From assembly GCA_944366945.1 (NCBI GenBank), contig CALVWJ010000002.1:43912-107911 (forward strand): a stretch of 64,000 bases of DNA, written 5' to 3'. This DNA comes from an uncultured Clostridia bacterium (GTDB taxonomy: Bacteria; Bacillota; Clostridia; Christensenellales; CAG-138). The notes beneath the pieces are model-generated. The model made no database searches. It was not told the origin of the DNA and worked only from the letters and a program-made list of their open reading frames with translations. Positions within the stretch are counted from its first letter, which is position 1. The number at the start of each line of letters is the position of its first letter. Shown here piece after piece: positions 1-64,000 of this stretch. The position numbers and the translations under genes were made by a program.

Positions 1-1063
1 GGGCGTTCATACGATAAAGAATCGCAAAATCCGAATAGGAGCGGCCATCTCGTATGCCTTCGAGGATTTTATGGCAGATGAAATTGGCCTCATCCCGCTC
101 GGAAGCCGCAATATAATGCTCGATAGGCTCCCCGCCTTCCTGCGCAGTCCAAAGCGTTTTCCGCTTGCGGCTTTTGTTGTTTGCTATGACTGCGTTTGCT
201 GCACCGAGGATTTTGCTGGTGGAGCGGTAATTCTGCTCCAGACGGATCACCTCTGCACCTCCAAAATCCTTTTCAAAGCTCATAATGTTCCGAAGATCTG
301 CTCCACGCCAGCCGTAAATGCTCTGGTCGTCATCGCCCACAACGCAGATGTTGCGGTGTTCCCGGCAGAGGAGTTCCACGAGGCGATACTGCGGCATGTT
401 GGTATCCTGGTATTCATCCACAAGCACATACTTGAACTTATCACGATATTTTTCAAGAATATCTTGATTACCTTCAAGCAATGCAAGCGTTTTTACAAGC
501 AGGTCATCAAAATCAAGCGCGTTCGCTGCCCGCAGGCGCTTTTCGTATTGCCTGTAGACGCGCAGCGTGAGCTTTTCACTATCGGCATACGTTTCTTCCA
601 AAAACTGCTCCGGTGCAAGGGACCTGTTTTTTGCGTTGGAGATGCGCTCCTTCATCTCGCGCTTGGGCATGTTCTTATCATTCATGCCCATATCCTTTAA
701 GATATCGCCGATCACCTTGAGCTGGTCACCATCATCATAGATGGTGAAATTGCGCTCATAGCCCAGGCGTCCGCAATCAATGCGCAGTATTTTAGCGCAG
801 CAGGAATGGAACGTGGTAACCCACATTTCCTCTGCGCCTGTCCCTATGAGCGCTGCTGCGCGCTCACGCATTTCAGCCGCAGCCTTGTTTGTAAACGTAA
901 GCGCAAGGATGTTCCAAGGCTTTACACCATGCTCGATGAGGTTTGCGATACGGTATGTAAGCACGCGCGTTTTCCCGCTACCTGCGCCTGCGAGCACAAG
1001 CAGAGGGCCTTCCAGGCACTCCACTGCAGCGCGTTGTTCTTTGTTCAACATCGAAAGATCCAT
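1..1063 (-). CDS. pcrA: ATP-dependent DNA helicase, PcrA/UvrD family, N-terminal part (3' end runs off the window)
   Basis: It is absent from the ORF track because it is truncated. The reverse complement from the ATG at 1061-1063 reads MDLSMLNKEQRAAVECLEGPLLVLAGAGSGKTRVLTYRIANLIE (Walker A). The reverse complement of 401-430 reads YVLVDEYQDT (helicase motif II). Plus-strand ORFs 71..700 and 780..1145 are antisense shadows. Confidence 0.9.
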   Translation of the reverse strand, partial: MDLSMLNKEQRAAVECLEGPLLVLAGAGSGKTRVLTYRIANLIEHGVKPWNILALTFTNKAAAEMRERAAALIGTGAEEMWVTTFHSCCAKILRIDCGRLGYERNFTIYDDGDQLKVIGDILKDMGMNDKNMPKREMKERISNAKNRSLAPEQFLEETYADSEKLTLRVYRQYEKRLRAANALDFDDLLVKTLALLEGNQDILEKYRDKFKYVLVDEYQDTNMPQYRLVELLCREHRNICVVGDDDQSIYGWRGADLRNIMSFEKDFGGAEVIRLEQNYRSTSKILGAANAVIANNKSRKRKTLWTAQEGGEPIEHYIAASERDEANFICHKILEGIRDGRSYSDFAILYRMNA

Positions 1064-1269
1064 GCTGTATGGCTTCCCTTCTTTTGTGCAGTATGAGAAC
1101 AGGCACCCGCGCAAAGATACGCGAAGCCTAACCAATTTATTATAGCACACAAAATTTGGTTACGGAAACAAAAAACAGCATAAAACGTAAAATCCTGCGC
1201 CCCTTTGCACCTGCAAATCGCGGCATTGTCGCTTAACCTAAAGCGTATATTCCTGCTTATTAGGCAGCA

Positions 1270-2667
1270 TTACCAGACTTGCCACCGCATTACGAAAGCA
1301 TTAAGATAAAGCAGCGATAAAAGCAGGCTAATAAGTGATGCTGCCATATCAAGCATCGGCTTCCTCGTAAGCTTGGCAACAGCTAGTGGCACAGGGATAA
1401 GCGCGATTAAGTATCTTGGCGCGCTCAAAAGCCAGGTAGCGCCTATTGCTATTATAAAGTATGAAAGATACCACGCTGAATAGCTTGGCCGCAATTGCTT
1501 CACAGCCAAAAGCATAATTACAAGGCTCAAAAAGCTCGCTGCCAAGTTGGGAATCCATAGTCCAAGCAGATTATGCGTATTTGTTCCATAGCACTTTATT
1601 GCCATTTCAAGCTGGTAGCATGCAGTATTAAAGAACCATCCCAAATGCTGACTCCAATGCACGCTTTGATATTCCATAAATTTAAACGGATCACCTGCCA
1701 CGATGTAATTTATATAGCAATATGCAGCAAACCCTATGGGCACGAGGAACAAGGCGGCAAATTGCAGCATAAACCGTTTTAGGAAGGCCTTTGATTTAAC
1801 CTCTCCCCTTTCCCGCACAAAGTTCGAAACCAATTCAAAAAAAAGCGGGACAAATAGGGTAAGGCCAAGTGAGCGCGTAAACGAAGCCATTGCGCCAAAC
1901 AGGCAGCCGCGCACCCATTTTTTCGTTCTTGCGCAATAAATGCAAGCCGCACACAAAAGTAGAAAAAGGCTCTCGCTCATAGGAGCTACGAAGAAAAATG
2001 ATCCCGGAAGCAGGCAGAAATACTTGATTGTTCGGATGGCATCGGAGTGAGGCGAGTCAAGCCGGAGCAAGCGGTAGATTATGCAGCCGGCGCCTGCAAA
2101 GGAAAACGCGGAAACGAGCATGCCCGCATAAAGCACATTGTTTACAATCGTGTTGAGAAGCCGCACTGTAAGCGGATAACCCGGGAGAAAAACCAACTGA
2201 ACAAGCCTTTCCCATGGGCCTTCTGAAAGATACCAGTCCCGCGCGATGTCAAGATAATGCCCGCTGTCCGTGCACGTCCAAAACGAAAGATCGTTGCAGA
2301 ACGATTCCGCATAGCCCATGGCGCGGCGCAATAAGAATACGAGCAGCACAACAAAAGCATCCACCAGCAGCAGGGAAAGAAAAATCCTCCATTCAACGTG
2401 CTTTGGCGGCACATCCTCCAACAACCTTGCCGCTTTCCATTTTACGTTTGCATTAGGCGTTTTGCGCCAAAACTGCATCCATTCCGGAACGAATCGCAGG
2501 CAAACAGCCGCAAACAAGGCTGCACTCAAAAACGCTGAAATCCTCCCGGCCATGCTAGCGGCGCCGCTGTTGCAAAGCCAACATAGGAATGCTGTTACCA
2601 GCCCTGCCAACCCAATCGAAGAAATCCAAAACTCCGGTTTTTGATAACGTTTTTTCATTTTTGGCAT
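1270..2667 (-). CDS. multi-pass integral membrane protein, possibly a GT-C/PIG-V-like glycosyltransferase
   Basis: The 465-aa ORF has many hydrophobic segments and an FLPGYPL-type motif reminiscent of PIG-V/mannosyltransferase families. The product assignment is weak. Confidence 0.6.
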   Translation of the reverse strand: MPKMKKRYQKPEFWISSIGLAGLVTAFLCWLCNSGAASMAGRISAFLSAALFAAVCLRFVPEWMQFWRKTPNANVKWKAARLLEDVPPKHVEWRIFLSLLLVDAFVVLLVFLLRRAMGYAESFCNDLSFWTCTDSGHYLDIARDWYLSEGPWERLVQLVFLPGYPLTVRLLNTIVNNVLYAGMLVSAFSFAGAGCIIYRLLRLDSPHSDAIRTIKYFCLLPGSFFFVAPMSESLFLLLCAACIYCARTKKWVRGCLFGAMASFTRSLGLTLFVPLFFELVSNFVRERGEVKSKAFLKRFMLQFAALFLVPIGFAAYCYINYIVAGDPFKFMEYQSVHWSQHLGWFFNTACYQLEMAIKCYGTNTHNLLGLWIPNLAASFLSLVIMLLAVKQLRPSYSAWYLSYFIIAIGATWLLSAPRYLIALIPVPLAVAKLTRKPMLDMAASLISLLLSLLYLNAFVMRWQVW

Positions 2668-2739
2668 CGTTTATTACAGGGTCATGCCAAACGGCGTTTT
2701 TTCATGGCCCGTAAACTCCTTTTTTATGTTTTGTCCTTG

Positions 2740-4191
2740 CTACACTGTAACGGTGCAGCGATTGATGTGGATGGAACCTGCCGATACATTTACGATAAAG
2801 AACGCATAGCGTCCATCTTCTGGAATGCTGAGTGCCAGCGTTGTAATTCCGCTTGCAATGCGTGGCATGGATGCCACTTCATAGACGCCGTCTTTCAGAT
2901 ACCCCACATACAGGCTCCACCCGTTTCCTTCGCCTAGAACACGCTCCACATGAAGGCAAAGCGTTACGGTTTGCCCCGCTTTTAAATCCCATGTCCCACC
3001 AGCATTCGTGTAAACTGCCATTTGCGCATTTCTTTCCTCATGCGCTGGAGCAGTTCCGTCCACGCAATTGAGCGTTTCACTGTAAAACTCGGTATGGCCA
3101 ATCATAGCACGTACATAGCCATCGTACGCTGCGTCGTTTCGATTGGCGTAAATGATTGTTCCGCCGCTAGTGAGTATTTCTTCTTCATGCGCTGTTTGCG
3201 TGCTTTCTCCGGCGTTAGAGTCGCCAGATGCCGCAAAAGTAGTTGTGACCCCCAACACCAGCAACACAGCCGCAGCTACGGCCAATGCAGAGGCTTTCTT
3301 GTACTTCATGATCGAGATAATCCTTTCCTCTGCGGCATTGCGGCTAAAATAGTTGCCAATGGGAGAATCCTTACTCCTCGTCTCAGCCATTTGAATAAGC
3401 GAATAAGCATATGCCTTTTTTTCTTTTATCCCCCCGCCCAAATGCCGCAATACTAGTTCGTCGCAGGCAAGCTCCAGATCCCGGTTGAGCAGTGCCAGCA
3501 TCATCCACACCAGGGGGTTCATCCAATGGATGCAGGCTGCGCAGATGGCAAACAGTTTCCACACCATATCAAAACGGCGAATATGGAAAAACTCATGCGT
3601 AAGAACGTAGTTCAAAATCGGCGAGTTTCCTTCTCCCATCGTTTTAGGGAGGATGATGCGGGGACGGAAAATGCCGATTGCAAGCGGGCTTGTGACCCTT
3701 TCTGATTGCAGAATCCGAAGTGGTCTAACGAGTTTGTGCGAAGACCTCCATTCCGTAAGCGCAGCGTTTTCCTCAAGGGGAATGGCAAAGCGAAGCTCTC
3801 GATAGGTTTTTAAAATCAGTACGGCAAAAACGGAAAAAAGAACAACCATGATGGAAAACCACACCATCGCAATGGCCGAAGGTGCACACCATGCCAGTTT
3901 TTCCATGTTTGCTCCGGCTAGCAGCTGCGGTAGCATTTCATCCAGCGCAACGGCAGCCTTATACCGCGTAGCATTGGAGTAGGCGCTGCTAGAATCCAGC
4001 AAACTACCCAAAATGCCATAAATGCTCCATTTTGTCGAAAAGGAAAGCGGAATAAGAAGCCGCGCCAGCGCAACGACCCACAGCCCCAAAATGCCCTCTT
4101 TCGGCAGTTTGTTTTGGGCGGTAACGCGAACGATTGCTGTTATAACAATAATCAGCCCGCCCTGGACGCTCATTTGCAGCAATGTCATCAT
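2740..4191 (-). CDS. BlaR1/MecR1-family M56 peptidase signal transducer with a non-PBP C-terminal domain
   Basis: It has N-terminal TM segments and the zinc motif HEFFHIRRFD (HExxH). It lies directly downstream of a BlaI-type repressor. The start is uncertain: ATG-ATG at 4186-4191 or TTG at 4212. Confidence 0.85.
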   Translation of the reverse strand: MMTLLQMSVQGGLIIVITAIVRVTAQNKLPKEGILGLWVVALARLLIPLSFSTKWSIYGILGSLLDSSSAYSNATRYKAAVALDEMLPQLLAGANMEKLAWCAPSAIAMVWFSIMVVLFSVFAVLILKTYRELRFAIPLEENAALTEWRSSHKLVRPLRILQSERVTSPLAIGIFRPRIILPKTMGEGNSPILNYVLTHEFFHIRRFDMVWKLFAICAACIHWMNPLVWMMLALLNRDLELACDELVLRHLGGGIKEKKAYAYSLIQMAETRSKDSPIGNYFSRNAAEERIISIMKYKKASALAVAAAVLLVLGVTTTFAASGDSNAGESTQTAHEEEILTSGGTIIYANRNDAAYDGYVRAMIGHTEFYSETLNCVDGTAPAHEERNAQMAVYTNAGGTWDLKAGQTVTLCLHVERVLGEGNGWSLYVGYLKDGVYEVASMPRIASGITTLALSIPEDGRYAFFIVNVSAGSIHINRCTVTV

Positions 4192-4195
4192 CGTA

Positions 4196-4555
4196 TTATT
4201 CCAAGCTTTCAACCAGCTGTTTCAAACGGTCAATTTCAGCGTTTGACAGTTTTTTCCCGCTTAGATAGGCCGACAAAAACAGTTCCGCAGAGCCGTTGAA
4301 CAATTTGTCGATCAGCGCTGTTGTCTCCTGTTGTTGCACTTCCTCTTTGCTGATACATGCATGGCAAGTAAAATTGGGTTCACTTCGCGCAACCGCGCCT
4401 TTCTCAATAAGCTTTTTGATTACGGTATATGTCGTATTGCGGTTCCAGCCGGTTTGAGCATGAAGGGCCTTTGCAAGCTGCCCTGCCGTAAGATCTCCCT
4501 TCTGCCACAAGTGCTCCATAACTTTTAGTTCTGAATCAAACAGCTTCAATTCCAT
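4196..4555 (-). CDS. BlaI/MecI/CopY-family transcriptional repressor
   Basis: MELKLFDSELKVMEHLWQKGDLTAGQLAKAL... is a typical winged-helix penicillinase-repressor N-terminus. The ATG at 4553-4555 is preceded by GGAGGT. The longer track ORF reaching 4612 is over-extended. Confidence 0.9.
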   Translation of the reverse strand: MELKLFDSELKVMEHLWQKGDLTAGQLAKALHAQTGWNRNTTYTVIKKLIEKGAVARSEPNFTCHACISKEEVQQQETTALIDKLFNGSAELFLSAYLSGKKLSNAEIDRLKQLVESLE

Positions 4556-4570
4556 GATATACCTCCGCAG

Positions 4571-4609
4571 ACTATTGTAATAGTCATATAAAGATACTAT
4601 CATAATAGT
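4571..4609 (-). promoter_or_regulatory. two related dyads (ACTATTGTAATAGT and ACTATCATAATAGT) overlapping the putative blaI promoter; probable BlaI operators
   Basis: The dyads sit at 4571-4584 and 4596-4609, 16-54 nt upstream of the blaI ATG. The proximal dyad contains a TACAAT -10-like hexamer on the minus strand. Confidence 0.55.
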
Positions 4610-4654
4610 CATCCATTGTCAATGACGATTTAAATCGTCACACCGTGGAATTAT

Positions 4655-4685
4655 AAAAAAGCAGCATGGCATTTTTCCATGCTGC
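4655..4685 (-). terminator. intrinsic terminator downstream of the small membrane-protein gene
   Basis: The stem is GCAGCATGG/CCATGCTGC. On the minus strand it is followed by TTTTTT. Confidence 0.75.
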
Positions 4686-4764
4686 CCTTTCTTACACGAA
4701 TCTGCATGCATCAACTTTTCTGGAACATGCTTCCCCCGCGGCCCGATTTTAGGTTGATTGGACC

Positions 4765-5076
4765 TCACTTAAAATATTTCTTGTTCGTTTTATAGGAGGC
4801 CACGCAGCATGCAATTCCAACTGCAATGGCGATCCCCAGCCAAACATAACTCAACCAGACCACGCTATTGAATCCAAGGATGAGGTAGATTGCGCAAAAC
4901 GCAAAATCTGCGCTCCAAACCAGGTTGATCCGGCCATTTTCGACGCACCATGCTTTCCTATCCTGCACATCTTCAATGGCAGTTTGTGCCGTGACCGGAA
5001 CCACCTTGCCACGGATCATCAAAATGCCTTTCACGAGCATATAAACCGCACAGAAGCAAACTAAAATCGTCAGCAT
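4765..5076 (-). CDS. small membrane protein, unknown function
   Basis: MLTILVCFCAVYMLVKG... has 3 hydrophobic segments. The ATG at 5074-5076 is preceded by AAGGAGGAAA. Confidence 0.6.
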   Translation of the reverse strand: MLTILVCFCAVYMLVKGILMIRGKVVPVTAQTAIEDVQDRKAWCVENGRINLVWSADFAFCAIYLILGFNSVVWLSYVWLGIAIAVGIACCVASYKTNKKYFK

Positions 5077-5099
5077 GCATTTTCCTCCTTGGTTGGAAT

Positions 5100-7505
5100 T
5101 CACGCGCGTAGCTGAGCGCCAAGTTGCGACGCAAGGGTTTCTATAATGCACTGCATCGCCTTTTGGATTTCATCATCCTTAAGCGTATGATCCGCAGCCG
5201 ATAGCGTGAACGAATATGCCATGCTCTTTTTTCCCTTCGGAATGCCGGCTCCGCGATATACATCAAACAGTTCTACATCGCCGACGGCTACTTCAATCGG
5301 CGCTTTCTGGATGGCTTCCTTTACAGCAGCAGCAGTTACGGTTTCCGCCACCACAATGGCAATATCACGCGGCACCTTGGGGAAACGGGGCAGCGGCTCA
5401 TAATTGCGCTTCCCACCCTTATGCGCGCGCAGCTTCTCCACATTGATCTCGGCATAATATACCCGCTGTGGAATGTCCCATGCCTTTTGCACCTTCGGAT
5501 GAATCGCTCCGAATTCGCCGACAACCTCGCCATCCGCGCGCAAAAGCGCCTTCTGCCCCGGCTGGAAATATTCTCCCCCTCCGGGTTCAACCGTGCAGCG
5601 TTCGAGCATGTTAAACGTTTCAAGCACCGCCTCAATGCTGCCCTTTAAGGTGAAGAAATTTTCGTCCTCTCCGCTGAAGGCAAGTGCCAGCATCTTCCGT
5701 TCCTCCGGCAGATCTGGGTTGTTGTCCAAATGGATATTCCCTACCTCAAAGAAACGCGCCTGGTGCGTTTTGCGGCTGAAATTGCGGGCAAGGGAGTCCA
5801 GCACGCCTGCGAGCAGCGTTGTGCGCATGAGGCTCTGGTCCTCGCCAAACGGGTTGAGCAGCTTCACCGCAAGGCGTTTTTCATCCCCTTCCGGGATGCG
5901 CAGCGCATCGAGTGCAGCGGGGCCCGTAAAGTTATAATTGTACATTTCGCAGCAGCCCTGGGCCACAAGCGTGTCCTTTATGGTATCCTCATCCTTAAGG
6001 TCTTCGCCAATTCTACCGCGGAAGGTATTGCCCCGCATCAGCGTGGGCGGGATATTATCGTAACCATAAATGCGGCCTACTTCTTCTGCGATGTCCCAAT
6101 CCGCCTCGATGCCGCTTTCGATATCCGTGCGGAAATGCGGCACGCGGACGCGCAGCTTGTCGCCGCACACCTCGGCTTGAATGTTGATGGTTCCAAGCAT
6201 CTCCACCATGCGCTCCGGTGCAAGATCCGTGCTGAGGATTCTGTTCACATGCGCATAATCTACATCGATCACGCGCTCGGAAACATCCGCTGCGCAGACA
6301 TCGATGGGCTCTCCGATCACCTTGCCCGCATGCAGATCATCTACAAGCTCGATCGCCCGTTCCAGCGCAAGGTAAGCATTCACCGGTTCAACGCCTTTGA
6401 TAAAGCGGGCCGCTGCATCCGTTACATGGCGAAGCTTGCGGGTCGTTGCGCGGATGTTGCTGCCCTTAAAGGCCGCAGCCTCAAAGAGCGTTGCTTTTGT
6501 GTGCTCCGTGATCTCAGAATTTTCTCCACCCATTACGCCTGCAATACCAACACCCTTTTCCGGGTCTGCGATGAGGAGCATATCCGGCGTAACTGCGCGC
6601 TCCTTGCCGTCGAGCGTGATGACCTTTTCGTTTTCGTATGCATTGCGCACCACGATGTGGCCATCCGCTACGCAGGCAAGGTCAAATGCATGCATCGGGT
6701 GTCCATATTCAACGAGCACATAGTTCGTAATGTCTACGATGTTGTTAATCGGGCGCATACCTACGGCTCGAAGCCTCCGCTGCATCCACTTGGGCGAGGG
6801 CTCGATCACAAGATCCGTTACGACGCGCGCAGCATAGCGCGGGCAAAGCTCGGAATTTTCAACGGTAACAGAAGCATAGTCCGCCGTGTTGCCCACGCCC
6901 GCCACCGGGCGAATCTTGGGCTCCTGGAATTTCTGCCCAAGTGCGGCTGCAGCTTCGCGGCAGATGCCGATAATGCTCTGGCAATCCGCGCGGTTGGGCG
7001 TCAGCTCAATGTCGAAGATGATGTCATCCATTCCAATGGCGGTCTGGATGGGCTGGCCCAGCGGGTGCGCTTCCTTAAGGATCATGATGCCGTTGTATTC
7101 TGCGCCGGGATAATCCGCTTCCGTCAAGCCCAGCTCTTTACCAGAGCAAAGCATGCCGCAGCTTTCTACGCCGCGCATGTTGGTGGTTTGAATGGTGATC
7201 CCGCCCGCAAGCTTTGCCCCGTCAAGCGCCACGGGTACAAGTGCACCTTCAAACACGTTGGTTGCGCCTGTTATGATGCAAAGCGGCGCTTCCCCACCCA
7301 CATCGATGGTGCAGATCTGCAACTTATCTGCATTGGGATGCTTTGCGAGTGCATCAATACGCCCCACAACAACGCCGGAAATGCCTGGCATTTCCTCCAG
7401 GATGCCCGCGGTTTCAAAGCCGCGCCACATCATGCGCTCCACAAATTCTTCGGGCGTTACATTCCATTCCACATACTCTTTCAACCAGCTCAATGGCAGT
7501 TTCAT
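5100..7505 (-). CDS. pheT: phenylalanine--tRNA ligase beta subunit
   Basis: The 801-aa product starts MKLPLSWLKEYV, the canonical PheT N-terminus, and it follows pheS. Confidence 0.97.
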   Translation of the reverse strand: MKLPLSWLKEYVEWNVTPEEFVERMMWRGFETAGILEEMPGISGVVVGRIDALAKHPNADKLQICTIDVGGEAPLCIITGATNVFEGALVPVALDGAKLAGGITIQTTNMRGVESCGMLCSGKELGLTEADYPGAEYNGIMILKEAHPLGQPIQTAIGMDDIIFDIELTPNRADCQSIIGICREAAAALGQKFQEPKIRPVAGVGNTADYASVTVENSELCPRYAARVVTDLVIEPSPKWMQRRLRAVGMRPINNIVDITNYVLVEYGHPMHAFDLACVADGHIVVRNAYENEKVITLDGKERAVTPDMLLIADPEKGVGIAGVMGGENSEITEHTKATLFEAAAFKGSNIRATTRKLRHVTDAAARFIKGVEPVNAYLALERAIELVDDLHAGKVIGEPIDVCAADVSERVIDVDYAHVNRILSTDLAPERMVEMLGTINIQAEVCGDKLRVRVPHFRTDIESGIEADWDIAEEVGRIYGYDNIPPTLMRGNTFRGRIGEDLKDEDTIKDTLVAQGCCEMYNYNFTGPAALDALRIPEGDEKRLAVKLLNPFGEDQSLMRTTLLAGVLDSLARNFSRKTHQARFFEVGNIHLDNNPDLPEERKMLALAFSGEDENFFTLKGSIEAVLETFNMLERCTVEPGGGEYFQPGQKALLRADGEVVGEFGAIHPKVQKAWDIPQRVYYAEINVEKLRAHKGGKRNYEPLPRFPKVPRDIAIVVAETVTAAAVKEAIQKAPIEVAVGDVELFDVYRGAGIPKGKKSMAYSFTLSAADHTLKDDEIQKAMQCIIETLASQLGAQLRA

Positions 7506-7520
7506 TTTACAATCCCTCCC

Positions 7521-8543
7521 TTAGAATTGGCGCAGGAAACGGGCATCGTTCTCATATTCGAGGCGGATATCCGTAATACCGTATTTAAGGCTTGTAACGC
7601 GATCCACGCCGATGCCGAAGGCGATAGCCTTCCACTCGCGCGGGTCCAGCCCGCAGTTTTCAAGCTCATGCGGGTTTGTGACGCCGCAGCCGAGGATTTC
7701 AATCCAACCCGTGCCCTTGCACACGCGGCAACCCTTTCCGCCGCAGATAGAGCAGGAAATGTCCACCTCCGCAGAGGGCTCCGTGAACGGGAAATAGCTT
7801 GGGCGGAAGCGCGTGCGCACCTCTTCGCCGAACACTGCATGCACGAACGTATCGAGCGTGCCTTTCAAATCGGCCAATGTGATCTCCCGATCCACCACAA
7901 AGCCTTCCATCTGCATGAACACCGGGCTATGGCTTGCATCCACTTCATCCACGCGGAACACGCGGCCAGGCATCACGAGGCGGAACGGAGGCTTCACATT
8001 CAGCAACGCGCGCGCTTCGCAAGGGGAAGTATGCGTGCGCAGCACAACGCGATCGTTGACATAGAAAGTATCCTGCATGTCGCGCGCGGGGTGATCCAAC
8101 GGCAGATTCAGCTTGGTGAAGTTATAATCGTCATATTCGATTTCGGGGCCTCCAAACGTGGTAAAGCCCATGCCGATGAGCGCATCGCGGATCTCGCGGT
8201 AGGTTTTGGTCATCGGGTGCAAATGCCCTGCAGGCAATCTGCGTTTGCCGGGCTCCGTTACATCCAGCGCTTCCTCGGCAAAGCGGCGCTCCAGCATCAT
8301 CTCCGCGATTTCCTCGCGCCGCGCGCCAATAGCCTCTTCAAGCTCCTTTTTTACGGCGTTGGATGCCTGCCCCAGCTTGGCCCGCTGTTCTTTATCCAGC
8401 TTGCCCATGCCGCGCAGGATTTCCGTTAAAGCGCCGTTGCGCCCCAGCACGGAAACGTTAAGCGCCTCCAACTCCTTTTCTTCGCGCACCTCTTTGAGGC
8501 GGGCAAGTGTTTCCTGCTTGATTCTTTGCAGTGCTTCGTCCAT
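7521..8543 (-). CDS. pheS: phenylalanine--tRNA ligase alpha subunit
   Basis: The product MDEALQRIKQETLARL... contains class II aaRS motifs (FRVDEVDASHSPVFMQMEG, GIGVDR). The ATG at 8541-8543 follows GGAGG. Confidence 0.96.
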   Translation of the reverse strand: MDEALQRIKQETLARLKEVREEKELEALNVSVLGRNGALTEILRGMGKLDKEQRAKLGQASNAVKKELEEAIGARREEIAEMMLERRFAEEALDVTEPGKRRLPAGHLHPMTKTYREIRDALIGMGFTTFGGPEIEYDDYNFTKLNLPLDHPARDMQDTFYVNDRVVLRTHTSPCEARALLNVKPPFRLVMPGRVFRVDEVDASHSPVFMQMEGFVVDREITLADLKGTLDTFVHAVFGEEVRTRFRPSYFPFTEPSAEVDISCSICGGKGCRVCKGTGWIEILGCGVTNPHELENCGLDPREWKAIAFGIGVDRVTSLKYGITDIRLEYENDARFLRQF

Positions 8544-8561
8544 TGCGAACCTCCGAATCAT

Positions 8562-8805
8562 GAAAATAAAATAAGCGCGCCTCGTCGAAGGGACGAAGGC
8601 GCGCTCGTGGTACCACCCTAATTCACCCCGCCAGCACGGGGCCTTTTCCGCTATAACGGGCTTACCCGGCACCGACTACGCACCTGCAATGTGCAGGCTT
8701 CCCCGGCACGGCTTGGGAGCGAACTTCCTGCGCCGCCCTTCCACAGGCCGCTTTCAGCTTTGCGGCCCTCTCTGAAGCGGACAAACGACGCTTTTACTCC
8801 GTCAA
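8562..8805 (-). promoter_or_regulatory. T-box leader (Phe specifier UUC) controlling pheST
   Basis: The minus strand reads AATTAGGGTGGTACCACGAGCGCGCC (T-box sequence, 8609-8623). This overlaps a terminator, GCGCGCCTTCGTC...GACGAGGCGCGC plus a U-tract (8562-8604). Stem I has an AGAGAG motif and the specifier region GGAAGTTCG, with TTC at 8721-8723. Confidence 0.9.
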
Positions 8806-8824
8806 CGCCTATATTCCTTGCTAC

Positions 8825-8853
8825 AGCATACCACAAAGCCAACCATTTTTCAA
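8825..8853 (-). promoter_or_regulatory. sigma-A-type promoter for the pheST leader
   Basis: The minus strand reads TTGAAA, a 17-nt spacer, then TATGCT with an upstream TG. Confidence 0.5.
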
Positions 8854-8956
8854 TGGCTGAATTGCACAATTTCGCTGTTTTTCCAACGTTTTTTCGCACT
8901 TAGAGGAAGTTTCCTTGCGGCAAAAGCGTTCCATTAAGCCTTATTCTGCCCCCGCT

Positions 8957-9775
8957 TTATTCTATGGCTTCTGCAACGCTTAAAAACTCTGCCGGAAGCG
9001 ATCCGCCATATTCGCTGATCTCATAGGTTTCAACGTTGCGGATCCGCTCCGCATCCATGCCATATTTTTTTGCCAGTGCATCGCAGACTTCTGCGCGCTG
9101 ATTTTGGCCTGCCCGGTGGTAACGTTGCGCGAGATCCGCAATCTGCTGCTCCCGCGGCCACCCGATCCGCTCCACGCGATCCGGCCAGTACATCCAATCG
9201 AAATACTGGCATACATGGCAGCTGGCAAGCTGCACCTTGAAATCCACCCGCGCATCTGAAACCGGCACAATTACATCCGCCACATGCGCATAAGGCTTTT
9301 TAAAATCATCCGCCCAAAACAGAATGGCAGGCGTGTGCATAAGATACGGCGTGTCCGCGCAAATATGCGGGACCGTAAGCAGGAAGGATGCATCCTGCAC
9401 CAGCAACGACACTGTTCTGTGATCTACATGATAATCGTTGGGGCGGTTCGTTAGGATCACATCCGGTTTAAAACGGCGGATATACCGGATGAGATGCTCG
9501 CGCGCTTGAAGCGTTGCCTCAAGGCGGCCGTCCGGATAATCCAGCACATCATACCGCCCGCCAAGCAGCCTGCCGCTCGCCGCAGCTTCACTGCGGCGCT
9601 GAAGCTTTACTTCTTCTGCTGCTTCCTCCATATGATAGGTGCCTGCGCTCCCATCCGTCAACGAAAGCAGGCGCACCAGCCAGCCTGCATCGCGCAGTTT
9701 GGAAAGCAGCCCGCCCGAATAGGTATCCGCATCATCCGGATGCGCGCCGATGCTTAAAATCCTTTTCTGTTCCAT
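8957..9775 (-). CDS. PIG-L/LmbE-family N-acetylglucosaminyl deacetylase
   Basis: MEQKRILSIGAHPDDADTYSGG matches the AHPDD signature. The ATG at 9773-9775 follows GGGAGGA. Confidence 0.85.
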   Translation of the reverse strand: MEQKRILSIGAHPDDADTYSGGLLSKLRDAGWLVRLLSLTDGSAGTYHMEEAAEEVKLQRRSEAAASGRLLGGRYDVLDYPDGRLEATLQAREHLIRYIRRFKPDVILTNRPNDYHVDHRTVSLLVQDASFLLTVPHICADTPYLMHTPAILFWADDFKKPYAHVADVIVPVSDARVDFKVQLASCHVCQYFDWMYWPDRVERIGWPREQQIADLAQRYHRAGQNQRAEVCDALAKKYGMDAERIRNVETYEISEYGGSLPAEFLSVAEAIE

Positions 9776-9806
9776 GCAATCCTCCCGTTTGAATTCTCGT
9801 TCAACA

Positions 9807-10523
9807 TCAAGTAAGCGCAAAATCGCAGAGTACTGTTACATCTGGATGCAGCTGCAGAAAACTGGCTGGCACCGCTGGGTCTACTTTTCCATACAGCGCT
9901 TTTTGTACAGCCTCTTTTTTCTGTTCACCCGATGCAAGCAACAAAATATGCCGCGCTTTTAGAATACCGCCCATGCCAAGCGTGATTGCGCGATGCGGCA
10001 CCTCGGAAAGGCTCGAAAAGTTCCGGCTGTTAGCGGCGCGCGTATTTTCAGAAAGAAGCGCCACATGGGTGTTTGCATCCAGCACGGCGCCAGGCTCGTT
10101 AAACCCAATGTGCCCATTTTGGCCGATTCCAAGCAGCTGCAGATCTACCCCGCTCAGCTGCGCATACAAAGAATCATACCGTCTGCATTCAGCCTCCAGA
10201 TCCGCAGCAAGGCCGTCTGGCAGGTGCGTATTTTCACGCTTTATATCAATATGACGGAACAAATGCGTTTCCATAAAGAAACGATAGCTTTGCGGATCGG
10301 CTTCCCCCAGGCCAACATATTCATCGAGGTTGATCGAACACGTTTTTTCAAACGTGATCCGCCTTTGTTGACATGCCATTGCAAGGAATTCATAGGTCCT
10401 TATCGGCGTGCTGCCCGTTGCAAGGCCCAATACGCAAGAAGGCTTTTCCTGCACCATGGCAAGAATGCGTTCCGCAGCAGTGCGGCTGATTTCTTCATAA
10501 TCCTTTTTCTGAATAACTTTCAT
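9807..10523 (-). CDS. nagB: glucosamine-6-phosphate deaminase
   Basis: The 238-aa product contains GLATGSTP and GIGQNGHIGFNEPG. Confidence 0.93.
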   Translation of the reverse strand: MKVIQKKDYEEISRTAAERILAMVQEKPSCVLGLATGSTPIRTYEFLAMACQQRRITFEKTCSINLDEYVGLGEADPQSYRFFMETHLFRHIDIKRENTHLPDGLAADLEAECRRYDSLYAQLSGVDLQLLGIGQNGHIGFNEPGAVLDANTHVALLSENTRAANSRNFSSLSEVPHRAITLGMGGILKARHILLLASGEQKKEAVQKALYGKVDPAVPASFLQLHPDVTVLCDFALT

Positions 10524-10530
10524 ATGTCTC

Positions 10531-11736
10531 CTAAATTCCTGCGCTAGATTTCATCAGCATTCGTTTGACCGTTTCTTCCACCACAATGCAGCTTATGCCA
10601 TAAAGCCCTGCATTGGAGCCCATTTTTGTCAAACGAACCGTTAGGTTTGGTTGAATGGAGCGCGTTAATCGTTTCTGAACAAATTGCATCACGGTTTCAT
10701 AACAGCCGATACAACTTGCAAGCAGATTTCCGCTTAAAATGATCGTATCCGGGTTGTATGCACAGGAAATATCGCTGACCGCAATTGCGATATATTCGCA
10801 TACCTCCTCAAACATTGCCCGCAAACGCGCATCCCCTGCGCGCAAACCTTCATTAATGCTTGAAAGCGACCCATATGCCGGGTCAATGCTTTTTGCGCGC
10901 GAAATCACGGCAGATTCGCTGATTGTGCATTCCAAGCTGCCTTTGTATTCGCATTTTTCCGCATGCATTCCTTCCAGCTGGGCATTGAACCGGCCGATCT
11001 CACCCGCTGCATTACGGCTCCCGCGCAGAAGCCTTCCATCTACGATCGCAGCGCTTCCAACGCCTGCCCAGCCAAGTTTGAGATAAACAATATTTTCCGT
11101 GTTTTCTCCAGCGCAAGAAAGCAGATATTGTTCACCCAGCAGCGCCGCCTTGCAATCGTTTTCTACATAAGCCGGCATGCCCAGCACGCGTTCGAGAATG
11201 CCAACGCCATCCACATCCGCCCACTGGAGCTGGCTGGAAGCAGAGATTCGCCCGTTGGCAAGCACATGCCCGGAAACGCTTACCCCGCAACAGGCTACCT
11301 GTTTGAACGAAACGCCCGCATCGCGGCAAAGCTCCGGCAGCATACCCTTGAGCGCCTCAGCCATCCTCTGAAACGAGGCGCCTGCTGCAATAAAAAGCTC
11401 CCGGTAAGCCACGTTTCTTGCTGCTAAGTTTACAAGCGTTACCTTATTTAGGTTCGGCATCGTATCCACACAGAGGCAATAGGCTGCGTCCGCTCGGACC
11501 TCAAGCAGCGTACCTGGCCGGCCAGACATTCCAGGTGTCGCGGTGATCGCGTGCTCTGTAATTAGCCCGATTCTCTGCAATTCGTTTACAATGCGCGTCA
11601 TGCTGGTCGCGCTTAACCCTGTGCGTTTGGCAAGTGCGGCGCGTGACATCGGGCCTTCCCGCTTGAGGAGGTCAAAAACAAGTTGCAGATTGTGATATTT
11701 CAAGTCTGCCTGCGACCTTGGTTTTTTAGAATCCAT
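10531..11736 (-). CDS. ROK-family transcriptional regulator
   Basis: An N-terminal wHTH (MSRAALAKRTGLSATSMTRIVNELQ) is followed by a ROK sugar-kinase-like fold. The ATG at 11734-11736 follows GGAGGA. Confidence 0.88.
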   Translation of the reverse strand: MDSKKPRSQADLKYHNLQLVFDLLKREGPMSRAALAKRTGLSATSMTRIVNELQRIGLITEHAITATPGMSGRPGTLLEVRADAAYCLCVDTMPNLNKVTLVNLAARNVAYRELFIAAGASFQRMAEALKGMLPELCRDAGVSFKQVACCGVSVSGHVLANGRISASSQLQWADVDGVGILERVLGMPAYVENDCKAALLGEQYLLSCAGENTENIVYLKLGWAGVGSAAIVDGRLLRGSRNAAGEIGRFNAQLEGMHAEKCEYKGSLECTISESAVISRAKSIDPAYGSLSSINEGLRAGDARLRAMFEEVCEYIAIAVSDISCAYNPDTIILSGNLLASCIGCYETVMQFVQKRLTRSIQPNLTVRLTKMGSNAGLYGISCIVVEETVKRMLMKSSAGI

Positions 11737-12021
11737 CGCTTCCTCCATCCGCTTTCTTGTTTTGCACAAACAAGGCCGTATACCGCATCCCTATTCAAGG
11801 CTGCATGCAGCGAATGAGCCAATTTTAAGAGTTATGTACGTTGTTTGTTTCTCTTTGGAATAAAATCGCGGTCTTTTGTTCCCCGGCCTGCTATGCCCAT
11901 CCTTTGAAAGCCCTGCCATCCCACTAAATTATAGCATGTACTGTATCCGTTTTTCCAGCGTTCTGTTCAAGTAAAAGCATGTTTTGTCGAGGTCGAAGTT
12001 CCCCAAATGTTGTCTTGGCTT

Positions 12022-13110
12022 TCAAACGTGGTTCTTGGGGTCGGCAGCATCGGAGAATGCATTCCCGATAATATAAAATGCAATCGTTATAAACGCCGCA
12101 ACCGCCGCAGGGAAGATCAGCTGGTACCGCAGCTCCTTCTGCATCATAAGCACGCGCCCATCTTCTACTAGATTTCCAAGCGACGCTTGCGAGGTAGGAA
12201 GGCCCAACCCAATGTAGGTTAAGAACACCTCATCGCCGATCGCACCAGGAATTGCAAGCGCCGTTTGCAGCATAATGACGGAAACCATCTGGGGCAACAG
12301 GTTTTTCACCATGATGCGCAGGGTGCTGGTGCCCAGGCAGCGTGAAGCCAGGTTAAAATCACGATCCCGGAAAATCACAACTTGATTGCGGATAAACCGC
12401 GCCATCGCCATCCATCCCACCACGCACATGGAAAGGATGATCGTTGTAATGCCCGGCCGCAGAATGTAGCTGACCAGAATAAGGATGAGCGTTTGCGGCA
12501 CATTGCTGATGATGTTGTAAACTTCGGTCATGACCTTATCCACCTTGCGCACATAGCCCCAGATCATACCAATTATTACGCCTACCACAAGGTCGCTCAG
12601 TGCCACCACCAGCCCAATGAATACGGAAACACGGGTTCCAGCCCAAACGCGTGCCCAAAGATCCTGGCCGATTGCATTGGTTCCAAACCAATATTCTGCG
12701 CAGGGTGCAAGGTTCATAAGCTGGATTCCTGTTTCTGGGTCGTTATTGATCGTCACCGGATCATGTTGTCCTGGAAAGAGGGGCTGCAAAAACGCAAAAA
12801 GCAACACAACCAGCAACGAGATGATCAGCACGCGCGCAACTTTGTTGCGCCAGAAATTCTGGAATGTGCTTGCCCAATAAGAATAGTTGGAATAGCTTAC
12901 GCGCTCCGCTTCCTGCTCGTCAAACTCAGCGAATGCAAAAAGCGCGGGATCAAGTGCTGCGATTTCCTCCGATGTGAGATCGGATGGTTCTTCACCGCCC
13001 CCCTGCCTCATGCGTTCTGCTTCTTCACGGGCAAGGCCTTCCTGGATATGCGCATCGAGTTCGCTGATGCGGCGCATTGGGCGGTTAAACAGCCATTTTT
13101 TAGCAGCCAT
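12022..13110 (-). CDS. ABC transporter permease, OppC/DppC type
   Basis: The 362-aa product has multiple TM segments. It is coupled to the upstream permease through an ATGA start/stop overlap. Confidence 0.9.
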   Translation of the reverse strand: MAAKKWLFNRPMRRISELDAHIQEGLAREEAERMRQGGGEEPSDLTSEEIAALDPALFAFAEFDEQEAERVSYSNYSYWASTFQNFWRNKVARVLIISLLVVLLFAFLQPLFPGQHDPVTINNDPETGIQLMNLAPCAEYWFGTNAIGQDLWARVWAGTRVSVFIGLVVALSDLVVGVIIGMIWGYVRKVDKVMTEVYNIISNVPQTLILILVSYILRPGITTIILSMCVVGWMAMARFIRNQVVIFRDRDFNLASRCLGTSTLRIMVKNLLPQMVSVIMLQTALAIPGAIGDEVFLTYIGLGLPTSQASLGNLVEDGRVLMMQKELRYQLIFPAAVAAFITIAFYIIGNAFSDAADPKNHV

Positions 13111-14054
13111 CAGCGATCATCCCCTTTCTTCACAAATCTGATGCGCGGATCGAGCACTGCCATCAAGATATCCCCCAGGAACATGCCGATAATGCCGATT
13201 GCAGCATAAAGCAGCACAAGGGTTTGCACCATAGTATTATCCTGCCGCTGAATCACATCAATGAGAAGGCCGCCTGTGCCTGGGATAGAATAAAGATGTT
13301 CTACATAAATGGAACCGATGATCGTAGAGAGCACGGAGCCCGGCAAGAACTGCGCCATCGGCACGAATGCATTTTTAAAGATATGTCGGAACATCAACCT
13401 GCTACTACGCACGCCTTTTGCGCGCGCGAGCTTCACATAATCCATGTTGATGTTATCGATCATGTAGCGGCGCATCCACATCGCATAGGTACAAATGCTA
13501 AGCAGAGAAATCGACAGGATCGGCAAGATCCAAGTGGATGGCCGGTTTTTATCAAAAAGTAGTGAAAGTTTAAACCAACTTGAAAAATACAGTTGCACAA
13601 ACAACATCAGCACCGCCGTCGGCAGCGCCTCAACGATTGCAATAAACGCGGTGCCGATTTTATCCCCCAGCTTGCCCTTAAAGCAAGCCATCATCGCGCC
13701 CAGCGGAATGCCGGCGACTAGCGAAAACGCCATGGAGATCAATCCGATTTTTAGGGAGTATGGAATCTTGGATTCAAGGATTTTTACAATTGGGTAATTT
13801 GGCCTATAAATCCACGATTTTCCAAGATCGCCTTTTAATAGGTTTTTGTAAAAATCTACAAGCTGCACCAGAATGGGTTTATCCAGCCCTTTTTCTGCGA
13901 GCAGGCTGGCGCGCGTTTCCTCGCTAAGCTTATCGTATTCCGCTCCGAAATACCCTTCCATCGGCATCATCCGTAGCAAAAGGAAGATCAAAGTAATTAC
14001 AATAAATAGCGATGCAATGGCGCCAAGCGTGCGTTTTACAATATATCCGAGCAT
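13110..14054 (-). CDS. ABC transporter permease, OppB/DppB type
   Basis: MLGYIVKRTLGAIASLFIVITLIFLL is the canonical OppB N-terminus. Confidence 0.92.
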   Translation of the reverse strand: MLGYIVKRTLGAIASLFIVITLIFLLLRMMPMEGYFGAEYDKLSEETRASLLAEKGLDKPILVQLVDFYKNLLKGDLGKSWIYRPNYPIVKILESKIPYSLKIGLISMAFSLVAGIPLGAMMACFKGKLGDKIGTAFIAIVEALPTAVLMLFVQLYFSSWFKLSLLFDKNRPSTWILPILSISLLSICTYAMWMRRYMIDNINMDYVKLARAKGVRSSRLMFRHIFKNAFVPMAQFLPGSVLSTIIGSIYVEHLYSIPGTGGLLIDVIQRQDNTMVQTLVLLYAAIGIIGMFLGDILMAVLDPRIRFVKKGDDR

Positions 14055-14225
14055 TTTGCATCATTGCGGCCCGCCTGCGCGCTTGGCCGCAGCTCCTTTC
14101 CCCTTTTTCGACCATGCCGATTGATTCAGTGCGCAGCTTGATCCAGCGCAAGTATCCCGGCATAAGTTCGGGCGTGGAGCAAACGTGCTCCGCGCCCGGA
14201 TCGTTCAGCCCACTGGGCTTCTGAC

Positions 14226-16217
14226 TTATTCCGCCGCCGCAAGCGCAGCTTCGCGGTCCAGTTTCCATTGGGCATACTGTTCCTGATATTCATCAAGGCT
14301 CATAGCTTCCTTGAGCACATGCTTTCCCTTATAGCGCCAGACCGAAACGCCGAACGAGGAATACTCCCCATCGAACACGGTAAGCTTGCTTGCAACATAA
14401 CCATTGGAGAACACGCGGAACGGGATCACGATACCCTCGTTAATCAGCCAGGCTTCCGCCTTTGCAAACAGCTCGTAACGCTTTGCAAGATCCACTTTCT
14501 CCGCAGTGGCTTCCTGGATCATCTTGTCATAGATCTGCTGTTCCTGGCCAATGTATTCGGGATCATCGATTACGCCATTATCATAATCTTCTTGAGTGTA
14601 AACATAACCCGTCAAGTATTCTTCCTGCGTGCACATGGAGCGGTTGTTGTAGCTCCAGCTCAAACCCCACGGATCCGCATAGGTAACCGGGTCAGCATAG
14701 TCGGGGCCCCATCCTTCTTCCATGAGCCCATATTTGCCTGCGCTACGCACTTCTGTGATGTAGTTATTGGCAGGGCCGGCGATGGTCACGATGTCGATGT
14801 AATCCGTGCCGAGCAAGCCTTCAAGCTGTTGCTCTACAACCTGCGCAACAAGATCTTGATTCGCCTGGTCTACGCGGTAGTAATACGGGAACACAATCGG
14901 GAACGTGCAGCCAGCTTCCGTCAGTTCAGCAATAGCCTGCTCCTTATATTGCAGGGCCGTGTCACTCTGGAACCAATCCTGTTCCGTAATAGCCTTGAGC
15001 TCGCCGGTCATGGTGTATTCTTCACCATCCACCGCAACGAAGTTCGGAGGGGTAATCGTGTTGATCAAGTATTCTTCCGGGCTATAGGGATCATAGCAGG
15101 TCATTGCCTTGACCCGGTCAAGCCCATAAACGATGGAAAGACGGAATGCCCGGTTGTTGACTGCGAGTTTGAAGTTTTCACTATCATACGGTTCATCAAA
15201 GTGCGGATCAAAATCAAAGAACCACCACATCGCATCATAGGTTGGGCGGTTGGGGCGGACGATCTGGTTCGTTTCCGGATCGTTCATCCAGCTATCCAAG
15301 ATCTCAACGGGGATTTGAGCCTCGTCGATCTCGCCGCGCAGATACATTTCGGGTGCAAGCGCTTCGGCCTCAGCATTGTATTTACCCGCTACCGTTTTGA
15401 TGAAAACGTTGGCACGATCCCAGTAATTATCGTTGCGCTCCATCACAAGCTCGCTCTGCGGCTCCCAGCTGGTGCAATAATATGCGCCATTGTACAGGAT
15501 GCTATCATTGGAAGTGCCATAATACTCCCCACACTCTTCCGCAAACGCACGGTTTGCAGGCATGAATGCCACATAGGTCAGCATGGACAAGAAGTAAGGG
15601 CAGGTGTCCTTGAGGGTGTATTGAAGGGTATAAGGATCAATAGCCTTCACGCCCACCTCAGAAAAGTCGGTGATCGTGCCGTCAAAATACTCCCTGGCAT
15701 TTTTGATAACGCTGCAAACGGTGTCCACGTTGGAGGATTCATTCGCTGGATTCAAGATCCATTCAAGCCCAAACACGAAGTCATCCGCCGTCGTTTCAGC
15801 ATACTCTTCCAATTCATAGGTATACCACTTTACGCCTTCGCGCAGCTTGAGCGTCCATACAAGCCCGTCGTCAGAAACGCTCCATTCCGTTGCAAGGCAG
15901 GGTTTGACCACGCCGTACTGATCGTATTCGATCAGCGTGTCTACAAAGTTCGCCGCCGGCTTAAAGTCTGCCGTGGTTCCAGTTTTCAAATAGTTCATCG
16001 TGCCAATTTCAGATGCATACAGATAACGGAACGTTGCATCTTCCACATAGGGGCTTTCTTCCGGGTTCGCCGGGTCGGTTTCATCTGGCGTACTTGGCGC
16101 AGCTGATGGATCCGGCTCAGTTGCAGGCGGCGTAGGTTCGCTGCTGCCTGGCACGGCACACCCTACAACGCTGAGGAGCATTGCAAGGCAGAGCGTGAAC
16201 AAAAGGATTCTTTTCAT
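14226..16217 (-). CDS. ABC transporter substrate-binding lipoprotein, family 5 (peptide/oligosaccharide)
   Basis: MKRILLFTLCLAMLLSVVGC carries a lipobox. The large SBP_bac_5-like body is Trp/Tyr-rich. The ATG at 16215-16217 follows GGAGAGGAAG. Confidence 0.9.
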   Translation of the reverse strand: MKRILLFTLCLAMLLSVVGCAVPGSSEPTPPATEPDPSAAPSTPDETDPANPEESPYVEDATFRYLYASEIGTMNYLKTGTTADFKPAANFVDTLIEYDQYGVVKPCLATEWSVSDDGLVWTLKLREGVKWYTYELEEYAETTADDFVFGLEWILNPANESSNVDTVCSVIKNAREYFDGTITDFSEVGVKAIDPYTLQYTLKDTCPYFLSMLTYVAFMPANRAFAEECGEYYGTSNDSILYNGAYYCTSWEPQSELVMERNDNYWDRANVFIKTVAGKYNAEAEALAPEMYLRGEIDEAQIPVEILDSWMNDPETNQIVRPNRPTYDAMWWFFDFDPHFDEPYDSENFKLAVNNRAFRLSIVYGLDRVKAMTCYDPYSPEEYLINTITPPNFVAVDGEEYTMTGELKAITEQDWFQSDTALQYKEQAIAELTEAGCTFPIVFPYYYRVDQANQDLVAQVVEQQLEGLLGTDYIDIVTIAGPANNYITEVRSAGKYGLMEEGWGPDYADPVTYADPWGLSWSYNNRSMCTQEEYLTGYVYTQEDYDNGVIDDPEYIGQEQQIYDKMIQEATAEKVDLAKRYELFAKAEAWLINEGIVIPFRVFSNGYVASKLTVFDGEYSSFGVSVWRYKGKHVLKEAMSLDEYQEQYAQWKLDREAALAAAE

Positions 16218-16330
16218 GGTTCTTCCTCTCCTACCTTTTAATCTTAGGGTCTCCGAGCGGATTTTGATCCGCAAAATGATGTTTTTGGTAGCGCGTTTTG
16301 TTTTTCAATTTCTAATGCCATGTTAGTATT

Positions 16331-16359
16331 ATAGTAGCACCGTTCTTCTTTTTTGTCAA
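16331..16359 (-). promoter_or_regulatory. sigma-A-type promoter for the SBP-permease operon
   Basis: The minus strand reads TTGACA, a 17-nt spacer, then TACTAT (immediately followed by AAT). Confidence 0.55.
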
Positions 16360-16472
16360 TTCACAATAAATTCTATTTAATAACATGATGTAATATTATA
16401 AGGATCCTCATTTTTCCCTTGCATCCAGAAATTGGAATACTGCCTTGAGGAACTGCACGGCGGCGTAGCAAA

Positions 16473-16495
16473 TGGCGCAGGCAATGCCTGCGCCA
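16473..16495 (-). terminator. hairpin downstream of proS
   Basis: It is a perfect 10-bp stem TGGCGCAGGC/GCCTGCGCCA with a 3-nt loop. The U-tract on the minus strand is weak. Confidence 0.5.
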
Positions 16496-16508
16496 TAATC
16501 GGTTTTGT

Positions 16509-18236
16509 TTATTCAGCCTTGCATGCTGCAAGGAGTTCATCCCGCAACGCAACGATGCGCTCCACTGCATCCGCTACCGGCACCTTCTCTGAAATCCGTT
16601 TGTCCCGCGTAGCGAGTTCAATGCAGCCATCCTTCAAGTTGCGTGGACTTGCAATCACGCGCACAGGCACGCCGAGCAGATCTGCATCCGAAAACATCAC
16701 ACCTGCGCTGACAGCACGATCATCATAGATGACCTCCACCCCTCGCGCCTGCAGCGCCGCATAGAGCGAATCCGCATAAGCATGCACCTCCACATTGTCT
16801 GCACGCATGCAGCAAAGGTGTACCTGCCAGGGGGCAATGGACATCGGCCAGATGGGGCCGTAATCGTCATGATGCGCTTCGCACACGGAAGCCGCCAGGC
16901 GGCCTACACCGATGCCATAGCATCCCATGATGGGATATTGCAGCTGCCCATTCTGATCAAGATACTGCATCCCCATGGATTTGGTATATTTCGTGCCAAG
17001 CTGGAAAATGTTTCCGACTTCGATACCGCGCGAAACGCTGAGCGCATGTTTCCCGCATTTCGGGCAGATGCCTCCTTGCTTCACTTTCGAAAAATCGTGG
17101 AATGCCACGCCCGGCAGATCCCGTTCAAAGCAGAACCCCGTGTAGTGGTATTCCTCCCGATTTGCACCACAGCAAAGGTTATTCGTGCCGGCAAGCGAAA
17201 CGTCAAACAGCGCAGTCACGCCTGCAGGGAGCCCAAGCGGCCCAATGTAGCCGGCGGCAATACGGCTTTCCGGCGTAATCACCGCCGGGTGGATCGCTTC
17301 GCCCAGGAAGTTAGTGAGTTTCGTTTCGTTGGCCTCGAGATCTCCACGCAAGAACAGCACCACATATTCATCCGTCGCATTTTTCTGGTAGACGACCGCC
17401 TTGCAGGATTTCTCCACCGGCAGTTTCAAGAAATTGCAAACGTCTTCGATGGTCTGCTGCCCTGGCGTATGCACCTGCGTGAGCGGTGCATCCTCCGCGT
17501 CCTTTTCATTTTCCAGGATGCTTTCCGCAGCTTCCATGTTAGCCCGCCAGCCGCATTCCGGGCAGGTGACGATCGTATCCTCACCCACGGGGGTCAAAAG
17601 CATGTATTCATGGGAAACGCTGCCGCCCATCATGCCGGAATCGGAAAGCACTGCCACGGTTTCCGGGATGCCGGCGCGCGCGAAAATGCGCTCATAGGCG
17701 TGATAGCAGCGGGCATAATACCGTTCAAGATCCTCCTGTGAAGTATGGAAGGAGTACGCATCCTTCATGGTGAATTCGCGCACGCGAATCAGCCCTGCGC
17801 GCGGGCGGGCTTCATCGCGGAATTTGGTCTGGATCTGGTAGATCATAAACGGGTATTTCGTGTAGCTCTGGCCATATTCCCGCACAAGCTGCACAGCCGC
17901 CTCCTCATGCGTCATGCCAAGCACCATCGGGCTTCCGTTGCGATCGCTCAAGCGCATCAGCTCGCTGCCTACGCTCTGATACCGGCCCGATTCCTCCCAC
18001 AGGGAAGCTGGCAGCACGACCGGGAATTGAACCTCCTGGCCATCAATTGCATCCATCTCCTCGCGGATAATGGCCTCGATCTTGCGCGTAATGCGGCGGA
18101 GCGGCATAAACGAAGAAAAAATCCCGTTGGCAACATATTTCATGTAGCCGCCACGCAGCATTAACGCATGGCTGTCAATTACGCAATCGGACGGGCGCTC
18201 TTTGAACCTGTCCCCCACAAGGCGTTCAAGCTTCAT
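16509..18236 (-). CDS. proS: proline--tRNA ligase
   Basis: This is a 575-aa bacterial-type ProRS with an editing-domain insertion. The N-terminus is MKLERLVGDRFKERP. Confidence 0.95.
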   Translation of the reverse strand: MKLERLVGDRFKERPSDCVIDSHALMLRGGYMKYVANGIFSSFMPLRRITRKIEAIIREEMDAIDGQEVQFPVVLPASLWEESGRYQSVGSELMRLSDRNGSPMVLGMTHEEAAVQLVREYGQSYTKYPFMIYQIQTKFRDEARPRAGLIRVREFTMKDAYSFHTSQEDLERYYARCYHAYERIFARAGIPETVAVLSDSGMMGGSVSHEYMLLTPVGEDTIVTCPECGWRANMEAAESILENEKDAEDAPLTQVHTPGQQTIEDVCNFLKLPVEKSCKAVVYQKNATDEYVVLFLRGDLEANETKLTNFLGEAIHPAVITPESRIAAGYIGPLGLPAGVTALFDVSLAGTNNLCCGANREEYHYTGFCFERDLPGVAFHDFSKVKQGGICPKCGKHALSVSRGIEVGNIFQLGTKYTKSMGMQYLDQNGQLQYPIMGCYGIGVGRLAASVCEAHHDDYGPIWPMSIAPWQVHLCCMRADNVEVHAYADSLYAALQARGVEVIYDDRAVSAGVMFSDADLLGVPVRVIASPRNLKDGCIELATRDKRISEKVPVADAVERIVALRDELLAACKAE

Positions 18237-18298
18237 AACAATTACCTCCGCAATGTGCGGTGCCCGCCGGCAACCGCGCCTGTTTCTTTATCCGATTT

Positions 18299-18327
18299 AT
18301 TGTAGCAAACCCTGTGGAAAGTGGCAA
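18299..18327 (-). promoter_or_regulatory. sigma-A-type promoter upstream of proS
   Basis: The minus strand reads TTGCCA, a 17-nt spacer, then TACAAT. Confidence 0.45.
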
Positions 18328-18450
18328 CGCTTATTTCACAAAATCTGCATTGCTTCTATAAATGCGCGTGTAAAAAAGAATGTTTGCTGTTGGCGCGCAC
18401 ATATGATATGATGTATGCGCAATTTTTGTCCAACAATGGGGGTAAAGATT

Positions 18451-19329
18451 ATGAATGCATCTGTGAGTAAACGGAAATCCGTTGGAATTTCCCTTCTGGT
18501 TATCGGTATCGTATTCATCGTGCTCGGCCTTATCTCCTTATTCAACGTGCTGCGCGATCTGAATAAGTTTGAAACGGAGGGAACGCGGAATTTCAACCTG
18601 CTCAGCCCAGCCGAGCTTTCCGAAGAGCCTTATGTGGAAGGCCGGGTGGAATTCGTTTTTGAGGTATTTGCAGAGGAATACACCACCAATTATGGCGTAC
18701 GCACCTCCGATGCAAGCGATAAGCTGTATTACCTCATCCCGCTCGTTTCCGATGGCTACATTGAAAATTTCGTCACGCTGGAAGCCACACCCCGCTACTA
18801 TGATACGCTGGACCAGATTTACGACGAAACCTGGGATCCAGAACTCCCCGAAGTTTATACGGAACTCTACCTGGAAGATGCCAGGGTTAAGCATCTCCCT
18901 TCCGACATTGAAGATATCCTCTATGATTGGTGCGAAACTGGAGAGTTTTATCAAAACGGAAGCTTTGTGGATTGGTGCATTGAATCCGACTTTTTTGGCA
19001 CAAGCGACCCGGAGGTGATCCTCGCTTCCGTGCTCCCCTATATGATTGTGCCGGACAGCAAGCCTGGAAGCATCGGCATTTCCGTCGGTGTTGTCATGCT
19101 GGGTATCGGCTTAATTCTGCTTCTTATCGCTATCGTGCGGATAAAGAAAGCCAAGCATACGCCTGCAGCGCAAGCCTCAGAAGATGGCGCTTCCCCATAT
19201 TTTGATGCGCAAGCGCCTGCGGCTTCTACCAATTCCTCAAAGTTCTGCCCGCATTGCGGCACGCCGCTGGAGGATAACGCGCATTTTTGCCCTTCCTGCG
19301 GCGCTAAGGTAGACGATATTACCCAGTAA
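18451..19329 (+). CDS. membrane protein with a C-terminal zinc-ribbon
   Basis: It has an N-terminal TM segment, a second TM near residue 220, and a C-terminal CPHCGTPLEDNAHFCPSCG. GGGGGT precedes the ATG at 18451. Confidence 0.7.
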   Translation: MNASVSKRKSVGISLLVIGIVFIVLGLISLFNVLRDLNKFETEGTRNFNLLSPAELSEEPYVEGRVEFVFEVFAEEYTTNYGVRTSDASDKLYYLIPLVSDGYIENFVTLEATPRYYDTLDQIYDETWDPELPEVYTELYLEDARVKHLPSDIEDILYDWCETGEFYQNGSFVDWCIESDFFGTSDPEVILASVLPYMIVPDSKPGSIGISVGVVMLGIGLILLLIAIVRIKKAKHTPAAQASEDGASPYFDAQAPAASTNSSKFCPHCGTPLEDNAHFCPSCGAKVDDITQ

Positions 19330-19352
19330 CTTAACTTCACATTTGTTCCTAA

Positions 19353-19379
19353 CCCCGGGCGGCAATGCCCGGGGTTTTG
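19353..19379 (+). terminator. intrinsic terminator
   Basis: The stem is CCCCGGGC/GCCCGGGG, followed by TTTT. Confidence 0.85.
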
Positions 19380-19656
19380 GCGTTAGAAAACCGCTCGTAT
19401 GACTTTTATAGGTCTACAGGGCAGTATATGCAAACTCCTGTATACGAGGTTTATGGATGACCCAAACGGCATATCCACCCGATGACCCTTGGGATCATTA
19501 ATTCAGCACTTTAAATGCATGAATTCATGGCTGCCTATGCCCTATGCAGTGCAATCGCACACTTTGATTGTTGTGCGGTTGTTTTTTTCTTTTCCCCATG
19601 GTATCATGAATAGCATTCCATTCAAAAAATCCATTTTAGAAAGCTGGTATCCAATC

Positions 19657-20850
19657 ATGGCGTTCGATGCACAAACCTTATTGCAGGAGGCTAAAGCCTT
19701 ACAAGAAGAACTCGTTTCCATCCGCCGCGATATCCATGCGCATCCAGAACTTGGAAGCCACGAGGTGCGCACCACGGAAGTCATCCGAAGCTACCTGGAG
19801 TCGCTTGGAATTGAGATCCGCCCCTGCCTTGAAACCGGCGTTTTTGGCATCCTTTATGGCGGGCAGCCTGGCAAAACGATCGGCCTAAGAGCCGATATTG
19901 ATGCCCTACCTATCCAGGAAGCAACAGGGCTGGAATTCGCTTCCCAGAACGATGGCGTCATGCATGCCTGTGGCCACGACCTGCATGCAACCGCGCTGAT
20001 GGGTGCAGCCAAAATTCTTGCAGCGCATCGGAACGAACTGCATGGAAACGTGAAATTTTTCTTCCAGCCCGATGAGGAAGGCAGCGGCGGTGCAGAGCGC
20101 ATGGTCAAAGCGGGTTGCCTGCAAAACCCCAAAGTAGACGCAGTGTTTGGAGGGCATAGCTCCACAGGCCAACTCGCAGGGCAATATGGCCTTAAATATG
20201 GAAAAACCTATGCTGCCTCCAACCCATTCGTAATCCGCGTGCACGGCCAAGGTTGCCATGGTGCTTACCCTGCCAATGGAATTGACTCCATTGCCGTGGC
20301 TTGCCAAATTGTAAGCGCATTGCAGATGCTGGTTTCCCGCAGGATCAGCGCTACGGATTCTGCAGTCGTTACAGTCGGCAGCTTCCATGCCGGAACGGCT
20401 GGAAACATCATTGCCGGTGAAGCAGAGCTTAAAGGGATTATTCGTACGCTCGGCCCACAAATGCGGGAAAAAATGTGCCGTCTTGTGAAAGAGACCGCGG
20501 AAGGTGTTGCATCGGCGCTGGGCGCAAGCGCTGAGGTTGAAATCCGCACCAGCTACCCCGGCGTCGTAAATGAAGACGCTTTCACCGCATTCGTTCATCG
20601 GGTGATGATAAGCCTCGTTGGAGAGCAAGGCGTTACGCTCAAGGCAACGCCCAATATGGGAACGGAAGACTTCGGCTACTTCATGGATGGAATTCCAGGC
20701 TGCTACTGTGCTTTCGGCTTTGGCGATGGCGGTAAGGAATGCCGTTTCCCGGCACATGGTCCTTACTTCCGAGCCAATGAAGACGGCCTCGCTTATGCCG
20801 CAGCCCTCCATGCAGCTGTTGCAATGCAATATCTTAACGAAAACATTTAA
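19657..20850 (+). CDS. M20-family amidohydrolase (N-acyl-L-amino acid amidohydrolase/hippuricase type)
   Basis: It contains RRDIHAHPELGSHE, HACGHDLH and FFFQPDEEGSGGA. The start was chosen at MAFDAQTLLQEAK; the RBS is weak, so the start is uncertain. Confidence 0.85.
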   Translation: MAFDAQTLLQEAKALQEELVSIRRDIHAHPELGSHEVRTTEVIRSYLESLGIEIRPCLETGVFGILYGGQPGKTIGLRADIDALPIQEATGLEFASQNDGVMHACGHDLHATALMGAAKILAAHRNELHGNVKFFFQPDEEGSGGAERMVKAGCLQNPKVDAVFGGHSSTGQLAGQYGLKYGKTYAASNPFVIRVHGQGCHGAYPANGIDSIAVACQIVSALQMLVSRRISATDSAVVTVGSFHAGTAGNIIAGEAELKGIIRTLGPQMREKMCRLVKETAEGVASALGASAEVEIRTSYPGVVNEDAFTAFVHRVMISLVGEQGVTLKATPNMGTEDFGYFMDGIPGCYCAFGFGDGGKECRFPAHGPYFRANEDGLAYAAALHAAVAMQYLNENI

Positions 20851-21626
20851 GAAAAACCAACGCATAACGCCGGCGCCTTAAAACGTAATCCGTATTGAAG
20901 GCGTCGGCTTTGAATGACTATTTGTAGCGACCATTTGAAGTTCTCAAAAGCTATTACAGAGCAGCGCTACTGCATTAATTCTAGAGCAGTAACAGATATA
21001 TTCGGCTAATTCTCCGTCACATCCCCCCTGCGCATGCTTTAGAGGTTTAAGCCTATTTGCAAATACGCATCTGTATTTCTTTTGCGTAGCTATTGCAGTG
21101 CGCCATAAAGATGCCGCCAATAGCGCTGTTGGAAATGCTGCACTACTAACCGATCTGAATTTAGGCCTGCTTCCGAAAATAATAATACAGAGAGTTTGTC
21201 TCTCGATCCTGCTCGAGCAGATGGGAGTGAGCAGCAGCCGTCCTTCTCATCTTTCAGCATAACCGGCAGCAGACATTCAGAGGCCGTTCTTTTTCCAGCT
21301 CTGCGATTCCAAGATCGTGCCCGCCTGTTATGAAAAGGCGTTCCTCGCACATTCATTTCCCCCTCCCCATTTTCCTTGCGGCCGCCGGATAGCGGTGATA
21401 GCTGCTGGCATTTTGCAAAACTTGCAGCAGATGCCATGCGTACGCGAGGGGGTATTTCAATATTCTGTGTGCCTGCCGCGGAAGATCTTCCTTTCTGCGA
21501 CAAGAGAGGAAGATGCAGCTTTGGCTGCTGCTCCTCGTGTTCCATCAACAATGGCAGCCATCAACGTTGGAGCATGTACGTCGCCCATCTTAATGGTTCC
21601 TTGTTTTAGCTGGATTCATTACCATT

Positions 21627-22268
21627 TTACAGGTCAACTTTATTAAAGCGTTTCACAGAAATGCGATATGCAAATAATAAAAGCGCTGCGTAGCAGATAA
21701 ACCCTGCGGCTAGGATGGGCAATTGCATCAACAAATGTTTAGGCTGATAGCTGTCCAGCCAAGTAAGTGCCGGTATATGGGGCATTACTTCTACCATAAG
21801 TATCAGCAATACCATTGGAATTGACGCTAGGAGAAATGCCTTTCCTGCCTTATAGCCGCTCTTATAAAACGATGAAATGAACACAAAGTCAAACACAGCG
21901 TATACAGTAAGGCCAAAACCGTACCAGGCGAGTGTCGCATCCAACCCCACGGGGTTGTTTTCTATGTTTAAAGCGCTGCGAAGAAACGCAAACGGGATGG
22001 AAAACAATAACTGGAACAGTTGAAAGGAAGCAATCAGCAGGCACTTTCCCAGAACGCTTTCACGCTTTGTAACAGGGAGAATAGCCGTATACCAGGCATC
22101 GTTTGTTTCCCGTGCATTCAAGAATGTGATGTAGGGTGCCAGACAGCCAAACATAAAGATTACACTGTAAGGATAAGCAGGCACAAGAACAAGGCAGCCC
22201 AAAAAGATAAATACAATCGAGGTAGGATGGGCAGCAAGCCTAATTTCTTTATACAGCAGCGTCGTCAT
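21627..22268 (-). CDS. ABC-2-type transporter permease
   Basis: The 213-aa product has 6 hydrophobic segments. It overlaps the 3' end of the ATPase gene. Confidence 0.75.
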   Translation of the reverse strand: MTTLLYKEIRLAAHPTSIVFIFLGCLVLVPAYPYSVIFMFGCLAPYITFLNARETNDAWYTAILPVTKRESVLGKCLLIASFQLFQLLFSIPFAFLRSALNIENNPVGLDATLAWYGFGLTVYAVFDFVFISSFYKSGYKAGKAFLLASIPMVLLILMVEVMPHIPALTWLDSYQPKHLLMQLPILAAGFICYAALLLFAYRISVKRFNKVDL

Positions 22269-23013
22269 CCCACTCGCTCCTTTCTGTCCGTAGCATGATT
22301 TCTTCCAGAGTGAGGGGGCCTGTGTCCTCTGGTGTTTTTAGATGTTCAAAAGAGCGCAGAAATGTGTCTTTGTCTGCACTTTTCAGTACGCGCCCATTTT
22401 GAATATAGGTGATGTCATCTGCACATTTGTCCAAGTCGGAAGTGATATGTGTAGAAAACAGAATAGAGCAGTTCTCGTTTTTTACGATTTGGCGGAACAT
22501 ATGCAGTAGTTCATCGCGGGATACAGGGTCAAGGCCAGAAGTTGGTTCATCCAAAATCAGCAATTCGGCATGGTGAGACAGTGCCAGAGCAAGCAGATAT
22601 TTTACTTTCATGCCGTTTGAAAGCTCTTTGAATTTTTTGCTTTCATCTAAGGCAAACCGTTTGATGTACTTCTGGTATTGTGTCTGATCCCAGTTTGCAT
22701 AAAACTTTTGGGTGACAGCTGTAATGGCGGAAAGCTTCTTCAACGGGTAAAAATCGATCCCGCCAAATACAACGCCGATACGCTGCTTGCACTCTTTTTC
22801 GTGTTGAATAAAGTCCTTCTGAAAAATCTCCACGCTCCCACTCTCCGGGGACACCATATTGAGGATGGATTTTAATGTCGTGCTTTTCCCGGCTCCGTTT
22901 TTACCGATTAACCCCATGATGTGTTTGGGCGCAAGAGCAAAGCTCACATTCTCCAGAGTAAATCCAGGGTAATGTTTGCAAAGGCTCTGAACATGCAGAA
23001 CGATTTCCATCAC
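22249..23013 (-). CDS. ABC transporter ATP-binding protein
   Basis: It has Walker A GKNGAGKST, the signature LSNGMKVK, and Walker B LLILDEP. Confidence 0.92.
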   Translation of the reverse strand: MMEIVLHVQSLCKHYPGFTLENVSFALAPKHIMGLIGKNGAGKSTTLKSILNMVSPESGSVEIFQKDFIQHEKECKQRIGVVFGGIDFYPLKKLSAITAVTQKFYANWDQTQYQKYIKRFALDESKKFKELSNGMKVKYLLALALSHHAELLILDEPTSGLDPVSRDELLHMFRQIVKNENCSILFSTHITSDLDKCADDITYIQNGRVLKSADKDTFLRSFEHLKTPEDTGPLTLEEIMLRTERSEWDDDAAV

Positions 23014-23498
23014 TTTTTCTCCTTTTCATTGGGAACATCAGCTATATTTAAGGTGGTTCTAAAAAGCTGAACAATGCCCAAGAAAAATTCTTCTTTCATA
23101 AGGGCAAGTCCTGGACGTTCCAACGATTCATCCCCTAAAACTACCAACCGATCTCCAGGCTTAATTTTGAATACATCCCTGGCTTGTTTGGGAAGTACGA
23201 TCTGCCCGCGCTCACCTACACAGACCGTGCCGAAAATGTGTTTGCCTTTAGGTGGAACATGGAATCCGGTTTGCTCTTGGTCGTGATGAACCAGGTCATC
23301 GAGTTCCACATTATACAACTGCGCCAGTGCATCACAGTTTACAATGTCCGGCATGGATTCGCCGGATTCCCATTTTGCTACAGCCTGACGAGAAACACCG
23401 ATCTGCTCTGCCACATCTTCTTGCGTGTATTTATTAAGCTGCCGCAATGTGGTTAAATTGTGGGCAATATTGTTTTTCTGCATTTTCATACTTTTCAT
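23010..23498 (-). CDS. XRE-family HTH regulator fused to an AbrB/SpoVT-type domain
   Basis: LRQLNKYTQEDVAEQIGVSRQAVAKWESG is an XRE HTH. GQIVLPKQARDVFKIKPGDRLVVLGD is an AbrB/MazE-like domain. Candidate ATGs lie at 23498, 23489 and 23483. Confidence 0.85.
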   Translation of the reverse strand: MKSMKMQKNNIAHNLTTLRQLNKYTQEDVAEQIGVSRQAVAKWESGESMPDIVNCDALAQLYNVELDDLVHHDQEQTGFHVPPKGKHIFGTVCVGERGQIVLPKQARDVFKIKPGDRLVVLGDESLERPGLALMKEEFFLGIVQLFRTTLNIADVPNEKEKK

Positions 23499-23743
23499 AT
23501 CTCCTAAAACGATTATACCCCTAGGTTTCTGGAAGTTCCACCAACCACTGCAAACAAAAAATGTTATGTTTGGTTGCAAGTAGCTCATATTGCTTATGAG
23601 CTACTTGCACACTACTTTATGGCTCACCAACATACTTTTGCGGTTTCCGCCATTATAAAAGCTAGCAATTCTACGTATACGGGAATTTCTGGGCAGGCCT
23701 TAAAGCGCCGTGTAAATGCTAAGCATGCATGCTTTCTGCCGCT

Positions 23744-23776
23744 AAAAATATCCTCCGGCGTACCACCGGAGGATAT
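23744..23776 (-). terminator. intrinsic terminator downstream of trxA
   Basis: An 11-bp stem ATATCCTCCGG/CCGGAGGATAT is followed by TTTTT on the minus strand. Confidence 0.85.
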
Positions 23777-23798
23777 TTGATCTTTCCATTTGTTTTTC

Positions 23799-24128
23799 TT
23801 ACAGGTTTTCTTCAATGGCATCCGCAAACGACTGTTTGGGCCGTGCGCCGATCATCTTTTCCACAACCTCACCATCGCGGAATAAGAACACCGCAGGAAT
23901 GGACATGATTTTGTAACGCTGCGCGAGCGCGGGCTCATCATCCACATTCACCTTGCAGATTTTTACCCGGCCAGCATATTCCTCTGCCAATTCATCAAGT
24001 ACCGGGGCAATCATACGGCATGGCCCACACCAAGTGGCCCAGAAATCCACCAGTACGAGCTGTTTGCTCTTGAGTACCTCCGCATCGAAGGTCGCTTCCG
24101 TTACATGCAATATCTTATCACTCGCCAT
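23799..24128 (-). CDS. trxA: thioredoxin
   Basis: MASDKILHVTEATF... contains the WCGPC active site. GGAGGAA precedes the ATG. Confidence 0.95.
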   Translation of the reverse strand: MASDKILHVTEATFDAEVLKSKQLVLVDFWATWCGPCRMIAPVLDELAEEYAGRVKICKVNVDDEPALAQRYKIMSIPAVFLFRDGEVVEKMIGARPKQSFADAIEENL

Positions 24129-24558
24129 CGTTCGTTCCTCCTTCTGGTTCAGATGCTTCCGGTTGATCGAGGATTTCAACCATGCGCGGTTTAAACTCCG
24201 TCATCCGGGAAAATTTCGGTTCCAGCGCCCGCAGAATGAAAAAAGCGCCTGCAGCAAAGAGGACCCCGCCAAGCGCTGCATATAGATCTCCCTGCAGAGA
24301 ACCGAGATACGCGCCTACAAGCAGGGCAATCAACGGAATGCCATAGAGGATCAAGCTCGCTCGCAGCACGCTCTTTCCGTGCATTTCGATGCCAACCATA
24401 TCTCCGGCTTTTGCGCCCAGCACGTTATCAATGTCAATATCCGCCTCGTTGCTGCCCAAATGGAAGCAGGCATTGCAGTGCCCGCAGGCATCGCTGCGCA
24501 CAAAGCGCACAATTGCCTTTTTTCCCTTTGTTTCAATCACTTTCCCCGTTTGGCGCAT
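24118..24558 (-). CDS. RseC/MucC-family (SoxR-reducing system) membrane protein
   Basis: It has an N-terminal CGHCNAC cluster followed by two TM helices, which is the typical RseC architecture. Confidence 0.7.
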   Translation of the reverse strand: MRQTGKVIETKGKKAIVRFVRSDACGHCNACFHLGSNEADIDIDNVLGAKAGDMVGIEMHGKSVLRASLILYGIPLIALLVGAYLGSLQGDLYAALGGVLFAAGAFFILRALEPKFSRMTEFKPRMVEILDQPEASEPEGGTNDGE

Positions 24559-24651
24559 GGCAATTCATTCCTTTCTTTGCCCGGCAAACCTGCCTGGAAC
24601 CAAATCTGCCATTTATTATACCATATTTCACCTAAAGTGCTATCATCAGTT

Positions 24652-25374
24652 TCAGCCCGCACCACCTTTTTTATTCATTTTGCGGTAGATCAAGACGCCA
24701 ACGAGCGCAAGCGCAGCAGCCACGCCAAATGCAATCAGCGCAAACTGGTAGTTTTGAAGGCCCAGCGCATCGCCGCCGATGGTAGAGGTAACGATGGATG
24801 GGATGCGCGCCGTGGATGAAATCAAAAGCCAGGTTCCAAGCGGCATTTTGGTAAGGCCAACACAATACGTCATCACATCCTTCGGCGTACCTGGGATGAA
24901 AAACAGCAGGAATACGAGGAAGTTCAGCTCTCGGCCAGCGCGCAGAAAACGAACGGAATCGATCTGTTCCGGCGTGAAGAATACCTCTGCGGCGCGCCTC
25001 CCATAGGTGCGCACGAAAAGGAACACCAAAAGTCCTCCTGCAAGCGTGCCTAAGATGCAAAGGCCTGTGCCTTCCCAAACGCCAAAGGCGTAACCTGCGG
25101 CGATTTCCAACGGTTCTCCCGGAATAAAGGCGATGATTACCTGCAGCGCCATCATGCCCACAAAGGCAATGCGCCCCCAGATGCCATGTGTGTCTACCCA
25201 ATCGCGGAATTTTTGCGGGTCATCGATAAACTTGAGCAGCGGGCGCCCCACTACAAAGCAAGCAGCAACAAGGAATGCCGCAAAAACGATGATCGCAGCG
25301 ATCGTGCGTTTCATGCGCCGCTTTTCTTCCGGCGTATGGTTCTTAAAATCAAACTTACGAGCCATTTTGCTCAA
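24652..25374 (-). CDS. TVP38/TMEM64 (DedA-related) family membrane protein
   Basis: The 240-aa multi-TM product contains FIPGEPLEIAAGYAFG and FIPGTPKD motifs. Confidence 0.8.
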   Translation of the reverse strand: MSKMARKFDFKNHTPEEKRRMKRTIAAIIVFAAFLVAACFVVGRPLLKFIDDPQKFRDWVDTHGIWGRIAFVGMMALQVIIAFIPGEPLEIAAGYAFGVWEGTGLCILGTLAGGLLVFLFVRTYGRRAAEVFFTPEQIDSVRFLRAGRELNFLVFLLFFIPGTPKDVMTYCVGLTKMPLGTWLLISSTARIPSIVTSTIGGDALGLQNYQFALIAFGVAAALALVGVLIYRKMNKKGGAG

Positions 25375-25507
25375 GAAACTCCTTTTGTTTGGATGCCAGG
25401 CTTACTTTTCCCGGCTCACGAAAAAGTATAGCATCAAAACATCAACAATCTTTCAACAGAGAATTACGGTTTTCTTAATTTTACGAGCCGCTCCTAAAAC
25501 GTCCGTC

Positions 25508-27301
25508 TCATGCATCCAGATCCGTGCGGATATGGAGTTCGCGAAGCTGCTTTTCCTCCACAATGTTTGGCGCATCCGTCATAAGACAGGCAGCCGTTTG
25601 CACCTTGGGGAACGCAATGACGTCGCGGATGTTGGTGGTTCCGGTCATCAGCATCACAAGCCTGTCCAGGCCATAGGCAAGGCCGCCGTGCGGCGGAGTG
25701 CCAAACTTAAATGCATCAATGAAATAGCCAAAGCGCTCCTGCGCCTGTTCGGGCGTAAAGCCGATGGTTTCAAACATCTTTTCCTGCAGCTCGGAAGAAT
25801 GGATGCGGATGGATCCGCCTCCCGCTTCGTAGCCATTGATAACCATATCGTATGCTTTAGCGCAAGCCTTGCCCGGGTCGGTGTCAAGCAAGGGGATGTC
25901 CTCATCCCGCGGGCTTGTGAACGGGTGGTGGCAAGCGACATAACGATTCTCTTCCTCATCCCATTCCAAAAGCGGGAAATCCGTAACCCAAAGCACGTCA
26001 AAGCGCGTTTGGTCGATCAAATCAAGCCGCTTCGCGATTTCCAAGCGGAGGGCGCCGAGGGAGGCGTAAACGACTTCGTTTTTCGCATCTGCAACAAAGA
26101 AAAGGATATCCCCCGTTTCCGCACCGGCTGCCCGCTGGATTGCCGCAATCTGCTCTTCGGTGAGGAACTTTGCAAACGAGCACTGGAGCCCATCCGGTTT
26201 TAAGCTCATCCATGCAAGGCCCTTGGCGCGATAGATCTTTACGAATTCCACGAGTTCATCAATCTTTTTGCGCGGGAATTTTTCCACGCCGCCTTTTACG
26301 TTGATGCAGCGCACGCTGCCGCCTGCTTCAACCGCTGTTTGGAATACGCCGAAGCCACACCCACGCACAAGCTCGGTTACGTTCACAAGCTCCAGCCCAA
26401 AACGGGTATCCGGCTTATCGGAGCCAAAACGGTCCATCGCTTCCTGCCATGGGATGCGGCGCAACGGCAACGGGAGATCAATTCCCTTGATTTCCTTTAA
26501 AAGGCGGGCAATGAACCCTTCGTTGACCGCAAGGACATCGTCCACATCCACGAAGGACATCTCAAGGTCGATCTGCGTGAATTCCGGCTGACGGTCCGCG
26601 CGCAGGTCCTCATCGCGGAAGCAGCGCGCAAGCTGGAAATAGCGATCATACCCGGCAATCATCAAAAGCTGCTTGAATTGCTGCGGGCTCTGCGGCAAGG
26701 CGTAGAACTCACCCGGGTGCACGCGGCTTGGCACGAGATAGTCCCGCGCCCCTTCCGGTGTGGAACGGCCCAGCATGGGCGTTTCAATCTCAAGGAAGCC
26801 CTGTTCGTCAAAATAACTGCGGGTAACCTGCGCAATGCGGTGGCGCATCATCATGATCTCCTGCATGCGCGGCCTACGCAGGTCAAGATAGCGATATTTG
26901 AGGCGCAGATCTTCCTTGGTGTTCACGTTATCATCGATGTAGAAAGGCGGGGTCTGCGCGCTGGAAAGGATTTTGAGCTCCTTTGCAACCACCTCGTATT
27001 CGCCCGTTTTCATATCCCGGTTCACCATCTCCGGCGTGCGGCGTGCGAACGTGCCGCGCACGGCGATCACGTATTCGCTGCGAATGGTCTCCGCCAGCGC
27101 AAATACCTCTTTGGGAAGCTCCGCCTCATTGAATACCACCTGCATGAGTCCGCTGCGATCCCTTAACCCAATGAAGATGAGCGCACCCAGGTTGCGCCAG
27201 GTGCCCGCCCAGCCCATAAGCGTGACTTCCTGCCCAATCTGCGCCTGCGTTAATTCGCCCACGCGGTGCGTCCGTTTCCATCCCTGCAATAATTCGCCCA
27301 T
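25508..27301 (-). CDS. aspS: aspartate--tRNA ligase
   Basis: This 597-aa bacterial AspRS contains FRDEDLRADRQPEF and GGLAYGLDRL. Confidence 0.96.
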   Translation of the reverse strand: MGELLQGWKRTHRVGELTQAQIGQEVTLMGWAGTWRNLGALIFIGLRDRSGLMQVVFNEAELPKEVFALAETIRSEYVIAVRGTFARRTPEMVNRDMKTGEYEVVAKELKILSSAQTPPFYIDDNVNTKEDLRLKYRYLDLRRPRMQEIMMMRHRIAQVTRSYFDEQGFLEIETPMLGRSTPEGARDYLVPSRVHPGEFYALPQSPQQFKQLLMIAGYDRYFQLARCFRDEDLRADRQPEFTQIDLEMSFVDVDDVLAVNEGFIARLLKEIKGIDLPLPLRRIPWQEAMDRFGSDKPDTRFGLELVNVTELVRGCGFGVFQTAVEAGGSVRCINVKGGVEKFPRKKIDELVEFVKIYRAKGLAWMSLKPDGLQCSFAKFLTEEQIAAIQRAAGAETGDILFFVADAKNEVVYASLGALRLEIAKRLDLIDQTRFDVLWVTDFPLLEWDEEENRYVACHHPFTSPRDEDIPLLDTDPGKACAKAYDMVINGYEAGGGSIRIHSSELQEKMFETIGFTPEQAQERFGYFIDAFKFGTPPHGGLAYGLDRLVMLMTGTTNIRDVIAFPKVQTAACLMTDAPNIVEEKQLRELHIRTDLDA

Positions 27302-27319
27302 TGTTGTTCTCCTCCCTGT

Positions 27320-28585
27320 TTACCGTTCCAAAAGCGTTTTGATAATCCCCGTAAACTCTTGTATCGGCGTTGCCGCCTCTTCGCCTGTTTCCATGTTTTT
27401 CAGTTTGATTACGCCGTTTTTGATTTCGTCATCGCCCAGGATGGCCACAAAACGCGCCCCCAGCTTGTCCGCATACTTAAACTGCGCTTTGAAGCTGCGT
27501 CCAACATGGTCGAATTCAGTTTTTACGCCCTCGCTGCGCAGCGCTTTTGCAAGGCGCATGCCTTCGCTGCGCGCCGCTTCCCCCATCGCCGCAAGGTAAA
27601 CGCCAACGCGCTCCGGCTGTGGAATCGGGCGGAAGCTTTCCGCCACCAGCAGCAACCGCTCCATACCAAGGCCGAAACCAACGCCGGGCATGTTGGGGCC
27701 TCCCAACTGCTCGAGCAGGCAGTCATAGCGCCCGCCGCCGCAGACCGTCCCTTTATACTGCCCCTCGGTCGAGATGATCTCAAAAACGGTTTTTGTGTAA
27801 TAATCCAGCCCGCGCACGATCATAGGATCCACCGTGTAGTGGATGTCCATGGCCTGCAGCGACGCCTGCAGCTCGTCAAAATGCGCCTTACAGCCATCGC
27901 AGAGGCAATCGATGATCTTGGGCGCGCCGGCTGCGATACGCTTGCATTTTTCCTCTTTGCAATCGAGGATGCGCAACGGGTTTTTCTCAAAGCGCGTGCG
28001 GCAGGTTTCACATAGGTCATCGTAATTTGCGCGGAAATACTCCTTGAGCTTGGTGTTGTAGGCCGGGCGGCACTCGGGGCAGCCGATGCTGTTGATGTTC
28101 ACCGAAAGCCCGCTGATGCCAAGCTGCCCAAACAGATCCAGCGCCAGGGCAATGCATTCCGCATCCACGCTGGCGCGGGGCGCGCCGAAGACCTCCACGC
28201 CAAACTGATGATGCTCGCGCAGGCGGCCGGCCTGCGGTTTTTCATAGCGGAATACCGGGCAATAAAGATAATACATCTTTGTGGGTTGCGCTTCATTGAA
28301 AAGCTTGGATTCCATGAACATGCGCGCAACGCCAGCTGTACCCTCCGGTTTTAAAGTTACCGAGCGATCGCCCTTATCGGTAAAAGTGTACATCTCCTTC
28401 TGCACAACATCAGTCGTATCGCCCACGCTGCGCAGGAAAAGCTCCGTGTGTTCCAACACTGGCGTGCGCGTTTCGCTAAAGCCATAAACGCTGCACAAAT
28501 TGCGGATCAAACCTTCCACATACTGCCATTTGTAGCTTTCCTTGGGGGTCACATCCCGCATCCCCTTGGGTACCTGGTATTGCAT
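27320..28585 (-). CDS. hisS: histidine--tRNA ligase
   Basis: MQYQVPKGMRDVTP is the canonical HisRS start. The product is 421 aa. Confidence 0.96.
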   Translation of the reverse strand: MQYQVPKGMRDVTPKESYKWQYVEGLIRNLCSVYGFSETRTPVLEHTELFLRSVGDTTDVVQKEMYTFTDKGDRSVTLKPEGTAGVARMFMESKLFNEAQPTKMYYLYCPVFRYEKPQAGRLREHHQFGVEVFGAPRASVDAECIALALDLFGQLGISGLSVNINSIGCPECRPAYNTKLKEYFRANYDDLCETCRTRFEKNPLRILDCKEEKCKRIAAGAPKIIDCLCDGCKAHFDELQASLQAMDIHYTVDPMIVRGLDYYTKTVFEIISTEGQYKGTVCGGGRYDCLLEQLGGPNMPGVGFGLGMERLLLVAESFRPIPQPERVGVYLAAMGEAARSEGMRLAKALRSEGVKTEFDHVGRSFKAQFKYADKLGARFVAILGDDEIKNGVIKLKNMETGEEAATPIQEFTGIIKTLLER

Positions 28586-28604
28586 TGCCTGTTCTCCTCA
28601 CACA

Positions 28605-28832
28605 TATAAAATAAGGGTTTCCTGCCCTCCAAAGGGACGGGAAACCCGCGGTGCCACCCTTGCTTGCGCGCTGCCTGCGCGCCGCTCAAACCCGTTAACG
28701 CTGGAAAGCGGCCATGCATTTCTGCATGCGGCTCACGGGTGTCGTTCACGCGGTGCGCTGCGGGGTGGCTTTCAGCCGCGGCCTGCCCTCTCTTCTCGCT
28801 TGCATGCGCGCTACTCTTCCGATCATAGCCTT
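28605..28832 (-). promoter_or_regulatory. T-box leader controlling hisS-aspS
   Basis: The minus strand reads AAGGGTGGCACCGCGGG (28647-28661), overlapping a terminator hairpin plus TTATTTTAT. Stem I has AGAGAGGG. The specifier region is GTGAACGACACCCG (GAC at 28741-28743, CAC at 28739-28741). Confidence 0.88.
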
Positions 28833-28838
28833 TGCGAC

Positions 28839-28867
28839 ATTATAGCCGCAGGAGCAAAAATTGTCAA
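28839..28867 (-). promoter_or_regulatory. consensus sigma-A promoter for the hisS-aspS leader
   Basis: The minus strand reads TTGACA, a 17-nt spacer, then TATAAT. Both hexamers match consensus exactly. Confidence 0.8.
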
Positions 28868-29362
28868 CAGTAAGTCGTCCAAATCCCTTCGTTTCAGCTT
28901 TGTGTTTTCTGCGCGCAATCTGCCTTTTGCGCGCAATGAAAAAGGATGACTTTTGCACGAAGCATCCAAAAGCATTTTTGCACATCCACACAGTCATACC
29001 GCTGAAAAGCACAAGAGGATGCCTTCTTGTGCTACAGATGTTTTCCATGCATCCGTTTTGCATGCGCCCCATCGCAAGCGATATTTCTTTATCCTCTTTT
29101 ACATTCTAAGCCGGTCCAACATGCCGCAAGCCGTTGTGAGGCTTCTGCTAATAAAATCCATACGTTCCCTGTAAAATGCAAAGTACAGCCGCCTTTCCGG
29201 CCTCGATTGCATAAGACTACGCCACCAGATGCAAATCTTCTCAGCCTAACCTCATCGCTTCCGCAGCACGCAAATCATGGGTTTTGTTTGCGAAATGTTT
29301 ACTCTTTCTATGCTATGCCAATGCTATACTCATTGGGAAGATTGAAGTATGGAGGAATCTGC

Positions 29363-29767
29363 ATGAACAAACCGCTTATCGTATCCGTTGTACTTCTCAT
29401 GCTCTTAAGCCTGTGTTCCTGCGCGTCCGGGAATGTCACCATTGATTATGGCGAATCAAAGCTTTATTCCAATGACGATATGGATGCTGCAATCCAGGTG
29501 ATCCGAGAAACCTTCGATACCTTCGATGGTTGCAAGCTTTATTCCCTTTCCTATGCAGGAGATGAAACCTGCGAAGAAAGCTTGCCATACTGCCAATCTC
29601 TCAGCGAAGAGCAAGAAATTACCCAGTGTATTGTTTTTGGTTCCTCGTTCCGCTCTCCTAGAAATGGCGGAGGCGCATGGGCAGCAAACGCAGAATATAC
29701 CTGGACGTGGTATCTTGCAAAAGGCGCGGCCGGCGATTGGGTTTTGCTCACCTATGGTTACGCATAA
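29363..29767 (+). CDS. small secreted lipoprotein, unknown function
   Basis: MNKPLIVSVVLLMLLSLCSCAS carries a lipobox. GGAGGAA precedes the ATG at 29363. The longer track ORF starting at 29027 is over-extended. Confidence 0.75.
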   Translation: MNKPLIVSVVLLMLLSLCSCASGNVTIDYGESKLYSNDDMDAAIQVIRETFDTFDGCKLYSLSYAGDETCEESLPYCQSLSEEQEITQCIVFGSSFRSPRNGGGAWAANAEYTWTWYLAKGAAGDWVLLTYGYA

Positions 29768-29770
29768 TGC

Positions 29771-29795
29771 GGGCGCATGTGCGCCCCTTTTTTAA
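29771..29795 (+). terminator. intrinsic terminator
   Basis: The stem is GGGCGC/GCGCCC, followed by CTTTTTT. Confidence 0.75.
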
Positions 29796-30046
29796 TTTTC
29801 TGCGCAAGCTGCGCGCAGCAAAAGCAATCGTACCCTTTTGCGGTCAAATCGTAAAAGCGCGCGGCTGATTTCTGACGCCGAATCAACCTGCTTAAGTTCT
29901 GCCTTTTTGTGCCTTCCGGTTTTCCCGACTGATGCTTCCGTTGAACAGGCAAGCAATGCAAATCGCTTTCAATTTGCATTGCGTTTGGCATATCGATTCG
30001 CTCATCCCGAAAGCATGGAAATCCTCTTTTGAACTGAATAATAAAG

Positions 30047-30071
30047 CTCCTTGCATCGCAAGGAGTTTTTT
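30047..30071. terminator. bidirectional-looking hairpin between an ORF-less stretch and the GAF gene
   Basis: The stem is CTCCTTGC/GCAAGGAG. It is followed by TTTTTT on the plus strand and CTTTATTATT on the minus strand. Confidence 0.6.
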
Positions 30072-30165
30072 AGATGCCCCGCCCCATAACAAGGTGGCGT
30101 GGCCACCCAGATGAAGCGATTCAAGGCAAGCACTTTCGAGTTGCTCGCTGTTGCTTTAATGGATA

Positions 30166-30633
30166 TCACATGCAAGCGCCATTTCCCCATACCGCCCGCT
30201 CAATCTCTTTTGCTATGGCGGAAAGCCCCGCCTCGTCCGCTTCGCTGAAACGGCCATACACCGGGCTATCGATGTCTAGCACCGCCACCGGCGCGCCCTG
30301 CGCGTCATGCAGCGGGATCACTAGCTCCGATCTGGAAGCGGGATCGCATGCAATATGTCCCGGGAAGCTATGCACATCCCCAACACGGAACGTTTGATCC
30401 GCTGCAAATGCAGCGCCGCAGACGCCCTGTCCTGCCCCGATGCGCACGCAAGCCGGCGCCCCCTGGAACGGGCCAAGCCACAGTGCACCATCCTTTGCAA
30501 GGTAAAAGCCCACCCAATTGATGTTGGGCAGCGCCGCATTAAGCAGCGAGCTCGCATTGGCAAGGCAAGCCACCTGGTCTTCTACGCCCGCGAGCAGCGC
30601 GCGCATCTGCTGAATCAGCAGTTCATATTCCAT
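30166..30633 (-). CDS. GAF-domain protein (free methionine-R-sulfoxide reductase/YtsP-like)
   Basis: The 155-aa product has WVGFYL...GPFQG.PACVRI..G.GVCG.A....T..V.DV..FPGHIACD, the typical family pattern. Confidence 0.85.
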   Translation of the reverse strand: MEYELLIQQMRALLAGVEDQVACLANASSLLNAALPNINWVGFYLAKDGALWLGPFQGAPACVRIGAGQGVCGAAFAADQTFRVGDVHSFPGHIACDPASRSELVIPLHDAQGAPVAVLDIDSPVYGRFSEADEAGLSAIAKEIERAVWGNGACM

Positions 30634-30650
30634 CCCTGTGCACCCTCCTT

Positions 30651-32105
30651 TTAGACGATTGCATACAGCCTGCGTTTTTCCTCTGCAAGCTTGTCGATCT
30701 TTGCGCTATAAGTAGCGATGTCTTTGGGATTTGGCACCCGTTCCACGCGGCGCTCCGCATCGTAAATGCATTTGGTCATGGCTCCCGCGCCATGGGCCAT
30801 AATGGAGGTGGTATCCTCCATCATATCGATGTTATAAATGCATTCCTGCCCAGGCAAAGCATAGCCCACATTTTCGAGGTTCCCCCGCATATATTTCTGC
30901 CGGTACATATAATAGGGCCGCATGCCAAGCGCCCGCGCGGTTTCAGCACCGCGCGCCACCATGGCTTCCGCCGTTTGCGCGTCTGGCAAAGGATACTCTT
31001 TGAGCCGTTCCACCAAGCGGGAGGAGCGCTTCAAAGCAAGCGTATGCACGGTCAAATTGTCCGGCGCAAGCGCTGCCACCGCATCGAGCGTGCGGCGCAT
31101 ATCCGCCTCTGTTTCGCCTGGGAGCCCCGCAATTACATCCATGTTGATGGAGCTAAACCCTGCATCCCGCGCCATGTAAAACGCGGTTCGTATTGCTTCC
31201 GGCGTATGGCTTCTGCCGATAAGCTCCAACGTGGATTCATTCATGCTTTGAGGATTAATAGAGATGCGCCCAACACCCGCTGCGCGCAGCACGCCCAATT
31301 TTTCCGCCGTGATCGTATCCGGCCGCCCAGCCTCTACGGTCAGCTCCCTGCCGAAACCGCCATAGGCGGAAAGGGCATCCGCGAGAAGGCGCTTGAGTTC
31401 TTCCGCTGTAAGCACCGTAGGCGTACCGCCGCCGAGATACATGCTGCGCACTTTGCGCCCGGTTTCCTGCACAATGCGTGCGCCAAGCGCAATGTCACGC
31501 CCAAGCGCGGCAAGATATGCGCCCATATCCGTATCCTTCGTGCGCACCGCAGAAGCAAAGGAGCAGTAAAGGCAGCGGGATGCGCAATATGGGATGCCGA
31601 TATAAATATCTACGTCCTCCCGCGTCTGCGATTCCAGGATAGGTGCCTGTACGCGGACGATCTCCGCCGCAAGCGCAAGCTTTTCCGAAGACACATCGAA
31701 TGCCTCGCGCATCATGCGCATGGCTTCCGCCTCCCCTTCTTGAGCGATAAGCTCCCTAAGAAGGCGCGTGGGCCGAATGCCCGTTAACGAGCCCCAGGGC
31801 AGCTCCATGCCGGTTGCAGCCTGCATTGCGCGGAATGCAGCGATTTTTACGGCACGTTTGCGGCATCGCTTTTCTACCAGCGCATTGCCCGTCACGGCAG
31901 GGTGGGTATAGGTAGCAGCTGCTTCCTTCCCATCCAGGCGCACGCGCGCGCAAACCACCCAAAGTCCTCCCTGTTCTTCCAAAACAACAGAAACCTGCGC
32001 CGTCTCCGCTTCGGCAGGCTGGATCTCCTCCATGGCGCGGAACAGGCGCAGTTCATCTGCAAGATCCGCAAAAAATGCGGGCTGATTTGTATAAAGCGTT
32101 ACCAT
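30651..32105 (-). CDS. hemZ: radical-SAM coproporphyrinogen-dehydrogenase-like protein (HemZ/HemN family)
   Basis: It carries the CASRCLYC (CxxxCxxC) cluster and a HemN-like body. The ATG at 32103-32105 lies within a TTG-extended track ORF. Confidence 0.8.
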   Translation of the reverse strand: MVTLYTNQPAFFADLADELRLFRAMEEIQPAEAETAQVSVVLEEQGGLWVVCARVRLDGKEAAATYTHPAVTGNALVEKRCRKRAVKIAAFRAMQAATGMELPWGSLTGIRPTRLLRELIAQEGEAEAMRMMREAFDVSSEKLALAAEIVRVQAPILESQTREDVDIYIGIPYCASRCLYCSFASAVRTKDTDMGAYLAALGRDIALGARIVQETGRKVRSMYLGGGTPTVLTAEELKRLLADALSAYGGFGRELTVEAGRPDTITAEKLGVLRAAGVGRISINPQSMNESTLELIGRSHTPEAIRTAFYMARDAGFSSINMDVIAGLPGETEADMRRTLDAVAALAPDNLTVHTLALKRSSRLVERLKEYPLPDAQTAEAMVARGAETARALGMRPYYMYRQKYMRGNLENVGYALPGQECIYNIDMMEDTTSIMAHGAGAMTKCIYDAERRVERVPNPKDIATYSAKIDKLAEEKRRLYAIV

Positions 32106-32743
32106 AGGCCTGCGCTCCAATCGCGCATAATGGGATTATGTTGGCGTTCAAAGGCAAGCGTTGTTTTGCGCATATGCCCGGGGTAAACATCATAATCCCC
32201 GGCAAGCGGGAAAAGCGTATACGCAATGGATTCATAAAGTTCCCGTTCGCTGCCGCCCTTAAGGTCGCTGCGGCCAACGCTTAAACGGAACAGCGTATCC
32301 CCCGAAAACAGGATGCGCTCCGCTTCCAGCAGATAGCATACAGAGCCTTTGGAATGCCCCGGCGTATGCAGCACTTTTATCGAAAAGCCCGCCGCCTCAA
32401 AGGTTTCGCCGCCCTGCCACAGCACATCCGCATGGCACGGCGGAACCTCCATGCCGGCAAGGACGGAAAGGCTTGCGCGCCCATCATAAAGCGCGTCCGC
32501 TTCCTCCGCATGGATGCAGACCTTTGCGCCAAACTCCTTTTGCAGCTGCGCAACACCGAGGATGTGATCGAAGTGGCCATGGGTCAAAAGAATGTGCGTG
32601 GGTTTTACGCCAAGGTCTTTCATCGTATCCCGCACAAGCTCTGCATCTGATGGATCCACAAGGAAACACTCCCCCGGCCGCATGCCGGACATGATGTAGG
32701 TGTTGACCTCAAGCGGGCCCGTCAAGAGGGTAATCGGTTGCAT
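32099..32743 (-). CDS. MBL-fold metallo-hydrolase
   Basis: The THGHFDH motif is present. The product is 214 aa. Confidence 0.9.
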   Translation of the reverse strand: MQPITLLTGPLEVNTYIMSGMRPGECFLVDPSDAELVRDTMKDLGVKPTHILLTHGHFDHILGVAQLQKEFGAKVCIHAEEADALYDGRASLSVLAGMEVPPCHADVLWQGGETFEAAGFSIKVLHTPGHSKGSVCYLLEAERILFSGDTLFRLSVGRSDLKGGSERELYESIAYTLFPLAGDYDVYPGHMRKTTLAFERQHNPIMRDWSAGLW

Positions 32744-32745
32744 GG

Positions 32746-33192
32746 TTAAAACATCCTTTCGCTGTCAAGCAGGATAGTCACCGGCCCATCATTCACCAGG
32801 GAAACCTGCATGTTTGCGCCAAACTCCCCCGTTTCTACAGGAAGCGCCGCGCGCAGTTGCTCGATCATTGCTTCATACAGGGGGATCGCCTTTTCGGGCC
32901 GCGCCGCACGAATATAGCTGGGCCTGCGGCCTTTGCGCGCGTCGCCATAGAGTGTAAATTGCGAAACGAGCAGGATTGCGCCACCTACATCCAGGATGGA
33001 ACGGTTCATTTTGCCATCCGCATCCTCAAACACGCGCAGCCCCAAAAGCTTCTCGCAGATATAGGAAAGGTCTTTTTCGGTATCGTTTTCCTCAATGCCA
33101 ATAAGCACGAGGTACCCCTTGCCGATTTTCCCCTTTAGATCGCCCGCCACGGCCACGGATGCTTCCTTTACGAGCTGCACGACTGCGCGCAT
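32746..33192 (-). CDS. dtd: D-aminoacyl-tRNA deacylase
   Basis: The 148-aa product contains SQFTLYGD, and the gene sits next to relA. Confidence 0.93.
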
Positions 33193-33226
33193 GCCTCAAT
33201 TCTCCTTTGCTACAAAATAAGAATCC

Positions 33227-35392
33227 TTATACGTTGATGCGATAGACCTCGTTGACAAGCCGCACATGTTTGACCTGCTTGATGATGGAATCCAATTGAT
33301 CCGCACCACTTACATCAAACGAAAGCTGCACATGCACGATGTCGCCCGTAGTTTTCGCATTCATGGATTTGATGCTGATGTTCAAGTTCATTAAAATCTG
33401 CGAAATCTCCATCAAAAGCCCCGGGCGCTCGCCCGCTACCACTTGGATGCTGGCAGAATAGGTGGTCTTTTCGCTCTTGGTCCACTCCACCTCGATAATG
33501 CGCTCCGGCTCCACCATAAGGTCCGCCATGTTGGGGCAGTCCGCGCGGTGGATCGAAACCCCGCGGCCGCGCGTGATATAGCCGATGATAGGATCGCCGG
33601 GAAGCGGGCTGCAGCAATGCGCAAAGCGCACCACCATGTTCGGTTCCCCTTTTACGATTACACCGCGGCCCTGCTGGCCGCTCGGCTGTGGGCGCTGGCC
33701 TTCCTTCTGCTCCAGCCATTCGGCCGCCTGCTGCGCTTTTGCTTCCTTGCGGTATTGTTCAATGAGCTTGTGGAGCACCTGCCCTGTGGTGATGCCGCCA
33801 TACCCGATGGCCGCATAGACATCATCCAGATCGGACATGTTAAAGCGCTTTAAGATATCGTCAAAATATTCCGCCTTCGCAAGATCTGAAAGCTGCCGAC
33901 CCTGCCGCCGCGCTGCCTCGGAAAGCATCTCCTTTCCGCGTTGAATATTCTCTTCGCGGTTCGCCTTCTTAAACCATTGGCGGATCTTCGCCTTTGCCTG
34001 CTGCGTTTTAACAATTTTCAGCCAGTCACGGCTCGGTGTTGCATTCGGCGCAGTAATGATCTCCACCACGTCATTGTTCTTTAGCTTATAGTCAAGGCGC
34101 ACAATCGTGCCGTTGACCTTTGCATGCTGCGCATGGTTCCCCACGTTGGAATGGATGCGGTAGGCAAAATCAAGCGGTGTAGCACCCGTTACAAGGTCGA
34201 TGATCTGGCCGCGCGGGGTAAGCACATAGACGTAATCGCTGAAGAAATCCTTCCGAATGTTCTCCACAAATTCGCGCGTGTTATCCGCATAGTTTTCAAG
34301 CTCAAGCGCCTCCCGCAGCCAGGCGAGCTTGCTATCGAGCTCATCGCGGTTGGCGCGGCCTTCTTTATACATCCAGTGCGCAGCGATGCCGTATTCCGCT
34401 GTGCGGTGCATCTCAAAGGTGCGGATCTGCACCTCAAACGGCATGCCCGTTTCTGAAAACAGCGTTGTGTGCAGCGAACGGTACATATTCGTTTTCGGCA
34501 TGGCGATGTAATCCTTAAAGCGCCCCGGTACGGGTTTCCAGATTGCATGGATCACGCCCAGTGCCGCATAGCAGTCGTTGATGGTGTTTACGATCACGCG
34601 CACAGCGATCAAATCGTAAATATCCTGCACCACACGGTTCTGCCGCTGGATCTTTTTATAAATGCTGTAAAGGTGCTTCGGCCGCCCGTTGACCTGCGCT
34701 TCGATGCCAACGGCAGCTAAATGCGTTTTTATGGTGGAAATTGCAGACTCAAGCGTTTGCATGCGTTCGCGCTGCTGGGGCTCAATCTGCCTTTTTAAGT
34801 TTTGAAATTCCTCTGGCCAAAGATATTGGAAGCAGCGATCCTCCAGCTCACACTTGATCGCGCCCATGCCGAAGCGGTGCGCGAGCGGCGCATAAACATC
34901 AAGCGTTTCGCGCGCTTTATGAATCTGCTTCTCCTCGGTGCAATATTCCAGCGTCCTTAGGTTGTGCAGGCGGTCCGTAAGCTTGATGATCACCACGCGC
35001 ACATCCTTTGCAATTGCAAGGAACAGTTTGCGAAGGTTTTCGGCCTGCGCTTCTTCCTTGCTCAAAATTTCGCTTTTTCCGGTTTTGGTGAGCTTTGTAA
35101 CGCCATCTACCATGCAGGCGATATCATCGCCAAAATGCGTACGCACGGTATCAAGCGAAACCTCGGGACAATCCTCCACTACATCGTGCAAAAGCCCGGC
35201 GATGACCGTATGGCTGTCCATTCCCATATCGAACAGCATCTGCGCCACCGCTTCCGGATGCGTATAATAGGGCTCTCCGGATTCGCGCTTTTGATCTTTA
35301 TGCGCCTCCTTAGCAAAGGCGATCGCGTGATCCAAAAGCTCCATTTCCTCCGGCGCAAACCGCTGCGCACAGGCTTCACGCAAATCAGCCAT
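33227..35392 (-). CDS. relA: bifunctional (p)ppGpp synthetase/hydrolase
   Basis: It has the HD domain (HDVVED), a RelA/SpoT synthetase domain, and TGS and ACT regions. The ATG at 35390-35392 follows GGAGGAG. Confidence 0.95.
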   Translation of the reverse strand: MADLREACAQRFAPEEMELLDHAIAFAKEAHKDQKRESGEPYYTHPEAVAQMLFDMGMDSHTVIAGLLHDVVEDCPEVSLDTVRTHFGDDIACMVDGVTKLTKTGKSEILSKEEAQAENLRKLFLAIAKDVRVVIIKLTDRLHNLRTLEYCTEEKQIHKARETLDVYAPLAHRFGMGAIKCELEDRCFQYLWPEEFQNLKRQIEPQQRERMQTLESAISTIKTHLAAVGIEAQVNGRPKHLYSIYKKIQRQNRVVQDIYDLIAVRVIVNTINDCYAALGVIHAIWKPVPGRFKDYIAMPKTNMYRSLHTTLFSETGMPFEVQIRTFEMHRTAEYGIAAHWMYKEGRANRDELDSKLAWLREALELENYADNTREFVENIRKDFFSDYVYVLTPRGQIIDLVTGATPLDFAYRIHSNVGNHAQHAKVNGTIVRLDYKLKNNDVVEIITAPNATPSRDWLKIVKTQQAKAKIRQWFKKANREENIQRGKEMLSEAARRQGRQLSDLAKAEYFDDILKRFNMSDLDDVYAAIGYGGITTGQVLHKLIEQYRKEAKAQQAAEWLEQKEGQRPQPSGQQGRGVIVKGEPNMVVRFAHCCSPLPGDPIIGYITRGRGVSIHRADCPNMADLMVEPERIIEVEWTKSEKTTYSASIQVVAGERPGLLMEISQILMNLNISIKSMNAKTTGDIVHVQLSFDVSGADQLDSIIKQVKHVRLVNEVYRINV

Positions 35393-35430
35393 TCGCTCTC
35401 CTCCTTCCAAAACCGTTTTTGTAACTCCAA

Positions 35431-35943
35431 TTAGTATTTTATGACGGCATCTACATCATAGCCCGCAAGCGTTTCACGCCCGGGAAGATCCGTAAGCTCC
35501 ATCGCAAAGCGGATCGCTTCTACGGAGCCGCCCGCCTGCTCCACCAGCTTTGCCGTTGCAAGCGCGGTGCCGCCCGTTGCAAGCAGGTCATCCACGATTG
35601 CGATGCGCATGCCCGGCCGAATCGCCTCTGCATCGATTTCAAGCGCATCCGTGCCATATTCGAGGGCATATTCATAGCGCAGCGTTTCGCACGGAAGTTT
35701 TCCCGGCTTGCGCGCAAGCACAAAGCCTGCACCAAGCGCATAAGCAAGCGCCGAGCCCAGCACGAAGCCGCGCGCTTCAGGGCCGACAACAAGGTCGATC
35801 TTGCGGTCTTTGAGCTCCGTAACGAACGTGTCAATTAAGCACTGGAGCGCCTCCGGATTCTTTACAAGGGTTGTAATATCCCGAAACAGAATGCCCTTTT
35901 TCGGGAAATCCGGGACGGAACGGATGGTGTCTTTCAAATTCAT
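35431..35943 (-). CDS. apt: adenine phosphoribosyltransferase
   Basis: The 170-aa product has the PRPP motif IVDDLLATGGT. Confidence 0.95.
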   Translation of the reverse strand: MNLKDTIRSVPDFPKKGILFRDITTLVKNPEALQCLIDTFVTELKDRKIDLVVGPEARGFVLGSALAYALGAGFVLARKPGKLPCETLRYEYALEYGTDALEIDAEAIRPGMRIAIVDDLLATGGTALATAKLVEQAGGSVEAIRFAMELTDLPGRETLAGYDVDAVIKY

Positions 35944-38462
35944 GGTTGCTCCTCCTCATGATGATGCTGATGCGTTTGCGCGTCCGCTTCGTTGCAGCGC
36001 GTTTTTTGGATTGCATATTCATGCATCTGTGCAACAGATGCAAGGATTGTAAACGTTGCGCTTTGGGAAAGCTCCTGCCGCCCCTCCGGCGGAACAAACC
36101 GCAGCGACGAACCCTCTCCCCCAGACAAAAAGCCAAGTTCCAGCGCAATATCAGCCGCAAGCGCGCGTGTATGGCGCGGTGCGCGCGTTTCCCGCGCAAA
36201 GTAATCCAGCAGGGCTTCCCGGTTATAAAAGCCGTTTTGCGCCCGGCGTAACGCTTGATAAAACGGAACAAACGCCGCACGTTCGAGCTGCAATGCAGAA
36301 AGCAGTTCCTCCGCATCGCCCGGCACGGACTTTCCAACCGCGAGCTGTGCATCCGGCGCAAGCGCAGAGATGGCATCCAGCAAGCCAAGCGTCAGCGGCG
36401 TATCATATACGAGCACCTTGCGGAACCGCCGGATGGTGAGCGCATCCAGTTCCGGCGCAAGCACCGCCGCATGGTATGCGCAAGGTTGGGGAGCATTCCT
36501 GCCAAAGCCGATCTCCATGCCTGCATAAAGCCCAGCCTGTTCCGCAAAGCGCAAAAAGCGCTGCGCACCCGCAGGCGTTATGCACATTACGAGCAGTCCA
36601 CCGATGCTGCTACGCACCTGCGCAAGCAGGAAATCGTCCGCATCCACCACGGAATACGGCACAGCAGCATGCATTTTATTATAGCGAATATTCGCGCAGA
36701 TTGCATCTATAAATTTCTCTTTGCGCGCGGCAAGATACTTGGCAATATCGGGCGGAGGATCTGGCCGCATCGCACGAAGTTCCACTTGAAGCGATTGCCT
36801 CCCATTGTATTCGTTGATCGTCGGCACATAGAGGAGGCCGCAGCGCCCATAATCGTTGATTTGCGCAAACCGGTCGCCCCCATAAAACCACACGCCCTGG
36901 GCGTATTGATTTCCCTGCTCCAGCGTCAAGCGCAGGTGCTTTCCTTCATCGCCGATCCGCTGCAACCGTTTCACGAGCGCATTCTCCGTGAGAAACACCG
37001 GCATAGGGTTCCCCTCCCCAAAGGGTGCAAGCATGGAAAGCTCCCCTGCGAGCTGCATGGTAAGCTCGGAAAACGGCACTTCTGCTTCATAGCGCTCCAC
37101 GGGCAAAAAAGCATCTTCCGGCGCAATGCCTCGCACGCTCTCATCAAACGCCCGAGAAAACGCTTCAAAGTTCTCCACCGCAAGCGTCATGCCCGCTGCA
37201 TGCGCATGCCCGCCAAACCGAATAAACAGATTCTCATTTTCCTTGAGCGCTGCATGCAGGTCTACGCCCTCAATGGAGCGCGCAGATCCCGTAAGAATGC
37301 CATCCCGTTCACAAAGGAGCACCACCGGGCGGTAATATCGCTCTGCAAGTTTGGAAGCTGCAATTCCTACTACACCCGGGTTCCAATCCGCACTTTTTAA
37401 AACGATGCCCCGCTTCTCGGTGAGGTCATCCATCTCGATGGCAGCACTCGCGGCTTCAAAGATAGCGCTTTCCTCGCGTTGGCGGGCTGCATTGAGCTCG
37501 TTTAAGCGCAGAGCAAGCGCTCGCGCACGCCCTGCATCGGTCTCCGTTAAAAGGGCGACGCCCAGCGACGCATCCGCCATGCGCCCCGCAGCATTAAGCC
37601 GCGGCGCGATTGCAAACGCAAAATCCCGTGCGGTCAACGCACGTTTTCTCTCAAAGGCAGCCTCTACAAGCGCGCTAAGCCCAAGCGGGCATTCGCCACG
37701 GTTGACCGCAGCAAGCGCAAGCGCCGCAAATACCCGGTTTTCGCCCGTAAGCGGCACCACATCTGCAACCGTCGCAAGCCCCGCAAGCGCAACATAAGGA
37801 AGCGCTGCAACGCGGCCCCCGAGCGCTTCAACCAGCTTGAACGCAGTACCTGCGCCGCAGATATGGCGGTTTGGGTACGCACAGCCGGGGACCGTATGGC
37901 AAAGGATCGCTTCGCATTCGGGCAGGGCGTCGCCTGGCAGGTGATGATCCGTTACGATGGCATCCATGCCAAGTTCCCGGCATCTTGCAAGCTCCGCGTT
38001 TGCTTTGACGCCATTGTCCACGGTGAGGATCAATTTGACACCCTCCTCCGCCAGCCGCTCTACTGCGCCCAGATTCATGCCATATCCCTCTGCATGCCGC
38101 GAAGGGATATGATAGGAAACCTCTGCGCCACACGAACGCAGATACAGCAGAAGAATGCTTGTTGCGCAGACGCCGTCCACATCATAATCGCCATAGATGC
38201 AGATCCGCTCCCGCTCCTGGATGGCGCGCGCGATGCGGGCAACCGCTTTCCCCATATCCTGAAAGGCAAACGGATCGCAAAGCATATCGGCGCTTGGATG
38301 CAAAAAGGCTTCCGCCTCTGCAGCACCTGCAACCCCACGCGCGATTAGGAGCCGCGCAATGCGCGGCGCAATGCCGAGGGCGCGCGCAAGTTGCGCTGCC
38401 TTTTCCCTTTGCTGGGGTACTTCACTTGGATCGCTTTGCGAAAGCGGAAGAAAGCGCAGCAT
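35940..38462 (-). CDS. recJ: single-stranded-DNA-specific exonuclease RecJ
   Basis: DHH motifs are present (IYGDYDVDG, TVDNG, VTDHH, GGHAHAAG). The start was taken as MLRFLPLSQ, 2 nt after the scfB stop. Confidence 0.93.
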   Translation of the reverse strand: MLRFLPLSQSDPSEVPQQREKAAQLARALGIAPRIARLLIARGVAGAAEAEAFLHPSADMLCDPFAFQDMGKAVARIARAIQERERICIYGDYDVDGVCATSILLLYLRSCGAEVSYHIPSRHAEGYGMNLGAVERLAEEGVKLILTVDNGVKANAELARCRELGMDAIVTDHHLPGDALPECEAILCHTVPGCAYPNRHICGAGTAFKLVEALGGRVAALPYVALAGLATVADVVPLTGENRVFAALALAAVNRGECPLGLSALVEAAFERKRALTARDFAFAIAPRLNAAGRMADASLGVALLTETDAGRARALALRLNELNAARQREESAIFEAASAAIEMDDLTEKRGIVLKSADWNPGVVGIAASKLAERYYRPVVLLCERDGILTGSARSIEGVDLHAALKENENLFIRFGGHAHAAGMTLAVENFEAFSRAFDESVRGIAPEDAFLPVERYEAEVPFSELTMQLAGELSMLAPFGEGNPMPVFLTENALVKRLQRIGDEGKHLRLTLEQGNQYAQGVWFYGGDRFAQINDYGRCGLLYVPTINEYNGRQSLQVELRAMRPDPPPDIAKYLAARKEKFIDAICANIRYNKMHAAVPYSVVDADDFLLAQVRSSIGGLLVMCITPAGAQRFLRFAEQAGLYAGMEIGFGRNAPQPCAYHAAVLAPELDALTIRRFRKVLVYDTPLTLGLLDAISALAPDAQLAVGKSVPGDAEELLSALQLERAAFVPFYQALRRAQNGFYNREALLDYFARETRAPRHTRALAADIALELGFLSGGEGSSLRFVPPEGRQELSQSATFTILASVAQMHEYAIQKTRCNEADAQTHQHHHEEEQP

Positions 38463-38464
38463 GC

Positions 38465-39793
38465 TCAGCCTTCCCGTTCTGCGGCAAAAATGCCGATGGC
38501 GCACTCCGTGCGCTTCTTTTCGAACGTGCAGGTAATCTCATAGGGTTTGCGAATGTCGCCATTGTATTTCCAAGCGTTCGCCGCACATCCGCCACTGCAA
38601 AAATACTTTGCCCAGCAGGCATGGCACTCGGGCTTTGTGAGAATGTTGCAGGAAAGGAACTCCTGTTGCATCCCGGCATTAAACTCACCCGTTTGGACGT
38701 TTCCCATCTTCCATTGGGCTTCCCCAACGAATTGATGGCAGGGGAAAATATCCCCATCGGGCGCTACCGCCACATATTCCGCCCCTGCTCCGCAGCCGGA
38801 AACGCGCTTTTTCAAGCATGGGCCGCCGGAAAGGTCTACCATAAAATGGAAGAAATTAAACCAGCGCCCCGCCTTGCGTTCGGAAAGCAGAAAGCCTGCG
38901 AGCTTATCGTATTCCGCAAGCACCTGCTGCACATGCTCCGGCCGAATCGCATAGGGGCTCTCCTCCGGCAAGACAACAGGTTCAAGGGAAATCTGCTCAA
39001 ATCCCATTTCCCGCAGTGCTTTTACATCGTTTAGGAAGTCAAGGTTGCGGTTGGTAAATGTGCCCCGCACGTAATGTTCCTTTTCGCCCCTGCGGCGCAC
39101 GAGCTCCTGCGCTTTGGGCGCGATGATATCAAAGGAGCCCTTCCCGTTTGCAGTTGGGCGCAGCGCGTCATGGATTTCACGCCGGCCATCCAGGCTCAAG
39201 ACGACATTGTGCATTTCGCGGTTGATAAAATCGATTTTTTCCTCATCCAGCGCAACGCAATTGGTGGTGATAGTAAAGTGAATACACTTATCGTGCTTCT
39301 TTTCGAGCGCACGGCCATAGGCCACCGTTTTTTTCACCACATCCCAATTTAGGAGCGGTTCGCCACCAAAAAGATCCACCTCAAGGTTATGGCGCTTACC
39401 GGAATGCGCAATAAGGAAATCAAGCGCCGCATATGCCGTTTCTTCCGGCATGAGCATGCGCGCACCATGGAACTCGCCTGTATCCGCAAAACAGTATTTG
39501 CAGCGCAGGTTACAATCATGGGCCATGTGCATGCACATGGATTTCACAACCTGCCCCGCCGCACCTTCTGGCGGCGTAAGCTCCTCTGCTTCAAATGCAC
39601 CCGCCTCATGCAGCGCATTCAGCTCGGCCACAATCTCTTGTACCGCATCGGCCGGATAAGGCAAGTTCTCCAGTGGGCGGCCTTCTTCCATAGCCCGCAC
39701 TACGTCGTATGCCTGCTTGTCCATGCTATGCACGGCGCCGCTCTCTACATCAAGCGCCAGATAATATTGCTGAAATTGAAATGCGTGAATCAA
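38465..39793 (-). CDS. scfB: radical-SAM/SPASM thioether-forming SCIFF peptide maturase
   Basis: It has CNLRCKYC (CxxxCxxC) and C-terminal SPASM cysteines (CGAGAEY...CHQF...C..C....C.GGC). A TTG start at 39793 sits 5 nt after GGAGGA. It lies directly downstream of a SCIFF precursor. Confidence 0.92.
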   Translation of the reverse strand: MIHAFQFQQYYLALDVESGAVHSMDKQAYDVVRAMEEGRPLENLPYPADAVQEIVAELNALHEAGAFEAEELTPPEGAAGQVVKSMCMHMAHDCNLRCKYCFADTGEFHGARMLMPEETAYAALDFLIAHSGKRHNLEVDLFGGEPLLNWDVVKKTVAYGRALEKKHDKCIHFTITTNCVALDEEKIDFINREMHNVVLSLDGRREIHDALRPTANGKGSFDIIAPKAQELVRRRGEKEHYVRGTFTNRNLDFLNDVKALREMGFEQISLEPVVLPEESPYAIRPEHVQQVLAEYDKLAGFLLSERKAGRWFNFFHFMVDLSGGPCLKKRVSGCGAGAEYVAVAPDGDIFPCHQFVGEAQWKMGNVQTGEFNAGMQQEFLSCNILTKPECHACWAKYFCSGGCAANAWKYNGDIRKPYEITCTFEKKRTECAIGIFAAEREG

Positions 39794-39803
39794 GTTTTCC
39801 TCC

Positions 39804-39841
39804 TAAACAACACAAAGAGGCCGTCCGAACCGCGGAAGGCC
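39804..39841 (-). terminator. hairpin plus U-rich tract between scfA and scfB (candidate partial terminator/attenuator)
   Basis: The minus strand reads GGCCTTCCG-CGGTT-CGGACGGCC (8 bp with one mismatch), followed by TCTTTGTGTTGTTT. Confidence 0.5.
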
Positions 39842-39916
39842 AGGCAGGCTCTCCTGCCCATAGCCATTCCGTTTCCGGGCAACCTCACATGCTTACAGCC
39901 AAACAAAAGGAACGCC

Positions 39917-40060
39917 TTATTTGTTCTCCTTCTGGCACTTCTGGTTTGCAACCGTGCAGGAAGTTTTGCAGGCCGACTGGCAGGAAGCCTGGCACTCGCC
40001 GCAGCCGGTATGCGCAGAAGCATTGATGCAGGGCTGCTGAATGGTCTTAATGTGTTTCAT
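39917..40060 (-). CDS. scfA: SCIFF (six-cysteines-in-forty-five) ranthipeptide precursor
   Basis: It is not in the ORF track (47 aa): MKHIKTIQQPCINASAHTGCGECQASCQSACKTSCTVANQKCQKENK. This contains the hallmark GCGECQ.SCQSACKTSCTV core. GGAGGA lies 10 nt upstream. Confidence 0.93.
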   Translation of the reverse strand: MKHIKTIQQPCINASAHTGCGECQASCQSACKTSCTVANQKCQKENK

Positions 40061-40138
40061 TGGAATCTATCCTCCATACGTTTAGAGTAATTTCACTTTT
40101 GTTATTATACACAAATCACACGCATCCGACAACCCCGT

Positions 40139-40534
40139 TTATTTTCCAAACACCTGTGCAGCCATCGCGGTCAGCATACCTGCAAGGAGGCCCATGCCAA
40201 GATCAGAAAGCAGCGCCACCGAAACGATAAACGTATCCGCAAGAATAGAGAACACCATAAATGCAAGCGCTGCATAAAACAAGCCAGCTGCGCCACCGTA
40301 AAGCCACCGCCGTTTTGCACAACGCCGCACCGCAAGAAGCGCTGCAACTGCTGCGGAAAGCACTTTGATGACCGCATTTGCAATGGGCATGCTGCTTGCA
40401 GGCAGGATCTCCTTCCAGAGCGCAAGCGCATACAGCACGATCAGCACTATGCTGATGACGGACGCGAGCAGCCCGCCTTTTAGGATTTCAATCAACATGT
40501 TCGGGGCGCGTTCGCCCGCCTTTACGCTTCGCAT
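40139..40534 (-). CDS. small 4-TM membrane protein (possibly YrzE/TIGR04086-like)
   Basis: The product starts MRSVKAGERAPNMLIEILKGGLLASVISIVLIVLYA. AGAGAGGTG precedes the ATG at 40532-40534. Confidence 0.65.
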   Translation of the reverse strand: MRSVKAGERAPNMLIEILKGGLLASVISIVLIVLYALALWKEILPASSMPIANAVIKVLSAAVAALLAVRRCAKRRWLYGGAAGLFYAALAFMVFSILADTFIVSVALLSDLGMGLLAGMLTAMAAQVFGK

Positions 40535-40645
40535 AAGCACACCTCTCTTTTGGTTTATGCATATGCGCAAGCCAGGTGAATATGATTGCGCTACGTCAGC
40601 TTAGAAAAATTCCTATTTACGCAGCATATAGCGGGTTAAAAAGCG

Positions 40646-41323
40646 CTATGCGATTGGAAAATCGAAATAGGTGTCCGGGTGCGGATCCGGCGTTACGGAA
40701 TAATGCCACCATTCCCCATCATACCTGCGGAAGCCATTGGCACACATAACGTCGCAAAGCAGAGCGCGGTTTGCTTCCTGCAGAGGGGTTAGGCCCTTTG
40801 CGCCATGGTTGGAGCGTGCATCCATGAAATCAAATATGCTTCCCATGTCGAGCTCCTGCATAGTCGTCCGATCCACGAGCGTCAAATCCACCGCACAGCC
40901 GCGCGTATGGCCGGAACGGCGCGCAATATAGCCAAGCTCGAAAATCTGCGCTTTCTCTACGTTTGGGTAATGGATGGGTTTGCGGCGGTCATCCTCCACA
41001 TCCAACCCCCAGCGCACAAAGTCATCCACAGCGCGCTGCGGACGATAGGAATCATAAAACTTCATTAAATATCCTTTTTCCCGAAAGATAGCTGCTACCT
41101 TTACCAGCCGCTCCGCCGCTTCTTTGGTTACCACAACAAGCGGCACCGTGTAGCCTTCCGCAGGACGGCCCATAAAGTTGTCCGTGCCCGCATATTTTGC
41201 ATCGACGATGCAATCCTCAATTACCTCATCCACGTATAGGAACCCTTCCGGCAGCCCTTTTTTGGGGATACCTTTCGTGCTTTGATTCACGCAAAACGCC
41301 CCTTTCCTGTAATGGTATAGCAT
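40646..41323 (-). CDS. D-alanyl-D-alanine dipeptidase, VanX/DdpX (M15D) family
   Basis: The motifs SYRPQRA, HTRGCAVDLTL and EWWHY are present. The start is uncertain. Confidence 0.85.
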   Translation of the reverse strand: MLYHYRKGAFCVNQSTKGIPKKGLPEGFLYVDEVIEDCIVDAKYAGTDNFMGRPAEGYTVPLVVVTKEAAERLVKVAAIFREKGYLMKFYDSYRPQRAVDDFVRWGLDVEDDRRKPIHYPNVEKAQIFELGYIARRSGHTRGCAVDLTLVDRTTMQELDMGSIFDFMDARSNHGAKGLTPLQEANRALLCDVMCANGFRRYDGEWWHYSVTPDPHPDTYFDFPIA

Positions 41324-41450
41324 GGCTTTATCTTAGCAAGCCTTGGTGAGAAATGCAATGTATTTTGCTTGCAAAGGGCCACATAGCCAACCCGGTAAAC
41401 GCAAGGGCAGCCGTCTAAACAGAAGGCTGCCGTTTAAACTGGACCGCTCT

Positions 41451-42290
41451 TTATTCTTTCACAGAAGCGTCAATTGTGCCGGGCTCGGTATAAAAGCTGT
41501 AATGCGCCGTGCCGCCATATGCTTCTGCATTTTCCCAGGTTGCAACAACTTCATAAATAAAGCTGCCTTCCTTTAAAGGAATTTGAAACACGGGTTGATC
41601 TGCTTCCCCATCGTATTTGGAAACTGCTACAGCTTCGCTCTCTGCATCGATATGATCCCATTGCTCCACGCTCCAGCAGCAGACAGTCAGTTGATTGGGT
41701 ACAGTTTCAAATTGCAGGTAAGCGCTAAAAGGCTCGATATGTGAAAGCGTGCTTCGCGTTAGGTGTAAAGATGGCATATATTCTTTTGACTGCAAAGGGT
41801 GCAGGCTATCGGATTCTATGCCCATGAACGTTTTGTCCTCGTCCTGGTATGTCCAAGAGTAAGTGCCTCTTAATGCCGTTATCCCCTCATCAGCATACAT
41901 AATGGTCAATTGCGGTGGTTCCTTTAAGACGGAAGTATTGCCCGTTTTGGCGGAAGCATCCTCATAAGCACTGCTCTCCGGCGTGCAAAAACGCCATTCG
42001 TTTTCGTAAAGTACCGCAACTCCGTTTTCCACCTTTGCAATTGGCATATTTAATTCCCGGTTAAAATTGGTTGCATTGTTTTCTTTCGGGAATGCATCCG
42101 TGTAGGACTCTGTATAGCCAATGACAGCACTCTTGTCAATTTCCGCAGGCATTGCTTGAGAAGTCAGATAATATACCGTATCCCCCACCATAATCGCAGC
42201 AGGATAATCGGATGCAACGCCGTATAGCGAGCAACCGGCCATGGACACGATGAACAGCAGCGTCAAACCGATTGCAATGGACTTTTTCAT
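41451..42290 (-). CDS. lipoprotein, unknown function
   Basis: MKKSIAIGLTLLFIVSMAGCS carries a lipobox. GGGAGG precedes the ATG at 42288-42290. Confidence 0.75.
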   Translation of the reverse strand: MKKSIAIGLTLLFIVSMAGCSLYGVASDYPAAIMVGDTVYYLTSQAMPAEIDKSAVIGYTESYTDAFPKENNATNFNRELNMPIAKVENGVAVLYENEWRFCTPESSAYEDASAKTGNTSVLKEPPQLTIMYADEGITALRGTYSWTYQDEDKTFMGIESDSLHPLQSKEYMPSLHLTRSTLSHIEPFSAYLQFETVPNQLTVCCWSVEQWDHIDAESEAVAVSKYDGEADQPVFQIPLKEGSFIYEVVATWENAEAYGGTAHYSFYTEPGTIDASVKE

Positions 42291-42510
42291 ACTGCTCGCC
42301 TCCCATCCTAAATATTTCTTTAATGAGTAAAACGCATGCATTCCCCAAAAAGTTCCCGCCAAAACGTTGGAGCCCAAACCATCTCAAAACGTTGAATGAT
42401 TTTTAAGGTAAGCACAGAGCTTTGCATTTTCACTCTCCATATACCAAGCAAGCGCAAGGCGCAATCCATGATATCTTTCTTCATCGGCTATTATGGCTAG
42501 GCTGCAATAC

Positions 42511-42536
42511 AAAAAAAGCTCCGGTATACCGGAGCT
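42511..42536 (-). terminator. intrinsic terminator downstream of the zinc-ribbon gene
   Basis: The stem is AGCTCCGG/CCGGAGCT with loop TATA, followed by TTTTTTT on the minus strand. Confidence 0.85.
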
Positions 42537-42635
42537 TTCTGCCTGTTCTAATACCGTTTTGCCGCTTCACGCGGAACAAAGGGGATTAGCCCCAAGCACG
42601 GGGGGCGCTATGCCCTGTTGCAAGCGCGTTTGCCT

Positions 42636-42908
42636 TTAGCCTCTGCGGCTCTGGAAGCAGGCGCTGCAGTAAATGGGCCTGTCGTTCTTGGGAACGAACG
42701 GGATCTTGGTGGGCGCGCCGCACTGTGCGCAAACCGCATCATACATTTCGCGGTCATTTGAGCGCTGGCTCTTGCGGGCGTTCCGGCACGCTTTGCAACG
42801 GATGGGCTCGTTCTGGAAGCCTTTCTCAGCATAGAATTCCTGTTCGCCTGCGGTGAAAACGAATTCTGCGCCGCAATCCTTGCATACCAATGTCTTGTCC
42901 TGGAACAT
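42636..42908 (-). CDS. double CxxC zinc-ribbon protein (CxxC-x17-CxxC type), 90 aa
   Basis: The sequence is MFQDKTLVCKDCGAEFVFTAGEQEFYAEKGFQNEPIRCKACRNARK...AVCAQCGAPTKIPFVPKNDRPIYCSAC. AAGGGGA lies 10 nt upstream. The longer track ORF reaching 43082 reads through the leader. Confidence 0.85.
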   Translation of the reverse strand: MFQDKTLVCKDCGAEFVFTAGEQEFYAEKGFQNEPIRCKACRNARKSQRSNDREMYDAVCAQCGAPTKIPFVPKNDRPIYCSACFQSRRG

Positions 42909-43165
42909 GTGTCTGTTATCCCCTTGTAAAATTATTTTTGTTATGCCAAATTTCGGCTGACCTGGTCTTTGACCCCACACCCGCCAGCTGGAAGGTTCGC
43001 TCCTAGGCATATGCCCCCCACTACTGCTCCTCTCGGGGCATATACCCCGGCTGGGCTTACCTCTAAGCCGCACCATGCTCACGGGGCTTTTCCCCGCTTA
43101 CGTGGATCGTTTTGCCTGCGACTGGCATCGACTTGCAACCACAGACCCGAAACTTTGGATAACTT
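42909..43165 (-). ncRNA. unclassified structured leader/ncRNA upstream of the zinc-ribbon gene
   Basis: There is no credible ORF. A 16-bp closing helix pairs TTATCCAAAGTTTCGG with CCGAAATTTGGCATAA. Internal GC-rich hairpins include CGGGG-AAAAG-CCCCG, GGCTTA-GAGG-TAAGCC and a 12-bp stem GGTATATGCCCC/GGGGGCATATGCC. It has its own promoter, and there is an upstream terminator. Confidence 0.55.
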
Positions 43166-43170
43166 TTATT

Positions 43171-43199
43171 ATTATAATGGATTCCCTATAGAAACGCAA
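43171..43199 (-). promoter_or_regulatory. sigma-A-type promoter for the structured leader
   Basis: The minus strand reads TTGCGT, a 17-nt spacer, then TATAAT. Confidence 0.6.
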
Positions 43200-43210
43200 T
43201 GGTTTTTCGG

Positions 43211-43246
43211 AAAAAAGAGCGGCCATTTTCACGATCCGCTCTTTTT
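43211..43246 (-). terminator. intrinsic terminator downstream of the TIGR01440-like gene
   Basis: The stem is AGAGCGG/CCGCTCT, with T-runs on both strands. Confidence 0.7.
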
Positions 43247-43298
43247 CGCTTAAATAATTTATTGCGTTTTGACCTGCGCATCAAAGGGCGCCGCCTGC

Positions 43299-43874
43299 TT
43301 AGGCTTTGGGTTTTGGCATTTCATCATATTGTGCGCGAGGGCCGCCTACATATTTGGGACGCGTGCGGGCCATAGAAAGATTTGCCTCGCCAATTTTCCG
43401 TGTTTTAGCATGCACGGGAACAACTACTGGATGCAGATGCATGCCGATAAACGTGCCGCCGATATCCATGCCCGCACAAGCGCGGCCATGCAAGTCTTCC
43501 ACCATCACAGGATCCTCGAAGCGAGCAACCGCTTCCATAGAAAATGCGCCACCAGCATGAAGCTGCGGCTTCACCCATACCTGCTGAAGATCAAATTTCT
43601 CCATGCAACCGCGTTCCACTACAAGACAACGGTTCAAATGCTCGCAGCATTGCGCCGCAAGAAAGAGCCCGCGTTCCCGCACACGTGGCAAAATCGCATC
43701 CATGATTGCCTTTGCAGCATCCACGTTTGATCCTGTTCCAATCATCTTCCCCATAACTTCACTGGTAGAGCAGCCAACAACGAAAATATCTCCTGCATGC
43801 AGCGTATCTGCCGCCGCAAACAGCTCGTCCAGTGCAGCGTTTGCCTGCGCGTTGATCGTTTCAAATAGTCCCAT
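43299..43874 (-). CDS. UPF0340/TIGR01440 (YwlG-like) family protein
   Basis: It contains MGLFETIN...VVGCSTSEV.G..IG, AAQCCEHLNRCLVVER and GMDIGGTFIGMH. GAGGTGG precedes the ATG at 43872-43874. Confidence 0.85.
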   Translation of the reverse strand: MGLFETINAQANAALDELFAAADTLHAGDIFVVGCSTSEVMGKMIGTGSNVDAAKAIMDAILPRVRERGLFLAAQCCEHLNRCLVVERGCMEKFDLQQVWVKPQLHAGGAFSMEAVARFEDPVMVEDLHGRACAGMDIGGTFIGMHLHPVVVPVHAKTRKIGEANLSMARTRPKYVGGPRAQYDEMPKPKA

Positions 43875-44298
43875 GCTATCCACCTCGTTCAAGCGGCACA
43901 TCCTGCCGCAATTTCCCTATTATTATATGCTTACTGCAGCCTGCTTGCAAGGGGCTGCAACCATAACGGCATGCATCTTCATCTAATGCATGTGCTTCAA
44001 TTCTACGTTAACACATATAGCTCAAAAGCAAGATTGCATTTGAAAAGGCGCAAACAGCTGATTGGATTTGCGCTATATTCATTGTGTCTTATTTTAAATC
44101 AGCAGGTTCTAGCGGATTCTATCCCCAGCAACACGGAGCATAGCGACTAAGTCCTGTATGTAATGCATTCTTTTATAATTCTCCCGTGCCAGCCAACGTG
44201 TTATTCTCGAATCAGCATTAAACCAGGATTCTGATATTGTGCCCATTTATCGGAGCCGCGCAGCCGCATTAGCATGTCTCCTGCCGCTTCAATTCAAG

Positions 44299-44332
44299 AA
44301 GGCTCCCATGAGTATACTCATGGGAGCCTTTT
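44299..44332 (-). terminator. hairpin downstream of the second SBP gene
   Basis: The stem is AAGGCTCCCATGAGTA/TACTCATGGGAGCCTT. The U-tract is modest. Confidence 0.55.
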
Positions 44333-44345
44333 AAACGTTTCTAGT

Positions 44346-46016
44346 TTAGTTTTCTTCAACCATATACACGTCGTTGAGATAGAGGCTTCCAGTTGGCGTC
44401 GATATGATACCTTGGAGTTTACTGCTCCAACAGCGATAAGCTGTTCCCCTTATTAAGGGCAAAATCGTTGCATAGTCAAACAGTTTATACTGTATTTCGC
44501 TGATAACTTCGGTACGTTCATCGTAGTCAACCGTAGCACGCGCTTTTGCAACCAATTCAAGATAGCCTTCCCGGTCCAGATTGCTGCACTCTGCTGCAAT
44601 GTCGCTGCGGTTGCAGAAATTATCTACAAGCAGCATCGGCTCAGACCACCCCAGGTTCAAGAATGCCATATCGTAATTGCCATCCACCACGTCTTGATTC
44701 ACATACGACCAGTCCTGCGTAGTAATCGTCATTTCAATGCCAATTGCCTTTAAGTCCTCTTGCAGCGCTTGCGCTACAATGATGGAATTGTTTGCATCTC
44801 GTGAGCTGAAAACAAACGAGAGCTTCTTTCCATCCTTATCAACATAGCCATCGCCATCCGTGTCCGCCCAGCCAGAGTCTGCAAGATACTGTTTAGCCGC
44901 TTCTACGTCGTAACCATAGTTCTCTTTATAGTACGCTTCCACTTCGGGATCGTAATTCAAACAGTTATTCTGAACCAAGCAATATGTGGCATCGTTATAA
45001 TCATCGCTGTATTGTTCATATTTATCGCGGTCAAACCCGCGGATGATTGCCATGCGCACATTTTTATCAGCGAGGAATTCATTCTTGATGTTAAACTCAG
45101 CATAACCGATCATTGCGCAGCAGCTTTCAACCAAAGTTACCGCATCTGAAGCCTGCAAATCCTCAAGGTAATCTGCCGGCGCAGAATTGAGCAGGTCGTA
45201 ATCCCCGTTGATCAAGCCTGTATAGTAGGTGAAATCTTCGCCACCCATAACGATGTTAAGGGTTTCAACAGGCATCTTTCCTTTGTTTTCAACCAGCGGA
45301 TTATGCGTGACATACCCTGGATTCGCTTTTAAGGTAACGTATGCGCCCGGAGAGAATTCTTCTACATAGTATGCGCCGTAAGGATGGCACCCCCAGAGCA
45401 GCTCATCGTTGCTCATCGTATCAAGCTCATCTTTATCAATCACGCCTACAAAGCTGCTCATGAAATTATACTCCATATCCGCCTGGTACTCCGAAAGGTG
45501 TATAATCACATTCCGCCCGTCCACTTCCATAGATTCAATCGTCTTATAGCCGTCTGCCCAGGTGCTATATTCAAGGCCATGTTCGATGCTGGCTACAACG
45601 TCTTCCGGTTCCAGCTGTTCGCCTGTAGAATAATACATACCTTCCGGGAAAGTGAGCGTCCACGTTAAGCCATCTTCACTCCAAACGGACTCCGAAGCAA
45701 TGTTGGGAAGTGCTCTACCGTCATCCGCCATGGCGAGGATGCTGTCTGCAGCAAGCGATTGCGCACCATCGACCCAGGAGTCAATCAAGAACATATCCAT
45801 GCCTTCCCAAACATCTGTAACGATGGTTAGGGATTCGATTGGTGTCGTCTGCTCATCAGTGTCGCCTTCCTCGTCAGCGGTGCCGGGATCGGTGTTTTCT
45901 ACATTAACCGGCTCCTCTGCATTGTTGTTCACATTCTCTGCCCCCTCTTTGCTGCACGCGGCAAAGAGATTCAGCATCAATATGAGTACCAAGAACAGCG
46001 CTAAATACTTCTTCAT
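44346..46016 (-). CDS. ABC transporter substrate-binding lipoprotein, family 5 (peptide)
   Basis: MKKYLALFLVLILMLNLFAACS carries a lipobox. GGAGG precedes the ATG at 46014-46016. Confidence 0.9.
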   Translation of the reverse strand: MKKYLALFLVLILMLNLFAACSKEGAENVNNNAEEPVNVENTDPGTADEEGDTDEQTTPIESLTIVTDVWEGMDMFLIDSWVDGAQSLAADSILAMADDGRALPNIASESVWSEDGLTWTLTFPEGMYYSTGEQLEPEDVVASIEHGLEYSTWADGYKTIESMEVDGRNVIIHLSEYQADMEYNFMSSFVGVIDKDELDTMSNDELLWGCHPYGAYYVEEFSPGAYVTLKANPGYVTHNPLVENKGKMPVETLNIVMGGEDFTYYTGLINGDYDLLNSAPADYLEDLQASDAVTLVESCCAMIGYAEFNIKNEFLADKNVRMAIIRGFDRDKYEQYSDDYNDATYCLVQNNCLNYDPEVEAYYKENYGYDVEAAKQYLADSGWADTDGDGYVDKDGKKLSFVFSSRDANNSIIVAQALQEDLKAIGIEMTITTQDWSYVNQDVVDGNYDMAFLNLGWSEPMLLVDNFCNRSDIAAECSNLDREGYLELVAKARATVDYDERTEVISEIQYKLFDYATILPLIRGTAYRCWSSKLQGIISTPTGSLYLNDVYMVEEN

Positions 46017-46074
46017 TATGTGCCTCCATTTAGTATTATTCTCATGCCGACACCGGCCTAATGAGTCAATAAAA

Positions 46075-47055
46075 TCATTTTTGCATGCAAAGATGGCAGC
46101 GTGCCCAATGGTTTTCACCGATCCGCTCCATTTCCGGCCTTTCCTGCATGCAGATTTCTTCCGCATAACGGCAGCGCGGATGGAAGCTGCAGCCAGAGGG
46201 GAAATGAATTAAACTGCCCGGATCACCTTTCATGATTTCCTTTTCGCGCCCGCGCATGGTAGGATCAAGGATTGGCGAAGCTGCCATAAGCGCCTTGGAA
46301 TATGGATGGCTGGGATTGGAACACATGATTTTTGTTTCACCATACTCCACAAGTTGCCCCAAATACATAACCGCTACTTGATCGCTGATATATCGGATGA
46401 CGTTCAAGTCGTGCGTAATAATCATATAAGTAAGCTGATGCTGCTCCTGCAGGTCCAGCAACAGGTTCAAGATTTGTGCTTGCACGGAAATATCAAGCGC
46501 GCTCGTGGGTTCATCCAGAATCATGATTTGTGGGTTCATTGCCAAGGCTCGCGCAATCGCGATGCGTTGGAGTTGCCCGCCGGACAGCTGATGCGGATAA
46601 CTGTTAAGATAATGGGCATCCATTTTAACGCTTTCCAAAACCTCACGTGCCTTTTCTCTTGCCAATGCGCGTTTCATGCCATGAAGCACCATGGGCCGCA
46701 TGATGCTGCTCATCACCGTTTCGCGCGGATTGAGATTGGACAATGGATCTTGAAATACCACAGCGATATTCTTGCGGAGCTCTTTTTTCTCTGCAGCGCT
46801 GCACTTTGACATATCAACGCCGTTAATTAATACCGTTCCTTCGGTTGCCGAAGTCAAGTTTAGGATGACACGCGCCAAAGTGGTTTTTCCAGAACCGGAT
46901 TCGCCTACCAGCCCAAGTATCTTTCCTTTTTCAAGATTGAGAGTAAAATCATTAACCGCCTTAACGGTTTTCTTTCCTTTCGTAAAAAAGCCGTTGTCTA
47001 TTGAGAAGTGTTTTGAAAGATGTTCGATCTGTATCACAGGCTGCATTTTCTCCAT
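46075..47055 (-). CDS. oligopeptide ABC transporter ATP-binding protein (OppF type)
   Basis: It has Walker A GESGSGKTT, the signature LSGGQLQR, Walker B ILDEPTSALD, and a C-terminal oligopeptide-ABC extension. Its start shares one base with the upstream stop. Confidence 0.92.
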   Translation of the reverse strand: MEKMQPVIQIEHLSKHFSIDNGFFTKGKKTVKAVNDFTLNLEKGKILGLVGESGSGKTTLARVILNLTSATEGTVLINGVDMSKCSAAEKKELRKNIAVVFQDPLSNLNPRETVMSSIMRPMVLHGMKRALAREKAREVLESVKMDAHYLNSYPHQLSGGQLQRIAIARALAMNPQIMILDEPTSALDISVQAQILNLLLDLQEQHQLTYMIITHDLNVIRYISDQVAVMYLGQLVEYGETKIMCSNPSHPYSKALMAASPILDPTMRGREKEIMKGDPGSLIHFPSGCSFHPRCRYAEEICMQERPEMERIGENHWARCHLCMQK

Positions 47056-48023
47056 TACACTTCCTCCTCTGCAAAGTGGCATCTATAGGTATGTGTTGCG
47101 CTTAAAGCTCGAATTGCAGGATCTTGCTCATAGCAAATTTTTTTTGCCATTGGGCAACGGTTCGCAAACCGGCAACCAGGTTGGACTTCCATTAAACGCG
47201 GTACCGTTCCATCTATGGTCTGGAGGCGTCCTTCCTGCTTCGTGCCGCGCGGAAGCGCCTTCATCAATAAGCGTGTATATGGGTGCTTTGGAGCACGGAA
47301 AATCTCAAATACATCCCCCTGCTCAACCAGCTCGCCGGCATACATAATTGCAACGCGATCCGCAACCTCTGCAACCAAGCCGAAATTATGGGTAATCAGC
47401 ATGACCGCCGTTCCAAATTCCTTTTTGAGCTGGCTTATGATTTCAAGTATTTGCGCTTCGATCGTAACATCGAGCGCAGTGGTAGGTTCATCCGCAATCA
47501 ACAACGATGGGTTTCGGCTCAGCATCATGGCGATCATGACCCTTTGCCGCATACCGCCGCTCATCTCGTGTGGATAGGCCTGTACCCGTTTTTCTGCATC
47601 AGGCATTTTTACGTTCCTGTAGAGCTCGATCACCTTTTTCCAGCCTTCAAGTTTGCTGATTCCATCCAACCGTATCGCTTCATTAACCTGCGCGCCCGTA
47701 GTATAAACCGGGTTCAATGAATCCAGTGGGTTTTGAAAGATCATTCCAATATCATGACCACGAACCCCTGTGATCTGCTTGTTGGACAGCTCCATCAGAT
47801 TGGTGCCATTATACTTGATGCTCCCTAAAACAACTGCATTTTTATCCAGCAGGCGCATGATTGAATGCGCAACCGTGGATTTCCCGCAGCCGGATTCCCC
47901 TACCACTGCGAAGATTTCGCCGCGATTTACATGAAAGGAAACGTCCTTTACTGCGCTTAAGTATCCGCCGCGCACCTTATAGTTAATAGAAACATTTTCT
48001 AATCGAAGCAGTTCGTCATTCAT
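47055..48023 (-). CDS. oligopeptide ABC transporter ATP-binding protein (OppD type)
   Basis: It has GESGCGKST, MSGGMRQR and LIADEPTTALD. The ATG at 48021-48023 follows GAGGTG. Confidence 0.92.
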   Translation of the reverse strand: MNDELLRLENVSINYKVRGGYLSAVKDVSFHVNRGEIFAVVGESGCGKSTVAHSIMRLLDKNAVVLGSIKYNGTNLMELSNKQITGVRGHDIGMIFQNPLDSLNPVYTTGAQVNEAIRLDGISKLEGWKKVIELYRNVKMPDAEKRVQAYPHEMSGGMRQRVMIAMMLSRNPSLLIADEPTTALDVTIEAQILEIISQLKKEFGTAVMLITHNFGLVAEVADRVAIMYAGELVEQGDVFEIFRAPKHPYTRLLMKALPRGTKQEGRLQTIDGTVPRLMEVQPGCRFANRCPMAKKICYEQDPAIRALSATHTYRCHFAEEEV

Positions 48024-48036
48024 AAACAGCACCTCG

Positions 48037-48888
48037 TTAACCCTGCGATTTCATGCGGGGATCCAGCAGATCGCGTAACCCCTCACCGAGAATGGTAAAG
48101 CTCAAAACCGTGTAAACAAGCGCCAATCCTGGATAAATCGCAAGCCAGGGCGCCTTGGTGATATATTGGATGCCATCGGAAACCATTAACCCCCAGTCTG
48201 GCGAGGGCGGCTGCGAACCTACACCGAGAAACGAAAGCGTTGTCGTTGACATGATGGTGCTCGGAAGCGCCATGGATACCATAACGATCAGAGCTGGAAC
48301 AATATTGGGCAAGATGTAGCGGAACATTAATGAAAAGTCACTTTCTCCAAAGGCCACACCGGTTTCGATAAAAGCCATGTTTTTGAGTGACATTGTTTTT
48401 GCACGCACTGTTCTCGCCATTGACGCCCAGTTCACAAGCGCAATTGCAATGATGGCATTTGTTAAGTTTGTTCCGATCACCGTAACGACTGCAAGCGCCA
48501 TCACCATGCCGGGAACGCACCATGTTAGGTCTGCAAGGAACAGCATTGCTTTATCTACAACACCGCCAAAGTAACCGCAGAACAACCCTACAACTACGCC
48601 TAAGACCAATTGGATCGAGCCGCCGATAAGGGCAACTTTTAATGTGATGCGCGTTCCATATACAATGCGGCTGAAGAGATCTCTTCCCATTTCATCGGTT
48701 CCAAACAGGTGCTCCTTGCATGGTTCCGTTAATTTGGCCGCAGGATTCCCGGCGTCATATGCATAGGGTGCGATCTGGTCTGCAAACACCGCAAGAACCA
48801 GTATGCTGATGAACATGATCAATCCCAGCATAAAGTTGAAGTTTTTCAAGCTGCTGCGAAAAAATTCCTTGATAGGGCTTTCGTACAT
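48037..48888 (-). CDS. ABC transporter permease (OppC type)
   Basis: It is a multi-TM protein joined to the upstream permease by an ATGA overlap. Confidence 0.9.
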   Translation of the reverse strand: MYESPIKEFFRSSLKNFNFMLGLIMFISILVLAVFADQIAPYAYDAGNPAAKLTEPCKEHLFGTDEMGRDLFSRIVYGTRITLKVALIGGSIQLVLGVVVGLFCGYFGGVVDKAMLFLADLTWCVPGMVMALAVVTVIGTNLTNAIIAIALVNWASMARTVRAKTMSLKNMAFIETGVAFGESDFSLMFRYILPNIVPALIVMVSMALPSTIMSTTTLSFLGVGSQPPSPDWGLMVSDGIQYITKAPWLAIYPGLALVYTVLSFTILGEGLRDLLDPRMKSQG

Positions 48889-49826
48889 CACTTGTCACCT
48901 CCACCTATGGAAATCCTTATCCGAGGATCTAAGAGGCCGAGCATCAGATCAGCCAATATATTGCAAATTACCGTCATAATAGAAATTAAGAAAATCAAGC
49001 ATTGCACGACATTGAAATCCTGGTTGATAATAGAGGTTATCATTAACCCGCCCATTCCAGGGATTACAAATATTTTTTCAATGATAATATAGCCCGAAAT
49101 CAGCCAGGGCAGCGATTGAAACACCTGGACGCAGATGATAATTAAGGAATTGCGAAGCACATGTTTACAACGAACGGCATTTTCGCGAAGCCCTTTTGCA
49201 TACGCTGTAAGGATATATTTTTCGCGCAAAACATCCAGCGCCTCGCTTTTGGTTAAACGCATCGTTGTGGCCAGCCCGCTTAAAACGCCGGCTGTGATCG
49301 GAAGAACATAGTGTTTCCATGTGCTAAAGCCGCTCAATGGGAACCACTGCCGTTCAACTGCAAATGCAATCATCAACAAAACGGAAATCCAAAATGATGG
49401 AACAGATGTCATAATCATCGAGGTAATCATTGCCGCTCTATCAAAGATGGTATCCTTTTTATAGGCGCATAGCAGGCCCAATGGAACAGCTACCGCATAT
49501 TGAATCAACGCAGTAATTACCGTTAAACGCAAGCTTACGGGAATCCTTTCTTCTACCAGATCCCATACGGGAAGCCGGTATTTGAACGATATGCCAAAGT
49601 CCTGTTCAACCGTTACGCCATACAGCCAATCAGCATACTGTACTAAAAGCGGGCGATCCAACCCATATTCTTTTTCAATCTCTTCCAGCCGCTCCAAGCT
49701 TGCTCCCTCGCCCGCCATCAACGTGACGGGACTTCCGGGCATCATATAAAGCATGCTGAATACCAAAAACGACACGCAAATTACCAAAACAATACCGAGC
49801 AGCAATTTTTTGACTACATATTGCAA
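48888..49826 (-). CDS. ABC transporter permease (OppB type)
   Basis: The product starts (M)QYVVKKLLLGIVLVICVSFLVF. The apparent TTG start lies 6 nt after AAGGGGGG. Confidence 0.88.
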   Translation of the reverse strand: MQYVVKKLLLGIVLVICVSFLVFSMLYMMPGSPVTLMAGEGASLERLEEIEKEYGLDRPLLVQYADWLYGVTVEQDFGISFKYRLPVWDLVEERIPVSLRLTVITALIQYAVAVPLGLLCAYKKDTIFDRAAMITSMIMTSVPSFWISVLLMIAFAVERQWFPLSGFSTWKHYVLPITAGVLSGLATTMRLTKSEALDVLREKYILTAYAKGLRENAVRCKHVLRNSLIIICVQVFQSLPWLISGYIIIEKIFVIPGMGGLMITSIINQDFNVVQCLIFLISIMTVICNILADLMLGLLDPRIRISIGGGDK

Positions 49827-49891
49827 GGCTATCCCCCCTTATTTCTGAATTGCGATTGTAATGATCCTAATTCCACATATTTGTTCGAATG

Positions 49892-50809
49892 CTATTCAGC
49901 TATATAGGTTTCATAGATTTCTTTGGAAAGCTGTGCCAAGTAGTTATCGCCATACCGCCCACGATCGTTTGAATCATAATCTTCTTTGCTTGCAAGGTTC
50001 CCATTATAGAACATGCAAAGGATATAGTCTCCCGCCGGGCCTGCATAGACAATGCCAATATCTACGTTGAGTTTGTCGAGCGATCCCGTTTTATGCGCAA
50101 CTACAATGCCGGGCGGCAACAGATGTGGAATACGCGAGTTGGTTTGGCATTGCTTCATTATATTGAGCATGCCTTCGCTGGCTTCACGGTTAACCCATTT
50201 TCCGCGATACAATAGTTCCAACATTTTCATCGCCTCGCATGGAGCCGTTTGATCGTTTTCATCTGTAATGCACTGATACCATTTGCTGTTATGATAACTT
50301 GGAGCGCGCCCTCCATTGTCTTCCCAAAGCTGTTGGAAATTCCTTCCGTTCATGCCATAGTAAACATCAATAAGCTTATTGCAACCCCAATCGCATTTGG
50401 TTTGAGACAGCCCCAAATAATCTATTACGTTATGCTTGATGTTTTCTCTGCCAAGAAAATTAAAAAGGAAATCCGTTGCGGTATTATCGGATATGATCAT
50501 CATAAGGGTCGCATAGTCCTTCAGCGTTAGGTTTAGACCGGCATCCAGCTGTTCCAGCACACCGCTGCCAATAGATTTAACGGCATCCGTCAACGGATAG
50601 CGATCATTTAGGCTGCACTCACCCGCATATGCCTTGCGATACAGTTCAGCAAGAATATAGATTTTATATGCGCTCGCCGTTGGGAACGGCTCATCCGCAT
50701 GAGCCAGAACAGTAGTTCCGGTTTTAAGGTCTTTAAATGCAACACCAAGCGGCGCACTCGTTCCGTTTTGATATTGCTTCACGATTTGTTTGATTTGCTC
50801 AATACGCAT
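49892..50809 (-). CDS. class-A beta-lactamase-related serine hydrolase
   Basis: The SxxK (SAYK), SDN (ISDNTA) and KTG (HKTGS) motifs appear in the canonical order. No signal peptide is obvious. Confidence 0.8.
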   Translation of the reverse strand: MRIEQIKQIVKQYQNGTSAPLGVAFKDLKTGTTVLAHADEPFPTASAYKIYILAELYRKAYAGECSLNDRYPLTDAVKSIGSGVLEQLDAGLNLTLKDYATLMMIISDNTATDFLFNFLGRENIKHNVIDYLGLSQTKCDWGCNKLIDVYYGMNGRNFQQLWEDNGGRAPSYHNSKWYQCITDENDQTAPCEAMKMLELLYRGKWVNREASEGMLNIMKQCQTNSRIPHLLPPGIVVAHKTGSLDKLNVDIGIVYAGPAGDYILCMFYNGNLASKEDYDSNDRGRYGDNYLAQLSKEIYETYIAE

Positions 50810-51146
50810 AATTTCTCTTATTCCTTTCGCTAGAATCCTCTAATGTGCCACGAATTAAATATCTTAAAAATCAGGGATATCTCGTTTTTTCTTAAATATT
50901 AACCAACTTGAATCCTTTTTGTTTGCTTAAGTTTTTTTCAATTATATACTCTTTCAGCAGTTCCAATCAAGCAACACAGCATACGCGCTTCTAGTACTAA
51001 GGAATTTTGAGCTTTGTTATAATCCATCAGTAGTCTTACAGCAAGTTCCCAGCAAGGGCTGTAATAGCTGAAATTCTGCGCTGATTCATGCTGCGTTTCA
51101 CCATCTCAGCTTACTTTCTTTTCATTTTGTGCGTTTTACAGAGCGC

Positions 51147-51998
51147 TCATTTGAATTTGTATAGCGCTGCATCGTCTCCAAACGTACCAGCAAGCGCTGT
51201 TCCTGTCACAAATGCCAGATACGCTTCTTTATAATCTTTTCCGTGATAGCGAACCACCGTTTCTCCTAAGCGCTCTGCATTGGGAGCTGCCATTGCTTTC
51301 CAGGCCTGTGCTTCTGCGCTGTAACGCACATCAATCTCCACAGCTCCTTCCACGGTCATGGGTTGAATTTTTTCTGTTTCGATTTCTTCGAGCGCCCGCT
51401 TCACTTCCGCTCTGATCATGCGCGCTGTAACGTTGGGATGAATACAACTCGCAGCCCCATTGCTAATGCATTCTTTTACAGCGACAGTATGAATTCCAAG
51501 GATATTCTGTTTTGCATCGGCAGTCACTATGTCATCACCAGAAATAAACACCACAGGGGTACCATAATAGCCGATCATATGGCCAATCAGTTCGTATTCG
51601 GAAATAATCTTCCCATTTAGCTTCATTTCTACCATTGAGCCATACGCATAACTATGGCTAATCACACCTTTGGACCCTTTGCGCGCGTGGTAGCCAATCA
51701 GCAAAGCTGCATCGAACCTTTTTTGGGCCCCTTCCGCCATAGTATAAGGGCGGTCTGCGCCCGAACAGAGCACAATCCGTTCGTCCAAATCGGTAATACG
51801 CAAGTTGTCGCCATTGTTGTGCGCATCGTTCACAAATACTGCATCCGCTCCTGCATCAAACGCTCCAGCTGCTGCAGCATTAATATCACACGCCATCAGT
51901 TTTCGTGCATAATCATACTCAGAATTGCCAGGCATCACTTGAGCCAGCTTGTAAATCCCCGATATGCCTTCCGCATCCATTGAAATATAAACTTTCAT
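51147..51998 (-). CDS. M55-family D-aminopeptidase (B. subtilis DppA type)
   Basis: MKVYISMDAEGISGI is the characteristic N-terminus. The product is 283 aa. Confidence 0.85.
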   Translation of the reverse strand: MKVYISMDAEGISGIYKLAQVMPGNSEYDYARKLMACDINAAAAGAFDAGADAVFVNDAHNNGDNLRITDLDERIVLCSGADRPYTMAEGAQKRFDAALLIGYHARKGSKGVISHSYAYGSMVEMKLNGKIISEYELIGHMIGYYGTPVVFISGDDIVTADAKQNILGIHTVAVKECISNGAASCIHPNVTARMIRAEVKRALEEIETEKIQPMTVEGAVEIDVRYSAEAQAWKAMAAPNAERLGETVVRYHGKDYKEAYLAFVTGTALAGTFGDDAALYKFK

Positions 51999-52213
51999 TC
52001 ACTGTTGCTCCTGCTTTATTTCCCGTTTGCTTGTTTCCCACTTTACTTTTTTGTTTAGGTAGCATCGAATTGAAGAACGCATTTAACTATATTTATTATA
52101 TTAGCATTTCAGAATGCTTTGCAATTGCATTTTGTGTTTTTCTGTTGAAACGCAATTGCATTTTATCCATAGTTTGTTTATGATAAATAAAATATAAAAG
52201 ATCGGGAGAAGCC

Positions 52214-53086
52214 ATGAGTCTTAGTTTTTATCGACAGTTTTTATTTCAAAGCAAAGGCAGCTATCATATTTATATTGGTGAAGGGTATTCTGGTTCAGTC
52301 GCCCCACAGCAGCATGAGTTTTATCATTGCACTTATATCACGGAAGGCCAGATCTTGGAAAACCAATTTGGAAAAGAGTTCCTCCAAAGTGCTGGAGAAT
52401 GCTTCTTTACACCAGCCGGCACAAATCACAGCTTGTATATCTTTGAAAACACGAAATACTTTTGTCTTTCTTTTTCGAAAAGTATCGCCGATATCCTATT
52501 TTCTTACTTTCAAAACTTGCGTCGGGATTTTTCCAATCTGCCGCCGATCATTAAATTGACAGAAAACATGCAGAATCGCTTATGCCTTTGCCTTCGTTGC
52601 CTGCTTGATGAACAAGAGTATGCCAGTGCTTCTGCATTCGGAACCGGGCAATTTCTTACCATTTCAGCTCTTATTATTATCCTCCGTGATTCTTACAGTG
52701 CGTGCTTTCCACCCATTCCTTTCCCAACCAATACGAAAGAAAACTATGCTGCCCAAATTCAGCGTTGCCTTCAACATATTGACACGAATTTTGACCATCC
52801 ATTAACTGTAGATGAGCTTGTTCAAATCAGCATGCTTTCAAAGAGTACCTTTTACAAGGCTTTTGAACAATATACTGGAATGTCAGCGAAGCAATATCTG
52901 GCAGAAACACGCATAAAACAGGCAATACAGCTTATGCGTATTAGCCACATCCCATTGAATGAAATTGCACGGCGTGTTGGATATGATGATTTTTCCACAT
53001 TTTATCGCAATTTCATCAGAATTAAAGGTGTCTCACCCGCGCAATACCGCAATGACTTCGTGCTGCCGGCATTGCAGCAGGAATGA
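52214..53086 (+). CDS. AraC-family transcriptional regulator
   Basis: A cupin-like N-terminal half is followed by a C-terminal double HTH (LSKSTFYKAFEQYTGMSAKQYL...IARRVGYDDFSTFYRNF). It is divergent from the peptidase/transporter operon. Confidence 0.9.
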   Translation: MSLSFYRQFLFQSKGSYHIYIGEGYSGSVAPQQHEFYHCTYITEGQILENQFGKEFLQSAGECFFTPAGTNHSLYIFENTKYFCLSFSKSIADILFSYFQNLRRDFSNLPPIIKLTENMQNRLCLCLRCLLDEQEYASASAFGTGQFLTISALIIILRDSYSACFPPIPFPTNTKENYAAQIQRCLQHIDTNFDHPLTVDELVQISMLSKSTFYKAFEQYTGMSAKQYLAETRIKQAIQLMRISHIPLNEIARRVGYDDFSTFYRNFIRIKGVSPAQYRNDFVLPALQQE

Positions 53087-53303
53087 TGTGCCCAACTCTA
53101 AATAGCGAACTTTTCAACCTGCATACAAGCAACCAATACGGCGTTGGGAACTACATTGTTATAGGTGGTGGTAATTGCTCAGTTCCAAAAGAGCTTGCTA
53201 ACTTCTCTGTAGCTTCAAAAGCTACATGTAAATAAGTTGTACTGCTTACAGCATATACAGCAAGGTGGCGCGTTGCTTGCTTTTTGTTTATATACAGACC
53301 AGC

Positions 53304-53845
53304 TCAATGCAATGCATAATTAATCCGCACCATATGCACATGGTCTTCCCAACGTCCGTTAATTTTAAGGTAATGCTTTGAAAGCCCTTCGTTTACAAAG
53401 TGGTTCTTTGCAAGCACCCTTAGGGATGCCGCATTTCTTGGCATCACATTGCCTTCGATGCGATGGAGCCCCAGCGTGTCGAAGGCATATTGTACCACCA
53501 TCTCCACCGCCATGGTCATATAGCCGCGGTTAATATAGGCTGCATCCAGCTTGTACCCCATAAAAGCGGAACAAAACGCTCCCCAAATCACATTGTTAAG
53601 CCCAATCATGCCTATGATTTTTCCCGATTCCCCAGCCGGCCTTATATAAAAGCGAAACGCTGTTTTTTCCCGCCAGGCGCTCACTTCCTTTTCCAAGATT
53701 TCCCTTTGATATGCTGCAGAAAAAATGCCTCGCTGCGTGCAGGTTCAAATGCTTCTAAAAACTCTCTGTTGCGCCGATAATACTCGGCCAGCTGCTCCGC
53801 AAGCGATGCATCCGCTGGAATAAGCTCAATGTATTCGTTTTGCAT
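53304..53845 (-). pseudogene. GNAT (RimJ/RimL-like) N-acetyltransferase interrupted by a frameshift in a T6 run
   Basis: Track ORFs 53681..53908 and 53304..53696 are two halves of one GNAT. The frames switch at GCATTTTTTCTGCAG (A-run 53720-53725 on plus). One extra T would give ...SEAFFSAAYQREILEKEVSAW... Confidence 0.75.
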
Positions 53846-53911
53846 GCTTTCTTTCCTTTCTAAAATCCAGCTTGCGCCAGTTCGCGTCCAAGCCGATGGC
53901 AATCGCATCCA

Positions 53912-54580
53912 CTATTTCCGAAATACGTGCACATCTCCAAGCAACTCGATTGTTCCATGATCGATTAGGATCGCGCCGGCGTTGTATGCGGTAGCATATA
54001 CGGTTTTTCCTCGTTCCGCAAGCACGCGCTCAATGGATGCGTTCTACTCTTCCGTGCCTTCATAATGAACCTCCAGATAAAAGCCGTGCAGATACGGGAT
54101 CCCTTTTTGATAGGTAAACCGGGGATAATCCGTATCGGGGGAAAGATGGTATTCTGCAAGCTGAACAAGCGCTCCTGCGCTATAGCCCATAGCGATCCCA
54201 TCATGCGCCAGCAAAACATCCTAAAGCTCCAGCGCATGGATCCGCTCCATCATCCGGTCTGGCAAGCCGCCGAGAAAGTAAACGATGTCCGCCATCTCCA
54301 CTGTCCGTGCTGCGGTTTCTTTGGTGTCCTTAAACCAATTTAGAAACGAAATGTTTTCTTCCTGTATGCCATAGGAGAGCAATCCGCCAGCGATGCTTCC
54401 ATAGTATTTCCCATTTTCTTTGCTGTAGAGCGCATCCCAATCCTCAAGATTCCGAACGCGGTTTTCCTTAAAGGAAAGCGCAACAACGGCAACCCGGGAA
54501 TTGGGCTTAATATACTTTTTAAGCGATCCATAAAGCCACCGCGCATCAATTTGTGTATTCTCAAGTAGTATGTTTATCAC
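53912..54580 (-). pseudogene. peptidase S51 (dipeptidase E-like) gene with two in-frame TAG codons
   Basis: One frame reads ...DIVYFLGGLPDRMMERIHALEL*DVLLAHDGIAMGYSAGALV...HYEGTEE*NASIERVL...VFRK*. The nucleophile motif GYSAGA is present. The in-frame TAGs lie at 54221-54223 and 54044-54046. A GTG start forms a GTGA overlap with the upstream gene. Confidence 0.7.
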
Positions 54581-55524
54581 TTTTGCACATCCTCCCAAAA
54601 ATCAAGCTGCGCTGCCTTAAGCGACACTGCATTCCGCCTGGAAACGCGATCCTCTGGTCCAGGCACGCTGCAAAGCAAAGCGGCTTTCGGATCATACGCG
54701 CTGCATTGGCGTTCCACGCGTGTTCCATTCAAGTTGGCATAACAATAAACACAACCATTCTTGCAGGTGTTATATGCGCCGATGTCTATGCTTTCCAGGC
54801 ACCCGCACGCAGCACGTTGATTTTTATCTTTTGCAGCGTTAAGCGTGCATTGCCCGATCCGTTCCAAGCGGCGTTTTTCGATGCACTGCGCCCGCGCGAT
54901 CCCAAAACGCGTTAGGTCGATCTCTTCTGCGCATACATCCAGAGCAATCGACCGCGCGCAGGCGATCTCGCTGAAGCAACCCATCAGCTCTTCTATCTGC
55001 GAATCATTCGGCGGGGCGATACCATATGGCGCAATGCTGCGCTGGATTTTCCTATACAAATCGATAAAGCTCACCGTACAGTTTTCCGTGTAACCCGAAA
55101 GCTGATCGCAAAGCCTTAGGAAACATGCTACATGACGCTGCACCGTATACGTTGAATTGATAAAGATGGGGTCATAGCGCCAAACAACCCGCTCTTTTCC
55201 AATCGCCGCAGACAGCTTTCGAAAGGTGGCAACAATTTCGTTCTTGGGCGGGAGCCTTTTTTCTATGTCCGCCCCGTATGGCGTTAAAGTAAACTGAAAG
55301 TAATAAGCATAGTCCTGCAGAGCATCCAGCCTCTTCAGCATAGGCGCCGGGTTCTTCGTCCAGAACACGATCCCGTCTACAACCTGCGGCGACAACGGCA
55401 CCCGGCTGACCGCATGTGGATGCATGGGGTTACGAACATCAACATACCCCGCTTGAAGGCGATTGCAAAACCATTCGGAATAGAAGCAAGGAATATCCGT
55501 TCTCCGACTTGCGCTTAGGATCAT
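54577..55524 (-). CDS. DUF1848-family protein
   Basis: MILSASRRTDIPCFYSEWFCNRLQAGYV...IVFWTKNP...YYFQFTLTPYG is the typical DUF1848 N-terminal pattern. An ATGA overlap links it to the upstream gene. Confidence 0.75.
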   Translation of the reverse strand: MILSASRRTDIPCFYSEWFCNRLQAGYVDVRNPMHPHAVSRVPLSPQVVDGIVFWTKNPAPMLKRLDALQDYAYYFQFTLTPYGADIEKRLPPKNEIVATFRKLSAAIGKERVVWRYDPIFINSTYTVQRHVACFLRLCDQLSGYTENCTVSFIDLYRKIQRSIAPYGIAPPNDSQIEELMGCFSEIACARSIALDVCAEEIDLTRFGIARAQCIEKRRLERIGQCTLNAAKDKNQRAACGCLESIDIGAYNTCKNGCVYCYANLNGTRVERQCSAYDPKAALLCSVPGPEDRVSRRNAVSLKAAQLDFWEDVQK

Positions 55525-56332
55525 GGCATCAATCTCCCGCCCATTTGCGCCATAAATCCATTTTTGCACACCCAGCGTTGGGACTGTTTGAGCCCCTCGG
55601 CCGTTTTTGTTTCCAAAACCACCCGGCATCCCGTTGCTTCCGCCAACGCTAAATATGCGTTTAGCTCCAACGCGCCGGAACCGAGCGCTAAATGGTCTTT
55701 CCCATCCTGTGCATCATGCACATGCATATGGCGCAGTTTACCTTTGTTTTGCATGATGAATGGTTCATCAAGGCCGCCGCAACTATGGTTGTGGCCAATA
55801 TCATAGGTTAGCCAAAAACAGGAGATTCCAGCAGCAGGCAGATCGCTTCTTTTTGAAAAGGAAGGAATCCATTGCTGTTTTCGATGCAGATCATGATACC
55901 AGAGTCGCCGATTGCCTCTTCGCACATCACCCGAAAGTCCAAAATGCTTTCCAAGTAACGATGGCGATAAGCGGAAAAGAGATACGTTTTCCCTTCTGGA
56001 AGCGTAAAATAGACGCCGCGCGGAAAATGCATTGTAAGAATGGGGATTTCGAGCGTTTTGCAGATTCCGATGGTCTCCCGCACAGTGCGCCGGTATCCTT
56101 CCGCGATGTACGGGTTAAAATCGCTTACGTTGAGGTTTTCATCAAGGTGAATCGTATAGCCGATTCCATATTGCGCAGCAATTCTTTTAAAATACGAAAC
56201 ATCAATTGCGTCCAATTGGTACTGAGGCAGGTTCATATTGAGCTCTACAAAACCCAGGCCAAGTTCCCTGCAAAGCGCTGCGCACGCCTCAAGCGTATTG
56301 GTTTCCAACAAAGTGGGCATTCCGAACTGCAT
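55521..56332 (-). pseudogene. sugar-phosphate isomerase/epimerase (xylose-isomerase-like TIM barrel) interrupted by a frameshift in a T5 run
   Basis: Track ORFs 55808..56332 and 55521..55925 are two halves. The switch occurs at CCTGTTTTTGGCTAACC (A-run 55814-55818 on plus). One extra T would give ...ESPVFWLTYDIGHNH... Confidence 0.7.
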
Positions 56333-57419
56333 TTATATCCCTCTCCAATTTCCGTTGGATGCGGCATTGCCGCAGCTTTTCCAAGGATTCTTTCATTTTT
56401 GAAAGCATCTAAACTATTCCTAATTTGCACCCAAGCATATAAGCACATTCTATCAGATCGCCCCTTTTCCTACAAGGTAGCTTAGTCCTTGTTGGTGCTT
56501 GCAATAGATGTTTGGCAGAAAACGCGCGCATTTGGCGGCCAAACTTGGCTCTCCTTATCCGTTTGGTCGTAAGTTGAACATAAACCATTGTCTGGAAGAT
56601 ACAGGTATCAAAAGAATATAGTTTCGTGATGCATCTATAGAATGATAGAATGAATTAGGGCGTTGGCGTTGCAATTAACAGCCAAATGCTCTGCCATCCA
56701 TGTGGAATCATTTGGGATACGATCAATGAAATGCCATACTATGATCTCTACAATTCCAGTTTACCGTGCTGCAAGTTCATTTTCCCTATTCCTTCGACGT
56801 GCTCAATACGCTTCTGCATCTTTAGCGTTTTAAAGCACTTTACGATGCAGCCTTTTCTTCGCCTCTGGAGCATCGCCGCATCTGCTTTTCCCATGCGATA
56901 AAACATGGGATATATCCTCCATCCGTCCCAAGGCATGAATGAAATTTCAGAAAACATATCATCCATAAATGCAAAATCAAAGCTGTTTCACCCATATTTC
57001 GCTATATTGATGAATCTTCTGACGTTTGCCACACTTTTCTCTTTTAGCGTCCCATTGTCCCCCTATGGTACCCCATATAATGTCGCAAAACATCCCCATG
57101 GTTGCTGCATTTAAAAAACATATCGCAAGCATCATTCCAGTCTTGTTTGAGGTATGTATGGCTTGATATCCCTAAACGAATTTCAGCCTTAGGAAACTTT
57201 TTAAAACTATATTGTTGTTTCTGTCCCTTTGTGGCACAAGATATGCGAATTAATAATTAACTGGATCAATGAAAGTCATGATTGCCACGCATTAAATTGC
57301 AGCATTCATGTAATGCTCTATTGTATATGGAGCATTACATTGGGGGCTTGATGAATGTGCTGTTTAAGCTTGCGGCATGGTTGATCTCAAAATGATGGAT
57401 TGGGTAGGGGGATATTATT

Positions 57420-57830
57420 ATGCAGCATACTATTTTAACAATCGTTGAAAATTTATGCGAATATCGTCAAGTGTGCGCAAAAGCCGCAATCATTGGAAAT
57501 ATGTTGCAAATGCAAAATGATTTTCCCTGCGGGCAGTACAATTACACAGCATTGAAGCAGCAGCACACTCAATTGCTTCACAAAAAAAGCATAATTGATT
57601 GTTGGTTGCAGTTGTTACCGGACGACGAGCGATTCGTGATACAGACTCACATGATCCAAGGGCTCGACTGGGCCAAAACACAAACTGAATACGATAAAGT
57701 TTGGGGGATTATGAATGGGCGCTCCGAGCGAACGCTCAAACGGATGCAGGCTAAGGCCATTCGGCGCATCGCAGCATGTATGAACCAAATCGAAGCGCTG
57801 GCTTGCTCTACGGACGTGGAGGTTAAATAG
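57420..57830 (+). CDS. sigma-70 region-4-like / ArpU-RinA-type putative transcriptional regulator
   Basis: The C-terminal half, LPDDERFVIQTHMIQGLDWAKTQTEY...SERTLKRMQAKAIRRIA, resembles region-4 HTH/phage late-regulator families. The assignment is tentative. Confidence 0.6.
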   Translation: MQHTILTIVENLCEYRQVCAKAAIIGNMLQMQNDFPCGQYNYTALKQQHTQLLHKKSIIDCWLQLLPDDERFVIQTHMIQGLDWAKTQTEYDKVWGIMNGRSERTLKRMQAKAIRRIAACMNQIEALACSTDVEVK

Positions 57831-57845
57831 GCAGCATTCCGTGCT

Positions 57846-57926
57846 CGTTAAGGTACTGGTGGTAGAGATCAACTTGCCCCATGCATCGTATGTATATTTT
57901 ACCACCTTCGCGCCGCTGCCGTCCAT
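57846..57926 (-). repeat. truncated copy of the RHS core-end repeat (remnant cassette)
   Basis: It encodes [29 protein letters not shown] and then loses homology. The rest of track ORF 57615..57926 is antisense to the regulator gene. Confidence 0.8.
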
Positions 57927-57988
57927 TAGCCCTCTATATGTGTTAAATAGCCGGCAGCCAGTTATCTGGCTGCCGGCCCTGGTGCATG

Positions 57989-58408
57989 TTATTTCTCTGC
58001 CATCTCCATACCATCGTCAGATTTGAGTAGAAGTGCAATGTCCACCGCAATTAACGCAGCAATCACGCCCACTAAGATATAAACAACGATGTCATAAACG
58101 ATTGAATCACTTCCAAATAATCGGATGCTGTTAATAATCACAGTTAACAGCAATAATGCTAAACTCCCCCAACAGTAAGTCTTATAGCAGATAGCCCAGC
58201 GCGTTGCGCATTCCTTGCCTCCCTGGAACAGCAAACGGTATAGTCGCAGCCATTCGCCAAATGAAATTACTGCAAAAAGGCTAAATTGAAGTCGTTCCAC
58301 AATTAAAGGCGGAAATAATAGCAAAGCTGTAAACAAAACATCGGCTACAATTCCTATTGAATTCCTACACGATCGAATCTCTGCTTTTAGCCGCTCGATT
58401 ACGGTCAT
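57989..58408 (-). CDS. 4-TM membrane protein, unknown function (immunity-like)
   Basis: The product is 139 aa. GGAGGAG precedes the ATG. It lies within the RHS cassette array. Confidence 0.65.
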   Translation of the reverse strand: MTVIERLKAEIRSCRNSIGIVADVLFTALLLFPPLIVERLQFSLFAVISFGEWLRLYRLLFQGGKECATRWAICYKTYCWGSLALLLLTVIINSIRLFGSDSIVYDIVVYILVGVIAALIAVDIALLLKSDDGMEMAEK

Positions 58409-58580
58409 GTTAATCTATCTCCTCCTTCCCCAATGCTGACCTTGACGCTACTTCCAACATTTTTGAGGCTATAGAGTTACAGCAACAACCGAAAGGGATT
58501 GTTTGCGCCCCATATGTTTGACACGATGCCTGCTGGAACATTGGAAACACTCCAGACGTAAAACCGAATGCGGTATGCCT

Positions 58581-59768
58581 TTAGAACCGCTCATTCCAGC
58601 TTGGGCAAAGATACTGTTTATCAATATAAGGCGCGCTTTCCAGATTGTATTTGAGCACAACCGATCCGTTCTTCATAATATGGAATTCCCCCTTTTGAAT
58701 GGGGCGCATCTCCCATCTTTGTCGGAAATCCCACCCGTTATGCACAAACCCGACTCCGGGGCGCAGCATGGGCGCCAGAACATTTCGAATCGCATACATA
58801 TCCTGCAGGTTCATCTCCATCAGCCCTTTGGTAAACCGCACAATCGTATTTCCATTTGCAAGGCGCGTTACTTGAAAGCGCCGATCATCCTTTATGGTTT
58901 CCAGCCGGGGTTCCAGTGCCGCATAAAAACGCTGCGGCAAGATGTTGAACCATTCTGCTCCCAGCAAATAATGGCTGTTATACCAATTATAAGGATTCCT
59001 TTCCTTTCCATCCAGCCAGAACGGTTTATAGGAGGGGAGGCTCGAGAACATGGATGCATGGGCAAAGAGATATTGCCCATCATTAGAGTCCAGCATTACA
59101 GCGCCTTTACAGGTGTCATTGATCGATGCCAGCTCCGTTGCAAGTTCCGCAAAAAACGCAATCAACTCCTGCTGCTCGAACGCTGAAACTGCTGTTTCCA
59201 ATTTGAGGGTTATCGAATAGCGGCCTGCCGTAAAGCTGGAAAGATCGCTTGATAAAATCATTCCGGCTTCGGACCAATTCGGCGTAGCGAGAAATTGGGT
59301 TTTTTCAATTGAAACAAGCTGCATGAAGGAATCTGCATCACACGGGCCATTTAATTTTTCTCCAAACATCTCAGCAAGCGTTCGCCTATAATCAGCCGAT
59401 ACATCGGAATATGGATTAGGCCGGCTTCCATGCTGTGGATAGTAAAACTCCCGTAAATCTCCCTTCTTTTTTATCGGGCCGTCCTTGAAAAATATATCCG
59501 CCGTAGCTGATGGATATCTATTCTTTTCCAGGTGCATCATGAATGTTGCCTGTAATTTCTCCGCCTTGAGCCTCCGATCTTCACATTCTAGATCGCAAAC
59601 GCATTTAGACGAAAGCGGTATAAGAAACCGTTCCAATATAATACTAAGTACATCTTCAACTTGATCCATTCCCATATCCGAAAAAGAGAGATCCAACACA
59701 AGATTTCTTCCATCTATTGGTTCAGAACGTATAAGAATACTTTGTTTCATGATATCGGTGATATCCAC
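58581..59768 (-). CDS. 395-aa cytoplasmic protein, no recognisable domain (possible immunity protein)
   Basis: The GTG start lies 7 nt after GAAGGAGGAAG. The long ORF is clean, and it sits immediately downstream of the nuclease cassette. Confidence 0.7.
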   Translation of the reverse strand: MDITDIMKQSILIRSEPIDGRNLVLDLSFSDMGMDQVEDVLSIILERFLIPLSSKCVCDLECEDRRLKAEKLQATFMMHLEKNRYPSATADIFFKDGPIKKKGDLREFYYPQHGSRPNPYSDVSADYRRTLAEMFGEKLNGPCDADSFMQLVSIEKTQFLATPNWSEAGMILSSDLSSFTAGRYSITLKLETAVSAFEQQELIAFFAELATELASINDTCKGAVMLDSNDGQYLFAHASMFSSLPSYKPFWLDGKERNPYNWYNSHYLLGAEWFNILPQRFYAALEPRLETIKDDRRFQVTRLANGNTIVRFTKGLMEMNLQDMYAIRNVLAPMLRPGVGFVHNGWDFRQRWEMRPIQKGEFHIMKNGSVVLKYNLESAPYIDKQYLCPSWNERF

Positions 59769-59804
59769 GCTGCTTCCTCCTTCAATTCGTTTTGCTTCAT
59801 GCCG

Positions 59805-60631
59805 CTATGCAGTGTATGATATCGGTGGCATAAGGCTTCCGGGCGATGTAGAGAAGCCCTTATACTCAATCAGCCCGCCAGTGTAATACACGATTAATGC
59901 TGCACCTACTGCTACCGCAATACCACTACCCACGGATGCGGCCTTTTTCCAATTATAGGTTGGAGTGTATACAACCAAGCCATTCTTTTTACTGCTACTG
60001 CTATATTCTACATCCCATAGCCCATATGAAAAGCTCCCAGAAAGCTTTGCTTGTCCTGGTTTAGGTCTTTTCCCTGTAGATACAACTTTTGAGCTCTCAT
60101 AACGAGCCATCTATCTTTCCGTAGTAGCTCTTTGGGATGCGCCCTTGCTTTTGACTTCATAATACGAATTGTTGCTCAAATCATAGACATCCAAAAACCC
60201 GATTCGCCCATTGTCCGCTTTTACATAGATCGCATCTTTACTGTACTTCCTAATTGTTCTTTTACAATACTGATCTGTACCATCTTATGAATTGCGCTGA
60301 AATCTATTAAGTTTAAAATAGGCGTAATTGGGTTGGTTCCATCGCTGTCATAAAACAGTATCGGATCGTTATTGCAATAAGCAAAACGGTTATTCCCCAG
60401 CACACCCTGCCCAGTGGAAAGATATACATCCGCCGAAAGGAACCGCCCCACCTCCGGATCGTAATACCGCGTCATAAGGTAATACAGCCCGGTTTCTGCG
60501 TCGTAATAGTAGCCCCTGTAGCGGAATGGATTATCTGCTCCCAACGTGCTTGCCAGGGTGCCGCTGGTTGAGATCAACTTGCCCCATGCATCGTATGTAT
60601 ATTTTACCACCTTCGTGCCGCTTCCGTCCAT
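59805..60631 (-). pseudogene. orphan RHS C-terminal cassette encoding a RecB-like PD-(D/E)xK nuclease toxin, disrupted
   Basis: The core-end repeat ends ...[16 protein letters not shown]. After a frame switch at the A3 run (60237-60239) the reading is [52 protein letters not shown]... This gives the D, ExK and (Q)xxxY motifs. The TAG at 60111-60113 is in frame with track ORF 59805..60110. Confidence 0.7.
60396..60631 (-). repeat. RHS core-end repeat, copy B (236 bp)
   Basis: It is near-identical, with only a few mismatches, to 61995-62230. It encodes [21 protein letters not shown]...[24 protein letters not shown]. Confidence 0.9.
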
Positions 60632-60685
60632 TATGGTATTTCAGTTGTTATAGAGGTATGCCCAAAGTAATTCATAAGTGTCCGT

Positions 60686-60716
60686 AAAGGCAGGGGGCCA
60701 AAATCCCCCTGCCTTT
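60686..60716. terminator. GC-rich hairpin separating cassette modules
   Basis: The stem is AAAGGCAGGGGG/CCCCCTGCCTTT, followed by GTTTGA on the plus strand. Confidence 0.5.
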
Positions 60717-60725
60717 GTTTGATCC

Positions 60726-61388
60726 TTAGTTGAGGCACAACTCCCAACCATTTTCATTCAGCTTATATGTAGCAGCAATTTCGCCATCAATGCCAAGCTC
60801 TACTCTAGTTGTATTTGCCGGTAAAACATAAACGCGATCATAATCGGTTTTTCCGTCTAAATTTTCTGCCTCCATTATAACTTTAGGCAGCTCGGCATTT
60901 AAGGTTACAATGCTTTCTCCCACGCTTCCATCCATGCCAAATAGAAACCAATAAGTTTCATCTAGTTGCGGATAGGCAAGACAGGCAGCACATAAAGCTG
61001 TTTTATATTCAAATGCATTTTTAAATGAAAATGAAAACGGTGGAGTGATATACCATTTTCCTTTCTTCTTTAGCAAGATGCTGGGGAAAACATTGTTTGT
61101 TCCTTTACGCGTTATAAGCAACGTTGATGTTTCACAATCAATCATCTGTTCATAGTCTGCTTCTCCAGGGCTTTTTACATATGCATATGCAGCCAAAGGT
61201 GAATCAAAGCCTATTAAGGTGGCTTCCGGAACGATGAAGTTGCACAAAAATATTAGCAATACATATCCTGCTACAAGAATCAACCACGGAGTTTTTCTTT
61301 TACGTAGCCACTTCTGGAACGGCTTACAAGCGAACCATAATCCTGCTATCACAGCAAGCACAGCTATGTTGCGAACAATGCCAAACAT
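60726..61388 (-). CDS. membrane-anchored protein (2 N-terminal TM), putative immunity protein for cassette C
   Basis: The product is 220 aa. The ATG follows GTGGGGGGT and lies 17 nt after the toxin stop. Confidence 0.7.
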   Translation of the reverse strand: MFGIVRNIAVLAVIAGLWFACKPFQKWLRKRKTPWLILVAGYVLLIFLCNFIVPEATLIGFDSPLAAYAYVKSPGEADYEQMIDCETSTLLITRKGTNNVFPSILLKKKGKWYITPPFSFSFKNAFEYKTALCAACLAYPQLDETYWFLFGMDGSVGESIVTLNAELPKVIMEAENLDGKTDYDRVYVLPANTTRVELGIDGEIAATYKLNENGWELCLN

Positions 61389-61405
61389 CAGTACCCCCCA
61401 CTCGT

Positions 61406-62230
61406 TTATTTGATTATAATCCTAGAACCGATTGCTGGTGCGGGGCGTCCAATACCACTCGTGCCATAAACTGTTCCTATGATCACTGCAACAGGAATTA
61501 AGTTAACTCTTACAGAAGCACTCTTGGTATGGCGCTTTTTCTTTTCAGCTTCATGACTTCTTGAACCCGTCAATCCAACAGATAGATTTTTAAGTGAAAC
61601 ATCCAATTCAGCGCTATAGCTTTTTGAGCCAACCCCAACCGAAATGCCACTGCCAACAGACAGACTGTCCGCAGAACTAAATACATAGACGGAAGCTGAT
61701 GTTTCAAATGCGTTAACACTAACACCAAAATCAGAACGCTTTCCATTTGTATTGTTTGAAAAAAGTACAATTTGTGCATCTGTTTTGCCAAAAGGCTCGC
61801 TATGGCTGACCGAATCGCTTACTTCAAAAGAAACAAAAATATAATTATATTCTTTCGTTATCGATTTTTCGACAACAGTTTCACCGCCAACACCGAACAG
61901 ACTGCCAAATAGTTCCCATATGTCTTCCCATGATTGCCCCAATATCTCCACTCTGCGCACTGGATTATTTCCACAATACGCCCACATATTTCCGCCCAGC
62001 ACACCCTGCCCAGTGGAAAGATATACATCCGCCGAAAGGAACCGCCCCACCTCCGGATCGTAATACCGCGTCATAAGGTAATACAGCCCGGTTTCTGCGT
62101 CGTAATAGTAGCCCCTGTAGCGGAAGGGATTGTCTGCTCCCAACGTGCTTGCCAGGCTTCCGCTGGTTGAGATCAACTTGCCCCATGCATCGTATGTATA
62201 TTCTACCACGCGCGTGCCGCTTCCGTCCAT
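61406..62230 (-). CDS. orphan RHS C-terminal cassette with an uncharacterised ~170-aa toxin-like domain
   Basis: It has the core-end repeat, then WAYCGNNPVRRV, then a unique Ser/Gly/Val-rich C-terminus ending in a hydrophobic segment. There is no RBS before its ATG, and a stop lies 4 codons upstream. Confidence 0.7.
   Translation of the reverse strand: MDGSGTRVVEYTYDAWGKLISTSGSLASTLGADNPFRYRGYYYDAETGLYYLMTRYYDPEVGRFLSADVYLSTGQGVLGGNMWAYCGNNPVRRVEILGQSWEDIWELFGSLFGVGGETVVEKSITKEYNYIFVSFEVSDSVSHSEPFGKTDAQIVLFSNNTNGKRSDFGVSVNAFETSASVYVFSSADSLSVGSGISVGVGSKSYSAELDVSLKNLSVGLTGSRSHEAEKKKRHTKSASVRVNLIPVAVIIGTVYGTSGIGRPAPAIGSRIIIK
61995..62230 (-). repeat. RHS core-end repeat, copy C (236 bp)
   Basis: See copy B. 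Its left end additionally matches copy D (CAATACGCCCACATATT). Confidence 0.9.
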
Positions 62231-62277
62231 TGTTGACTGTTAAGGAGAATTCAGAAGTATCTGAAATGTCTAACAAC

Positions 62278-62309
62278 AAAGGCCGGGGAAAAATTCTTCC
62301 CCGGCCTTT
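62278..62309. terminator. GC-rich hairpin separating cassette modules
   Basis: The stem is AAAGGCCGGGG/CCCCGGCCTTT, with T-rich flanks on both strands. Confidence 0.6.
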
Positions 62310-62635
62310 GTTTGAATTGTTAATTTCCTGCCATCTCTCCAGCAATTTAATAGATGTATGCATCCAAATGTGAACGACAATACGCTAAAAATATTTCTTG
62401 AACAGGGCACTACATTAAACGAAACATTATCAGACGCATATCTTAATTCTCAGCGCAATTTTTCTTTATATATAGTCGCCTCCAAAACGTTTTATAAGCA
62501 AGCCACATGCTATTGACAATGTTTCTTCAATGTAAGCAACCAAAGCGTTGCTTGTTTATATTAACTTCCACTGAGTTACAACTCCATTTGCACTGTAATA
62601 CGTAGGTCGCTCTGCTTTATGCGCATAATCATACT

Positions 62636-63439
62636 TTAATCTTCAATATAAAGTTTATTATATAGCATTTTTTGTAGAGTCATATTCTTAGCAATATCTT
62701 TTGGGGTTATACCTCCGCTATCTGGTATGGATGGGTCAGCTCCTTTCGAAGCTAAATACTGTATTTGATTTTGCGCACAACATACACTGGCATAAAACAA
62801 GGCTGTACGCCCCTCCGAATCACACGCGTCAATATCCGCGCCGCAACTCAAAAGAAGATCGCATATAGAAAAATGCTCATATTTGCATGCAATCATAAAG
62901 GGTGTTGTGCCATCAAATATACCACACAAATCAACAACCGCATTTGCTTGAAGCAGCTTTTCTGCGATTATGTGACTGTTCTCCGCCGCGGCAATATAAA
63001 GCGGTGTTTGCCCAGACGATTCCATTTGATTTACACAGCATTTATTCTTTAGCAGCAGAGAACATACGTCACGGTAGTCTTCTTGCGCCGCCCAGTGCAA
63101 ACCATTCCTTCCAGTCTCATCCACACCACTGGGATCTGCTCCCGAAGACAGTAAATAGCATAAGACATCTACTCTGTTTTTGGCGGCAGCGTAGCTTAAC
63201 TCATAACGTTCTTTCTTGAATTTGATTTCATTCTCATACAACCATTTGACCATACTCAAGTCTCCACAAGTACAGGCTTGTTCTAATAACGTATAGTCTG
63301 ACTCTTTTTCTATTGCAAGAAGATCACATCCACTTTTTAATAAATCTTCCATTGCAGAGACCGCCCCCGCAGAAATTATATCCCAAATTTTTTCAATCAA
63401 ACTATTATTTTGTGCGCACACGGATTCCACTACCTCCAT
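62636..63439 (-). CDS. ankyrin-repeat protein, putative immunity protein for the terminal RHS toxin
   Basis: It has repeated ~33-aa units (G.TPL..A...G....V..LL..GAD). Its 5' end overlaps the toxin 3' end. Possible starts are ATG 63439, GTG 63430 and GTG 63421. Confidence 0.8.
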   Translation of the reverse strand: MEVVESVCAQNNSLIEKIWDIISAGAVSAMEDLLKSGCDLLAIEKESDYTLLEQACTCGDLSMVKWLYENEIKFKKERYELSYAAAKNRVDVLCYLLSSGADPSGVDETGRNGLHWAAQEDYRDVCSLLLKNKCCVNQMESSGQTPLYIAAAENSHIIAEKLLQANAVVDLCGIFDGTTPFMIACKYEHFSICDLLLSCGADIDACDSEGRTALFYASVCCAQNQIQYLASKGADPSIPDSGGITPKDIAKNMTLQKMLYNKLYIED

Positions 63440-64000
63440 AGTAATAATGATCATAGGGCCTCGGCATTTTAGGTGTTAATTTGGACGGAAGCTTTATGTT
63501 AGGATGATAATGGGGGCCATGGCTTCCGTTAGGATGATGTATGGGCTCATTGCCCTTTCCAGCTTTCTTAGCTGCTTCTTTAGCCTCTTTTTTTGTTTTA
63601 TACTTTTTTCTCCTACCAATAGGCTTATCGGATCTTTGATTAATATCCGTGTCTTTTGATGCGACCGTAATTCCACTTCCCCTGGATACAACGCCAGTAT
63701 GGGTTGGCATAGGTATTACGGTTGAAATGCTTTCGGCCACAATGGCAGCACCATCTGTAACGGCTGAGACTACAACTGCTGGAAGAGACTCAGTTCCATT
63801 GATCAAGACATCCACCAAGGCAACCACGAGCAGTGTACCCACTAAAATTTCGGCTACTGTAAAAGTTATACCTAAAACACAAACCGTTACACTAGTTCCA
63901 CTGGTATCCGCAAAAATAATGGGATTATTAAGGCAATACGCCCACATATTGCCGCCCAGCACACCCTGCCCAGTGGAAAGATATACATCCGCTGAAAGGA
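63405..64000 (-). CDS. RHS/YD-repeat family toxin, C-terminal end (5' part beyond the window)
   Basis: The frame is open to the window edge. It reads ...[34 protein letters not shown], then a hydrophobic stretch, a Lys-rich linker, and the His-rich tail HHPNGSHGPHYHPN...YDHYYY. Confidence 0.85.
   Translation of the reverse strand, partial: LSADVYLSTGQGVLGGNMWAYCLNNPIIFADTSGTSVTVCVLGITFTVAEILVGTLLVVALVDVLINGTESLPAVVVSAVTDGAAIVAESISTVIPMPTHTGVVSRGSGITVASKDTDINQRSDKPIGRRKKYKTKKEAKEAAKKAGKGNEPIHHPNGSHGPHYHPNIKLPSKLTPKMPRPYDHYYYGGSGIRVRTK
63934..64000 (-). repeat. RHS core-end repeat, copy D (within the parent gene; truncated by the window)
   Basis: It matches 61974-62040 with 2 mismatches by eye. 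Confidence 0.85.

Follow-up and report, generated by a model that had tools for sequence, protein, structure and literature searches.

The window, a stretch of 64,000 nucleotides, carries a compact unit on its minus strand in which an RNA gene with its own predicted promoter is followed, after a short spacer, by the gene for a small zinc-ribbon protein. The RNA gene belongs to an uncultured chicken-gut member of the Acutalibacteraceae (the host family below), and the source DNA is present in chicken-gut metagenomes. The features of the locus, in the order in which the minus strand is read, are as follows.

43299..43901, minus strand: upstream gene of the DUF436/TIGR01440 family, 200 aa (Pfam PF04260, 2.8e-69; NCBIfam TIGR01440)
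43211..43246, minus strand: intrinsic terminator of the upstream gene, a hairpin of -19.7 kcal/mol followed by U6 (z = -4.1)
43171..43199, minus strand: predicted sigma-A-type promoter (TTGCGT 43199-43194, 17 nt, TATAAT 43176-43171)
42940..43163, minus strand: raiA motif RNA (ModT), RF03072 core 43155-42948 plus P1a, about 224 nt
42909..42939, minus strand: A/U-rich unstructured spacer of 31 nt, with the Shine-Dalgarno (SD) sequence AAGGGGA at 42925-42919 (MFE 0 kcal/mol)
42636..42908, minus strand: 90-aa zinc-ribbon (zf) gene, zf_Tbcl + zf_Tbcl_2 (PF13451, PF23477, TIGR04272)
42541..42635, minus strand: 3' UTR of the zinc-ribbon gene, 95 nt, folding no better than shuffled sequence (z = -0.12)
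42513..42540, minus strand: intrinsic terminator ending the unit, a 12-bp stem followed by a U-run (-19.0 kcal/mol, z = -4.9)

As read from its sequence, the element ahead of the zinc-ribbon gene is a full-length, ordinary copy of the known raiA-motif (ModT) RNA, and the class is not new. The Rfam scan gave a match to RF03072 at 43155-42948 on the minus strand, which covered the entire model (positions 1-209) with 205.5 bits against a gathering score of 101.3 (E = 6e-53). RF03072 was the sole significant Rfam family between 42500 and 43300, even at E ≤ 10. A preliminary description of this DNA, made by eye, had correctly located a structured RNA here, and the 262-nt stretch folds with an MFE of -95.2 kcal/mol (z = -3.39). 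The same description had placed the element outside the known RNA classes, which the match contradicts; the Rfam scan that it had itself proposed returned a known class. It had also seen a loose likeness to the ydaO (c-di-AMP) riboswitch. The two are alike as large multi-stem RNAs of Bacillota 5' regions, but the fold is different, and no covariance-model match to ydaO/yuaA was found at E ≤ 10 in 42500-43300. The host genome (2.40 Mb, 42 contigs, 94% complete) has one copy of the RNA. In the host-family sample of 121 genomes, 100 have one copy each (78 of the 84 high-quality genomes; 43 of the 50 genera).

The Rfam fold was analysed in an alignment of 46 relatives. Over the 63 modelled pairs, 83.7% of the cells were paired across the 46 sequences. 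Changes on both sides were seen in 33 pairs, a level matched by none of 500 shuffles, and pairing fell to 33-48% in controls with slid partners; only the helix at columns 68-81 had poor support on the MAFFT alignment. The stems are therefore backed by compensatory change. The covariation check, also proposed in the preliminary description, in this way supported the Rfam fold and left two internal helices drawn by eye without conservation. The first of these, a 12-bp stem with a 17-nt loop, was paired in 53.5% of the cells against 51.2% in shuffles and showed no excess covariation in the 46 relatives. A stem of 12-13 bp with the 17-nt loop is the MFE solution for the window sequence alone and is peculiar to it; in the same place the consensus has two small covarying local hairpins (helices 7 and 10). 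In the second, GCCAG/CTGGC, two of the five pairs fail, in 39 and 18 of the 46 relatives, and a rival partner of the CTGGC strand covaries: this is CCAGC at 43054-43050 (helix 6), which is 100% paired with three double-change pairs.

The closing helix that had been counted as 16 bp is real and is kept in the relatives, but it consists of 15 pairs with two 1-nt bulges. This helix, P1a, joins 43163-43146 with 42955-42940 and lengthens the Rfam P1 by 8 nt per side (43163-43156 with 42947-42940). The extension is maintained in the relatives despite quite different sequence at each locus: the flanks of the same locus form a duplex of -12.0 kcal/mol on average (mean 11.6 pairs), compared with -6.1 kcal/mol for flanks taken from different loci. 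An extension that is kept while its sequence varies agrees with the published P1a, whose length is conserved and whose sequence is variable (PMC12968392). The GU and GGU bulges of P1 are present (GGG-GU-CUGUGG and ACCA-GGU-CAGCC), and so is the conserved single-stranded linker, UUAGA(C/A)GUAA, which reads UUAGAGGUAA in the window (consensus UUAGAnGUAA) and varies at its sixth base only among the 46 relatives.

The promoter TTGCGT-17-TATAAT reads as the preliminary description had it. The -35 hexamer matches TTGACA at 3 of 6 positions, and for this reason the promoter was not listed by the consensus scan. In all of the 97 host-family loci with enough upstream sequence, a -10 box lies 16-24 nt ahead of the conserved GGGU; TATAAT is found in 86, TTG at -35 in 89 and a 17-nt promoter spacer in 75 of them. 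Transcription is predicted to begin near 43165-43163, where P1a has its base. The strong terminator claimed upstream, at 43246-43211, was borne out by its folding energy as listed above, while the terminator scan misses it, its outer loop being longer than 8 nt; judged from position and fold, it shields the raiA promoter from read-through. The DUF436 gene stands outside the raiA-zf unit and, in a tblastn comparison of 30 related loci, preceded the RNA in no more than 18.

Downstream of the RNA, no terminator, no promoter and no hairpin masking the SD sequence was found in the spacer (42909..42939), in accord with the earlier statement that no terminator separates the RNA from the coding sequence. 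The motif ACAAGGGGA of the spacer region is conserved in relatives. The region had also been called free of ORFs; mechanical ORFs do overlap it, and none of them is conserved. One such ORF of 148 aa (GTG start, 42636-43082, minus strand) is in frame with zf and takes in half of the RNA ahead of it, and gene callers could annotate an over-long protein from it. The conserved start of the zf gene is the ATG at 42908, with MF[QE]DK in all orthologues.

There is good evidence that the raiA RNA and the zinc-ribbon gene form one transcription unit. Contigs of eight out of eight chicken-gut or faecal metatranscriptomes map on 42541-43150, and the RNA-gene junction is crossed by contigs in six of them: X26 (42687-43127), X27 (42760-43127), X25 (42899-43127), X31 (42687-42985), X30 (42543-42980) and X34 (42541-43088, with 0 differences). 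The 3' UTR (42541..42635) is covered by X34 record 15 and X30 record 1. Coverage is zero over 42400-42510 in all eight runs and above 43177 in seven, and the flanking genes are almost uncovered. Metatranscriptomes can carry DNA; an origin of these contigs from DNA is argued against by the confinement of the coverage to the unit. Two RNA contigs end right ahead of the terminator 42540-42513, at 42541 and 42543. These are assembled contigs only, which break at segments conserved between species (43127, 42985, 42956), and their breaks and depth are no guide to RNA ends, isoform ratio or expression level.

The zinc-ribbon protein belongs to the zf_Tbcl/CxxC-x17-CxxC small proteins, with which it shares the domain signatures and four CxxC pairs in two modules. 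It matched PF13451 (zf_Tbcl) with 94.1 bits (4.7e-27), PF23477 (zf_Tbcl_2) with 71.2 bits (5.5e-20) and the NCBIfam model TIGR04272 (CxxC-x17-CxxC) with 67.6 bits, in each case passing the domain cut-off. The cysteines C9, C12, C38, C41, C60, C63, C81 and C84 are invariant in 15 orthologues, and the gene is single-copy in the host genome. The AF2 model (pLDDT 85) has two strand-strand-helix zinc modules. Zinc binding was shown for archaeal members of the zf_Tbcl small proteins (PMC12704099). The homologues from Methanosarcina mazei (PMC12704099) have no raiA RNA nearby, unlike the gene described here.

Weinberg 2017 (PMC5737381) presented the raiA motif RNAs, with reservations, as candidate cis-regulators and obtained no small-molecule binding in vitro. 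In C. acetobutylicum, where the raiA RNA is among the most abundant RNAs of the cell, its deletion impaired sporulation and aggregation, and a plasmid copy rescued the defect (Soares 2024, PMC10861870). In C. difficile, the RNA was renamed ModT; its abundance and stability are like those of rRNA, it acts in trans, and it affects the stationary-phase transition and sporulation via c-di-GMP levels (Lence 2024, PMC11706538). A conserved core and P1 were defined by cryo-EM, and the affinity of KhpA-KhpB for the RNA is micromolar (He 2026, PMC12968392). Because trans action, phenotypes and KhpA-KhpB binding have been published for raiA/ModT, the class label of RF03072 in Rfam, 'Cis-reg; riboswitch', is outdated, and the present copy is not to be counted as a new riboswitch. 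A gene of the KhpB type (Jag_N) was found in the host genome.

The copy in the window shares with the published raiA/ModT RNAs the full-length model match, the conserved core, the GU and GGU bulges, the linker and the long P1a, as well as the single copy, the sigma-A promoter of its own and a Bacillota host. The setting is different. Of the loci in the literature, 74% have comFC upstream and 66% have raiA/hpf downstream, whereas here DUF436 lies upstream and zf_Tbcl downstream; the comFC/hpf synteny, frequent and not defining for the class, is thus not found at this locus. The hpf/raiA protein gene of the host (L111, G000:C17:37265-37534; 224 aa, S30AE plus C-terminal domain) is on another contig, where it adjoins feoB and a class II aldolase gene, and no raiA RNA is nearby. 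Since hpf sits apart and without the RNA, the synteny that gave the motif its name is absent in the host lineage. The published survey of raiA loci stresses gaps of hundreds of nucleotides and variable orientation, while here no terminator follows the RNA and transcription reads through into the zf gene about 40 nt downstream. The ModT isoforms of C. difficile, a short one and a read-through long one, ModT(L) (PMC11706538), offer a partial parallel. As in ModT(L), the transcript passes the conserved 3' end of P1 and reaches a downstream intrinsic terminator; the extension of ModT(L) is a short tail that codes for no protein and includes a terminator stem, whereas here it comprises a 90-aa coding sequence and a 95-nt 3' UTR. 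The locus therefore shows a familiar RNA family in an operon setting that has been little described.

The best explanation of the whole, to which we assign a probability of about 0.9, is a raiA/ModT RNA gene that is read through into the zf gene and whose RNA acts in trans, by homology. The sigma-A-type promoter at 43199-43171 would start transcription at the foot of P1a, and the RNA of about 224 nt (43163-42940) matches the conserved raiA architecture. Transcription runs on past the RNA, through the 31-nt spacer and into the zf gene, and stops at 42540-42513. Lacking a separate promoter, the zf gene would depend on that of raiA for its expression, and its mRNA would begin with the folded RNA. 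A short raiA RNA, if it is a separate species, could arise by 3' processing, or the read-through transcript could be a long isoform like ModT(L). By analogy with C. acetobutylicum and Clostridioides difficile, the RNA may be abundant and stable, probably associated with protein (KhpA/KhpB), may act in trans and influence the switch from growth to stationary phase or sporulation, and would not be a ligand-sensing switch for the zf gene. Abundance, stability and trans action are carried over to the host RNA from these two distant Clostridia.

What ties the two genes together is a separate question, and we give about even odds to mere promoter sharing, in which the zf gene has come to lie behind a strong, growth-phase-regulated promoter, the stable 5' structure guards its mRNA and no functional tie exists between the RNA and the protein. 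Structures at the 5' end are known to stabilise mRNAs in B. subtilis and other Bacillota. The lack of a promoter in the 31-nt spacer fits such a reading, and the zf gene is common without raiA, where it stands behind sigH, ruvB or a phosphoglucomutase gene. In the class sample, which consisted of 200 Clostridia genomes with raiA above the cut-off in 34, a full-length zf orthologue was present in 95: in 19 of the 34 raiA-positive and in 76 of the 166 raiA-negative genomes. No phyletic association between raiA and zf was thus detected in these 200 genomes (odds ratio 1.5, p = 0.35). Fifteen raiA-positive genomes (of f40, f41, f28, f5 and others) have no full-length zf, and in family f31 both genes are present and not adjacent. 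The identity to the query zf protein was 69-78% for raiA-linked and up to 79% for unlinked copies. By similarity, the linked copies are not a distinct subgroup. Near-universal retention in 43 genera and five families with changing flanks suggests more than an accident and counts against chance promoter sharing, yet selection for co-expression only is still compatible with it. Shared-promoter co-expression, with the RNA possibly stabilising the 5' end of the mRNA, is more economical than a specific partnership.

A specific functional pair, in which the protein binds, processes or chaperones the RNA or both serve one transition-phase pathway and co-transcription has been selected, is in our view unlikely. 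The argument for it comes from the spread of the arrangement. Of the host-family sample, 99 raiA loci were fetched and 98 were assessable (one ends at a contig edge); in 96 of the 98, from 43 genera, the RNA is followed on its own strand by the zf gene at a distance of 30-52 nt, and in two the gene is absent. The link persists while the upstream neighbour varies, as described above for DUF436. Outside the host family, the zf gene was downstream in 12 of the 32 assessable raiA loci of the class sample, which are all those sampled from families f11, f37, f56 and f61; no raiA locus of f40, f31, f41, f28, f65, f63, f4 or f5 in this 200-genome sample has it there. Of the 19 genomes that carry both genes, 13 have them side by side. 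From the protein side, raiA is directly upstream in 29 of the closest 80 zf loci of public genomes, Christensenellales and rumen Clostridia among them; 20 zf loci without an nhmmer match to raiA had no Rfam raiA either, and only two tRNA matches were obtained from them.

The other recurrent place of the zf gene adds to this argument. In 13 of 49 raiA-less zf loci, a sigma-factor gene lies 67-164 nt upstream on the same strand, which is the largest cluster of upstream genes. Four of these sigma factors were tested; two passed the NCBIfam SigH cut-offs (L060:1698-2336 and L069:290-997), and those of L077 and L083 were SigH-like below the cut-off. SigH governs the transition from growth to sporulation in Bacillota. 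As this is the transition that ModT mutants disturb, the linkage of zf to sigH falls within the same physiological theme as the ModT phenotypes, and a role of the zf protein in a shared switch is suggested by the position directly behind sigH.

Synteny yielded no candidate protein partner in Soares 2024 (PMC10861870). No paper with both 'raiA motif' and 'zinc' was found in the searchable literature, and 'zinc' is absent from the texts of Soares 2024 and Lence 2024; the zf gene may still occur below the 10% display threshold in the gene-association supplements to Weinberg 2017 and Soares 2024. The operon-like coupling of raiA and zf is therefore unmentioned in searchable papers, supplementary synteny tables aside. 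Against the pair stand the lack of phyletic correlation, linked zf proteins that are no closer to the query than unlinked ones, and the genomes given above in which zf is missing or apart. In C. acetobutylicum and C. difficile other genes lie downstream of the RNA (PMC10861870, PMC11706538). The protein model adds no hint of function, a fold search against the PDB having returned no informative neighbour (best E = 0.15).

In its fullest form the proposal would make raiA and zf_Tbcl a selected two-gene module of the Acutalibacteraceae and at least four further families of Clostridia, transcribed from a single promoter to a single terminator without a regulatory element in between; the protein would act on the RNA or together with it, or would take part in the same growth-to-stationary-phase or sporulation switch. 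We hold this to be improbable; if true, it would be the first genetic handle on the partner or pathway of an abundant RNA without a known biochemical function. The raiA/ModT RNAs are among the most widespread and abundant bacterial RNAs lacking a biochemical function, and published synteny gave no partner. A near-invariant, promoter-sharing link across a family of gut Clostridia, together with the link to sigH, is a cheap and testable lead. It is tempered by the missing phyletic correlation, and a specific RNA-protein partnership is only a lead because zf is no more frequent in genomes with raiA than in those without.

A cis-acting riboswitch or leader, which would sense a ligand or signal and control translation or transcription of the zf gene, is very improbable: the RNA does immediately precede the gene within one transcript, it is filed in Rfam as cis-regulatory, and the MFE fold pairs the leader GUUAUCC (43163-43157) with GGAUAAC (42921-42915) beside the SD sequence, but no expression platform was found in the unstructured, terminator-free spacer, the leader serves P1a in all relatives, the same RNA stands before unrelated genes or none in most families (PMC10861870), it was complemented in trans in two species (PMC10861870, PMC11706538), and it bound no small molecule in vitro. 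The pairing of leader and SD sequence is not conserved within the genus: loci L002, L005 and L026 have GGAUAUC instead and have lost it. Of the two possibilities in the preliminary description, that of a stable ncRNA sharing a transcript with the gene is in keeping with the metatranscriptome contigs and the published trans action, and for that of a riboswitch or leader no expression platform was found. Its observation is thus partly confirmed and its interpretation partly supported, and the raiA/ModT RNA gene read through into zf is the reading that we retain.

Several minor observations were made in the course of the survey. In the window, the only further Rfam match was a T-box leader (RF00230, 28630-28835, minus strand) with 100.4 bits against a gathering score of 93. 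Upstream of the raiA-less zf orthologue of L076, at a distance of about 30 nt, a weak match to the tRNA model was found (L076:2406-2469, 37.8 bits). The spacer between raiA and zf is about 108-118 nt in the f11 loci L190, L199, L200, L203, L205 and L207, compared with about 40 nt here, which would leave room for a further element, for example a hairpin or a terminator. Two loci filed as Alloprevotella sp. and Bacteroidaceae bacterium (L044 and L045) bear a typical Clostridia raiA-zf unit. To our knowledge, raiA RNA has been reported from Bacillota and Actinomycetota only, and these labels are therefore probably a result of mis-binning. Longer raiA RNAs occur in some genera, with 275-295 nt (for example G044:C33:8638-8924 and G003:C12:162823-163115), and in the f56 loci L208-L210, with about 335 nt. 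Compared with the 208-nt form here, they contain an extra 70-130 nt, inserted presumably by enlargement of a peripheral stem; these RNAs still score 160-180 bits, and the zf gene remains downstream.

Follow-up and report, generated by a model that had tools for sequence, protein, structure and literature searches.

Orphan RHS C-terminal cassettes with a shared recombination repeat in a polymorphic-toxin locus that very probably belongs to a Christensenellales-like gut Clostridia bacterium

The window analyzed here is a stretch of 64,000 nucleotides from an uncultured Clostridia bacterium, with positions counted from its first letter. At its right edge, 79 nt of RHS core sequence lie inside the window, and the RHS gene that the original prediction has entering from this edge would lie largely beyond it. 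The adjoining region contains cassettes A, B, and C, in each of which a copy of the RHS core end (hereafter the handle) is followed by a different toxin tip (CT) and a putative immunity gene. The features are listed below from the right edge to the distal border.

63922..64000 (-), last 79 nt of an edge-cut handle copy preceding cassette A (repeat family D3)
63405..63921 (-), CT-A toxin tip, intact (translation; stop TAA 63407-63405)
62636..63454 (-), ankyrin-repeat protein, putative CT-A immunity (Pfam Ank_2 E 3.4e-34, Ank E 9e-33)
62281..62306 (-), GC-rich hairpin followed by TTTGTTGTT, closing cassette A, likely terminator (-26.8 kcal/mol, z -3.8)
61995..62231 (-), handle copy heading orphan cassette B, 237 nt (repeat search; TIGR03696 75.3 bits)
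61406..62230 (-), orphan toxin B ORF of 274 aa, handle plus intact CT-B (translation)
60726..61388 (-), 220-aa protein with two N-terminal TM helices, putative CT-B immunity (GGGGGG 5 nt before the ATG)
60686..60716 (-), hairpin closing cassette B (-27.1 kcal/mol, z -4.5)
60396..60632 (-), handle copy heading orphan cassette C, 237 nt (repeat search; TIGR03696 80.0 bits)
59805..60395 (-), CT-C toxin tip, pseudogene (alignment with six other copies)
58581..59768 (-), 395-aa soluble protein, putative CT-C immunity (AGGAGG before GTG 59768; alternative ATG 59750)
58490..58530 (-), possible relic of a handle, degenerate, 73% identical to handle positions 71-111 (repeat family D4)
57989..58408 (-), 139-aa protein with about four TM helices and GAAGGAGGAG upstream (pN/pS 0.10-0.21)
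57949..57978 (-), 13-bp hairpin closing the last cassette (-29.1 kcal/mol, z -6.8)
57840..57928 (-), terminal handle stump, 89 nt at 82-89%, the first 68 nt being the strong part (repeat search, blastn)
57420..57830 (+), conserved 136-aa ORF, convergent with the array and marking its distal border (related loci)

The original prediction described near-identical core-end copies of about 236 bp. When aligned, the two full handles on the minus strand were 97% identical to each other over 237 nt. Against full-length genes, the window handles are 97-99% identical across 237 nt. With blastn, the handle copies matched the core end of a full-length gene with E values from 1e-97 to 1e-114, and the edge-cut piece matched the core end at 97% over 74 nt (E 1e-26). 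The handle protein corresponds to the Rhs-associated core domain TIGR03696, directly before the variable tip, and both full copies scored well above the cut-off of 32.5 bits. A putative variant of the demarcation motif, which is PxxxxDPxGL in Enterobacteriaceae, was found at the tip junction of all three cassettes (NNPIIFADTSG in cassette A and NNPVRRVEILG in cassette B). Direct reading confirmed that orphans B and C share the start point ATGGACGG. The Met of MDGSG, previously taken as a start, is an internal core residue (..DIVGLMDGSG..) and not a start codon. As had been noticed, the orphans are not preceded by a Shine-Dalgarno (SD) sequence and an in-frame stop lies close upstream (TAA in B and TGA in C, each at four codons by direct reading). 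The orphan tips are plausibly silent, and a hairpin of -27 to -29 kcal/mol at the end of each cassette fits this reading. A consensus terminator scan flagged none of the three array hairpins, and hairpins B and C have no clean T-run.

CT-A consists of a ~95-aa hydrophobic two-helix module and a ~75-aa His-rich basic domain (..EPIHHPNGSHGPHYHPN..HDHYYY). The motif is conserved in alignments A1 and A3, and the His-rich tail (IHHP..GPHYHP..HDHYYY) has 18 invariant positions. Only 18 homologues were found among 5.8e9 proteins. A Pfam search with E values up to 1 gave nothing except a sub-threshold DUF5633 match, and the PDB gave no match by sequence or by profile. The AF2 model has pLDDT values of 85-95 for residues 100-160 only; a helix comes before the His-bearing strands, and Foldseek returned nothing with E below 2. 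Assignment of CT-A as an HNH/EndoVII-fold toxin was not supported, with no HNH-type model match in Pfam and no match in PDB or Foldseek. The predicted ankyrin gene at the toxin end (63405) was recovered with an Ank_2 E value of 3e-34. It overlaps the CT-A stop by 17-50 nt, depending on the start codon, and GGAGG is present at 63436-63432. Across 13 copies, this gene shows 0-1 differences in 800 nt. Judged from the sequence, cassette A of the window has an intact tip in a position that may be either expressed or orphan.

CT-B is beta-rich with a hydrophobic C-terminus, and toxin B is intact in four of five copies. The sole matches in an exhaustive phmmer search over 1.84e9 representatives were a copy with a frameshift and an RHS fragment at 40% identity. 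The 220-aa neighbor (pN/pS 0.14-0.28) matched no family among Pfam and NCBIfam profiles. Cassette C was originally read as a single ORF at 60631-59805, but its toxin is a pseudogene. One nucleotide is missing between 60234 and 60233, TAG at 60113-60111 replaces CAG of the intact allele, and the ORF in the window ends at the stop 60223-60221 after 136 aa. The intact CT-C allele contains a D..EVK motif (GFLDIYD..YYEVKSKG), the pattern sought for PD-(D/E)xK toxins. CT-C had no Pfam or NCBIfam match, and its AF2 model was unusable (mean pLDDT 28.8). The expectation that the tips would be mostly unassignable stood, with no match for the toxin tips in Pfam, NCBIfam, or PDB. Each tip is followed by a different gene, as anticipated, but that of cassette C, at 395 aa, is not small; its product matched no family among Pfam and NCBIfam profiles. 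The 395-aa gene is intact in all 12 full copies (pN/pS 0.36-0.55), whereas nine of ten orphan copies of toxin C are disrupted, with at least four different lesions among them, and the copy in contig L006 is intact. This pattern makes the array equally an immunity archive and a spare-toxin store. Among the silent spare toxin/immunity modules envisaged in the original prediction, cassette B, with its putative immunity gene, is the sole intact spare in the window. In cassette C, the toxin is inactivated and the putative immunity gene next to it is intact.

Cassette C in the window is probably followed by an immunity-only remnant and then the stump. The 139-aa gene is probably the remnant, left from an older cassette. 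The possible handle relic at 58490..58530 lies just upstream of this membrane-protein gene, with a blastn E value of 0.017, whereas chance matches in the window reached 1.3 at best. The stump, reported earlier at 57926-57846, is present, but its homology runs about 12 nt further upstream than the MDGSG point. All related arrays whose contigs extend to the distal end finish with this stump, and in every such locus the 136-aa border ORF lies beside it with 97-100% identity. This ORF gave a weak sigma-70 region-4-like match (E 0.0019), below the cut-off. The region was correctly described as richer in AT than the core genome. Cassette GC is 0.41-0.44 versus 0.522 in window 1-44 kb, which we count as support for a foreign origin of the cassettes; the GC of the handle is 0.55.

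The array was compared with twenty related metagenome contigs. A full-length RHS gene, expected beyond the edge, was present at the array head in all seven contigs extending that far (L001-L004, L169, L179, and L181). It encodes a protein of ~2150 aa with a DNRLRE domain, YD repeats, and the Rhs-associated core domain (RHS_repeat E 5e-43; YD_repeat_2x E 9e-31; TIGR03696 at residues 1904-1989). The N-terminus, MKKTVKSIISIMLAVACLFGFALWDTVYALS, is a Sec-type signal peptide as judged by eye. No T6SS or T7SS genes were found in the locus flanks of the contigs examined.

Several cassettes occupy both positions. The full-length gene carries cassette A in L003, L004, and L181, and A is orphan in L001, L002, L179, and L182. 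For cassette E, L002 and L179 have the fused form and L006 has the orphan form; for cassette F, the fused form occurs in L001 and the orphan form in L180 and L181. Fusion of B or C to the parent gene, proposed as a variant to be sought in populations, was found for C; the intact allele sits on the full-length gene in L169, with flanks 98% identical to the window, and cassette C is orphan in other contigs. Crossovers in the handle were mapped with 71 informative sites. The A handles of L002 and L179 are E-type up to position 75 and standard from position 136, the E handle of L006 has the reverse switch, and the B handle of L006 switches type at the handle start. Three handles are clean chimeras, two of which switch type in the same 60-nt interval. 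The full-length gene of L002 is 99-100% identical to that of L003 for ~5.1 kb and then 73-86% identical for the last ~800 nt, which suggests that its 3′ end was imported. The occurrence of A, C, E, and F in both states, together with the chimeric handles, is population evidence for handle recombination. At the sequence level, these comparisons demonstrate that recombination between handles has moved cassettes between expressed and orphan positions; they concern its occurrence, not its rate or direction, and fit sequential displacement as well as deletion-activation. The earlier idea of modules swappable by homologous recombination stands to this extent, and the common repeat of the orphan RHS C-terminal/immunity cassettes is a recombination substrate.

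Here, we propose a mechanism based on these comparisons. At the head, as seen in the related contigs, stands a ~2150-aa RHS protein with a Sec signal, similar in design to Bacillus WapA, with tandem cassettes behind it. In each unit, the 237-nt handle leads into a toxin tip of its own, after which come an SD-led putative immunity gene and a terminator-like hairpin. RecA-type homologous recombination between handles has shifted cassettes between the expressed and orphan sites, probably through handle-to-handle deletion, unequal sister-chromosome crossover, and exchange with imported DNA. Export and delivery would be limited to the tip fused to the full-length gene, and orphan tips, having neither start signal nor shell, would not be deployed. 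Orphan immunity genes may be kept because neighboring strains still deploy those toxins, and the distribution of intact and broken copies across strains suggests that retaining immunity is at least as important a role of the array as storing spare toxins. CT-A, CT-D, and CT-E have in common the ~95-aa hydrophobic two-helix module (..SVTVCxLGxTF..DVLING..THP..GSGI..), and their tails are each different, 55-75 aa long, very basic, and paired with soluble repeat-protein or other neighbors. To our knowledge, the cell-entry route of WapA-type toxins is not known. A speculative and rather doubtful suggestion is that the module is a reusable membrane-entry device for small cytoplasm-acting toxins against Gram-positive targets, with the CT-A tail as a new metal-dependent family neutralized by the ankyrin protein.

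The array might instead be mainly a fossil record and immunity archive, in which imports displaced older tips downstream, toxins decay, immunity genes alone are selected, and re-use of orphans is rare or irrelevant. This account overlaps with the mechanism proposed above and differs from it in emphasis, and we give it slightly less than an even chance. It agrees with the independent lesions in orphan CT-C beside an immunity candidate that stays intact; four random lesions over the toxin (~560 nt) and the immunity gene (~1170 nt) would all fall in the toxin with a probability of about 0.01. Orphans B and D of L006 have a nonsense codon within the handle, frameshifted CT-A and CT-B copies occur elsewhere (P0004 and P0019), and in most arrays the most decayed cassette is nearest the stump and the nearly invariant cassette A nearest the head. 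The 139-aa gene and an F-immunity-like gene in C′ would be immunity-only remnants. However, orphans are intact for A (4/4 with known context), for E and F, for most B copies, and for C in L006. Moreover, the order FL:A-C′ (L003 and L004) equals FL:F-D-A-C′ (L001) minus the between-handle segment, as deletion-activation predicts. An improbable alternative is that orphan tips are expressed intracellularly from a handle promoter and act with their neighbors like toxin-antitoxin pairs, as reported for Salmonella rhs (PMC7043789). Every handle does contain an extended -10-like element (TGgTAGAAT/TGgTAAAAT) with a weak -35 (62229-62200, 60630-60601, and 57925-57896), but this -10-like motif is fixed by the coding sequence VVE/KYTYD, and promoter-like matches are at chance level (19 found versus 16 expected). 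No SD precedes any in-frame orphan ATG, the first ATG past the putative start site lies out of frame and begins an ORF of five codons, and the frequent toxin pseudogenes beside intact neighbors are contrary to addiction.

The sharp ATGGACGG boundary, which to the nucleotide is the shared starting point of orphans B and C and also of many orphans from other strains, could suggest capture of cassettes by a site-specific, integron-like recombinase. We consider this very improbable. No integrase or recombinase was found in the flanks, where the neighbors are the 136-aa ORF, a 52-aa ORF, an AP-endonuclease-2-like gene, and DUF1848. Other orphans retain 20-149 nt more core with differing junction points, crossovers fall inside the repeat and not at its edge, and stump-type SNPs, including the TAA, occur in L006 handles. 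The common orphan edge would be inherited from a single truncated copy, the stump, via unequal crossover. Least probable of all is an assembly artefact, with the repeat collapsed or joined wrongly. Breaks at the handle are frequent in short-read assemblies, and L005, L006, L087, L088, and L180 start inside it. However, the A-B-C order was assembled independently in two further samples (L087 and L088), which argues against mis-assembly, and assemblies running through several handles gave five other orders, each with consistent flanks.

Recombining cassettes of this kind are known from the C-terminal displacement of Rhs tips (Jackson 2009, as cited in PMC3150448). In Salmonella LT2 (PMC3967940) and the bee-gut species Snodgrassella alvi (PMC5727410), as in the contigs related to the window, truncated core-end fragments, each with a different tip and its own immunity gene, lie behind a full-length rhs gene. 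In both settings, the orphan modules have no start signal and no export part, some orphans are pseudogenized, and some immunity genes are toxin-less. Recombination takes place in common core homology, which is 522 bp at 95% in Salmonella and shorter here (237-262 nt at 97-99%). The locus differs from these systems in its Gram-positive Clostridia host, in its tips without known family, in its putative demarcation motif (NNPxxxxD(T/S)xG instead of the enterobacterial PxxxxDPxGL), and in export, which would use the Sec signal peptide judged by eye instead of T6SS/VgrG/PAAR. WapA of Bacillus subtilis, a Sec-exported contact toxin with the immunity protein WapI (reviewed in PMC4436062), shares several features with this system, namely a Gram-positive host, RHS repeats in a chain of >2000 aa, a signal peptide, and a polymorphic toxin C-terminus with the immunity gene downstream. 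In the limited WapA literature compared, orphan arrays behind wapA are not described. The WapA toxins described are tRNases, whereas the tips here match no family, and the full-length protein has a DNRLRE domain, with no wall-binding domain identified. The ankyrin gene after CT-A and a HEAT gene after CT-E resemble Imm-ank and Imm-HEAT, repeat-protein immunity genes of polymorphic toxin systems that directly follow the tip (Zhang et al. 2012, PMC3482391). Imm-ank is linked to HNH/EndoVII-fold toxins such as Tox-AHH (PMC3482391), and this link is only a lead here because CT-A matches no such model. In the T6SS immunity-gene arrays of Vibrio cholerae (PMC5361080), which stem from sequential effector displacement, older immunity genes are likewise retained downstream after toxin replacement or loss, but here most tips are still present and the repeat allows re-use.

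Taken as a whole, the region is very probably the distal portion of a polymorphic-toxin locus of the RHS (YD-repeat) type in an uncultured Christensenellales-like gut Clostridia bacterium. The array is a case of the known C-terminal displacement design in a Gram-positive gut commensal. The design is well known, but the host is little studied and the toxin tips match no family in the databases searched.

Copies of the handle, the 237-nt repeat of the RHS core 3′ end that precedes each cassette, lie on the minus strand; the two full copies and the one at the window edge were located by a repeat search. The positions of the handle copies and of the two genes downstream of the cassette C toxin tip (CT-C) are as follows.

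64000-63922, minus strand, partial handle at the window edge, 79 nt
62231-61995, minus strand, full handle copy, 237 nt
60632-60396, minus strand, full handle copy, 237 nt
59768-58581, minus strand, 395-aa soluble protein, neighbour of CT-C
58530-58490, minus strand, possible fifth, decayed handle copy, 41 nt, in register with handle positions 71-111 (E 0.017)
58408-57989, minus strand, 139-aa protein with about four TM helices, downstream of the 395-aa gene
57928-57840, minus strand, handle stump, 89 nt

When aligned, the two 237-nt copies are 97% identical to each other. They matched the core end of a related full-length gene with E values of 1e-114 and 1e-97, the chance level (best match elsewhere in the 64 kb) being E 1.3. 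The encoded protein begins MDGSGT(R/K)VV(E/K) and was assigned to the Rhs-associated core domain (TIGR03696, 75.3 and 80.0 bits; cut-off 32.5). The identity of the copies and these scores bear out the original prediction that minus-strand repeats carry the RHS core end. The full-length RHS protein of related metagenome contigs has ~2150 residues and the N-terminus MKKTVKSIISIMLAVACLFGFALWDTVYALS, judged by eye to be a Sec-type signal peptide, followed by a DNRLRE domain (residues 526-684), YD repeats (RHS_repeat, E 5e-43), and the core domain (1904-1989). The protein is WapA-like in design (PMC4436062), and no T6SS or T7SS genes were found near the related loci in the contig flanks.

Directly 3′ of each handle, ~25-60 nt are diverged at the DNA level and still encode (G/N)N..AYC.N(N/D)P....D..G, after which the C-terminal domains are unrelated between cassettes. 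The gene 3′ of each toxin tip has a strong Shine-Dalgarno sequence (GGAGG, GGGGGG, AGGAGG, and GAAGGAGGAG), and GC-rich hairpins end the cassettes (-26.8, -27.1, and -29.1 kcal/mol; fold-energy z of -3.8, -4.5, and -6.8). A consensus terminator scan of the window missed all three hairpins, and the matches of a consensus promoter scan were at chance level. An extended -10-like element, TGgTA(G/A)AAT, with a weak -35 is present in every handle copy (62229-62200, 60630-60601, and 57925-57896, minus strand); it could drive transcription of the orphan immunity genes or merely reflect the sequence coding for VVE/KYTYD. As predicted, the ATGs of orphans (cassettes not fused to a full-length RHS gene) lack a Shine-Dalgarno sequence and have TAA or TGA four codons 5′; this ATG corresponds to a Met inside the full-length protein (..DIVGLMDGSG..). 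The region is also AT-richer than the core genome, as had been noticed, with a GC content of 0.41-0.44 in the cassettes versus 0.522 in window 1-44 kb (RHS core, 0.49; handle, 0.55).

Cassette C departs from its original description. The segment 60631-59805 had been taken as one ORF, but its frame ends after 136 aa, at 60221. When six other copies were aligned with it, they revealed a 1-nt deletion between 60234 and 60233 and a TAG at 60113-60111 where the intact alleles have CAG; CT-C of the window is a pseudogene. The downstream genes, described as small, encode 395 and 139 aa, and the latter was read as an immunity-only remnant because the possible handle relic stands 5′ of it.

Twenty informative loci were collected from metagenome contigs encoding the exact ankyrin protein (the cassette A neighbour), which occurs in many metagenome samples, and from searches with the B toxin and with the 136-aa ORF bordering the array. 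Typing of the inter-handle stretches by blastn gave six cassette types, A to F, and C', a C variant that differs in its 3′ part.

Array orders (FL:, fused to the full-length gene; ?, upstream context not covered)
window, L087, L088: ?A-B-C-stump
L180: ?A-F-B-C'
L181: FL:A-F..
L003, L004: FL:A-C'-stump
L001: FL:F-D-A-C'-stump
L182: ..D-A-C'
L002, L179: FL:E-A-D-C-stump
L005: ?A-D-stump
L006: ?A-C-E-B-D-stump
L169: FL:C-stump

The full-length gene is at the array head in 7/7 contigs extending far enough upstream, and every array reaching the distal end closes with the stump beside the same 136-aa ORF. This conserved ORF (57420-57830, plus strand) is convergent with the array and overlaps the read-through frame of the stump; its sigma-70 region-4-like match is weak (E 0.0019, below the cut-off). 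L169, which matches window 53299-60633 at 98% identity, has an intact CT-C on the full-length gene, a fused variant of the kind the original prediction had pointed to. In the window, only 79 nt of core sequence adjoin cassette A, so an RHS gene entering from the right edge, as originally described, is one possibility. At a SNP 4 nt 3′ of the handle, the window has C like the orphan A copies, and fused A copies have A; this is a weak hint of the orphan state, with a weight of only about two versus two independent lineages once shared ancestry is allowed for. Searches with the B toxin and with its putative immunity protein returned only short contigs starting inside the handle, a B-specific 35-mer gave no new contig in JGI metagenomes, and neither the ankyrin protein nor a 23-nt handle word was found in GTDB representative genomes, a set that does not include the species itself.

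Comparison across strains supports the handle as a recombination site for cassette shuffling, through which the cassettes would be exchangeable as predicted: A, C, E, and F each occur in both states, fused and orphan, and chimeric handles were found. The E-cassette handle is of a divergent type that shares only 86% identity with the standard one (71 informative sites over core end and handle). In L002 and L179, the handle of orphan A is E-type up to and including position 75 and standard from 136 onward; the handle of orphan E in L006 has the opposite arrangement, standard up to and including position 75 and E-type from 136 onward. These two are reciprocal-type chimeras, and both switch within one shared 60-nt stretch over which the handle types do not differ. 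In the orphan-B handle of L006, the type changes exactly at the handle start. The 5′ SNP block (AAGGTGGTAAAA versus CGCGTGGTAGAA) is distributed independently of cassette type, and the stump-type TAA variant is present in two L006 handles. The full-length genes of L002 and L003 are 99-100% identical for 5.1 kb and then 73-86% over the last 800 nt, indicating an imported 3′ end in L002. The shared 5′ edge of the orphans probably stems from descent from one truncated copy by unequal crossover; some orphans retain 20-149 nt more core than this edge. Integron-like capture was rejected, as the flanks contain no recombinase, the crossovers lie inside the repeat, and the junction points differ. An assembly artefact was also rejected, as the A-B-C order was assembled in L087 and L088 as well. 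The locus had no plasmid matches, and among phage records the handle was matched at no more than 68-72% similarity, by faecal contigs lacking annotation. At its 3′ end, cassette D has a relic, ~100 nt long, of an RHS core part located further upstream (79-80% identity; L001 9143-9246, L002 12976-13079, L005 3512-3615, and L006 9476-9579); orphans therefore formerly held longer core fragments, since eroded.

CT-A (13/13 copies), CT-E, and CT-F are intact, as is CT-B in 4/5 copies. Of the orphan CT-C copies, 9/10 are broken, by at least four kinds of lesion (1-nt deletion, TAG, 13-nt deletion, and TGA), and the sole fused copy is intact. The 395-aa neighbour is intact in 12/12 copies (pN/pS 0.36-0.55). 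Decayed orphan toxins beside intact neighbours agree with the C-terminal displacement described for Proteobacteria, whose orphan fates are matched here (PMC3150448, PMC3967940, PMC5727410), and immunity retention appears to be a major reason for orphan persistence. Cassette A (window 62280-63921) shows 0-1 differences per 800 nt over all strains, whereas cassette C has diverged by up to 8% at synonymous sites (pS up to 0.08), pointing to a recent spread of A. The protein database also contains frameshifted copies of CT-A and CT-B (P0004 and P0019). Thirteen cassette A copies from different samples have 11 variable sites in 1745 nt. In C' (L003 10577-11212; L001 13312-13899), the place of the 139-aa gene is taken by a homologue of the immunity gene of cassette F (DNA identity up to 98%); this homologue is a putative immunity gene without its toxin.

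Pfam and NCBIfam searches gave no family for any toxin tip, as anticipated for mostly unassignable domains, and PDB sequence and profile searches gave no match. Among 5.8e9 proteins, only 18 were related to CT-A. A conserved His-rich domain makes up the C-terminal ~75 residues of CT-A, SKKxAKEAAKKAGxGKEPIHHPxGxHGPHYHPNV..TPK.P.PHDHYYY, of which 18 positions are invariant; the AF2 model is confident for only ~60 residues inside this domain (pLDDT 85-95), and Foldseek found no match to it. A hydrophobic two-helix module of ~95 aa, which we propose as a delivery module, is common to CT-A, CT-D, and CT-E and is followed by differing short basic tails. CT-B has essentially no relatives (exhaustive search, 1.84e9 representatives); its neighbour has two TM helices joined by a positively charged loop, an arrangement suggesting a cell-envelope target. 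The intact CT-C allele contains a D..EVK motif and may be a nuclease; its AF2 model was unusable (pLDDT 29).

The AspRS of the window is 94-95% identical to those of uncultured Clostridiales MAGs (UMGS922, SUG591), 92% to that of 'Christensenella sp. UBA1685', and 62-63% to those of cultured Christensenella. A search with the neighbouring DUF1848 gene gave only 58% identity; the gene encodes 350 aa in the window (54577-55629, minus strand) and L169, and 315 aa in most related strains. The AP_endonuc_2 (xylose-isomerase-like) gene (55521-56332, minus strand) consists of two overlapping ORFs (174 and 134 aa), is split also in L169, and is single (262-301 aa) in most related strains; it is probably a frameshifted pseudogene. 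A ~9.3-kb segment (43960-53298) with an Opp-like ABC transporter, a beta-lactamase-2-family gene, a peptidase M55, and an AraC regulator is missing from L169, which matches both sides at 98-99%; it is a strain-variable island beside the toxin locus.

The array is genuine, comparison across natural strains supports its proposed mechanism, and the original description was mostly correct. The array design is textbook and extends known biology without changing it; what makes the locus valuable is its host group, the clean evidence for recombination, and toxin tips without an assigned family. Far more is known about the contact-dependent toxin systems of Proteobacteria and Bacteroidales than about those of the abundant, uncultured gut Clostridia, where they have hardly been studied. 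The array states from many human-gut-type metagenomes provide a natural series of handle-mediated shuffling in a Sec-dependent Gram-positive RHS system, in which displaced toxins decay and immunity genes persist. At least six putative toxin/immunity pairs without a recognisable family are candidates for new toxic activities and candidate markers of strain-level competition in the gut.
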